Assembly (NCBI RefSeq): GCF_001194135.2
Contig: NC_069000.1
Span: forward strand, 47,819,958-47,865,305
From: Octopus bimaculoides
Lineage: Eukaryota
Reading direction: 5' to 3'
DNA length: 45,348 bases
Each line of letters opens with the position of its first letter. Within the stretch, counting starts at the first letter, position 1. The notes under the pieces are model-generated. The model saw only the letters and a list, made by a program, of their open reading frames with translations, made no database searches and was not told the DNA's origin. Positions 1-45,348 of the stretch are shown here, piece after piece. Both the position numbers and the translations under genes were made by a program.

Positions 1-278
1 AAGCCCCTAAAATATTTGACAAAAAAAGAAAAATCAAACAACCAAAAATTGAAACAATAAAATTTAAAAAAAAAAAAAGCATAAGAAAACATCTTTTTCA
101 TTCATTTGATGGCTTAACATTCTACATTTAATGGGTTTTGTTATTTCATCAGGAATTGAAATGATATAATTAATAAATTCAATTTAGATAGATGTTAAGA
201 CAAACAGACCAAGAGGTGTGTGTGAATACACACATGTACATATAAATGTAAATATAATGATATAATATCAGTATCTAT

Positions 279-310
<32 letters not shown>

Positions 311-891
311 GGCTGTGTGTGTGTATATACATATATGCACACACACATATATATATATATGTATGTATGTAAATGTGTGTGTATAAAAGTTGCCAATGAT
401 AATTGTGATGATACATAATACAAAATGCTCAATACATGAGGATGAATGTAGAGTTCATCAAAAACGATTACAAAATATTTTGGGCCTGAGTGGTTTCATG
501 CTACCCCGCATTCATCAACAACCACCATGTCCCCCCCACTCTTCCTCAAGTTGAGCACTTTTTTGGTGTACATTAAACCTTTGATATTTACAAATTCGAT
601 GTGCAAAGACTACAATAATGTTCAACAATAATTATGAATTCTTTGAGATGATTCGTAAAATACTCTGCAAGTCTCAAATAACCATGGCAGCAACTTTGTC
701 GGCAAGTTTTTTTTTTCTTCTCCTTTGTTAAGTTTTGACAAAAACATTTTAATAATTTGAATCTTTATTCCTTGATGATGAATGTTGCCAAACATGATAC
801 CCTTAACGACCCAAAAGTTTTATGCCTTTTATGCATGCACACACACACAAGTACATGTGTGTGTATGCATGTATGCATGTGTGTGTGTGTG

Positions 892-894
<3 letters not shown>

Positions 895-950
<56 letters not shown>
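895..950. repeat. (TA)n microsatellite
   Basis: Uninterrupted AT dinucleotide run. Confidence 0.95.
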
Positions 951-958
<8 letters not shown>

Positions 959-1102
959 ATATATGATTTTCTGTTGAAAAATTACGCAAATTTTGAAAAA
1001 AAAGACTTCAAATCAAGAAAAGAAAAAAAGTTTGTTTCCAAAACTGTTTTAAACAAGAATTATTCAAGTAAATTACAAATAATAATAGCAATGATGATGG
1101 TG

Positions 1103-1125
1103 ATAACAACAACAACAACAACAAC

Positions 1126-1172
<47 letters not shown>
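1103..1172. repeat. Compound (AAC)n(AAT)n microsatellite
   Basis: Directly visible. Confidence 0.95.
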
Positions 1173-1173
<1 letters not shown>

Positions 1174-1358
1174 TTACAGTGTGAGGGAGATGGGAGCATC
1201 TTTTGACTTTCTTAAATACACGTCATTTCAAGATAAGGAAATGGAAGTTGTGACACTCATCACTTGTTTTTATGGTTATTTACAGATGTGGAAGTGGTTC
1301 CAGATAGGCATCTGTTTACAAAAGTGATTCAAGTTTACTGTTGCTTCCTGTCTCTAAC

Positions 1359-1416
1359 AATAATAATAATAGTAATAATAATAATAATAGTAATAATAAT
1401 AATAGTAATAATAATA

Positions 1417-1467
<51 letters not shown>

Positions 1468-1468
1468 G
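1359..1468. repeat. (AAT)n microsatellite with periodic AGT interruptions
   Basis: AAT units broken by AGT at about 15-bp intervals. Confidence 0.95.
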
Positions 1469-1497
1469 TATGTTTCGTCTATAAGTGCAAGGCTTAA

Positions 1498-1673
1498 CAT
1501 TTGGGGGGAGCAGGTAGCCTATTACATTAACCCCTGTGCTTGACTGATACTTGTGTTATTGACCTCAAAAGAACGAAAGGCAATGTTAATCCCAGCAGGA
1601 TTTCAACACTGAATATGAAGAGGCAGCACAAACACTGCAAACATTTTTGTCTGACACTATAATTATTCTGCCT
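1498..1673 (-). mobile_element. tRNA-related SINE, family A copy
   Basis: Shares blocks with the copies at 1712, 2340 and 3250 (ctgatacttg...gaaaggcaa...gatttcaacactgaa...ttctgcc). Confidence 0.6.
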
Positions 1674-1711
1674 ATTATTGCCTTAATAATAATAATAATA
1701 ATAATAATAAC

Positions 1712-1921
1712 CCTTTCTACTAAAAGCACAAGGCCTGAAATTGGAGGGGAAGGGTATAGTCAATTACATCGACCCTAGTGTTTCACTGGTACTTTATCGA
1801 CACCTAAAGGATAAAAGCTAAACTCAACCTTGGCAGAATTTGGACTCAGAACATAGCAATGGATGAAATATTGCTAAGCATTTCATCCAGCATGCTAATG
1901 GTTCCACCAGCTCACCGCCTT
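1712..1921 (-). mobile_element. tRNA-related SINE, family A copy
   Basis: The reverse strand begins aaggcggtgagctggtggaacc (A-box-like) and has gttctgagtccaaattctgcc (B-box region), followed by the shared body and the tail aggccttgtgc. Confidence 0.75.
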
Positions 1922-1940
1922 AATAATAGTAATAATAATA

Positions 1941-1989
<49 letters not shown>

Positions 1990-2046
1990 TAACAACAACA
2001 ATAATAATAATAGTAATAATAATAATAATAATAGTAATAATAATAG
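1921..2046. repeat. Compound (AAT)/(AAC)/(AGT) microsatellite
   Basis: Directly visible. It explains the poly-N and poly-L ORFs. Confidence 0.95.
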
Positions 2047-2339
2047 TCCACATCCTATGCAAGACACTATCAATTCAATAAGAAAACCCAAACACAAGAC
2101 ATACTCTATAGAGCAAATATCCAATAAAATAAACAACCATCAACAGGACACATAACCAACAGAACACAACTTGCATTACATACACAACACAACAAATACA
2201 ACAGACCCCATGACAAAACAAATTGATGCGATAAAATACCAGGAAGAGTTTGTTATTTCCCAATAACAAAAAAAGAACACACAATGCTGCAGTAGAAATT
2301 TGCCTGAAACTACAAAATATTGAATGATAAGAATGGTTT

Positions 2340-2551
2340 CAAATTTTGGTACAAGGCCAGCAAGTTCAGGGGAGGTGGGTAAATCGATTATGTTGATCTC
2401 TGTACTCAACTGATACTATTTTATCTCTGTACTCAACTGGTACTTATTTTATCAACCTTGAAAAGATGAAAGGTAAAAGTGAACATAAAGACATGAAATG
2501 CTGCAAAGCATTTCACCCAATGTGCTAATGAATCTGACAGCTCACCACCTT
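2340..2551 (-). mobile_element. tRNA-related SINE, family A copy with an internal duplication
   Basis: Same head (aaggtggtgagctgtcagattc) and body. atctctgtactcaactg is duplicated at about 2396 and 2422. Confidence 0.7.
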
Positions 2552-2562
2552 CAATAATGATG

Positions 2563-2603
<41 letters not shown>

Positions 2604-3249
2604 CTAAGATAGGGGTACAATACTCTATATTATGGGAAAGGGTATAGTTGAGCATGCTACACCAATCTTTTAGTATTTTATTGAACTCAGAAGGATATGA
2701 GATGAAGTCATCCCGGAATAATAAATATTTAAAAAAATATTTTCTCTCCATTATAAAGCAGGTATGTAATTTAATACCTTCCCCCACTTCATTTTATGCC
2801 TATAGCAATGAAATATATATTGTTTATTATTTCTCTTCAATGGAAAATTGAAAAATCAAGGAAATAATCCAAAATTTTAAAAAGTGCAAAAGTAATCCAG
2901 CTAATTTATGATGATGGGTTTTCAAGCCATAACTGCAGCATAATTTTGGTTTCCTTTGCAGGAAGCGTGTATCCAAGACACCTCAATCCTCATTCTACTT
3001 CATCATAGATTTGGCTCTGAAGTAGTAAGAGGTGACTTTAAGTAGATTTCTAGCATGTCAAATGAATACATAGAAGCTCTTTCTGATGTCGAAGGAACAC
3101 TGGAAATAATATAACAAATGACTATTGAAGAGAATGAAAGAAAGACAGGGTTTGTCGTTGAGTTAGAGGATATAAAGAAATGAAATTACTGCAAGATATT
3201 CCAACATTGAGTTGATTCTTCCAATCCACCAGCCTAATATTAATATAGA

Positions 3250-3437
3250 CCCAAAGCTATGTACATTAAGGGAGGAAGGACCAGCTAGTTAAATCAATCC
3301 CAGAACCTGACAAGTATTGGATTTGGAAGAGTGAAAGTCAAAACTGACACAAAACGGGATTTGAACACAGAACATGTAATTTAATACTGCAAAGTAGCTT
3401 GTCCATTATGCAGCACACTCTCACATTAACCTGCCTC
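3250..3437 (-). mobile_element. SINE family A, diverged copy
   Basis: aaagtcaaaactgac...gatttgaacacagaac...ctgcc matches the other family A copies. Confidence 0.5.
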
Positions 3438-3443
3438 AATGAA

Positions 3444-3485
<42 letters not shown>

Positions 3486-3711
3486 TAATAACAATGAGGA
3501 TGACGAGATCGGAANNNNNNNNNNNNNNNNNNNNNNNNNNNNNNNNNNNNNNNNNNNNNNNNNNNNNNNNNNNNNNNNNNNNNNNNNNNNNNNNNNNNNN
3601 NNNNNNNGTTGATACTCTCACTCCCAGTACTTGAGTGGAATTTGAACTCAGAATGTAAAGAGCTGGAACAGACAGCACAGTACTTTCTCCAGCATTTCCA
3701 CAATTCTGGCA

Positions 3712-3758
<47 letters not shown>

Positions 3759-3884
3759 TCAGCAATGAAACTATTTCTCTTTAAATGAGAATGCAATATT
3801 TTAGAGTATAATGAGATAAATTTTAGTATCGTTAAGTCTCTTATGAATTAGACACAGTGTCATGTATGTATATGTATATATGTA

Positions 3885-3916
<32 letters not shown>

Positions 3917-5262
3917 CCATCACACGTATTCACTTGCAGCATATCTATTCTCATGTGTCATCTTATGTATTCCTCTTTAGAAACTTGTATGGCTTTACAT
4001 TTGCCATCAAATGACTAAACGTCACCCAACAGATTTTCTGCAGTTTCTGGCACCAATATATTTCTCTCTAAAAGAACAAGAGAATGAAAACACACAAAAT
4101 CTACCCAAATATAAAGACCAGGAAATAGAGATAGCCAGGACACTGGGGCAGGGAACACAAACAGAAACAATCTCCATCAGAACAAAAATGACCAAGTTGA
4201 AAGATTGTTGTTCTTTTTTTAAAGAAAAGAAAATGGAATGAAGTATAAAAGATAAAGTTAGAAAAAGGTGTTTATCAGGATTATAAGTAAAGATATATTT
4301 CAAACTGGGTTTAAAACAAACACCATCATGTCTATACAGACACCTCTCTCCTCATATACACACACACATATATGTATGTATAAAATGTCATCCTTTCTTT
4401 GAAGCTGGGTCTTCACTTTCTTGCAAAGCAAATTGTCGAAGGTGTTCTTCATGGCTTTAAAGAACTTGGAAAAAATTAAAACTCAAAGCAGCAACAGATG
4501 AAACTTCACAAGTAGAAACTAAACGAGAAACTTCTTCGAAGCATTAACTTTTGTAAATTAAGATTCTTTGTTCAGACAACAGAGTTTAATTAATATGAAA
4601 TGGTGTATAGTTATGTACGACATTACACGTGTACATTAGAATTGTATAAGGAGGATAGGGAGAGTAAGTGGAAAGGTGGGGAGTTGTTTGGATATAATTG
4701 TTGGATTTGAGAAATCAATAATATTTAATGATTAGTGAATATTGACAAATTTCCTGTTAAAGTATTTTATAAATATATATTTTGAAGGACGGGCTGTCCT
4801 CTGTCAATTTTTTCTAACAAAATGATAAAAAATGTTATAAATACTGAAATTTCTTCTTTTGTTGACAACAATCAACTAATATCAGATACAAAAGCGATTC
4901 ATACGCACACACATAAATATATCCACCTGCATAAGTATTTATATTATTCAAAGCAATTTATAATCTCAAAATGGATGAAATAAGGAGAGAGCAGAAAACG
5001 GGGGTGTTGGTGCACCATACAACTTTAGAAACATTGCCAAAAATATAGTAAAACCACAGACACAAAAAAAGATAACGAAACAATTATATCACAGAATATA
5101 TGAGAGAGCAGGTATATAGCTTGATGGAGAAGTATGACAATAATTATAGGTAGAAATCAATATACACATCAAAGCTGTTGGACCGAAAGAAAGATTATTA
5201 AAATCAGAAAACAGTTAGTAATTTTTAAGACATCTGAGTTAGCCCCCCCCCCCTTTTAAAAG

Positions 5263-5423
5263 GGAAGGAACTCCTACTGTTCACCTTCCATTAAGACTGT
5301 TTTGTCATGTCTGGAACAGGATAAAAAAATCTGCTGATGAACACCACGATGTAATTTCAGTAGGTTTGACTCTGATCATGAACTCTGTCCATCAAAGCTT
5401 CGGTGGGGAAAAAAAGAAACTCA
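5263..5423 (+). CDS. Candidate isolated coding exon, unknown product
   Basis: C/T tract plus aaaag| acceptor and CTCA|gtaagt donor. Open frame EGTPTVHLPLRLFCHVWNRIKKSADEHHDVISVGLTLIMNSVHQSFGGEKKKL. No family recognised. Confidence 0.22.
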
Positions 5424-5722
5424 GTAAGTTTTACTTTGAAATTAATTTCACNNNNNNNNNNNNNNNNNNNNNNNNNNNNNNNNNNNNNNNNNNNNNNNNN
5501 NNNNNNNNNNNNNNNNNNNNNNNNNNNNNNNNNNNNNNNNNNNNNNNNNNNNNNNNNNNNNNNNNNNNNNNNNNNNNNNNNNNNNNNNNNNNNNNNNNNN
5601 NNNNNNNNNNNNNNNNNNNNNNNNNNNNNNNNNNNNNNNNNNNNNNNNNNNNNNNNNNNNNNNNNNNNNNNNNNNNNNNNNNNNNNNNNNNNNNNNNNNN
5701 NNNNNNNNNNNNNNNNNNNTCC

Positions 5723-5755
<33 letters not shown>

Positions 5756-5769
5756 GCAGATGGAAAAAT

Positions 5770-5985
5770 AAACAACTATGATTTGAAATGAGAAATACGA
5801 AGGTTGTGGTCAATGAGGAGAGTAGACGTGATAGCAAAGGTAATTGGTGGACTTTGGAAGTATCAGCACTCAACTACCAACATGGCTGAAGAAGATTGGT
5901 GCAAATGCAAGGGTAGAACGCCTACAAAAATCAGCATTGCTTGGAACTGAAAGAATTCTTGGCAGGGTTCTTGAAGCATCACCAG
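5770..5985 (+). mobile_element. R4/Dong-like RLE retrotransposon extreme 3' ORF fragment
   Basis: EIRRLWSMRRVDVIAKVIGGL...WLKKIG...LQKSALLGT.RIL.RVLE, the typical C-terminus of RLE non-LTR elements. Confidence 0.7.
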
Positions 5986-7013
5986 TAAAATAAGTGTCAC
6001 CTTAGTCTGCTGGCTGTGGACAGCTGACACTTTCCATCATGCCCTGCAAAATGAGCTGTGAGTTTTCATCACATAATAATATTAAAAAAAAAAATTTTTT
6101 TCTAAATTACAGACTAAGCCCAGATTAAGCAAGTGAATCATTGGTACTGACGGCAGATTTTTGAAGGCAAAAGCTAAACAATGAATAGAAAAATGATGAA
6201 GATCAAGTTTAAAATGCTTTGGTAAAGGGGGAATCAATGGACAAATGAAGGAATGGTCAGTAGATAACTGTAACCATAGGAACTAAACCAATACGGAGCC
6301 TCTACATGACTATTCGCTGATCCACAAGGAATAATGGCCAATTCTTCCTTAAATCACATACATCTTTCTTAAGAAAGTTAGACTGATACATAAAATAACA
6401 TAGTCCTAGATACACTGTGCCTGAATAAATGATAGAATGGTTACAGATGGAACTCTTGATAATTTGTTTGCTACAGCAAAGCTAACTTAGATATAAATAA
6501 GAGCAAAACTTGTGTGAATATCTCCCCACCACCAAGGCCACCACCACTGAAAGAATCCTATCTGTTTATTTGATCTGTGGTTTCTCACATAACAAGAATA
6601 TTTAAAGACTTGACCTACAACATTTAATTAGAAAGACTAAGACACACACACATATATATGCACTGTCATACAAGTATCTATGTATGTATGTATGAATGTA
6701 TCTATCAATCATTCTATTTGTAAATAGTAAGGGATTATCCCAAAACGATTATTGGCTCACTTTCAGGTATTCAAAATAGGTTATTCAACAGTTAATATAT
6801 AAATCCAATAATATTCTTATACGAAAAGAATTTAGAGATATATTACCTTAACCTTATACGTTTCCTGGATATCAACAATATAATAATAAGGATTGTTATG
6901 AAAGTTGCAAAGCATTATCTTTAATTCTTTTAATATATATACAGCTTCACATAGACCAATACAGAGGAGATAAATGAAAAACTTTAAACAATCAAATCGA
7001 AGGATATCAAGTC

Positions 7014-7100
7014 AAGACCCCGAAGAAGCTGCACCAGTTTTATGGTAGGGTTGCAATAGCAACAGTTACTAATTGGTGCAGTCAAAACATGTGTAGGTCT
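7014..7100 (+). ncRNA. Degenerate Penelope-type hammerhead ribozyme
   Basis: Helix I AGACC/GGTCT; core CCGAAGA (U4 to C); helix II CTGCACCA/TGGTGCAG; CAAAAC (G12 to A); palindromic ACATGT helix III; GUA site. Confidence 0.42.
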
Positions 7101-9420
7101 ATGTAAAGCTGTAAATATACACTAAAAGAATTAAAGGTAATGCTATGCAACTTTGTAATAATCCTCATTATTGATATTGTTGATTTATATATATATATAG
7201 ATTTATATAAGTATGTACGTATGTTTGTATATATATGTGTGTGTGTGTGAACAACGTGAAAAGAAAGAAGTTGCTAGAGGTGGGGGGTGGGGTGTAAAAG
7301 ATATGACAGTACAGCCTCAGTAAATTGAACAGAGAATTATATTAGAAATTGCAGAATGGCAACAACTGTACAAAAGAGAACCCCTTTGCTTCTTTGAGTC
7401 AGTATTATATTTATCCTCCTCCACATTGTCTCCCCAACCATTTAACATTGTTTCATCCAATATCTCCCTTTCCAATACGACATGTCTTTTTGTCATCTTC
7501 AGGTGGAAGACAGGTTATTAATATAAACAAATGCTGTTTTTCTTCACACCAAATGCTGGGAGAAGCCATGTGAATCTGTCTCTGAATTGGCACCAGTTCC
7601 AACCAGATTCTCACACAGCCTTATCAGTTTCCCTGAGATCAGTAATAAACTAGTTTCCACTAGTCTTTCCCTCTGATTGATGTCCTGCTCTTCCCCATCC
7701 TCATCTTTGGCTACTCTCAACCAAGTGAATATTGGTAAACTTGCAGTTCACTCAGTGTACCAATTCACCCTACCATGACTACCTAGGTGATACAAACAGT
7801 TCACTTAATCAGTTTTGATTACTTCACCCTGCTCCTGATTCTGTTACCATTTTCCTGCCTTTGTCTCCGTTCTCTTTCGGTTCCTCCAGAAAACAGATGA
7901 AACAATTTCCTCCATTCAACATGGGCAAGATTTTGGGGACATTTATATTGCAAATATTTTTTTTCTTACCATTCTTTTAAAAGCCATTTTTTTATCACAA
8001 AAGTTCTAAGAATGCAGGCAAAAATATGAAGGAGGGCAATCAGTGTTTATCTGCTGCCTGAAACTCCAATGCCATGTCAGATTAGTTGGGAAAAGGCTTG
8101 GCTGGCAACTGGGAATGATCGAAAAGGAGTTTATGCCTGTTGAGGCTACAGAACACACACACACACGTATGCACATACACACACATTTTGCTTAGGCATT
8201 GCAATACTAATAACCTTGTGTAGCACTCAATATATGTGAGCTCCTGAATGAAGCATTAGTTGAATACAGAGAGGTAAAAAGAAAAAAAGAGAAGACAAAG
8301 GAATAAAGGATTATCTTATGAACATCATTCAACTTCCAGCTGCTTCCGTTATTTAATGCAGTGGACTTCTATTTGAATGCCTGAATGACACCTTTCAACT
8401 TCATCAGAGCACAGGTGGCAACAGCTGGAAGCTAAAGAAATTCATAATATAATCGTTTATTCCTCTGTCACCCCTTGTTTTCTTATCCGTAATTGCATAT
8501 TATTTTTATTTGTGCTGTTAAATGTTTTAATTCGGTCTGTTTTCCTCACATACTGTTTTTCTCTGTTATATTGGTGCGCTATGGTAGATTATTTAAGACT
8601 TGGCTCTTATTTCTAGCAGGTAGATGCTCATTAAGCATCATTACGATATTTCATAGCTCCTTAAAGCTATCATAACTGCGTTCCACCAATGCTACTACTG
8701 GTGATATCATCAAATTTTGAATTTATCCACAGATGATATGAACAGTAGTGACATCTAACTTCAAATCTCAGTGTTTGAATATTTCATTCATATATATATA
8801 TANNNNNNNNNNNNNNNNNNNNNNNNNNNNNNNNNNNNNNNNNNNNNNNNNNNNNNNNNNNNNNNNNNNNNNNNNNNNNNNNNNNNNNNNNNNNNNNNNN
8901 NNNNNNNNNNNNNNNNNNNNNNNNNNNNNNNNNNNNNNNNNNNNNNNNNNNNNNNNNNNNNNNNNNNNNNNNNNNNNNNNNNNNNNNNNNNNNNNNNNNN
9001 NNNNNNNNNNNNNNNNNNNNNNNNNNNNNNNNNNNNNNNNNNNNNNNNNNNNNNNNNNNNNNNNNNNNNNNNNNNNNNNNNNNNNNNNNNNNNNNNNNNN
9101 NNNNNNNNNNNNNNNNNNNNNNNNNNNNNNNNNNNNNNNNNNNNNNNNNNNNNNNNNNNNNNNNNNNNNNNNNNNNNNNNNNNNNNNNNNNNNNNNNNNN
9201 NNNNNNNNNNNNNNNNNNNNNNNNNNNNNNNNNNNNNNNNNNNNNNNNNNNNNNNNNNNNNNNNNNNNNNNNNNNNNNNNNNNNNNNNNNNNNNNNNNNN
9301 NNNNNNNNNNNNNNNNNNNNNNNNNNNNNNNNNNNNNNNNNNNNNNNNNNNNNNNNNNNNNNNNNNNNNNNNNNNNNNNNNNNNNNNNNNNNNNNNNNNN
9401 NNNNNNNNNNNNNNNNNNNN

Positions 9421-9465
<45 letters not shown>

Positions 9466-10466
9466 TATCTATATGTATATAGACAGAAATATATCTTTAT
9501 AATATAATACTTTCTTTTTCATTTTAAATATAGAAAATCTCCCCTGACTCAATCCCTAATCATTTGGCAGTTTCAGCTTGATGTTGATGGAATTAAACTA
9601 ACGTCAGTGTTAATGATGATGATGATGATGATGATGATGGTCTTGCAATGTGGGTGATGGTGGTGGTGTTGGTAGGAGGGGAGGTGGAGGTTCCACATTA
9701 GAAGATCATTTGCATTCTGTGGAGAAATTAGCAACATGACAATTAGTGGCGGCAGGGCAATTAACATCTCTACATCTGTATACACACACAGATATATACC
9801 AGTGTGTAGAATATGGTAATTAGAGTAGGTGTGAAGAGAGAGGGGTGGAGAGTGTGTGAAAGAGGGAGAGGAGAGATGTAGAATGTTGTTTAATGTCAGA
9901 TCCCCGTTTGGTGGGGTGGGGGTGGAGTTTGAGGAAGAGGGATGGAAGGGTGGGTGGGGGTGTTTATAAACTCATTTTTGAAAGAGAATAAAGGAACAGG
10001 ACAGTTGGGAGTTGTTTCAGGGTGTGAAACAGTTGTTAATAAAGGAAAGGGTCAGGTGGATGGGACAAACGGATGGCAAGAATGTGTGGAAGGATTGGCA
10101 AGATGGATCCTAAGAGGTCATGTAGGTGATGTAGGTGTGTGGAATCAATTTTTTAGAAACAATTGATGGTGGGAAGAGTTTGGGGAGGGACAGGAAAGTC
10201 TGGCATTGGTAGAAGTGCTGCAGAATGGCCAAAGCCAAGTGGTTGGAAAGAGATAAAGAGAGAGTGAGAAGAAGAAAGCAGAGAGGGTGAGAAAGAATAG
10301 AAAAAGATAAATAAATAAATAGAGAAAGAGAGAAATAGAAAAAGAAAGCGGATATAAGAAAGGGGTGTAAATATTTTCAGTATTTAAACAAGAAACTAAA
10401 TGGATAAAGAGTGTGTGTATATACAAATTCACATTATATATACATGTGTGTGTGTGTGTGATTGTA

Positions 10467-11660
10467 TGCTTAGGAGTCCCCAAAAAATGAATACACACTT
10501 TAATACTCAATTTTCATTTCTTTTCAGATTTAAGCCATTAGAAATAACGAAGGAAACCAAATGAAGCTTTGAACAAAGGAAATTTAGTTTAAAGTGCAAC
10601 TGGAAATTTGGAAGTGCAGTCAAAGTGCAAATAGTTTCAACTAGCTAAACCTATGCAACTTACCATCACTTAGATTCCAGATCAAAGCAGATAGAACTGT
10701 TCAGAATGTCCACAAGAAATGTTCTGCAAAAATTTCAAACAGTACCAAGCCCCACAAAATAGGTAAGAGTACCAGAAATGTATTGTTAGAGCTGAAGAAT
10801 CATAAAAGAAGTATTTAAGAATCAAGTGTTTATAAGCATTTTGAAGCAGTGACATTGGAAAAATTACAATCCAAGATTAGGCTCTGTTCTCAATGAAGAT
10901 GATCCAGACCAAAGAGTAGAGTTTTGTGAGTGGTACTTGACAAGATGTGTCGAAGACAACACTTTCCCACAAAGACTGTTTGGAGTGATGAAGCTACATT
11001 CAAATTACATGACAACCACCAAAATTGCACCAATGCAGGACTTGAAATTTACATTTCATAAAGGAACATCATGTTAATTTGCCAGGAGTTAGGGTTAGGG
11101 TGTGGTTTGTCATCAAAAAGATTTATTGCACCCTCCTTTTGTGGCTGGTTTCATTTACTTGAACTTGCTGTGACAATCTGTCATGTCAAGTATTCAAAAG
11201 GACTTTGAAGATGTGGAATTTCATTTCCAGCTACATGTGGGACCCCACATTACCATAATAATGTAAGGGTCTACCCTCATGAAATTTTGCCAAACAGGTG
11301 GATTAAATGAAGAGGTTCAGTAAAATGCCATTCACATTCAGTGGACCTCACACATTACTAGACTTTTTGTTTTCCATGGGGATACTTAAATGATAAAGTT
11401 TATGGTACAAAACTTGAGGGCAGCCATTGAACAAGAATGCCTCACAAATAACAAACAAAATACTTTGTGATCTTTGCAATTCTATTGCTTTGCATTATCA
11501 ACAGTGTCTGGACTAGAATAGTCATCAGTTTGAAAAGAGGCACTCATAAAAATATTGAATTCTGTCTGTAGACTCTATTAAATTTTGAAAATGAAATGTA
11601 TTTTAGTAAACACTGACTTATTAATCATCCAATGTGTGTATAAATTTAATGGGACAACTC
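10467..11660 (+). mobile_element. Decayed Tc1/mariner-superfamily (DDxD-type) transposon
   Basis: Disrupted transposase motifs: NEDDPDQRVEFCEWYL, WSDEATFKL, FQ..G.PHY-like, and a remnant of SPDLTPLDF..WGYLK. Degenerate TIRs gtccccaaaaaatgaatacacactt (about 10477) and aatgtgtgtataaatttaatgggac (about 11632-11656). Confidence 0.8.
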
Positions 11661-12177
11661 ATATATAATCATATATGTATGTATGTATGTATATATATGT
11701 ATGTATGTATGCATGCCGCAGCATGGCCACAGCCCCTGAGCTGAAACTAGTATAACAGCAAAAGAGAGTATAATGTGTATGAATGTATACATATATACTT
11801 AAACCATTTCAAATTTGATTCAAATACTCAATATCCTGAAAAGAGTTTCTTGACTGAAAGACTCACAATAAATACGATTTTCAAAAGGTGGAACTCAAAC
11901 TCAATCCAATGAACCTTATTTCACATCTAAAATATTGCACCACAACAAAATGTTTACCACACACACACACACAAAATAAGTTTGTTATTTCTATATGTAG
12001 GCCTCTTCCCAATACATTTTAGATATAATAATATTTCCCAAGGATTTTTCACATTTCCTTAGATTTCCAAACACTTTTCTCATAATTACTTTTATTACTG
12101 TTGTTATTATTATTATTTTAAGCAACACAACATATTTACAGCTGTGTGTACATACACATGTCTATCTAAACTTATGC

Positions 12178-12218
<41 letters not shown>

Positions 12219-12669
12219 TACATATGCACATATATACACATGTAAATTTACACACTCCTTATTAACCAGTATATATATTTGTAGGTAGCACAATTACAAA
12301 TGTGTTATTTAAAATTAATCCCCCTCCTCCTCCTCATCATCACCACCACCACCACCACCATCATCATCATCACAATTACCATCATCCTCATTTGGATATC
12401 ATCTCTCAATTCACGTCCCAGGTAATATGACCTGTTAATTTCCTTCCAGGGCCTCGTTTGTTGTTTTACCAAAATGTTAACACAAAGCGAATGGAAGTTG
12501 TCAACAGTTTCACTCAGATAATCAACAAGAGATAATTTTACAAATTAATTAATTAACATTGGATGAAGAAAACAATCTGACACCATTATAGCCCATATAC
12601 ACACACATACATGTGCATGTATATATCTGTGTATGTGTGTGTATGTGTGTGTGTGTGTGCGTGCATGCA

Positions 12670-12706
<37 letters not shown>

Positions 12707-13127
12707 GTAAAGTCATCAACAATAAAAAGACAAGACAAGCAAGAAGAGAAAACAAAAAAAGTAATCCCCCCCCACACCTCTCCCTCCTTTCTCCATTATG
12801 GATTTACAGAATAAAATGTTTTTTTTTTTTTTNNNNNNNNNNNNNNNNNNNNNNNNNNNNNNNNNNNNNNNNNNNNNNNNNNNNNNNNNNNNNNNNNNNN
12901 NNNNNNNNNNNNNNNNNNNNNNNNNNNNNNNNNNNNNNNNNNNNNNNNNNNNNNNNNNNNNNNNNNNNNNNNNNNNNNNNNNNNNNNNNNNNNNNNNNNN
13001 NNNNNNNNAAAAAAAAAAAAAAAAAAAAGGTACCAGGCTTGTCTTGGTGGTGGTGGTCAGGCTTGAAAAGATGGATGGAAAAAAACCCCCCAGAAATTCT
13101 AATTAACTTTTTTTTCATTTCTTACAG

Positions 13128-13154
13128 GAACCAAATGGTTTGAAGATCTTTGAA
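13128..13154 (+). other. Candidate 27-nt microexon (EPNGLKIFE) of an unidentified plus-strand transcript
   Basis: Branch-like TTCTAAT, then a T-tract, cttacag|GAACCAAATGGTTTGAAGATCTTTGAA|gtaagc. Only phase 0 is open. No partner exons identified. Confidence 0.3.
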
Positions 13155-13531
13155 GTAAGCTCCTCTCAAAAACCAGCTTCTTAAATTGCTCTTATAATTG
13201 TGTGTGTACATATCTTGTGTTTTTGTGTGTGCATGTGTGCATGTGTGTGTGTGTGTTTATATAGATATTTGTATATGAGTATGTGTTGTTGTAGTAAGCT
13301 GATTTGAAGATCAGATGAAAGCTGGATGTGAATCTCATTCCTGATGGCTGTCTTCAGAAATATTTCCTGCCAGTAACTGTGCCACTGACCACTGTTGCTA
13401 ACCAAACCATAAAATGTAGAAGATGAAAAAGGGTCAACAATTTTCACATTAGAAACGACACAGATTTAGAAACAATAGCTTTCACCAAAATAAACAATTA
13501 CTACATCAGATACACCAATTCCAAAATGGTG

Positions 13532-15549
13532 TTAATTAATTTCTGCCAAGTCTTGAAATTCTGAACTTGCAGGTGAGGGACACATAGGGAATTCTTCAGG
13601 GTCAAGGTAATTGCATTCATTTCCTTGTATAAGGACAGTTACACTGGTGCCACCCACATTGACACCATGGTGACGTAGATGGGCTTTTAAAGAGTTTGAA
13701 TGACGGAAACGTTTGTCACAGTGAGTACATGGATATGGGAAGGAATTTTCATGGATTCGCTTGTGTCGTCGCAGATTTCGGTGGTCACTAAATCTTGCAC
13801 CACAATCAGAACAAGCATGAGGTTTCTCACCGAGGTGTATACGTCTGTGGGATTTCATTGAACCCAAGTGGTTGAAAGTCTGACCACAAAGATCACACAA
13901 GTAACCTTGCATTTGATAACAGCTCTTTATGTGGCTGTGCAGTCCACCAGCCTGAGAAAAAGTACGGCCACATTTATTACAGATGAAACCTTTCACATCA
14001 CTGTGAATGTGACGGTGGTCTGTGAGGTAGGCCAGTTTGGCTGCTTGGAAAGTACACCCTGAAGCATCGCATTTAAATGGACGATTGTCCTGGTGCTCAC
14101 TCTTGTTATGTTCTATGAAATCACGTTGTGTCTGAGAGACTTTATTGCAGTAGCTGCAGGTGTACTGATTCTCTGCTGTATGTACCCGGATGTGGCGAGT
14201 GTAATCACATAAGCGGGCATAATTCATGCCACAAACATGACATTTATGAATTACACCTTGTTCATGCGAATTTAAGTGTTTTAAAAGAGCTTTTTCATCA
14301 GCAAAAGATCTTGGACATTTAGGACACTGTACAGCTCGTCGCTTGCGTCGATATCCTCCATCAAATGTGTCTGCTGAGACAATTCCTATTTCATCCAAAT
14401 CGATCTCGACACTGTTTTTTGGGACTTTCTGTGGACGGGCAGCTTTGCGCTTTGGTAAAGGCAGTGAGTCTTCGTAACAAGCCACTTTCTTACCTTTAAC
14501 CTGACTCCCATCTTTATTCACATAAATAACATCTCGGTAAATCTTTTTGCGATCCTGAAGACAAGCATCAGTTTTTGACGGCCTTAGTTTCACTTTCATC
14601 AGTGAATTTTTTTTCCCACTGTCTTTACTGCTGTTGCTGCTGCTGTTGGAATCATTACTGCTTGAAAGGTGTTGAAGGGACGGCAACGGATGCAGAACAG
14701 TCTCAGCTTGTTTCTTTGTTTTGGCAAGGATAGAAAAAACCTTGGAATTCTGGCCATATTCCACACTTGATTGCTGCAGGTAATTACTTAGGGTTGGGAA
14801 TTTGTAATTTCTCGATTCGTTTGAAGAGCCAGACTCTGTTGCAAAGGATAGATTACTAACACTGGAAGCAGATCCAGAATTATTGGAGTCTGCAGAGAAA
14901 GCAGAGTTGCAATCTAGACTTGGTGACGATGAAGATGATACAACATTCTCCTGGTGCAGTCCCATGATTACCCAAAGATAGTTGTTGATATAATCGGAAA
15001 GAGAGAGAGACGAATTGTTGTTATAATTGGAGGAATTTTGTGTTGAAATCTTTGCAACTTTAGCCTTGCTTGGTGCTTCGGCTTCTGAGTTCTTTGAAGA
15101 TGAATTTGGTAATGGAACTGAAGATGGGAAAGAAAATGAGTGTGATGATAATAATTCTGATGATTTTAGATAGTCTTCACAGACGATACTGATTTCTTTG
15201 ACCCCCAGATGATGGGAAAGCTCTTGAAGTTCTGAAACCAGTTTGCGGGGACATTTCAGGATTCCTGTATAAAGGAATCCAACCAAGATTACTGTTGTGT
15301 CATAGGAATAGCCACAGAGATTAATATAATATTTCCCTGACACTTCTTCAAATTTGGCAAGATCAGCAAAATGAGAACAGAAAATGGAAAAGATTGTCGT
15401 ATGAATATAGAGATTGGGATAACCAGCTTCAAACTGAAGAATTAGGTTACAGAATCGATTTTGCCTTTGTTGAAGACACAAGCCATCCCACAACCGCTTG
15501 ATGTATCCTTCGTATTTGTGATAAACCTCTCCACCAAAAGAGGAATTTG
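13532..15549 (-). CDS. Terminal coding exon of a BTB-BTB-zinc finger transcription factor: BTB domain 2, Ser/Asn-rich linker, 8 zinc fingers
   Basis: The 653-aa ORF extends upstream in frame to the acceptor ttttcttctatttcag|CA (exon starts at 15549, phase 1). BTB motifs: YHKYEGYIKRLWDGLCLQQRQNRFCNLILQF and FLYTGILKCPRKLVSELQELSHHLGVKEISIVC. Eight C-x2/4-C...H-x3/4-H/C fingers at about 14326-13667, including an HLGEKPH linker. Basic NLS-like RRKRR. Stop TAA at 13534-13532. Confidence 0.93.
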
Positions 15550-15777
15550 CTGAAATAGAAGAAAAAAATTTATTTTAGAGTAACCAAGATGGCAGAATAA
15601 GAATGGTTCTGTAACAAATAGAAATGAGTCCTTATTCAAGGAGGAGGAATGGTATGTAGTGACATTCATGCCTTTCCTTCAGATATTTATGAATGTCTAA
15701 AGAACAATGGAATCTATTGAGATTTGAAACCAGATCCCAGTGTTTCATGGCATGCTGAGTGCCTGTCTACTTTCAGA

Positions 15778-16505
15778 GGTCAACAATGAAATAATATATA
15801 ACTAGGTCAACACTAAACCCTGCATCTATAACTGGGTCAAGAATGAAGTTAACATTCTTAATTAGGTCAACAATGAAGGCTACATTAATGAATGGATAAA
15901 TATTGAAATCTACATTAATAAGTTAGTTCAAGCCTGAATTAAGTATTCGGCCAACATTAAGTTTGATAGATGCAACTTTGTCAGCATCAAATTTTGAAGC
16001 AAATAAATAATAAACAATAAGTTTATATTAACATCCAAGTTAACACATTTTATACTAATAACTGGGCCAACAGTGTTTATATTAATAACAGAGTCAACTT
16101 TGGAATCTATTTTTATAACTTGATCAATAATGAAGTTAATATTAATAATTGGGTTTACAATGCAGTCTATTTCAATAACTAAGTTAACAGCCATATTTTC
16201 TTTCAGAGCAGTTGGGTCTATAGTGAAATATTAATAAACAGGTCAATGCTTGAGCCTATTTTGAAAACTGGGTCAACACCGAAGTATATATTTATAATTA
16301 GGTCAACATTGCAACCTATTTTAACAAGTAGGTTAACAGTCTAGTTAATATTAATTACTGGGTCAGTAATTGGGGACTGTTTTAATAACATTAACGTCCA
16401 TTTTCAAAAACTAGACCAACAGTTAACACTGTACAATGAAGTAGGCCAACTTTTGTGCCCATTTTGATAACCAAGTCAATAATAAAGTTCATATTAATAA
16501 CTAGA
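15778..16505. repeat. Degenerate 30-bp tandem array (about 24 units), consensus approximately AATAACTRGGTCAACAATGAAGTCTATATT
   Basis: GGTCA/GGTTA anchors sit at exact 30-bp spacing: 15805, 15835, 15865 and 16241, 16271, 16301, 16331, 16361. Confidence 0.8.
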
Positions 16506-16693
16506 TTCTGTCTTATTAAAGATAAAAAAAAGAAAAAACAAAACAAGTAGAGGCTGAAGTACTGTGCCCCAGTCTGGCCAGGGTCTAAAGACTGAAACAT
16601 ATTAACACAATAAAGGAATATGGGATCCTAGATATCATGCACACACACACACACGTATGTGTATGTGTGTGTGTGTGTGCATGAGAGTGTGAT

Positions 16694-16726
<33 letters not shown>

Positions 16727-16739
16727 TGGTCCTACTTAC

Positions 16740-16890
16740 ATTTATTGTTCCTTCCTGTCTCTTTAGTTTTCTTTGAAGTTGTGAGTGGAGAATCTTTATG
16801 AAGAAGCTCAGACTTGAGTGTGGAGAGATTTCTCAATGACTTGGAACTGAGGACGGCTTCAGGGGACACTTCTTGTATGTAGGGCTCTCT
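16740..16890 (-). CDS. Internal 151-nt coding exon (linker between the two BTB domains)
   Basis: Acceptor tttttctcttcccttcctcag|AGA (phase 0) and donor AAT AAA T|gtaagt (phase 1). Open frame REPYIQEVSPEAVLSSKSLRNLSTLKSELLHKDSPLTTSKKTKETGRNNK. Phases match the flanking BTB exons on both sides. Confidence 0.75.
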
Positions 16891-17522
16891 CTGAGGAAGG
16901 GAAGAGAAAAACACAAACATTGATAATAACATCATCATCATCATCACACCCACCACAAACATCACCATCATCACTACATTCAACACTAGTAGTACTGAAT
17001 TCTAGACCTTGAGATTGGAAAGTGAACATTGGCCATACTGCAGCAACACACACACAGATGGTTAACTAGTTCACTTTCCAAAATGTGCTTCCAGTTTTGG
17101 TCCTACAGTTCTGTGCACACAGTGTTTTATTAAAGCCATGATGTGACCAATGCCATATGAAGGAATTGCAGACAGAAACTCTAGGAAGTACAACCCCACT
17201 GCTTCCTGTCACCCCTATTCCTCCTTGAACCACTCAGTTGACCCAAATATAGCCCTCCATGACACACACACACATGTCAGATAACTTCACAAACACACAC
17301 TTTATCCAGCAGTCCCTTATGCATACACCAATGGATAACAGGGACACGCACACTCACCCACATGCATACACACAGATAAAAACATGCAATATTCAGGCAT
17401 AAACACACATAATACACAACAGTGTCACACATACTTTATATGTATAAACATGCACTCACACACGCACGCATGCACACACATGCTACTTGCACAAAGCACA
17501 CATTTGGCTGCTACACACGTTT

Positions 17523-17554
<32 letters not shown>

Positions 17555-17944
17555 CTAATAATCTCACACACTTCCACACACATCACTTCCCTTATATGCA
17601 TATACTTGTTTACTCACATACACACACACACTCCCAGGTCTACACACATGCTCATATAATCTTCATACTTACTATTTTTCTAGATGCATGAAAAAAACTT
17701 CCCAAAAAGTTACAAATTAAGAAATTGTGGTGGGGCCGGGGGAGGGGGGGATGATGAACATTTTGAAAATACAAACAATAACTTCCATTCTGCCAGTAAC
17801 CCAGTTCCATATACATATCAGCTGTGCTGATTTTGCCCATAAGAAAGGAACAAATAATACAATGTGAACTGCTATAAGCTGATGACCTTGCTCTCTTATT
17901 GCAGAATCCTTAGCAGAATAGAAATTCCAGGTATGGAAACAAAA

Positions 17945-18520
17945 GCTGGAATCACAGGTAGATTAACAGATAAATTTGTCTTTGTATGTGGCAGATGTGT
18001 CCTAAGGGTGCACAGGACTTAGATTTTCTCAAATGTCCAGGAGGCTCCCTTGAGGTTGTAGATGATTTCTGTTATCTAGGTGACCAACTTAGCAATGATG
18101 GAGGATGTTCTGGAAGTATCATTTCTAGAATAAGAATTGGATGGAGGAAGTTCAGAGAGCTTTTATCTCTGTTGGCAACAAAAGAACTCTCTCAAATTGA
18201 AAGGTAGACTATATGATACTTGTGTCCGATTGGCTATACTCCATGGTAGTGAGACATAGGCTCTGAATGAAGAAGACATGTGCAGACTGGAGAGAAATGA
18301 AGGTAGCATGCTCTGTTGGATGTGCAACATCAGTGTGCATGTACGACAAAGTGCAAATGTGTTAAGAGAGACAAGTTGGGCAAAAGAGGAATCAAATGCA
18401 GCATGCAAGAGAGAAGACTACGTTGGTTTGCACATGTGATGCGTATGAACGAGGCCAACAGCATAAAGAAGTGCTGATCACTGAAAGTAGATGGTACCCA
18501 CAGAGGAGGGAGACCCTCAC
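17945..18520 (+). mobile_element. RTE-clade LINE 3' ORF fragment (intronic, antisense to the BTB gene)
   Basis: VFVCGRC, SLEVVDDFCYLGDQLS, RIRIGWRKFRELL, LHGSETWAL, RLERNEGSML and ERRLRWFAHVMRM...RGGRP, with frameshifts. Confidence 0.9.
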
Positions 18521-18766
18521 ATAAATAACTTTACCCCCATCACATAAAGAACTTCTCCAAACTTTTCCAGCATTTCTTTATAATGTTTATTGATGTAACC
18601 AGCAGCAATTTCCATAGACTCTTTCCTATTACTTGCAATAAACTCTCTCTGAAAAGGGAGGGTGTCCATGGCTAGAATGTCTTTAATTATATCCAGACTT
18701 CAAGATGTAAAAGTGATCTTTAAACAACAACAACGACAACAACAATAACAAAACAGGAATACTTAC

Positions 18767-19260
18767 ATCACAATCAATTTTTGGTTTCTCCTTGTCAGTG
18801 ATAAAAGCCTTCTGTTCCCGAATCAATTTATTACAGATACTGATCACTTCCTCGAGACCGAGATAACGAGCTAAGCGCTTGAGGTCAAGAAGCAGCTTGC
18901 TGGAGCATTTCACAACTCCTGTATAGAGGAATGTTAGGGCAATGAGGACAGTTTCTTCATCAAAGTCTTTCACATCTAAAACATATTTTGCTGCCTTCTC
19001 ATCAAAGCTGACAATATCAAAAAATTTGAAGCAGAAATTGTCAAAGATGCAAGCATGTGCAACAAGTTGTACCTGCTTCTTCTTTGTGTGTTGCACATTG
19101 GCATTAGTTCCTGTGTGGCACTGCACCAGTAAGAAACAGTGAGTGCCTTCCTCCTGTTGCTCTTGAATATTGCGTTGTACATGGCGGATGTAGTTGTCAT
19201 AGATGTGGAATAAGTCTTCAGAGGAGGAGAGCGGACGTGACACACACAATTCAGCTTCCT
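18767..19260 (-). CDS. Coding exon containing BTB domain 1 of the same gene
   Basis: Acceptor gtttgtttttatttttcag|AG GAA (phase 1) and donor GAT|gtaagt (phase 0); 494 nt, open. BTB motifs: FHIYDNYIRHVQRNIQEQQEEGTHCFLLVQC, LVAHACIF and FLYTGVVKCSSKLLLDLKRLARYLGLEEVISIC. Confidence 0.85.
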
Positions 19261-19299
19261 CTGAAAAATAAAAACAAACATAATTTAAAAAATGATGAT

Positions 19300-19311
19300 G
19301 ATGATAATAAC

Positions 19312-19380
<69 letters not shown>
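19300..19380. repeat. (AAT)n microsatellite just upstream of the BTB1 exon acceptor
   Basis: Directly visible. It explains the poly-Y start of the 234-aa ORF. Confidence 0.95.
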
Positions 19381-19489
19381 GGCACACAGAGCTGTGCTCG
19401 GTAGGGAAGTGAAAGCATGCTATAAAAATAAAACTACATCTCCTTTGTAAGGCTCAGCGTCTTGAAACTGGTCTTCAGTACTTCATCCT

Positions 19490-20408
19490 ATGCATTCCAA
19501 ATGCTCTGATTCTATCAGGACACCTGAATTTATTCAGGAAGTTAAGCAAAACACTGAAGACAATCCAGGAAAATCAATGAGGTCAATTGCAAAAAGATTT
19601 CATGTGTCAGAAAAAGCAATCAGAAATGTTGTGCATGAAGACATCAGATACGAATCTGATGAGGAGAGGTGAATTCATGTCAGAAAAAACAAAAGAAAAC
19701 CGTTTCATCAGATACAAAAGACTTTGGAACAAACTTAAAAATCCATCAGAAGATGGTGTGATTTGGTTTTTCTCAGATGAGAAAAACTTTGACCAGGACC
19801 AGAATAGAATTAATAGAAGAAATGACAGATGGCTACGTGCAGACCCTTCTGAGGTTCCAGGAGTTAGGCTTCCTCACTTTTTTTCACAAAGCTTTAGGGT
19901 GAATTCTGCTGCATATATTGAGGTTCTGGATAAATTTAAGTCTTGGATCAAAAGACTATGCAATGGAAGGCCTTAAGTCTTTCAACAAGATTCTGCACCA
20001 TCACGCAAGAATGGATGGCCGACAATTTGCATGATCACATCACCCCCCCCCAACATTTGGCCTCCTAATTCTCCAGATCTCAGTCCACTGGACTACTATG
20101 TATGGAGCATCATTGAGAAAAATGTCAATGAACACCACCATAGCACCAAAGATTCTTTGAAAGCTGCCATAGTTCAAGTCATGGCCAAAATGGACAAGGA
20201 CCACTTAATCCGAGATTGTAAACGATTTCAACCCCCTGTAGAGGTAGTTATTGATGCTTATGGTGGCTTTATTGAATGAAATTATTAATTTGATAATTTA
20301 GCTTTATGTTTATGCTATTTTTTATAAAGATACATTTTTTTTTCTGTTATTAAATAAGAATTTTTTAAAAACCATAAATCTCTCCTCAGATATCATCCGG
20401 ACCCTGTA
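19490..20408 (+). mobile_element. maT/Bmmar1-like (DD37D-type) transposase relic, 5'-truncated and internally deleted, antisense to the BTB gene
   Basis: Frameshifted fragments NPGKSMRSIAKRFHVSEKAIRNVVHEDIRY, WFFSDEKNFDQDQ, FQQDSAP and WPPNSPDLSPLDYYVW...GGFIE*. Terminus catccggaccctgTA at about 20394-20408. Confidence 0.85.
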
Positions 20409-20659
20409 TACACACACACACACATTCTAGGATGTAGTTTTAATGCAGTTAGTATCCATTACTAAACACCATGTCATTGCATATACAGTTATCCTATTTA
20501 TGTCTACATGTCATCAAAAATGGGGCTCATCTCATTCACATTATAGTCACCCTTTTGATACAAACCAAATGAAATTAGGATATTCTTGGTACATATAACA
20601 TGCAGTGTATATAACAACCAGTGGATTTACCATATCTACTATATGCTGGGCCCTAGCAC

Positions 20660-20678
20660 CTGCAAAAAGAAGAGCCAT
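20660..20678 (-). CDS. Candidate start-codon exon segment (MALLFA) of the BTB-BTB-ZF gene
   Basis: ATG GCT CTT CTT TTT GCA G|gtgcta gives the phase-1 donor needed to join the BTB1 exon, just downstream of the promoter-like island. The donor is weak, so this is speculative. Confidence 0.25.
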
Positions 20679-20804
20679 CAGAAGGTTGGTTTGGTTTGCC
20701 CAACCCTTGTCTCTCTGGTGTGCCAGAAGACTGTAAGGGATTTGTTGGGTATGAGTTAAAGCTATTTATAACAAACTATAGGCTCCCGATGGCTTCAGAA
20801 TTTT

Positions 20805-21020
20805 ACTCTATCACGTGACCTTATTAGGGGCCGTGATTGGTCAGTTTGCGTTCTGGCGGGAACGGTTCGAAGAAGTTGCCGATTCGAATAATGATCAGTC
20901 ACGTGATGACAAGGTTAATGTTTTCCGCTACGTTCGCGTTTGTTTATATTTATATGAGAAGAATGGCGATAGCAGTTTTGTATCTAATGGCGATAGGTAG
21001 TTTTGTATGTAATGGCGATC
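20805..21020. promoter_or_regulatory. CpG-enriched promoter-like island, possibly bidirectional
   Basis: TCACGTGA E-boxes at 20811-20818 and 20899-20906, inverted CCAAT (TGATTGGTC) at about 20834-20842, and three AATGGCGAT YY1-like motifs at 20962, 20986 and 21011. CpG density is well above the surroundings. Confidence 0.55.
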
Positions 21021-21999
21021 GAGGTGTTAGTTTCACTACAAGACCACCAGGAGTGCTGCATCACTTAGGTTTTACTAAGGAGAAGTCTGTTCTGATATAA
21101 AACCGGATATGCAGCGGGGAGACACTAAACATTTAAGAGATCTTTTGTTTGCATTTGAAATCACGATGCTCGCACACTCCTGAGCCTGTGACCCATATTA
21201 CCTTGCCCTGGCTTGTTTCTGCATCATGTCAGGAGGGTGAAGAGGGTCTTTGACGTGTGATGCAAGCCTTATTGAGATTAAAAACTTTAGGTTATGCAAT
21301 CGCCGGTGAAGTAACTATCCAATGCGCAGCCAAGTCGGTTGCCAGCATGGAATCGGTGGACGCAAACCTGGGTTAAGCTTACTGCTGGTGTAGTAGCCTC
21401 TTGCGCAGACATTGATGGCGTTTTGCACGGGCAATGGTCAGTAATGGTCTTCCTTGGTCACTATATTACGAGCGCACACATGCAAACATACATAATTGCT
21501 TGGCTTGCTAGGGTTAACAGCCAAATCTCCCTCACCCTGCTGCTTTACAATAAAAGCACGGACACATTGGATAATGTAGTTCTAGAATATATTATATTAA
21601 AAAAACAAAAGAAAAGAAACAATCGTGTTGGTAACATCTGTAATGTCTTCTTTCATCAAAAGCGTGCTATTTGATATCTGGTTCTTTATAATACGAGAGA
21701 GAGAGAAAAAAAGAGAGCGTGGAAGAGAAGGTAGTTTAGATACAGGGGAGATAATCGACGATTAAGTGAGTTGTTTCCCTTACCCCATTGATAACTAGAC
21801 TGTTTTGAATCTGTCCATTTATTTTGGCAAATTAGTTTTATAAACACCAAAAGTAGAGAATAAAACATTTGTGAAGTAAAGTCTCTGACAAAACCAAAAA
21901 TAATGGCAAAGAAAAATACAAGTTTTCAATAAACAGAATATAATTTAAATACAACTGCTTTGCAAAACACACACACACACACAAATCTGGTACTTATTC

Positions 22000-22185
22000 T
22001 GGGCGTTAACATGCTAGCACTGGTTGTTACAGACACAAAAGACATACACACGAATTACATACAACAGGCTTCTTTCAGTTTCCATCCATCAAATCCATTT
22101 ACAAGTCATTGGTCAACTTAGGTTATAACAGAAGACATTTGCCCAAAGTACCACATAGTGGGACTGAACCCAGGACCACATGGTC
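22000..22185 (-). mobile_element. SINE family B fragment
   Basis: aggcttctttcagtttcc...ttgcccaaagtaccacatagtgggactgaacccaggaccacatgg matches family B. Confidence 0.65.
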
Positions 22186-22289
22186 ATTCCTAATCATAAA
22201 TAAATATTTATGTTTATGTATTTACAAGATTCTATTCATAATTTGTCTTAAAGTATAATATTAAATCATGATCATCATCATCATCATCA

Positions 22290-22450
22290 TCATTTAAGAT
22301 CCGTTTTCCATGCTGGCAAGGGTTGAATGGTTTGACCAGCTGAAGGGCTCTTCAGGCGCCATGTCTCTGTTTTGGCACGGTTTCTATGGGTGGATGCCCT
22401 TCCTAACACCAACCGCTTTACAGAGTGTACTGGGTGCTTTTAGGGCAGCC
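22290..22450 (-). repeat. RTE 3' UTR-type repeat fragment
   Basis: (cat)n ttaagatccgttttccatgc...ggatgcccttcctaacaccaacc, the reverse of the shared tail. Confidence 0.6.
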
Positions 22451-22986
22451 ATGCTTGACAAACCACCAGGAGTCTCAGTCCCCTGTCATGCCCTCTGTGT
22501 GTCTCAATGTCTGTAGATCCTTTCTCTATTAAGATAAAAACACTTTTTTGCAAAAAAAGGTTTCTATATGAAGGGAAACCATGTTAAAACTGGGGCTGCA
22601 TTGATACTAATGGTAATGGCAATATGCAAATTAAGCATTTTCTGTTGAAACTTACATCATTTAAAAGAGTAAAAGGATTCTCTTTCTCTCTATGTAAAAT
22701 TTGAATTGTAATTGATTAAATCTATAGAATTAATTAAAATTTAGCCATCACTATAATTTTGTCTTTTACTCTTTTGGTACCAGCCAAATCGACTTGTCTA
22801 TCCAAAGTCCTTTTTTTTTTTGAAATGATCGAAATAAATATCTTCCACCAAAATTTCATGTTAATTTATGTTCCAAACACCAGATTAATTAATTAACGAC
22901 AAATGATTAAAATTAAGGCAGTGTATTTCAGCAGAAATACGATATGAAAAGTGTCAAAGTAAATGGTGCTACTACTACTACTACTA

Positions 22987-23053
<67 letters not shown>

Positions 23054-24064
23054 CACACACTTACATACACACATACATACATAAACATGCACATGTATAT
23101 TTATTTATACACACACATGCACTCCCCACGCACATATAAAAAATAGATGCAAGCATGGTAAGTTTGTTTGCACATAAATGGTCTGGGTTCAGTGCCACTG
23201 CATGGCACCTTGGTGTGCAATGGCTCCCCCCTCCCTCCCTGTTACAAGTGCAGGGCGAGGATACATGAAAGTGTTGTAAGATTTTTGTGTCCTGAAATGA
23301 TCAAAAATGCTTAGAATGAATGGATCGATTCTAAGCATTGATTATAGATTGAAGAATAACTTGTGGGGGTGATCTTAGATGGATGAGGTTCCTTCATTGG
23401 CCCTTATTGGAGGCTCCCCCTCTATATTTGGTAGAAGAGGAGGGAGAGAGAGAGAGGAGAGGTATGTTGGGGATATAGAGAGGAAAGGCTGTCTCATTTC
23501 TTCTCCCCTCCATCAATTTTTGCCTTTTTTATTCAAGTTTATTTAAGCCTCCCCCCCCCTCACCAACCACTACATCATAACCTTTTCTTATGTCTTATCT
23601 CACACCTCTATGGCAAGTCAAAACAATTATTATCATCATCATCATCAGCTACAAACCTATAAATATTGTATAAAGTGTGAGATGCACAATTTTTATTTAT
23701 TTTTGTATTGTTTGTTGAATAATTATTGAAATGTTCACATCCTCCTGTTTCATTTAAACATAGAGACATGCCGTCTTCCTTTTATGCTGGATTAATCTTC
23801 CAACAAATAAATTCAACACACAAAACACACACACACACACACAATACCATTAACATATTCCACATATACATTATGTTTCAATGTCTAATCTGGAATGAAA
23901 CAATAAAGAGATGTTTTATGACTTTTTATTAAATTGTGTAATTAGCAACTGCAAATAATTAATGAAATGTTAACCTATTTATTTCTGATGAATGTTTGAT
24001 GTGGTGTCCAGTCATATATCAAGAGGATGACTACTTAAAAAAAAAATTAATGAAGGAAGGGACA

Positions 24065-24480
24065 AATTAACTGGCACCTGTGCCATTGACATGTAAATAG
24101 CACCGTTTGAGCATTGGGCCTCACGGAGGCACGGTGGTCAATGCCGGTGGCATGTGAAAAGCACCTTTTGAGTGTTGGGCCTCACAGAGGCAATGACAAA
24201 TGACAAAGACCTTTGGCATTATGTTACGTTTGAGAAGAAAACCCACCAAGTCAAGTGAAATTGCTGTTGTGGCAGATATTGGTGTCATGCAAGTGGCACC
24301 TGTGCCAGTGGCACATAAAAGCACCCATTACAGTCTCAGAGTGGTTGGCATTAGGAAGGGCATCCAGCTATAGTAACCATGCCAAATCACACTGGAGTCT
24401 GGTGCAGCCTTCCAGCCTTGCCAGCCCTGGTCAAACCGTCCAACCCATACCAGCATGGACAACGGACGTTAAATGATGAT
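24065..24480 (+). repeat. RTE-associated 3' UTR-type interspersed repeat with internal ggcacctgtgcca duplications
   Basis: gtggttggcattaggaagggcatccagc...gtccaacccataccagcatgg...ggacgttaaatgatgatgat is shared with 22290-22450, 34090-34145, 40310-40500 and the 3' end of the RTE at 42510-42710. Confidence 0.7.
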
Positions 24481-24639
24481 GATAGTGATAATGATGTATA
24501 TGTATATATGTATGGATGTTTATGTATTTATGTATATGTATGTATATCGTCATCATCATTGTTTAATGTCTATCTTCCATGCACTCATGGGTAGAATGGC
24601 TGACAGGCGCTGGCAAGGTAGAAAAACTACCCTAGCCTA

Positions 24640-26130
24640 CTGAGTAAATATGGTGAATATCAGGAGACGATTGGAACTAGTCCCAATGCCCTCACAAGAT
24701 ATAGGAAAGGAGTTTGGGCAAGATAAATGCTCATACATGACAGTGAAGTGAGGAAAGATTGTCGACCAGTCATCAGAAAACATGAATATCAAGGGCTTGT
24801 GTATCTCCCTGATTTCTAATGATGAAAGCTACAAATAACTCAGAATCGATGAGGATGCTGCATATATTGGTGCTATGACTAAAGCCAGAAATAACAAAGT
24901 GCTTTTGTAGACTCTGGAAAATATCAGAGCTGGCTGCATTTAACAAAACCATATCTCAAAAATTGCTTTTGCAGTGCCAATGCTTGTAACAAGATTTGGG
25001 ATATTGGACTGGACACTTGTTGAGAACAGCAGCCTGCACATCAAAGCTAGAAAGGTACTGACTACCACTGGCGACTTCCACAGCAACAGTGACACCGATA
25101 GTATTTATGTGAGACAAAGTGATAGCAGTAGAGGCATAAGAGCAGTCTGAAAGGCCTTTGAATGTTGCATTGTATCCCTCAGACAACGCCTGTTGAACAA
25201 GGAAGAAGAAGCAAGTGAGTATATTCCATGCATACTCAAAAGTGAGATTAACAACAGGTTTGGAGGAGAACTCCTGAGCAGGTACTCTGAGAATACAACT
25301 GTCTCGTGTGACCCAAAGGAGGCTGGACTGGCCTACTTAAACAGAAGCTTGGGGGAGAAGCATGCATCATAACAGCAAAAAGCAATGCATGGGTACATGT
25401 TCTGTGAGAGGGCAACAGCAGCATTGACAGGAAGAGTAGCCGCTCCTGGACCTGTGATAGAGACATTACATACCACTTAGAAGGATATGCCTTCACTATA
25501 CAGGAACAGGAAATAACTACTAAATACCTGATAAATAAGAGGGACAGGGATACCACCACGCCTCCATGTTGTGATGAAAAATGTTGGCCCTGTTATACTA
25601 ATATGGAAGATATCCCTCACATTATCAGCAGCTGCCCTGAAATGTCTACAAGATACTACCTGTCCCTGACACTATCTGCCGGAAGGGCTGTTCAGAGGTA
25701 TAACATCAAAGGCATGTTAGAACCAACAGCTATTCCACACCTTTAAAAACAAGGAATACTGGTGGAACACCCTGATAAAAACATTAATTCGGTGCAAACA
25801 TAACAGACCTGATATTGTTTTGTGGGAACAAAAGTTCTGCAAGTGTTGTAGAGGTCAGCAGGTGTGAATGTAGAATCCAAAGTCCAGGGAAAAAAAGAGA
25901 ACGTTTATGGCAAATGAATGCAGAACTTACAGCTCTTCTAGCCTGACTATCAATTCTTATGTGTACTGATCATCATAGGTGCCCTGCATTATGTAGTAAG
26001 AAATTTGCATGAAAACCTAGAGATACTCATTTCTATGGAGATCAAAAGAAACTGACGTGGATTCTCCAAATCCAATCTCTGAGTGGCACAATGAAGGTTT
26101 GTAGGACATTCCCCAAATTCTCCATCTGAG
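24640..26130 (+). mobile_element. R4/Dong-like RLE-type non-LTR retrotransposon 3' relic
   Basis: Degraded RT C-terminus (QDIG.EFGQDKC, ESYK.L.IDE, AFNK, FGILDWT), GLGLLKQ, a Cys/His knuckle (EDIPHIISSCP...RYYL), RPDIV endonuclease motif (YWWNTLIKT...CKHNRPDIVLWE), IIIGAL and LQIQSLSGTMKVCRTF. Confidence 0.85.
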
Positions 26131-26474
26131 ATTGTCATGCATTAACAGTTCAACCAACACACCAACTCAACCCTATATTTAAAAACACTGGGAACTCTTT
26201 TGATTTAAAAAGTTTTGTTGCTTTGTTTAGTGGCTGGTTTGAACTCTCTCAAGAACTTAAAACTCAAAGAAAAATGACACACACACACACACTGAGAAGT
26301 CAACAAAAGATAAGATAAATGTGTGTGTGTTGGGGGCAGGGATTACAAATGAAAGCAAAATGTGGGGTTACTCAGTACATTTAGTTGAGTTAATTTATTT
26401 GAAAATGGTCAATGCTGGTACTCAGAGTTTGTGGTATGTAAAATAATTCAGGAGACAGAAACTTGGACTGTAGG

Positions 26475-26750
26475 TATGTACTTATTCTATTGGTGTCGTT
26501 TGCTGAACCTCTAAGTTACAGGGATGTAGACACACCAACATCGATTGTCAAGCGATGGTGGGGGGACAAACACAGACACACAAACACCCACACACACATA
26601 TATATGATGGGCTTCTTTCAGTTTCTGTCTACCAAATTCACTCACAAGGCCATAGTAGAAGATACTTGCCCAAGGTGCCACGCAGTAGGGCTGAACCCAG
26701 AACCATGTGGTTGGAAGCACGCTTCTTACCACACACCCACTCCTGCGCCT
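26475..26750 (-). mobile_element. tRNA-derived SINE, family B copy
   Basis: The reverse strand reads aggcgcaggagtgggtgtgtggtaagaagc...gggttcagccctactgcgtggcaccttgggcaagt...gtagacagaaactgaaagaagcc, with an internal (TG)n and a conserved tail. Confidence 0.85.
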
Positions 26751-26763
26751 GTATGTATATATA

Positions 26764-27674
26764 NNNNNNNNNNNNNNNNNNNNNNNNNNNNNNNNNNNNN
26801 NNNNNNNNNNNNNNNNNNNNNNNNNNNNNNNNNNNNNNNNNNNNNNNNNNNNNNNNNNNNNNNNNNNNNNNNNNNNNNNNNNNNNNNNNNNNNNNNNNNN
26901 NNNNNNNNNNNNNNNNNNNNNNNNNNNNNNNNNNNNNNNNNNNNNNNNNNNNNNNNNNNNNNNNNNNNNNNNNNNNNNNNNNNNNNNNNNNNNNNNNNNN
27001 NNNNNNNNNNNNNNNNNNNNNNNNNNNNNNNNNNNNNNNNNNNNNNNNNNNNNNNNNNNNNNNNNNNNNNNNNNNNNNNNNNNNNNNNNNNNNNNNNNNN
27101 NNNNNNNNNNNNNNNNNNNNNNNNNNNNNNNNNNNNNNNNNNNNNNNNNNNNNNNNNNNNNNNNNNNNNNNNNNNNNNNNNNNNNNNNNNNNNNNNNNNN
27201 NNNNNNNNNNNNNNNNNNNNNNNNNNNNNNNNNNNNNNNNNNNNNNNNNNNNNNNNNNNNNNNNNNNNNNNNNNNNNNNNNNNNNNNNNNNNNNNNNNNN
27301 NNNNNNNNNNNNNNNNNNNNNNNNNNNNNNNNNNNNNNNNNNNNNNNNNNNNNNNNNNNNNNNNNNNNNNNNNNNNNNNNNNNNNNNNNNNNNNNNNNNN
27401 NNNNNNNNNNNNNNNNNNNNNNNNNNNNNNNNNNNNNNNNNNNNNNNNNNNNNNNNNNNNNNNNNNNNNNNNNNNNNNNNNNNNNNNNNNNNNNNNNNNN
27501 NNNNNNNNNNNNNNNNNNNNNNNNNNNNNNNNNNNNNNNNNNNNNNNNNNNNNNNNNNNNNNNNNNNNNNNNNNNNNNNNNNNNNNNNNNNNNNNNNNNN
27601 NNNNNNNNNNNNNNNNNNNNNNNNNNNNNNNNNNNNNNNNNNNNNNNNNNNNNNNNNNNNNNNNNNNNNNNNNN
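26764..27674. other. Assembly gap, the largest of 10 (others: 3515-3607, 5452-5719, 8803-9420, 12833-13008, 29515-30280, 32016-32025, 32314-32422, 34170-34441, 43064-43187)
   Basis: Runs of N, mostly flanked by microsatellites or homopolymers. Confidence 0.99.
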
Positions 27675-27759
27675 TACCACATAGCCACGCCCGAACTCCC
27701 CCATCTCTCTCTCTCTCTATATATATATACTTCAGTTATGGTTCTCCCAGTTATTTTTG

Positions 27760-27795
<36 letters not shown>

Positions 27796-28530
27796 ACATG
27801 TGTTTAGAGATAGATACACTGGAATATTTTCCGTGTGTGTGTGTGGAGGAGGGTGAATGTGTGTATATATGTTGAAAGCTGAGAGGATGGGTGTTAAAAG
27901 TTACGAATGTGTTATGTGTAACACGCATGAAATTTAAAGAGGGAGAGAGAGAGAGTATATTACGCATGTGAGTGTGTTAGTGTGACAGTGTGTGTGTGCG
28001 TGACAACCTGAGAAGCTAGCAGTGAACTAATTCTTTTCAGCAAAGCGTTGTCCAACACACAGCAGCCTCTGCTATAAGTACACACAAACTAGTCCACAAT
28101 AAAAGTACAAAGTCAGAGTGAGGGAGCGGCGGCGTGGAGGTTAGGTGTGCAGTAGTAGTAGTAGTATTTGTAATAGTAGTAGTGAGAGGACACGCGCCAT
28201 AGAAGAAAACGACTGGCTTCTCCTCTATCCACACCCTCCTCCCACTCTCTCATATCTTATACACTTTACCGTTAATCCTCCTCTTCCTCTCTTAATTTCT
28301 CACCTCCTCCCTAAGTCTTCTTTTACTTTCTTCCTCATATCATCTCCGCCCCCTTCCTTACTTTTTGTCTCTCTCTCATTTCCTTCCTTCCCACCTCTCT
28401 CACCCTGCTACTCATCTTCCCCCTCCCCATCTCATAATTAACATTACACAGCTAATGTATTTATATTACACATAAAAGTACACGAAGCCCCTTTGTCAGT
28501 GGAGAAGGAAACAAACTCCTCAAGTCTTAC

Positions 28531-28900
28531 TTGAAAAGCAGCTTTTTTTTATTTTTTTATCAAAGTCATCCGTTCAAGGACGCCGCGCACAGACGAAACA
28601 AGACTTTTTTTAATACATGTTAACAGGGTCTATCGTATATATATATGTGACACACACGATTGCTCCATCTTCGCAGATGATTGCCCTCTCCTTGTGCTTC
28701 CTCGTTGTCAATGGTATTTCCGACTTTCCGTCCATGACTTCTCAGCTGACAGTTCAGTCCCGCCGCAAAGCTACATGCTTTGAAGCATAGGTGACTAATT
28801 CGTAATCGTCACTCATGCAACGCCATAGGACTGTTCAGTAAAGGGAATGACACACGATCAGCTTACGTCACTGGATTAAGAGGGATAAACATTTGTACAA
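28531..28900. promoter_or_regulatory. CpG-enriched promoter or first-exon-like region
   Basis: Locally CpG-rich (GGACGCCGCGCAC, CCCGCCGC). CRE/ATF-like TTACGTCA at 28863-28870. Minus-strand donor CAA|GTAAGA at 28530. Confidence 0.33.
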
Positions 28901-29223
28901 GACTCTCCGACTCTCTGTGTTTAGTCCCTAATGATCGACCAAAACGAGATGACCGGTGATCGCATGAAACAGCAGTTTTTACATCAGTGTCCCCCTCCTA
29001 GAAGGATGCTGTGACAATTGCTAGGGTCCCTCACTTACTGAATGCCCTGACACCAAGGGTATTTCTGCATCTCTGCGCTCAGATGGATTGTCATCACAGA
29101 TGCCAGTTAACCCATGACTGGGGCCCCAGATAGGTGTTGCTATTCCAGGTCAGAGTAGACCTGAGAACATTGGTGGGAAAGAGGTGACTCTATACTCTTC
29201 AAACCCTAGAAATCTTGAACCAA

Positions 29224-29382
29224 GAAATCTTGAGTGTTCAATATAAAGGATTAAATATATAAAGGCGAATACGTATTTTCTATACCTTGTGGTATTTCAT
29301 CATGGCCGGTATGACAGACTGTAACAGACTGTAATATTCGCCTTTATATATTTAATCCTTTATATTGAACACTCAATATTTC
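29224..29382. repeat. Perfect 42-bp inverted repeat (hairpin element)
   Basis: 29230-29271 ttgagtgttcaatataaaggattaaatatataaaggcgaata is the exact reverse complement of 29335-29376. It extends to about 48 bp with one mismatch. Spacer is 63 bp. Confidence 0.8.
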
Positions 29383-30339
29383 ATATATTCAATAAGACAT
29401 ATTCCATATATTCAATAAGACATTCAATACTTCATTTCATTGTACCATCCATTTTTATATTATATATTATATATTCCATATCCCACATTAATTTTACACG
29501 AATATAAATAAAACNNNNNNNNNNNNNNNNNNNNNNNNNNNNNNNNNNNNNNNNNNNNNNNNNNNNNNNNNNNNNNNNNNNNNNNNNNNNNNNNNNNNNN
29601 NNNNNNNNNNNNNNNNNNNNNNNNNNNNNNNNNNNNNNNNNNNNNNNNNNNNNNNNNNNNNNNNNNNNNNNNNNNNNNNNNNNNNNNNNNNNNNNNNNNN
29701 NNNNNNNNNNNNNNNNNNNNNNNNNNNNNNNNNNNNNNNNNNNNNNNNNNNNNNNNNNNNNNNNNNNNNNNNNNNNNNNNNNNNNNNNNNNNNNNNNNNN
29801 NNNNNNNNNNNNNNNNNNNNNNNNNNNNNNNNNNNNNNNNNNNNNNNNNNNNNNNNNNNNNNNNNNNNNNNNNNNNNNNNNNNNNNNNNNNNNNNNNNNN
29901 NNNNNNNNNNNNNNNNNNNNNNNNNNNNNNNNNNNNNNNNNNNNNNNNNNNNNNNNNNNNNNNNNNNNNNNNNNNNNNNNNNNNNNNNNNNNNNNNNNNN
30001 NNNNNNNNNNNNNNNNNNNNNNNNNNNNNNNNNNNNNNNNNNNNNNNNNNNNNNNNNNNNNNNNNNNNNNNNNNNNNNNNNNNNNNNNNNNNNNNNNNNN
30101 NNNNNNNNNNNNNNNNNNNNNNNNNNNNNNNNNNNNNNNNNNNNNNNNNNNNNNNNNNNNNNNNNNNNNNNNNNNNNNNNNNNNNNNNNNNNNNNNNNNN
30201 NNNNNNNNNNNNNNNNNNNNNNNNNNNNNNNNNNNNNNNNNNNNNNNNNNNNNNNNNNNNNNNNNNNNNNNNNNNNNNNNTATATATATATATATGCATC
30301 TCATTTTAACAAGTATGTTTACCAAAATTACATAAAAAT

Positions 30340-30890
30340 ATCTTGAAATAAAATTCAATAAAATGGCCATTGGCTTCAACCTCTAGACGGTTTTGGAATC
30401 TCCTGCAACTCTTCTGGACGGTCTCCTTGTTTAAGTTGGTGAATGCTGCCATAATCCTTGCCTTCAGTTCATCTTTACTGTTACAAGGAGTTTCATTGGT
30501 CTCTTGCTCAACTGCACCCCACACAATAATAATCAAGGGGGTTGCAGTCTAGGGAGTTAGGTGACCAGATGTTAGGGGTGATGTGGTTGCAAAAATTGTC
30601 TGACAGCCATGACTGGATTCTCCTGCTTGTGTAGCATGGTGAAGAGTCCTGTTGCCAGACATAGGGTCTTCCAGCAACAACTCTATTAACCCAGGGCAGC
30701 ACTACCTCCTCCAGGCACTTGATGTAGGCCTCCGTGTTGAGCCTGAGGCTGTGTAGGAAGATGAATGGAGGCATTATGTTGCCATCACTAGTGATCACTC
30801 CAAACACCATGATGTTGACTGAATGTTTGGTTTTTATCACTCTCGGTACATGTTTTGGGGACACGGTAAGTCAATGATTGTTCTGTGATT
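30340..30890 (-). mobile_element. maT/Bmmar1-like transposase 3' fragment
   Basis: KTKHSVNIMVFGVITSDGNIMPPFIF, YVWQQDSSPCYTS, WSPNSLDCNPLDYY, and VWGAVEQETN...ANGHFIE across a frameshift. Confidence 0.85.
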
Positions 30891-31946
30891 GATCTTTCAG
30901 GATCGGTTTGATTTTTGAACTCCTTTTTTTGCAGGAAGCCATCAAGGTGCTTGAAAAAATGGTAATCGGTAGGAGAAAGGTTTGGGGAATAAGTCAGGTG
31001 GAGAAGAACTTCTTAGTCAAGTTCCCTCAACTTCTGGGGCGTCATTAGTGAAACGTGTGGTTGAGCATTGTCATGAAAAATGATTGGCCCTCTTTTGTTG
31101 ACCAGTCTGGGATGGTGGAGTAGCAGGTTTTCGTTCATTTTGGCAATATGTTTCTGCAGTAATGGTTCTTCTGGGTTTTAAAAAAGTTATAATGAATGAG
31201 TCCACCACCAACCAGTCACCATAACCTTCTTTTGAAGAGCTCCAGTTTAGGGAAGGCTTTTGGTGCTACATTTTGGCCCAACCACTGCAAAGAACGTCTT
31301 TTATTATGGTACAGAATCCACTTTTCAATGCAAGTACGGTCTAGAAAACGCTCGGTCTGGTTACGGAGATGAAGTGACGATCAGATTTCATATCTGCACA
31401 ATTTCTGATATTCATTCAAATTGTGTGGTACCCATTTGTTGAGCATTTTTGATTTTCCGATCGCATGCAAATGGTTGCAGGAATTTTCTGGCTAACTTGA
31501 AGTTCTTTTGCCAGTTCTCAAGTGGTTTTATGTACATCTTTCTCAATGATGGTCTTTAATTGACTGTCATCGATGACAGATGGGCGTCCACTCAGGTCTC
31601 CACTGAAAAATCACTTGAACCATTTTCAAGCTGATCACTCACTGGTCATTTCCTCACCAAACGTTTCATTGATATCGCAAACAATTTCAGCTGCCTTACA
31701 TACATTTTCGAAGTTGAATAGCAAAATTGCTTGAATATCGCGCTTTGACAGTTTCAATTTAGATGATTGTAACAACGGTGAAAAAAAGAACATCAATGTT
31801 ACTTTATTGATGCATTTGGATAAGCCTATATCTGTATCATCAGACAGTTGCAAATAAATGTTTAAAAGAAATTCAAAACTCTGCAAAAATCCGATACAAA
31901 TTCTTCATAGTTCTAAATGTTGCTTATTTTTTACTCAGCCTGGTAT
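30890..31946 (-). mobile_element. mariner (DD34D-type) transposase relic
   Basis: LSKRDIQAILLFNF, KWVPHNL, EKWILYHN, FHDNAQPHVS and YSPNLSPTDYHFFKHLDGFL, with stops and frameshifts. TIR-like end ttatttttactcagcctggTA at about 31925-31946. Confidence 0.85.
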
Positions 31947-31967
31947 ATACACACACACACACACACC

Positions 31968-32015
<48 letters not shown>

Positions 32016-32025
32016 NNNNNNNNNN

Positions 32026-32300
32026 AGCTGTGTGGTAAGAAGCTTGTTTTCCAACCATATGGTTCCTGGTTCAGTCCCACCCACTGTGTAGCACCTCGGG
32101 CAAGTGTCTTCTACTGTAGCCTTGTGAGTGGATCTGGTAGACAGAAACTGAAAAAAACCTATCATATATGTGTGTGTCTGTGTTTGCCTGCCATCACTGT
32201 TTATCAATTGGTTTTGGTGTGTTTACCTTCCCAGAGTAAGGACTAGTCTTAAAACATGAGTCCTAGAGTTGAGTTGTTTGACTAAAACCCTTCAACAAGT
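32026..32300 (+). mobile_element. SINE family B copy
   Basis: gctgtgtggtaagaagcttg...ggttcagtcccac...gggcaagtgtcttctac...gtagacagaaactga, co-linear with the 26475-26750 copy. Confidence 0.8.
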
Positions 32301-32509
32301 GAAAGAATATATANNNNNNNNNNNNNNNNNNNNNNNNNNNNNNNNNNNNNNNNNNNNNNNNNNNNNNNNNNNNNNNNNNNNNNNNNNNNNNNNNNNNNNN
32401 NNNNNNNNNNNNNNNNNNNNNNATATATATATATATATATATATATAATTGATTAAGTAAACAGAAGATGGAATTGGTATAACTCTCTATTTGATACGAA
32501 TGTTTCAAG

Positions 32510-32812
32510 CTATCCTACAACTGTCCTTTGTAGGTGGGATGCTGTGCATCATACTATGTTGCACATCAATCTTGCAGCCTGAGTCACATCTGGTACATTC
32601 ATACATAAAATTGATGCCTCACTAAAGATCTGGATTTTGGGCACCTCAGTCCCTAAATGAAACAGGCAAATAACAACATGACAGCTCAGAATCAAGATTT
32701 TTAGTGAGACACCCCTTTATATATGAATGTACCTGATGTAGCCCAGACTGCAAGACTGATGCAACATTTATAATGCACAACATCCCACCTATAAAGGACA
32801 GTTGCAGAATGG
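32510..32812. mobile_element. Foldback/MITE element with about 130-bp imperfect inverted arms
   Basis: 32510-32639 is roughly 80% identical by eye to the reverse complement of 32687-32812 (caactgtcctttgtaggtgggatg / catcccacctataaaggacagttg). Spacer is about 47 bp. Confidence 0.75.
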
Positions 32813-33284
32813 ATCAAAACAATTGTCGTACAAAATAATGAGTTATACCAATTCTATCTTCTGTTTACTTAATTGATTATTATCTCAATAACACTGTGGA
32901 ATTCCTGAAGTAGATCCAAATGAAATATATCCCAACTGCAGATGACACCAGGTGGCCCAAACTGTGCCACTTCTTTACTCAACACATCAGCACACTAATT
33001 GATGTATACTCATTAGTCCAAAATATTACATATCTACCTACCTACCTACCTACCTACCTACCTATCTAATCTATCTATCTATCTACATATGTATAATGCC
33101 TGTATAAATATATATACACATATGTATAGACACAGTGACGAGCATGTGATCACAAGGTCATGAGTCCAATTCCTGAGGCAGTTAAAGGCTCTCAAGACCA
33201 AATGCCCAACAAAACAAGGGCTCTTGTTTCATTAGGACAATGTTCCAGCACACACAAGTCCTTGGTTTCAATGCTATGTGTAAC

Positions 33285-33609
33285 TGAGGTTTCGAACTAT
33301 TTGATCACCCTAACCCTCTTCTCCTGATTTGGCCCCATCTGACAATCATCTCTTCTCCAATGTGAAAAAACACTTGGCTGGGAACCAGTCACGCAGTGGT
33401 GATAACGTCATATCTGCTGCTTATGACTTTTTTGAGCAACAGAACGAAAGCTTCTTCAATAATGGGATCGAAGCACTGCAACACCAATGGAATATAATCC
33501 CATAAACCACAAGGGGGTTTATGGGATTATATTGTAAAACAAACCTCATTTGGTCACATTCCATGAGAGTATCCTAGTCAGCATATTAACTTTTCAGCCA
33601 ACCCTTGTA
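33285..33609 (+). mobile_element. mariner 3' end fragment
   Basis: GFELFDHP..SPDLAPSDNHLFSNVKKHLAG...FFNNGIEALQHQW. TIR-like aacttttcagccaacccttgTA. Confidence 0.8.
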
Positions 33610-34441
33610 CAGAATGTTGGATAATGGCAAAAAGGAAAAGATAGTTAGAACAAGGTAAAGTAAAGCAAGAAAAATGACAAGAAAAAGCATCAATGTTTAA
33701 ATAAAACAATATTCATTGGAGAGAATATTTGTAGAACATCCAAAAAAGACTGAAAATTTTCCATAAAGTTTCCCTCTAAAATTGTAATACATTCAGTCTG
33801 TAGGTAGAGTAGAGTTTTGTAAAATAAAATGTGTTTGAAAACAAAATTTTGTATTTAAGTTCCTTCCTGTAGAGAAGACATCAGTTTGAATAACTTTTTT
33901 TTACATGTATATAAGCAGCAGAACCTGATGTTCTAGAATATGGTTTGACAAATTCTACTGACTACAGTATTTAAAAATTTATGGTATATCTTTCAATGTC
34001 TAGAGGTGCTGTCAAAACATGTTCCATATTGGCAGCCCTCAAGGAATGAACTAATTTTGAAATTCCATCACTAAAAACAAGTTTATTCCACCATAATCGT
34101 CCAACCCATGCTAGCATGGAAAGCGGACGTTAAACGATGATGATGATGATATATATATATATATATATANNNNNNNNNNNNNNNNNNNNNNNNNNNNNNN
34201 NNNNNNNNNNNNNNNNNNNNNNNNNNNNNNNNNNNNNNNNNNNNNNNNNNNNNNNNNNNNNNNNNNNNNNNNNNNNNNNNNNNNNNNNNNNNNNNNNNNN
34301 NNNNNNNNNNNNNNNNNNNNNNNNNNNNNNNNNNNNNNNNNNNNNNNNNNNNNNNNNNNNNNNNNNNNNNNNNNNNNNNNNNNNNNNNNNNNNNNNNNNN
34401 NNNNNNNNNNNNNNNNNNNNNNNNNNNNNNNNNNNNNNNNN

Positions 34442-34475
<34 letters not shown>

Positions 34476-36487
34476 ATACATACATACATATGTGTGTGTG
34501 TGTATTAAAGTATGTATGAATGTAGTCCATGGCTTAAGGCACAGAAATAAGGACAATCAGCCTCCAATGCAAGTGGTGGGAATTGCACTGAAATTTGCAA
34601 TCAACAGCATGGAGAAAGAATTGATAGAGACCTGTGCTGGAGAAGTGCTTCTATACTGAGAGTGCCGCAACCAAAGAGAGTTTTTAGGTTGGAATTGAGG
34701 TCAAGATAGAACAGAAGCTGTGGATGCCACAGAATGCTGATGAGCAGAGAGCCATATGAAAAGACCAGTCTGGATAGTAATGCAATGCAACTCCTCACTA
34801 CAAAAAGGTGCTTATCATGTGACCTGCTAATATTTAGATAGAACTCCCCAGAAAAAAAAAAAAACTATTTTTTCGATAAAAAAAAGAAGAAAATTTCTGG
34901 ATTATAATTTGGTTTGATACAAAACTATCAGCTCTAGAGTCACATATGTAGCTTTGCATTTACAAAAAATATATTAACTAGTCAAGGTCAAGTTCTATTT
35001 CTCCTGATACCAACAAGCTCACACACACGCACATGTATGTATGAATGTATAGAAAGGATTATAATCCAAGCTGTGTTCTCATGAAGTACATCTACACATT
35101 CACATTAATCAAATGTGTTTATACAGATGTGTTTTATTACATAGAATTTGAAATTTCTGGTGAATTCTATTTGCAGAAGAATCACACATTAAAACAAAAG
35201 ACTGAAAATTTGGTATATTTTTAATTCAATGTTAGATATGTTACAAAGGTAAACATGTAGAAAAACATGTATACAATTGTCTGTCCAGAGATCACATGCA
35301 TCTTTTTCTACACATGTACTTTTATAACTCCTATCTTGTAATGAAACATGTGTAGAATGAATTAAAAATATACCAAATTTCCCAGTCTTCTGTTTTGGTA
35401 CGTACAAATGTATGTATTTATGTAGGTGTGTATATAAGTGTGTATATGTGTATGTATAAAATGGATGTTAATCAGAATTTCTGAGTCTCAGTTGTTCAAT
35501 TAGTGTGAAAATGATTGAGTATTCCACAGATACATGAACCCTTAGCATAACTGGGAGCAAGACTTAGTGGGACTCATAAAGTAGTGAAGTCTGAAAGATT
35601 GAAAGAAGAAATTTCAGAAACTGAAACAAAACCTTGAATCGAGAGAAGTGTTAGGGAAGACAAAGAAAAAGAGTAGGAAGAATGTACAGGGGGGGGGGGG
35701 GATGGCAGGGCTGACTGTGGTCATCATTGTCATAGTTGTTGTTCTAATGTTCACTTTTCTATGTTTGCATGGGTCAATTGGAATATAGATTTTAATTGAA
35801 AAACGAGGGGAAAGCATTCAAATAGACTGTAATTCTCCATTGTAGCACTGAGATAACTCTTTGTTACTAATCTGAGCTTAGAATGATGATGCTCAGATCA
35901 CTACAGCTTTTAACAAAACCTAAATGGAGGTTGTCATTGAAACTGAAAATAGTAAAAAAGATGGTGTAAAATAGAAATAAATGAAAAATAAGAAAAATAG
36001 ACAATAAAAAAAAAAACAATGTCTGTGTGCGTGTGTGTAGAGGGAGGGAGGGAGTTTAGAATTTCCTTTGTAACCATGTGATTTTGGGTTATAACATATT
36101 GTGTGTAACCATGGAGCAAATGTCTTCTAACATAGCTTTTGGTTGACTAATATTTTGGGAGTGAAATTTGATAGATGGAAACTGGATAGAAGCTTGTAGT
36201 GTATGTGTGTATGAATGTATGCACCTCTCTCTATCTATACATTATCGTTTTTCAATGCATGTATGGGTTAAAAGGAATTCCTTGAAGCAAATTCTATGGG
36301 GCCAGATGCCTTTCCTGTGAGCAACCCTTTCTTGATACTAAGCAACACAATACCTCTCCATGCCTGGACAAGTTTTCATGGGACTTTGAAAATGAACAAC
36401 ACTACATATAGGAGACACTGATACTTATTTGCAACTCTCAGGTGAGGTCAAAACAAAGACGAACCAGCACACACACACACACACACT

Positions 36488-36560
36488 GGCACAAGTGTAG
36501 TTGTGTGGTAAGAGGTTTGCTACCCAACCCACATGTTTATGGGTTCAATCCTACTGATCT
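36488..36560 (+). mobile_element. SINE family B head fragment
   Basis: ggcacaagtgtagttgtgtggtaagagg...gggttcaatcctactg (tRNA-like A and B boxes). Confidence 0.5.
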
Positions 36561-37489
36561 CAGAAGGAAGCCAACAGTCCTCACTGACTAACAACCCTCT
36601 GTTTGACCTTGCTTTCTTGTGTCTTTCACATTTTAAAAGGATGTTAACTGATGAATGACATGGCTGCTGTTTTTACGAGGCTTATATTCTCCATCCTTCA
36701 GTGATGTCATTTCTAGACACAGTAAGCATATGTTCTCAGTCCTATATATTCTCAGTCCTACTGCCTGCGCTTAAAAATAATACATAACTAAAACAGTGAA
36801 ACTTACTGCATATATTGAGCCTGAAAATCTATAATGACATTCCATGGTGACCTCGCTCCCATCTCTGTCTCTCTCTTCCTCCATTCATCCAGTTGTCCAT
36901 CTGTCTGTGCATGTATGTATATAAGATATCACCAGAATTGTATTTCCCCTCATGGTGGCTCCATGTGCAACACTGACAAAAGCCTCATCTAAATGTATGG
37001 TTTTCCTCATGTGGAGTTCTTCATAAGGGCCAGATCTGTAGTGTTTATTAGTTTGGTTTAGAGGAAGGGGTAGAACCCACAGCCTCTGTAAGTTTTTAAA
37101 CCTGGTAAGATTGTTATTGTTAATTTTTGCATTGAAAGTGTTGCAAGTAAACAACTAAAGGAATGTCCTGTTGGTCAGGTTGGTCACATGTGATTGCAGA
37201 GGATTAATTGATGGAGAAGAATGTTAATGGGGATAAGTATAAGGCCTGGTCAGTCCTCTACAAGTACAACCCATACATACAGGATTGTGTTGTCATTATG
37301 CATAACTTTGACATCTGATGTAGTTTGACTAATTGGTGGTCAAGATTTAATTAGCAACACATTTCATCCTCCAGTTCCATGCAAATTTTATCTTTCTCCA
37401 ATCTTTTTTTCCCTTGGAATCTTCCACTCCTTATCTCAGCCTGTTTTTCCCAACAAACAATTAGACTGCAGAAGTTCAGATCCATAGTA

Positions 37490-37610
37490 GTAAATCTGGC
37501 AGAATCGGTAGAGCATCAGATTAAATGCTTGTAATTTGTACAGGCTCTTTGCATACCAAGATCAATTTTGGCATTCATCCTTTCAGGGAAAGTAAATAAA
37601 CAGCAGCCCA
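37490..37610 (+). mobile_element. SINE family A, 5' fragment
   Basis: ctggcagaatcggtagagcatcagattaaatgctt...ggcattcatcctttcaggg...taaataaa. Confidence 0.5.
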
Positions 37611-38339
37611 AAATAATGAAATGGGGACTGGTGGGATCCTTTGAGGGCTGCATAGTATGCCTTGTGGTATTTATTCCATCTCTTTTTATTCTGAGTCTAA
37701 GATCCACTCGAGATCATTATTATAGTAATAACTTACGCATGGGGGAACGAAAAAAAATCCTCCGAAAGTCCCCAAACTCAAAAGAATTTACGTCCTCATT
37801 GGTTAGGAACAATCTAGGGTCACAAAGGACTAAATGGATAAAGATCATGATGATGACCACGATGTTGATGGTGATGATGATGTTGATAAGGAAGTGGTGA
37901 AAAGTAAAACCCATAGTGGCCTCTTTTTTTTTTTTTTTTAGTCAGAACGTCCAGCGGTTCGGCTATGCTCTGCAGGGCCATCAGCGGTGGTGTTCGACCG
38001 TTTCTGTCAATTCATCGTCTTCAACACTAAGAGTTACTACATAGTTGCTCGACCTGCTAGAAATAGTAGCTAAATCTCTCATAGCGTCTTAAAAAGAAAA
38101 CACGTTAAATAATGTAGTCCAACCTTTGGAATTGGCAAGGGGAAATTTCGCTGCTATTTCTGGCAAATCATATGACCGTGTGGAGGCTCGCTGTTGTTAG
38201 TAATGTATGTGTTAGTGACCACCACTATCGAATGATGAAACAGCTGAAGTAAAAAGAAATGTGTTAAAATAGTGTGGTTATACATTGTTTAACTGTAGGT
38301 CAGTCCAGCCAACAGAATTATGAGGAAAGGCGTTTTTTC

Positions 38340-38794
38340 ACGACGGGCCATATAACAGAGAACAATGTGCGCGGGTCGCACAACTAGTTTGTTTGTTACA
38401 ATACAGTGAATACACAAAAAATAAGGACAACCAACATATTTATTGACAGGCGACGTTAGCAATAATTCTATCTCACCCAGTGCCCACACATCTCTGAATC
38501 TCAGAAACTAAGCATCAAAAAAGGATTTGGTGAGATTTGTGAAACTGGTGTTTAAAGATATCATCAATATTTGCTTCGGAATTGCAACATCCAACCAAGA
38601 GAATTGCTCTCAAATGTTCATTAGTCAACCTCGTTCAATGTGCTGACTTCACATCATTTTTGAAAATGTTTGCTCACAGACATAAGTTGTTCCAAACACT
38701 GATACCAGCGGCAAATGCAGGTACTTACACAAAAGGTACGGAGCGGCGATGGCCGGATGAACTGACCTCGCGGGCCGTAGTTTGGTAACCTCTG
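38340..38794. mobile_element. Probable non-autonomous hAT (Charlie-like) element
   Basis: The reverse complement of the right end, CAGAGGTTACCAAACTACGGCCCGCGAGG, resembles Charlie-type hAT termini (recalled CAGGGGTCCCCAAACTACGGCCCGCG). Internal cgggcc-like subterminal motifs are present. The left boundary is uncertain. Confidence 0.45.
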
Positions 38795-39569
38795 CAGTAG
38801 GATATCATCTAGGACGGGATTTAGCTGTTATAACTAGCAGATTAAGGGATCACAAACACCCTAACAGGTGTCCGGTTGTGTAGTTCATCAAAGGTAGAAG
38901 ATTTGGGGAAGTTGAGGAGTTGTGGTGGTCATGCACTTTTGGGGGAAGTTTTCGGTGAATACGTGGAAACATTGGCTTCATTTTATCTACAAAACCTAAA
39001 AGAAAACCAACAAAGATGAATTTTCTTCTCATACTTGAAAGTCTAAAAAATTTAAACATAAGTTGGACTCAACAGAAGATAAAAAGAGAGAAAATGAAAA
39101 TAAGTTTGTGAGAAATAAATGTTAATAATTATTTATTTAAACGAATGTACTTTAAAGAAACCACAGCTACACAAGAGGTTTTGTTGTGAAAACTTAGGGT
39201 TTAGCCATCCAAAACTGGAAAACAGGTCGTGGAATTAGTTTAATAGTAATTTACAGAGGTGAAGAAAAGAACACACACACACGTGTGTGTGTGTGTGGCA
39301 GACAACCTAGTTTTATTATTCGTTCTAGTCCAGAATACAATCACCTAGTTTTCGTTCCAGCGAGGAAACGCACGCACACGCAGAAGTTAAGAATCACACG
39401 CTAATACATTCTATACATAGGATATGTGTGTGTGTGTGTACTCATTTTATTCAAAGTATTTACTTTTATTTTATATACTTAATACGCAAAACACACGCTT
39501 AACTAAGGTACACACACATACGCACACTCTCTCTCACTCATACACAAGACAAACATACGCACACACCAT

Positions 39570-39870
39570 AAATTTCACACAAATACGCGCGCGTGCGCAG
39601 CGAACAACGTAAAAGTACATTTGGCTTCGGCGCTCCTCCCACCACTGCTGCTGGCCCAGTAACTGGCATTTAATAACAGTTTTTCCCTCACGCTTTCACA
39701 CTCACCACACTCCCCTTCTGTTTACTCCTCAGTCTGCCTTCTCTATTCTCAAATGCCTCAAAACACCATCACCGCCACGATTTCTCCGCCTCTCTTTCTC
39801 TTTTCCTCCCACTCTCTCATACTAATACACGCAACTAGACAAAATTAGTGCGCGCATGCGCGCTTGTCTG
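39570..39870. promoter_or_regulatory. CpG-enriched promoter-like region with an NRF1-type site
   Basis: Perfect palindrome GCGCGCATGCGCGC at 39850-39863 contains the NRF1/EWG consensus YGCGCAYGCGCR. ACGCGCGCGTGCGCAGCG at about 39585-39602. A pyrimidine-rich UTR-like tract lies between them. Confidence 0.4.
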
Positions 39871-40211
39871 CCTGATAATGTTGTTATGGTGGTAGTTGTT
39901 GAATACGATAATATGGTTGTGATGGTGGCGATGGTGGTTTTGGTGTTGGTTGTGGTAGAAGTGGTTGTTGTGGTAGTGGTGGTGGTGGTGGTGGTGGTAG
40001 CGGTGTTCATGGCAGAATTGAAACATGCACAAAACAATATCAATATTTTTTTTCCATTTTATTTTCCCCATAATTTGAAGAGATTTACGGATTTCTTGTG
40101 GAATTGACTGGGCTTGGTTAGAGTTTTGGTAAAGTTCCTGTTGATTTGATGGAGGACTGTAATCTCTTGGCAGAGAGTAGGAACAAATGCAGGGGACAGG
40201 TGAATTGACGA

Positions 40212-40271
<60 letters not shown>

Positions 40272-40309
40272 TGAATGTGTGAGCGTGTGTGTAGTTATTG
40301 TCATGATCA

Positions 40310-40500
40310 TCATTTCACGTCCGCTTTCCAGACTGGCAGGGACCGAATGGTTTGACAGGCACCAGTAAGGTAGAAGACTGAGCGAAACCCTGCTGTCTGC
40401 TTTAATACAGTTTCCATGGCTCAATGCCCTTCCTAACACCAACCTCTTTACAGTGTACCCTGAGTGCTTTTGATGAAGTATCAGCATCAATGAGATGGCA
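40310..40500 (-). repeat. RTE 3' UTR-type repeat fragment
   Basis: catcatttcacgtccgctttcc...gtttccatggctcaatgcccttcctaacaccaacc. Confidence 0.6.
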
Positions 40501-40999
40501 AAGAACTTTTAAGATAAGATCCTCCAACTGAGGGATTTTGTCTTATATGAGAAACAAATTACTGTTGTAGAAAAACAATCTTTATTGTAGTCACAAGAAC
40601 TTACAGGCATGTATTAATAAATTGTAATAATAATAATAATAATAATACCAACCTGAGCTTTAATAATAATACTAATAATCTTAATTGATTGAAAGTGTTA
40701 TGTACATTGTTTTGTCCTGGTATAAAAGATGGGCTACAGCAAATATTCTGCTCCTTATCACAGATTTGCTTGCCAGTTGCTTGACCTTAACCAGTTGAGC
40801 ATATATATCTCTTAGTGGCTGATGATATGTGCATCTCTGATCACAAGCAGAAGTAGTGGGGAGCATTATAGCCATGTGTGAACAAGAATTCTTTGGAATT
40901 TGAATAATTCACCCCTGGAAACATGGGTGTTTCACTCATCATCCTTAAACCTTATTCAGGGACCTTTTGAGCAGGATGGGCTACTCAACCAGAGACTCT

Positions 41000-42710
41000 G
41001 CTGAGGTGCTTAAGATATCTGGTAGAGTTGGATGCAGACTAGTCAGGTTATTCAGGAAAGTGTAATCCTGGTACACAGACAGGATGCTGAATGCACTTTT
41101 GCCAAAGGACAAGAAGCCAAACGGACATAAAGCCAAACAGATAAGATGCCAAAAAGGCATATGAAAATTAAAATTTAATCTTGTTTAATCTTAAGTACCA
41201 AATTGGTGAATTGGTCATTAAACTATGTAGGTAGGAATGTTTAATGTTTTTTATTATTGTGTCCATTCAACTTCTTGACTTTGGCTTCTTATCCTTCGGC
41301 AAAAAATGCATTTGGCATCCTGTCCGTGCACAGTAACTTCTAGCAGTATCATAGTCAGCTGCTATGAGGACAAGGGAGATGTCTTAGATAGAAGTAATTA
41401 TAGAGGCATCAAATTGCTGGACCACGTGACAAAAGTTGTGGAGAGAGTTATGGACCAATTAATTGGGAATAGAATTAGACGAGATGAAATGCAGATCGGC
41501 TTTGTCTGAGAAGAAGTACCACAAATACTATTTTCATAGTCAGGCAACTGCAAAAGATATACTTAGCTAAGAACAAGCTATTTTATTTGGCATTTATTAT
41601 CTAGAGAAAGCCTTCAACAGATTGTCTCGCTCTGTGAGATGGTGATCACTTGTAGATGGATGGCTTATGAAAGCAGTACAGGCCATCCATATACAGGGGT
41701 GCTGTTATAAATGTAAGAGTTAGCCATAGGTACAGTGATGAATTTAGTGTACAGATAGGTGTCCACCAACGGTTGTCCTCAGCCCCCTCCTATTCATCAT
41801 TGTTCTCCATAAAACTGGAAGCCCATGAGAACTACAATATGCTGACGATCTTGTTCCCATAGCAACAGAATTAGAAAAGAAATTTCAGGAAACAGAGCTT
41901 GGAATCTAAGGATCAAGGTCCTAGTAAGCAAGAAATTGGACAGGGCCCTTCACCCATCAGGGAAATGGCCCTGTAGTAAGGGTGTAGACAGAAATTCCAT
42001 TCAGTGTACCCAGTGCAAACTATGGACACACAAGAGGTGCAGTAGATTAGTTAGAAGGTTAACAGAGAAAGTAGTATTTGTATGTGGAAGATGTACGGAA
42101 GCCATAATGGCCATAAATACACAGGAAATTGATCTCCTTAAATGTCCCAGTGGCTCTCTGGAACTTGTAGATAACTTTTGCTAGCTAGGTGACCTAATTA
42201 GCAGTGGAGGAGGTTATACAAGTGTGTACAAACTGTGATGCTGCATGATAGTGAGATAGGGACTCTGAATGCAGAAGACATGTGAAGCTGGTTATATTCT
42301 GCTGGAAATGCAATGTTAGTGAGCTTGTGCAACAGAGCATTAATGTTTTGAGAGAGAAGTTGAGCATAAGAGGAATTAGATGCAGCGTGCCAGAGAGGAG
42401 ACTGTGCTGGTTTGGTCATGTGATGCAGACGGATGAAGACAGTTGCATAAAGAAATGTTGGTCACTTAAAGTGGAGAGAATTTCTGGAAAAGGGAGACCC
42501 AGGAAGACATAAAAGGCATTGATATGGGTGCTGGTACAACATAAAAAGTACTGGAGATGGTGTCATGTAAAAAACACCCAGTGCATTCTGGAGTGGTTGG
42601 TATTAGGAAAGGCACTCAGCCATGGAAACGAAGCCAAAACAGATTATGGAACCTGGTGCAGACCCTGGCCTTGCCAATTTCTGTCAAGCTATCCAACCCA
42701 TATCAGCATA
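41000..42710 (+). mobile_element. RTE-clade LINE relic (RT domain, C-terminus and 3' UTR), interrupted by a MITE
   Basis: YEDKGDVLDRSNYRGIKLLDH, STTNTIFIVRQLQ, LEKAFNR, GVHQ..LSPLLFII, ELQYADDLV, CSKGVDRNSIQCTQCKLWTHKRCS and RRLCWFGHVMQ...GKGRPRKT*, followed by a 3' UTR resembling the other copies in the window. Confidence 0.9.
41071..41331. mobile_element. MITE with about 50-bp TIRs inserted into the RTE LINE
   Basis: Left gtacacagacaggatgctgaatgcacttttgccaaaggacaagaagccaaa matches the reverse complement of right tttggcttcttatccttcggcaaaaaatgcatttggcatcctgtccgtgcac. The RTE reading frame resumes on both sides. Confidence 0.75.
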
Positions 42711-42744
42711 TGTATATATATGAACTTTAGGTTAGTAAAAATAT

Positions 42745-42820
42745 GCCATGTCCATATGGTGTTGTGGTTAAGAGCACAGGCCACTAACCCCAAGATTCCA
42801 AGTTCGATTCCAGGCAGTGA

Positions 42821-42851
<31 letters not shown>

Positions 42852-43010
42852 GATAGCAACAACATCGAAAAATACCTTAGGAATGAGAACCCGGGTTCAA
42901 AATTTCCCCAAGACACCTGATGAAGGCTGGAGGGTAGGAGGGTATATCAGCTGAAACGTTGTGTTAACAACAAACAAGATGAGGACAAATATCCGTCAAA
43001 TGTAAATAAT
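42745..43010 (+). mobile_element. tRNA-derived SINE with a hammerhead-containing 3' region
   Basis: A-box-like TGGTGTTGTGG at 42757-42767, B box GTTCGATTC at 42802-42810, internal (AAT)n, and a 3' hammerhead core. Confidence 0.75.
42912..42965 (+). ncRNA. Minimal type I hammerhead ribozyme (Penelope-like, dimer-dependent)
   Basis: Helix I GACAC (42912-16) / GTGTT (42961-65); core CTGATGA (42917-23); helix II GGCTG/CAGCT; GAA followed by palindromic ACGT helix III; cleavage triplet GUU (predicted cut after 42960). Confidence 0.62.
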
Positions 43011-43559
43011 GAACCTAAAGTCTGTTTATTCCTCATTACTGTTTAGTTGCATGTATACATGTANNNNNNNNNNNNNNNNNNNNNNNNNNNNNNNNNNNNN
43101 NNNNNNNNNNNNNNNNNNNNNNNNNNNNNNNNNNNNNNNNNNNNNNNNNNNNNNNNNNNNNNNNNNNNNNNNNNNNNNNNNNNNNNNTATATATATATAT
43201 ATACAAAAACACACAAACATATATACATATACAGTTTACATTGAATAGTCTTTTTTCCTCCAAATGTTTATGTATTGAATATAGCTATTTCCCTGATGCT
43301 GACAGAATTCTGATTTTTCCTACTCACTAAAGCTTTGTATGTATGTATATATGCATGTATATATGTATGTATGAATGTATGTATATATGCATGTATGTAT
43401 ATATGTATGTATGTATTATAGACTATAGGCTATGTATGTATTATAGACTATTTCATTATAAATGTTCTGAAAACTCCTCACAGCCTTGGATTTGTTATCT
43501 CATTCTGTCTAATAAATATATGTATGTATTATGTATATATATCTATGTAAACTTTCATC

Positions 43560-43990
43560 ATCATCATCATCATCATCATTGAACATCTGTTTTCCATCTT
43601 GGCAATGGGTTAGACATTTTGACAGGAGCTGGCCAACTTAACAATTGCCTGGGTTCCATGCATGATTAGACATGGTTTCTACTGCTGCCCTTCCTAATGA
43701 CAACAGTTTTACACAGTGCATTGGGTGTTACTTTTTATGTAGTACCAGCATGGTGCTTTTACGCGGAGCCAACATCCCACAGTCCTACAAATCTAGGTCC
43801 CTTGTCATCTTCTCTGTGAGGTCTAATGTCTGAAGATTCTTTCTCACCACTTCGTCCAACATCTTCCTGGGTCTACCCCTTCCTCAGGTTCCCACCACAA
43901 TTAGAGATTGGCACCTCTTGATGCAGCTGTCCTCATTCACACACATATTACATAACCACATCAATGCAGTCTTCTCCCATGCACACTACA
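43560..43990 (-). mobile_element. RTE LINE 3' end (ORF end plus 3' UTR with CAT-repeat tail)
   Basis: Reverse strand reads RGRPRKMLDEVVRKNLQTLDLTEKMTRD, followed by the shared 3' UTR that ends in (gat)n. Confidence 0.7.
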
Positions 43991-44063
43991 TCTGATGCCT
44001 CACATAATACCCAGTTTTTCTCTCAAATCGTTTACACTCTGTTGTATATGTGCATATATATGT

Positions 44064-44064
44064 A

Positions 44065-44158
<94 letters not shown>
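44064..44158. repeat. (TG)n(AG)n compound microsatellite
   Basis: Directly visible. Confidence 0.95.
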
Positions 44159-44160
<2 letters not shown>

Positions 44161-44960
44161 GGTATCAAAAGCTTCTCAGACTAGTTAATAAAAAATAACT
44201 TATTTTAACATCACATCCTTCAAAAGTCACCTTGTGCAGCAGTACACGGGTCCCTGAGCATTCCTTCCACCTTTTGAATCCAGACTGGAAGTAATTTTCT
44301 GTGAGTTAAGGACCTTCTGGGATTTGCTCTGGATTTTGACAATGGTGTTAAAATGGTGACCTTTGAGTTGCATTTTCATCTTGGGGAAGAGAGAGGAGTC
44401 TTCAGGTGCTAAATATGGTGAATAGGGTAGGTGTGTTTTTGATGAGAAACACACAAGTGAGGAGAACTTGGTGACACGGTGTATTGTCATCGTGAAGAAT
44501 CGAATTCTTCGTGCTCCACAGTTCTGTTTGCTTTTGCCAAATGTCTTCCTTCAAGCATTTCAAAATGTCACAGTAGAACTCTCAATGCATGCTCTGGCCT
44601 TGCAGGACAAATCCTTGATGCACACAATATTGTGGATGTCATAAAAAAAACGAAGAGCTTGCTCTTGATTGATCTGAGGTTCTGTCATGGAGATGAAGGG
44701 TTCTTCCACTCTGATCACTGCTGCTTCATCTTTCAAGCATGCTCAATGTCTCTATAGCAGGCTTCCTAAGTTTAATGCAAAGTTTCATGTCGACTCTTTG
44801 TTTCAACTTTCTGTCCACGACAAAAATTGCAAATGAAAGAATACATTTGAAAACAAAAACACAATTTCACAATTTGCATAGTAAAACCAGCGATATAACT
44901 TGGCACAGTGCCTCATGAAGATCACTGCTAGATCACATCTTTGCCGAAGACTAGTGTCCA
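44155..44960 (-). mobile_element. mariner deletion derivative
   Basis: LPYSPYLAPEDSSLFPKMKMQLKGHHF and N-terminal KQRVDMKLCIKL..PAIETLSML. TIR-like gaggtggtatcaaaagcttctcagact at about 44156. The right boundary is approximate. Confidence 0.75.
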
Positions 44961-45311
44961 ATTTCACATGTGGGCATATGTATGTGTATGAGCACATATA
45001 TGTACATATATGCATATGCATTTATGTATGTGTGACTTCATATGTATGTGTGTATATATATATATGTTTATGCGTATGTGTGTATGTACATGTGCAGATA
45101 TGCATGTAAAAAAAAAAGGAGAAAGAAAAAAGAGCTGGTTTTATTTATTTATTCATTTTATTTTCTCCATCATATATGCATATTTGTATGCATGTGTACA
45201 CATGTATGTGTATGTATGTATATATATGTGGGTGTATATATGCATATGTTTATATCTATTTTGTTTTAATCTATACTTATTCTTTGCTGTAGTCTGCTTG
45301 CCACATATAGG

Positions 45312-45347
<36 letters not shown>

Positions 45348-45348
45348 A

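What the first reader, a model, noticed from the sequence alone, without database searches (positions are those of the whole stretch)
13532..19260. Spliced gene encoding a tandem BTB-BTB-zinc finger protein
Seen: the ORF track shows two separate BTB ORFs, but three GT-AG exons (19260-18767, 16890-16740, 15549-13532) join in frame (phases 1/0, 0/1, 1/stop; junctions KIDCD|REPY and RNNK-S|NSSF). They give about 887 aa with two BTB domains, a Ser-rich linker and 8 zinc fingers. The two BTBs align to each other (FLYTGVVKCSSKLLLDLKRLARYLGLEEVISIC vs FLYTGILKCPRKLVSELQELSHHLGVKEISIVC; FHIYDNYI vs YHKYEGYI) and each begins a phase-1 exon. Known: vertebrate ZBTB and insect tramtrack-type factors carry a single N-terminal BTB that dimerises between chains, while tandem BTBs are familiar from RhoBTB, ABTB1 and LZTR1, which lack C2H2 arrays. 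Inference: internal duplication of a BTB exon made a factor that could form an intramolecular BTB pseudo-dimer or bridge two different BTB partners.
Basis: partly seen in the sequence, partly recalled or inferred. Interest (0 to 1): 0.75.

Follow-up and report, generated by a model that had tools for sequence, protein, structure and literature searches.

The report
Octopus transcription factor with two BTB domains
This is a real, spliced Octopus bimaculoides gene for a zinc-finger transcription factor that carries two dimerisation (BTB) domains in a row instead of the usual one. Octopus and cuttlefish share the arrangement, and it is already in public gene models but has not been described in the literature I could search.

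Summary
The three minus-strand exons (19260-18767, 16890-16740, 15549-13532) have AG acceptors with pyrimidine tracts and GTAAGT donors, and they join in frame. They encode BTB1, a 50-aa linker exon, BTB2, a Ser-rich linker and 8 zinc fingers.

The window is 100% identical to Octopus bimaculoides CM046620.1. The joined peptide equals NCBI model XP_052831185.1 ("myoneurin-like", 903 aa). That model adds a 16-codon first exon about 12 kb beyond the window's right end.

Octopus vulgaris and O. sinensis models have the same two BTBs. In the cuttlefish Acanthosepion esculentum, assemblies of 12 sequencing runs each give a 4-4.7 kb spliced contig with one 897-aa ORF of the same architecture. The exon junctions sit at the same positions and phases.

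BTB1 is under strong purifying selection (dN/dS 0.02). Orthologous BTBs are more alike (53-60%) than the two paralogous copies (31-44%), so the duplication predates the octopus-cuttlefish split.

An AlphaFold2 model (pTM 0.64) packs BTB1 against BTB2. Its best PDB matches are the engineered single-chain Miz1-BCL6 and Miz1-NAC1 POZ heterodimers. Intramolecular pairing is therefore plausible but unproven.

No tandem BTB-zinc-finger protein turned up outside cephalopods or in the literature searched. I rate it a new variant of a known kind, of moderate interest.

The parts
19261..45348 (-). Intron 0, only partly inside the window (about 38 kb in all). The ATG-containing exon 0 (ATGGCGACG...AGTGAAG|gtaggt, 49 coding nt, phase 1) lies about 12 kb beyond the window's right end.
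   Evidence: The window maps at 100% identity to L007 (CM046620.1). Exon 0 is at L007 3001-3049, and window base 45348 corresponds to L007 15044. No MATTGC or MASEE match was found in the window.
19304..19379 (-). (TTA)25 microsatellite directly upstream of the BTB1 exon acceptor; it lies in the intron.
   Evidence: Tandem Repeats Finder: period 3, 25.3 copies, 97% matches. Sequence read.
18767..19260 (-). Exon 1 (494 nt), with a phase-1 acceptor and a phase-0 donor. It encodes residues 17-181 of the 903-aa protein.
   Evidence: Flanks are ...TTTTTCAG| and |GTAAGT. Identical to XP_052831185.1. The orthologous exon has the same boundaries in decapodiform genomic contig L008.
18791..19219 (-). 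BTB1 domain (protein residues about 31-173), long form. It has an insertion of about 11 aa between strands beta2 and beta3 relative to BTB2.
   Evidence: Pfam PF00651, 22.9 bits against a 20.5-bit cut-off. In the AF2 model these residues have pLDDT 80-94, with beta1 at 32-35, alpha1 at 37-54 and beta5 at 132-136. dN/dS is 0.022 between two decapodiform species.
16891..18766 (-). Intron 1 (1876 nt). It holds CA/TG microsatellites and reverse-transcriptase-like ORF fragments on the + strand. It also holds the ATGGGG|GTAAAG mini-exon (18535-18540) that the 2015 gene model used as its start.
   Evidence: P0028 begins MG+REPYIQ.
16740..16890 (-). Exon 2 (151 nt = 3n+1), a fast-evolving inter-BTB linker exon (REPYIQ...GRNNK).
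   Evidence: Flanks are ...CCTTCCTCAG| and |GTAAGT. It is present in XP_052831185.1. The cuttlefish counterpart is 142 nt, also 3n+1, and is 26% identical at the protein level.
15550..16739 (-). Intron 2 (1190 nt), with a (TG)n run and degenerate 27-30-bp tandem repeats.
13532..15549 (-). Exon 3 (2018 nt), with a phase-1 acceptor. It encodes BTB2, the Ser-rich linker, 8 zinc fingers and the stop codon TAA (13534-13532).
   Evidence: In cuttlefish the same-species transcript and genomic contig are 100% identical from the acceptor ...ttctttcag| onwards and unrelated upstream of it.
15149..15529 (-). BTB2 domain (protein residues about 239-365), long form.
   Evidence: Pfam PF00651, 32.4 bits. 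AF2 pLDDT 82-92, with beta1 at 239-243, alpha1 at 247-260 and beta5 at 328-331.
14330..15148 (-). Low-complexity linker between BTB2 and the fingers (273 aa, 21.6% Ser). It contains conserved islands such as YIN.YL.VIMGL, KFPTLS.YLQ and RKKIYRDVIYVNKDGSQ.KGKK.ACY.DSLPLPKRKAARPQKVPK.
   Evidence: Composition. Octopus-cuttlefish alignment. dN/dS 0.26.
13667..14326 (-). Array of eight zinc fingers (seven C2H2 and one C2HC), 95% identical between octopus and cuttlefish.
   Evidence: Pfam zf-C2H2 E 4e-25. Motif positions. Conservation and dN/dS 0.004.

Best explanation
Shown:
- The locus is one four-exon gene of Octopus bimaculoides, three of whose exons lie in the window.
- It encodes a 903-aa BTB-BTB-C2H2 zinc-finger protein of the ZBTB/POK type.
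- The two BTB domains arose by an internal tandem duplication of the 5' BTB-coding part of the gene.
- That duplication happened before octopuses and cuttlefish diverged.
- Both copies, the small linker exon between them, and the exon phases have been kept since. BTB1 is under very strong purifying selection.

Inferred:
- The eight-finger array binds DNA.
- The two long-form BTB domains of one chain pack against each other into a single-chain pseudo-heterodimer, the natural counterpart of the engineered tethered Miz1-BCL6 POZ construct.
- The factor would then act as a monomer with one finger array and an asymmetric BTB 'dimer' surface for cofactors, rather than as a symmetric homodimer with two arrays.

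Sub-confidences:
- Gene model and architecture: about 0.97.
- Duplication older than the octopus-cuttlefish split: about 0.9.
- Intramolecular pairing: about 0.45.
For: Gene model:
- Splice signals and frame are as stated.
- The joined peptide is identical to XP_052831185.1. The same architecture appears in O. vulgaris CAI9737303.1 and O. sinensis XP_029647601.1.
- Exon 0 was located in the chromosome record.

Transcript evidence in cuttlefish:
- Assemblies of 12 sequencing runs each give a 4.0-4.7 kb contig with one uninterrupted 897-aa ORF, MASEE-BTB1-linker-BTB2-fingers.
- The contig departs from genomic DNA exactly at |GTAAAC after BTB1 and at ...TTTCAG| before BTB2.
- Its 5' end aligns to Octopus exon 0 up to that exon's donor.
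- The species was identified through ERR12945500, which is Acanthosepion esculentum.

Selection and age:
- dN/dS is 0.022 for BTB1, 0.068 for BTB2, 0.26 for the linker and 0.004 for the fingers.
- Orthologous BTBs are 60% (BTB1) and 53% (BTB2) identical. The two copies are 31-44% identical to each other.

Pairing:
- The AF2 model built on an 11-sequence alignment has pTM 0.64, although 28% of residues are disordered. Both BTBs have pLDDT 80-94, and each has beta1, alpha1 and beta5.
- The top six Foldseek hits in the PDB are 4u2m and 4u2n, single-chain POZ heterodimers. They span both domains (327-333 alignment columns) with TM 0.52-0.61 normalised to the 228-240-residue target chain. A one-domain superposition could give only about 0.35-0.4 on that normalisation (my estimate).
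- In BTB homodimers the N-terminus of one chain lies next to the C-terminus of the other, and fused BTB pairs fold as stable heterodimers (PMC9468604). The roughly 65-residue disordered tether here is more than long enough.
Against: - I saw no Octopus RNA-seq reads directly. For Octopus itself the junctions rest on public gene models and on conservation.
- I did not check the run metadata. That the cuttlefish contigs are mRNA is inferred from their intron-less structure.
- The pairing rests on one AF2 run with a shallow alignment, which included unrelated natural tandem-BTB proteins.
- No PAE or coordinates were available to me. A single-chain prediction cannot weigh trans homodimers, and 4u2m is probably in AF2's training set.
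- The superposition is only approximate (rmsd 7-9 A).
- Both BLASTP and the model leave beta1 of BTB1 weakly supported (pLDDT about 61). That segment is not conserved in cuttlefish (PESPPPAP).
Confidence: 0.5

Rival explanations
1. Same gene and protein, but each BTB homodimerises in trans (BTB1 with BTB1', BTB2 with BTB2'), or BTB1 pairs head-to-tail with BTB2 of another chain. The result would be a doubly clamped dimer or an open-ended polymer that clusters many finger arrays on DNA, in the way SPOP or TTK-type BTB proteins multimerise.
For: - Homodimerisation is the default for ZBTB BTB domains, and heterodimers are rare in cells (PMC9468604).
- Both domains keep the long-form elements needed for a strand-exchanged dimer.
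- At 31-44% identity the two BTBs have diverged enough to have separate specificities.
Against: - AF2 places the two domains together with a high pTM. The best structural matches are single-chain heterodimers.
- A long flexible tether greatly favours the intrachain partner through local concentration (inference).
Confidence: 0.3
2. BTB2 is the canonical dimerisation module and BTB1 is an added adaptor. BTB1 would recruit a different partner, such as another BTB protein, CUL3 or a co-repressor, so that the protein bridges two partners.
For: - BTB1 is the more conserved of the two (60% against 53% identity; dN/dS 0.022 against 0.068), as expected for a surface held by an external partner.
- BTB1 carries a lineage-variable insertion that BTB2 lacks.
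- Both domains lack the Asp35/Arg49 charged pocket typical of BTB-ZF proteins.
Against: - No partner is known.
- Long-form BTB domains are generally obligate dimers that unfold when their interface is unsatisfied (Stogios 2005).
- The AF2 model buries BTB1 against BTB2.
Confidence: 0.12
3. Exons 1 and 2 form an optional in-frame cassette: 645 nt in Octopus and 630 nt in cuttlefish, and both BTB acceptors are phase 1. On this view the main product is an ordinary single-BTB factor (exon 0 spliced to exon 3) and the tandem form is a minor isoform.
For: - Skipping keeps the reading frame in both species.
- The 2015 O. bimaculoides model (A0A0L8FNB7, 724 aa) has only BTB2.
Against: - All 12 full-length cuttlefish contigs carry both BTBs.
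- Exact look-ups of the predicted skip isoforms of three species, and of the intron-retention products of two, found nothing among about 15 billion proteins.
- The 2015 model starts at a 6-nt ATGGGG mini-exon inside intron 1, which is typical of ab initio padding.
- BTB1 is under very strong constraint.
Confidence: 0.05
4. Annotation chimera: BTB1 belongs to a separate or decayed gene, and the joined reading frame is coincidental.
For: - BTB1's Pfam score (22.9 bits) is only just above the 20.5-bit cut-off.
- The O. sinensis model shows that chimeras do occur at this locus. Its N-terminus is a reverse-transcriptase fragment (PF00078).
Against: - Spliced cuttlefish contigs join exon 0, BTB1, the linker exon and BTB2 in one ORF.
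- There is no ATG in the BTB1 exon, exon 2 or the BTB2 region.
- Phases are conserved, and dN/dS on BTB1 is 0.022.
Confidence: 0.02

Closest known systems
ZBTB / POK (BTB-zinc finger) transcription factors, e.g. BCL6, PLZF, Miz1, LRF, myoneurin
   Same: - An N-terminal long-form BTB domain.
- A long low-complexity linker (273 aa, within the 100-375 aa range given by Stogios 2005).
- A C-terminal Kruppel-type C2H2 array.
- A BTB fold that matches LRF, PATZ1 and ZBTB8A structures.
   Different: - Two BTB domains per chain instead of one.
- Both lack the conserved Asp35/Arg-Lys49 charged pocket (F/A in BTB1, N/T in BTB2).
- There is no specific orthology to myoneurin or ZBTB11 despite the database names. 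The myoneurin BTB scores only E 0.11, and the fingers match only generic arrays.
Engineered single-chain POZ heterodimers Miz1-BCL6 (PDB 4U2M) and Miz1-NAC1 (4U2N), Stead & Wright 2014
   Same: - Two different ZBTB-type BTB domains are joined by a flexible tether in one polypeptide.
- They are the best structural matches to the AF2 model, and the match spans both domains.
- They show that such a chain can fold as an intrachain dimer.
   Different: - They are artificial constructs made for crystallography, with a short designed linker and no DNA-binding part.
- Here the tandem is natural, conserved between octopus and cuttlefish, and attached to eight fingers.
- Pairing is predicted here, not observed.
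Natural tandem-BTB proteins: RhoBTB1-3, ABTB1/BPOZ, BTBD8, IBTK, LZTR1, S. pombe Btb3p
   Same: Two BTB domains in one chain. In some of them both BTBs are needed for partner (CUL3) binding.
   Different: - None carries a C2H2 array. They are CUL3 adaptors or signalling proteins, not DNA-binding factors.
- Their BTBs are not close relatives of BTB1 or BTB2. The multi-BTB hits in the representative search lacked zinc fingers.
Mactra antiquata (bivalve) hypothetical protein KAL4227981.1
   Same: It is the nearest mollusc relative outside cephalopods of this BTB subtype found (E 6e-7 to the BTB1+BTB2 profile). It shares the YTGxLKCP motif and has its BTB at the N-terminus.
   Different: It has a single BTB, and Pfam detects no zinc fingers at E <= 1e-4. 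It is only about 30% identical.

Membership tests
BTB/POZ domain (Pfam PF00651) | The sequence matches the family HMM above the curated gathering score, for each of the two domains. | tested here: met
   Octopus BTB1 22.9 bits and BTB2 32.4 bits; cuttlefish BTB1 25.0 bits and BTB2 41.2 bits. The cut-off is 20.5 bits.
BTB/POZ domain (Pfam PF00651) | BTB fold: a three-stranded sheet plus a helical bundle, superposable on solved BTB structures. | tested here: met
   In the AF2 model both domains have pLDDT 80-94. Foldseek probability is 1.00 to KEAP1, LRF, PATZ1, ZBTB8A and NS1-BP BTB domains, with TM 0.67-0.76 normalised to the target. This is a predicted structure, not an experimental one.
ZBTB / POK (BTB-ZF) transcription factors | A long-form BTB (beta1, alpha1 and beta5 present) at or near the N-terminus. 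| tested here: met
   Predicted elements are beta1 32-35, alpha1 37-54 and beta5 132-136 in BTB1, and beta1 239-243, alpha1 247-260 and beta5 328-331 in BTB2. The definition is from Stogios 2005. Beta1 of BTB1 has low confidence.
ZBTB / POK (BTB-ZF) transcription factors | A C-terminal array of Kruppel-type C2H2 fingers, separated from the BTB by a linker of 100-375 residues. | tested here: met
   Eight fingers at residues 640-859, and a 273-aa linker.
ZBTB / POK (BTB-ZF) transcription factors | A single BTB domain per polypeptide. | tested here: not met
   Two BTB domains lie in one ORF. [quoted passage not shown]
ZBTB / POK (BTB-ZF) transcription factors | [quoted passage not shown] | tested here: not met
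   From the alignments to CP190 and Miz1 and of BTB1 to BTB2, BTB2 has N (FCNLIL) and T (IHTTIF), and BTB1 has F (HCFLLV) and A (AHACIF). The PLZF numbering is from Stogios 2005.
Myoneurin (ZBTB31) / ZBTB11 orthologue, as the database names suggest | Specific, reciprocal similarity of the BTB domain and finger array to that vertebrate protein. | tested here: not met
   The myoneurin BTB (2vpk) scores E 0.11. The best BTB hits are weak and mixed (CP190, the Miz1/BCL6 fusion; E about 1e-3). The fingers match ZNF568, PRDM9 and CTCF generically. The three Octopus models carry three different names.
Single-chain (intramolecular) BTB pseudo-dimer | BTB1 and BTB2 of the same chain form the canonical POZ dimer interface. 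| tested here: inconclusive
   pTM is 0.64, and the top hits 4u2m/4u2n span both domains with target-normalised TM 0.52-0.61 but rmsd 7-9 A. No PAE, no coordinates and no multimer comparison were available.
DNA-binding transcription factor | Sequence-specific DNA binding and nuclear localisation. | not testable with these tools
   Inferred only from the C2H2 array and the basic KRKAARPQK / RRKRR stretches.

The most novel reading that the evidence does not exclude
Coleoid cephalopods have kept, since before octopuses and cuttlefish split, a natural single-chain BTB pseudo-heterodimer fused to a zinc-finger array. This would be a monomeric ZBTB factor whose 'dimer' partner is hard-wired in cis. 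It would sidestep homo- versus heterodimer partner choice and dimerisation quality control, and it would present an asymmetric cofactor surface that no homodimeric ZBTB can have.
Probability: 0.4. Interest if true: 0.6.

Novelty: new variant of a known kind. Interest (0 to 1): 0.5.

Why it matters
ZBTB factors are thought of as obligate homodimers. Whether BTB heterodimers have any physiological role is still disputed (PMC9468604). The only solved ZBTB BTB heterodimer structures matched here are artificial fusions.

A naturally fused pair of diverged BTB domains would be an evolutionary experiment that answers part of that question. This pair is conserved under strong purifying selection in two deeply separated cephalopod lineages. 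It would show that a fixed 1:1 BTB pair can be functional, and it offers a ready-made stable 'heterodimer' for structural and cofactor studies.

It also adds a concrete example of domain-architecture change, rather than mere copy-number expansion, among cephalopod zinc-finger genes.

On the practical side, it shows that the current database names for this gene (myoneurin-like, ZBTB11-like, ZFY1) are uninformative. It also shows that the O. sinensis model is fused to a retrotransposon fragment.

Tried and rejected
- Word-indexed protein search, with the joined N-terminus and with a three-species profile. It found nothing, then only one ORF. That index evidently does not cover the NCBI and Logan entries, so I relied on the exhaustive HMMER search.
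I used a BTB1+BTB2 alignment of exact window translations instead.
- Search for the start exon inside the window, by a donor-phase scan and by peptide words. Nothing was found, because the exon lies outside the window.
- AF2 with a 3-sequence alignment gave pLDDT 36 and was unusable.
- A 31-sequence alignment placed every single-BTB sequence on BTB2 and misaligned the cuttlefish sequence. I discarded it and used an 11-sequence alignment that I had checked locally.
- Exact look-ups of hypothetical exon-skipping and intron-retention isoforms were all absent. This is a weak negative.
- The Octopus-like Logan contigs L010 and L011 are collinear with genomic DNA, so they say nothing about splicing.
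- A Pfam scan of the transposase-like and RT-like ORFs in the introns gave no hit at E <= 0.01.
- A PDB sequence search with the finger array gave only generic C2H2 matches and no orthologue.
- I looked for similarity between exon 2 and the post-BTB2 linker, to trace the extent of the duplication. None was found.

Full report
**1. The observation**

| Exon | Coordinates | Length | Upstream flank | Downstream flank |
|---|---|---|---|---|
| 1 | 19260-18767 | 494 nt | ...TGTTTTTATTTTTCAG | GTAAGT |
| 2 | 16890-16740 | 151 nt | ...CTCTTCCCTTCCTCAG | GTAAGT |
| 3 | 15549-13532 | 2018 nt | ...TTCTTCTATTTCAG | ends in TAA |

- Joined, the exons give a single open frame of 887 residues with the junction peptides KIDCD|REPY and RNNK-S-NSSF.
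- Pfam finds a BTB domain in each half above the gathering score (22.9 and 32.4 bits, cut-off 20.5) and a strong C2H2 signal.
- The two BTB halves align at 29% identity with E 7e-24.
- Motif counting gives eight fingers, seven C2H2 and one C2HC. The linker between BTB2 and the fingers is 273 aa and 21.6% serine.
- tblastn finds no further BTB or finger exon in the 45 kb window.
- The BTB1 exon, exon 2 and the BTB2 part of exon 3 contain no in-frame ATG, so an upstream start exon is required.

**2. What the locus is**

An exhaustive HMMER search used a profile of the two BTB exons against 1.84 billion representative proteins. Only four hits had E < 1e-30.

- The best hit, P0001, is 903 aa.
- P0001 is NCBI XP_052831185.1, "myoneurin-like [Octopus bimaculoides]".
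- Its 90% cluster also holds O. vulgaris CAI9737303.1 (900 aa) and O. sinensis XP_029647601.1 (1050 aa), both with two BTBs.
- The same cluster holds the 2015 O. bimaculoides model A0A0L8FNB7 (724 aa), which has only exon 2 and exon 3.

The gene spans 43.9 kb on chromosome CM046620.1 of GCA_001194135.2, and the window is 100% identical to that record.

- Exon 0 reads ATGGCG...AGTGAAG|gtaggt, with 49 coding nt and phase 1. It lies about 12 kb beyond the right end of the window.
- Intron 0 is therefore about 38 kb. This explains why my searches for the start exon inside the window failed.
- The 'MG' start of the 2015 model corresponds to ATGGGG|GTAAAG at 18535-18540 inside intron 1. That looks like ab initio padding, not a real alternative promoter.
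- The N-terminus of the O. sinensis model is a reverse-transcriptase fragment (PF00078), so that model is a chimera with a transposable element.

**3. Transcript-level evidence from a second lineage**

The cluster of the second full-length hit contains P0030 (897 aa). It is found on contigs of 4.0-4.7 kb assembled independently from 12 sequencing runs, SRR29271457-83.

- Each contig carries one uninterrupted ORF: MASEE, BTB1, a 47-aa linker, BTB2, a linker and eight fingers.
- Each also has 5' and 3' untranslated sequence.
- The contigs lack all introns, so I read them as mRNA. I did not check the run metadata.

Comparison with genomic contigs shows splicing directly.

- In a related decapodiform genome (ENA ERZ21867824) the BTB1 exon is flanked by ...TTTCTACAG| and |GTAAAC, and the BTB2 exon by ...TTTCATTTCAG|.
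- In the same species as the transcripts, genomic contig L012 is 100% identical to transcript L001 from the exon 3 acceptor (...ttctttcttctttcag|) onwards for 3326 nt. Upstream of that point the two are unrelated.
- The 5' end of the transcript aligns at 79% over 137 nt to Octopus exon 0 and ends exactly at that exon's donor.
- Both BTB exons open with a phase-1 acceptor, as in Octopus, and the linker exon is 142 nt, again 3n+1.

The species is the golden cuttlefish Acanthosepion esculentum (Sepia esculenta).

- The exon 3 ORF P0031 is 100% identical to P0030 over 682 aa.
- P0031 occurs in run ERR12945500.
- The Sepia officinalis genome preprint names ERR12945500 as A. esculentum short reads (10.1101/2025.04.22.649952).

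It is therefore met in an orthologue. For Octopus itself it is met only at the level of gene models produced under three separate annotations.

**4. Conservation and age**

Octopus and cuttlefish proteins align end to end at 60% identity.

| Region | Octopus vs cuttlefish, aa identity | dN/dS, cuttlefish vs second decapodiform (dS about 0.45) |
|---|---|---|
| BTB1 | 60% | 0.022 |
| Linker exon 2 | 26% | not computed |
| BTB2 | 53% | 0.068 |
| Ser-rich linker | 41% | 0.26 |
| Zinc fingers | 95% | 0.004 |

- Synonymous sites between Octopus and cuttlefish are saturated.
- BTB1 is thus at least as constrained as BTB2 and is not a decaying copy.
- The two paralogous copies are 31-44% identical, less than either orthologous pair. 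The duplication therefore predates the split of Octopodiformes and Decapodiformes. From memory of published estimates, that split is roughly 250-300 million years old.
- Both copies start at a phase-1 acceptor 7-14 residues before helix alpha1. This fits a tandem duplication of the 5' part of an ancestral 'exon 0 + one large exon' gene.
- Exons 1 and 2 together are an in-frame cassette (645 nt in Octopus, 630 nt in cuttlefish), so a single-BTB isoform is possible in principle.
- Exact look-ups of the predicted skip isoforms, and of the intron-retention products, found nothing. That is a weak negative.

**5. Distribution**

- Outside the cephalopod clusters, the best hit to the BTB profile is an emu SLX4-like protein (E 5.7e-14). 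Everything else is at E 1e-9 or weaker.
- Pfam scans of 17 of these hits show MATH-BTB, BTB-BACK-Kelch, LZTR1-like and other multi-BTB proteins without fingers. One is a BTB-ZF protein with a single BTB.
- The nearest mollusc relative found outside cephalopods is a single-BTB protein of the bivalve Mactra antiquata.
- Full-text searches for tandem, double or duplicated BTB domains returned RhoBTB, ABTB1/BPOZ, BTBD8, IBTK, LZTR1 and plant families. They returned no BTB-BTB-zinc-finger protein.
- The S. officinalis genome preprint does not mention BTB at all.
- Representatives are clustered at 50% identity, so other cephalopods may be hidden inside the two clusters. I could not survey Nautilus.

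**6. How it probably works**

The C2H2 array, its extreme conservation and the basic stretches before it indicate a DNA-binding factor. This is an inference from family knowledge. The open question is what two BTBs do.

AF2 with three sequences failed (pLDDT 36). An 11-sequence alignment gave mean pLDDT 69 and pTM 0.64.

- Both BTBs have pLDDT 80-94.
- Each shows beta1, alpha1 and beta5. These are the long-form elements that Stogios et al. 2005 associate with the strand-exchanged dimer.
- The 174-237 tether is disordered.
- With 28% of residues disordered, a pTM of 0.64 can hardly be reached unless the relative position of the two domains is predicted with confidence (my inference).

In a Foldseek search of the PDB, the six best matches are all chains of 4U2M and 4U2N. 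These are the engineered single-chain Miz1-BCL6 and Miz1-NAC1 POZ heterodimers.

- The alignments span both domains (327-333 columns).
- TM is 0.52-0.61 normalised to the 228-240-residue target chain. Superposing only one domain would give about 0.35-0.4 (my estimate).
- The query-normalised TM is 0.37-0.44, against 0.25-0.27 for single-domain hits.
- The fit is approximate (rmsd 7-9 A).

In BTB dimers the N-terminus of one chain lies beside the C-terminus of the other, and fused pairs fold as stable heterodimers (PMC9468604). A 65-residue tether is therefore permissive.

I favour an intrachain pseudo-heterodimer at about 0.45. The rivals are:
- trans homodimerisation or polymerisation, 0.3;
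- BTB1 as a separate partner-recruiting module, 0.12;
- a mostly skipped cassette, 0.05;
- an annotation artefact, 0.02.

Limits on the pairing evidence:
- It rests on one shallow-alignment run, and that alignment included unrelated natural tandem-BTB proteins.
- I had no PAE or coordinates, and no multimer comparison.
- 4U2M is probably in the training data.

**7. Comparison with known families**

- The protein works like, and is best filed with, ZBTB/POK factors. It has a long-form N-terminal BTB, a long low-complexity linker and a C-terminal Kruppel-type array.
- It fails two features of that family. It has two BTBs per chain, and both lack the Asp35/Arg-Lys49 charged pocket.
- It is not a specific orthologue of myoneurin, ZBTB11 or ZFY.
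- It shares only the count of BTB domains with RhoBTB, ABTB1 and LZTR1.

**8. Verdict**

- The gene is already in public annotation. The tandem BTB-ZF architecture, its conservation between octopus and cuttlefish, and its likely single-chain pairing are not described in the literature I could search.
- It is a new variant of a known kind, with interest about 0.5.

Noticed in passing
L007 2914-3049 (Octopus exon 0, outside the window) and L001 604-737: The 5' leader and exon 0 are 79% identical over 137 nt between octopus and cuttlefish, although synonymous sites are saturated elsewhere. The stretch includes CACGTGA and CCAATCG motifs. The first ATG of the Octopus model is ATAG in cuttlefish, so the conserved start is probably the second ATG (MASEE, Met13 of XP_052831185.1).
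   Followed up: partly
window 19304-19379: A (TTA)25 microsatellite sits about 40 nt upstream of the BTB1 exon acceptor. Length variation there could affect branch-point or polypyrimidine function.
   Followed up: no
window 18535-18540 (minus strand, intron 1): The sequence ATGGGG|GTAAAG matches the 'MG' start of the 2015 single-BTB gene model A0A0L8FNB7. It is probably an ab initio mini-exon, but an internal promoter giving a BTB2-only protein is not excluded.
   Followed up: partly
window 19490-20279 (+) and 30508-30864 (-), in intron 0: These ORF fragments look by eye like Tc1/mariner transposase C-termini (e.g. PPNSPDLSPLDYYVWS, SPNSLDCNPLDYY). Pfam gave no hit at E <= 0.01, so this remains unverified.
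   Followed up: partly
window 17986-18477 (+), in intron 1; P0027 residues 1-166: There are RT-like ORF fragments on the opposite strand in intron 1; Pfam gave no hit for them. Separately, the O. sinensis model XP_029647601.1 begins with a genuine RVT_1 fragment (PF00078, 34.7 bits) fused to BTB1, which makes it an annotation chimera.
   Followed up: partly
window 3515-3607, 5452-5719, 8803-9420, 12833-13008, 26764-27674, 29515-30280, 32016-32025, 32314-32422, 34170-34441, 43064-43187: There are ten runs of N (assembly gaps), all flanked by TA/CA microsatellites. The gap at 12833-13008 lies about 520 nt downstream of the stop codon and may interrupt the 3' UTR.
   Followed up: no
window 15780-16500 (intron 2): A degenerate array of 27-30-bp units (TRF rows at 15797-15886 and 16020-16098) fills much of intron 2. 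The related Octopus-like contig L010 aligns through this region at 89% identity.
   Followed up: no
P0005 (XP_064376611.1, Dromaius novaehollandiae): This 3997-aa emu protein has five near-identical BTB repeats and a C-terminal SLX4 domain. It is either a tandemly expanded SLX4/BTBD12 or an assembly or annotation artefact.
   Followed up: no
P0001 residues about 407-428, 481-490 and 565-609 (window about 14420-15025): Short islands inside the otherwise fast-evolving Ser-rich linker are invariant between octopus and cuttlefish (YIN.YL.VIMGL; KFPTLS.YLQ; RKKIYRDVIYVNKDGSQ.KGKK.ACY.DSLPLPKRKAARPQKVPK). They are candidate cofactor-binding or nuclear-localisation motifs.
   Followed up: no
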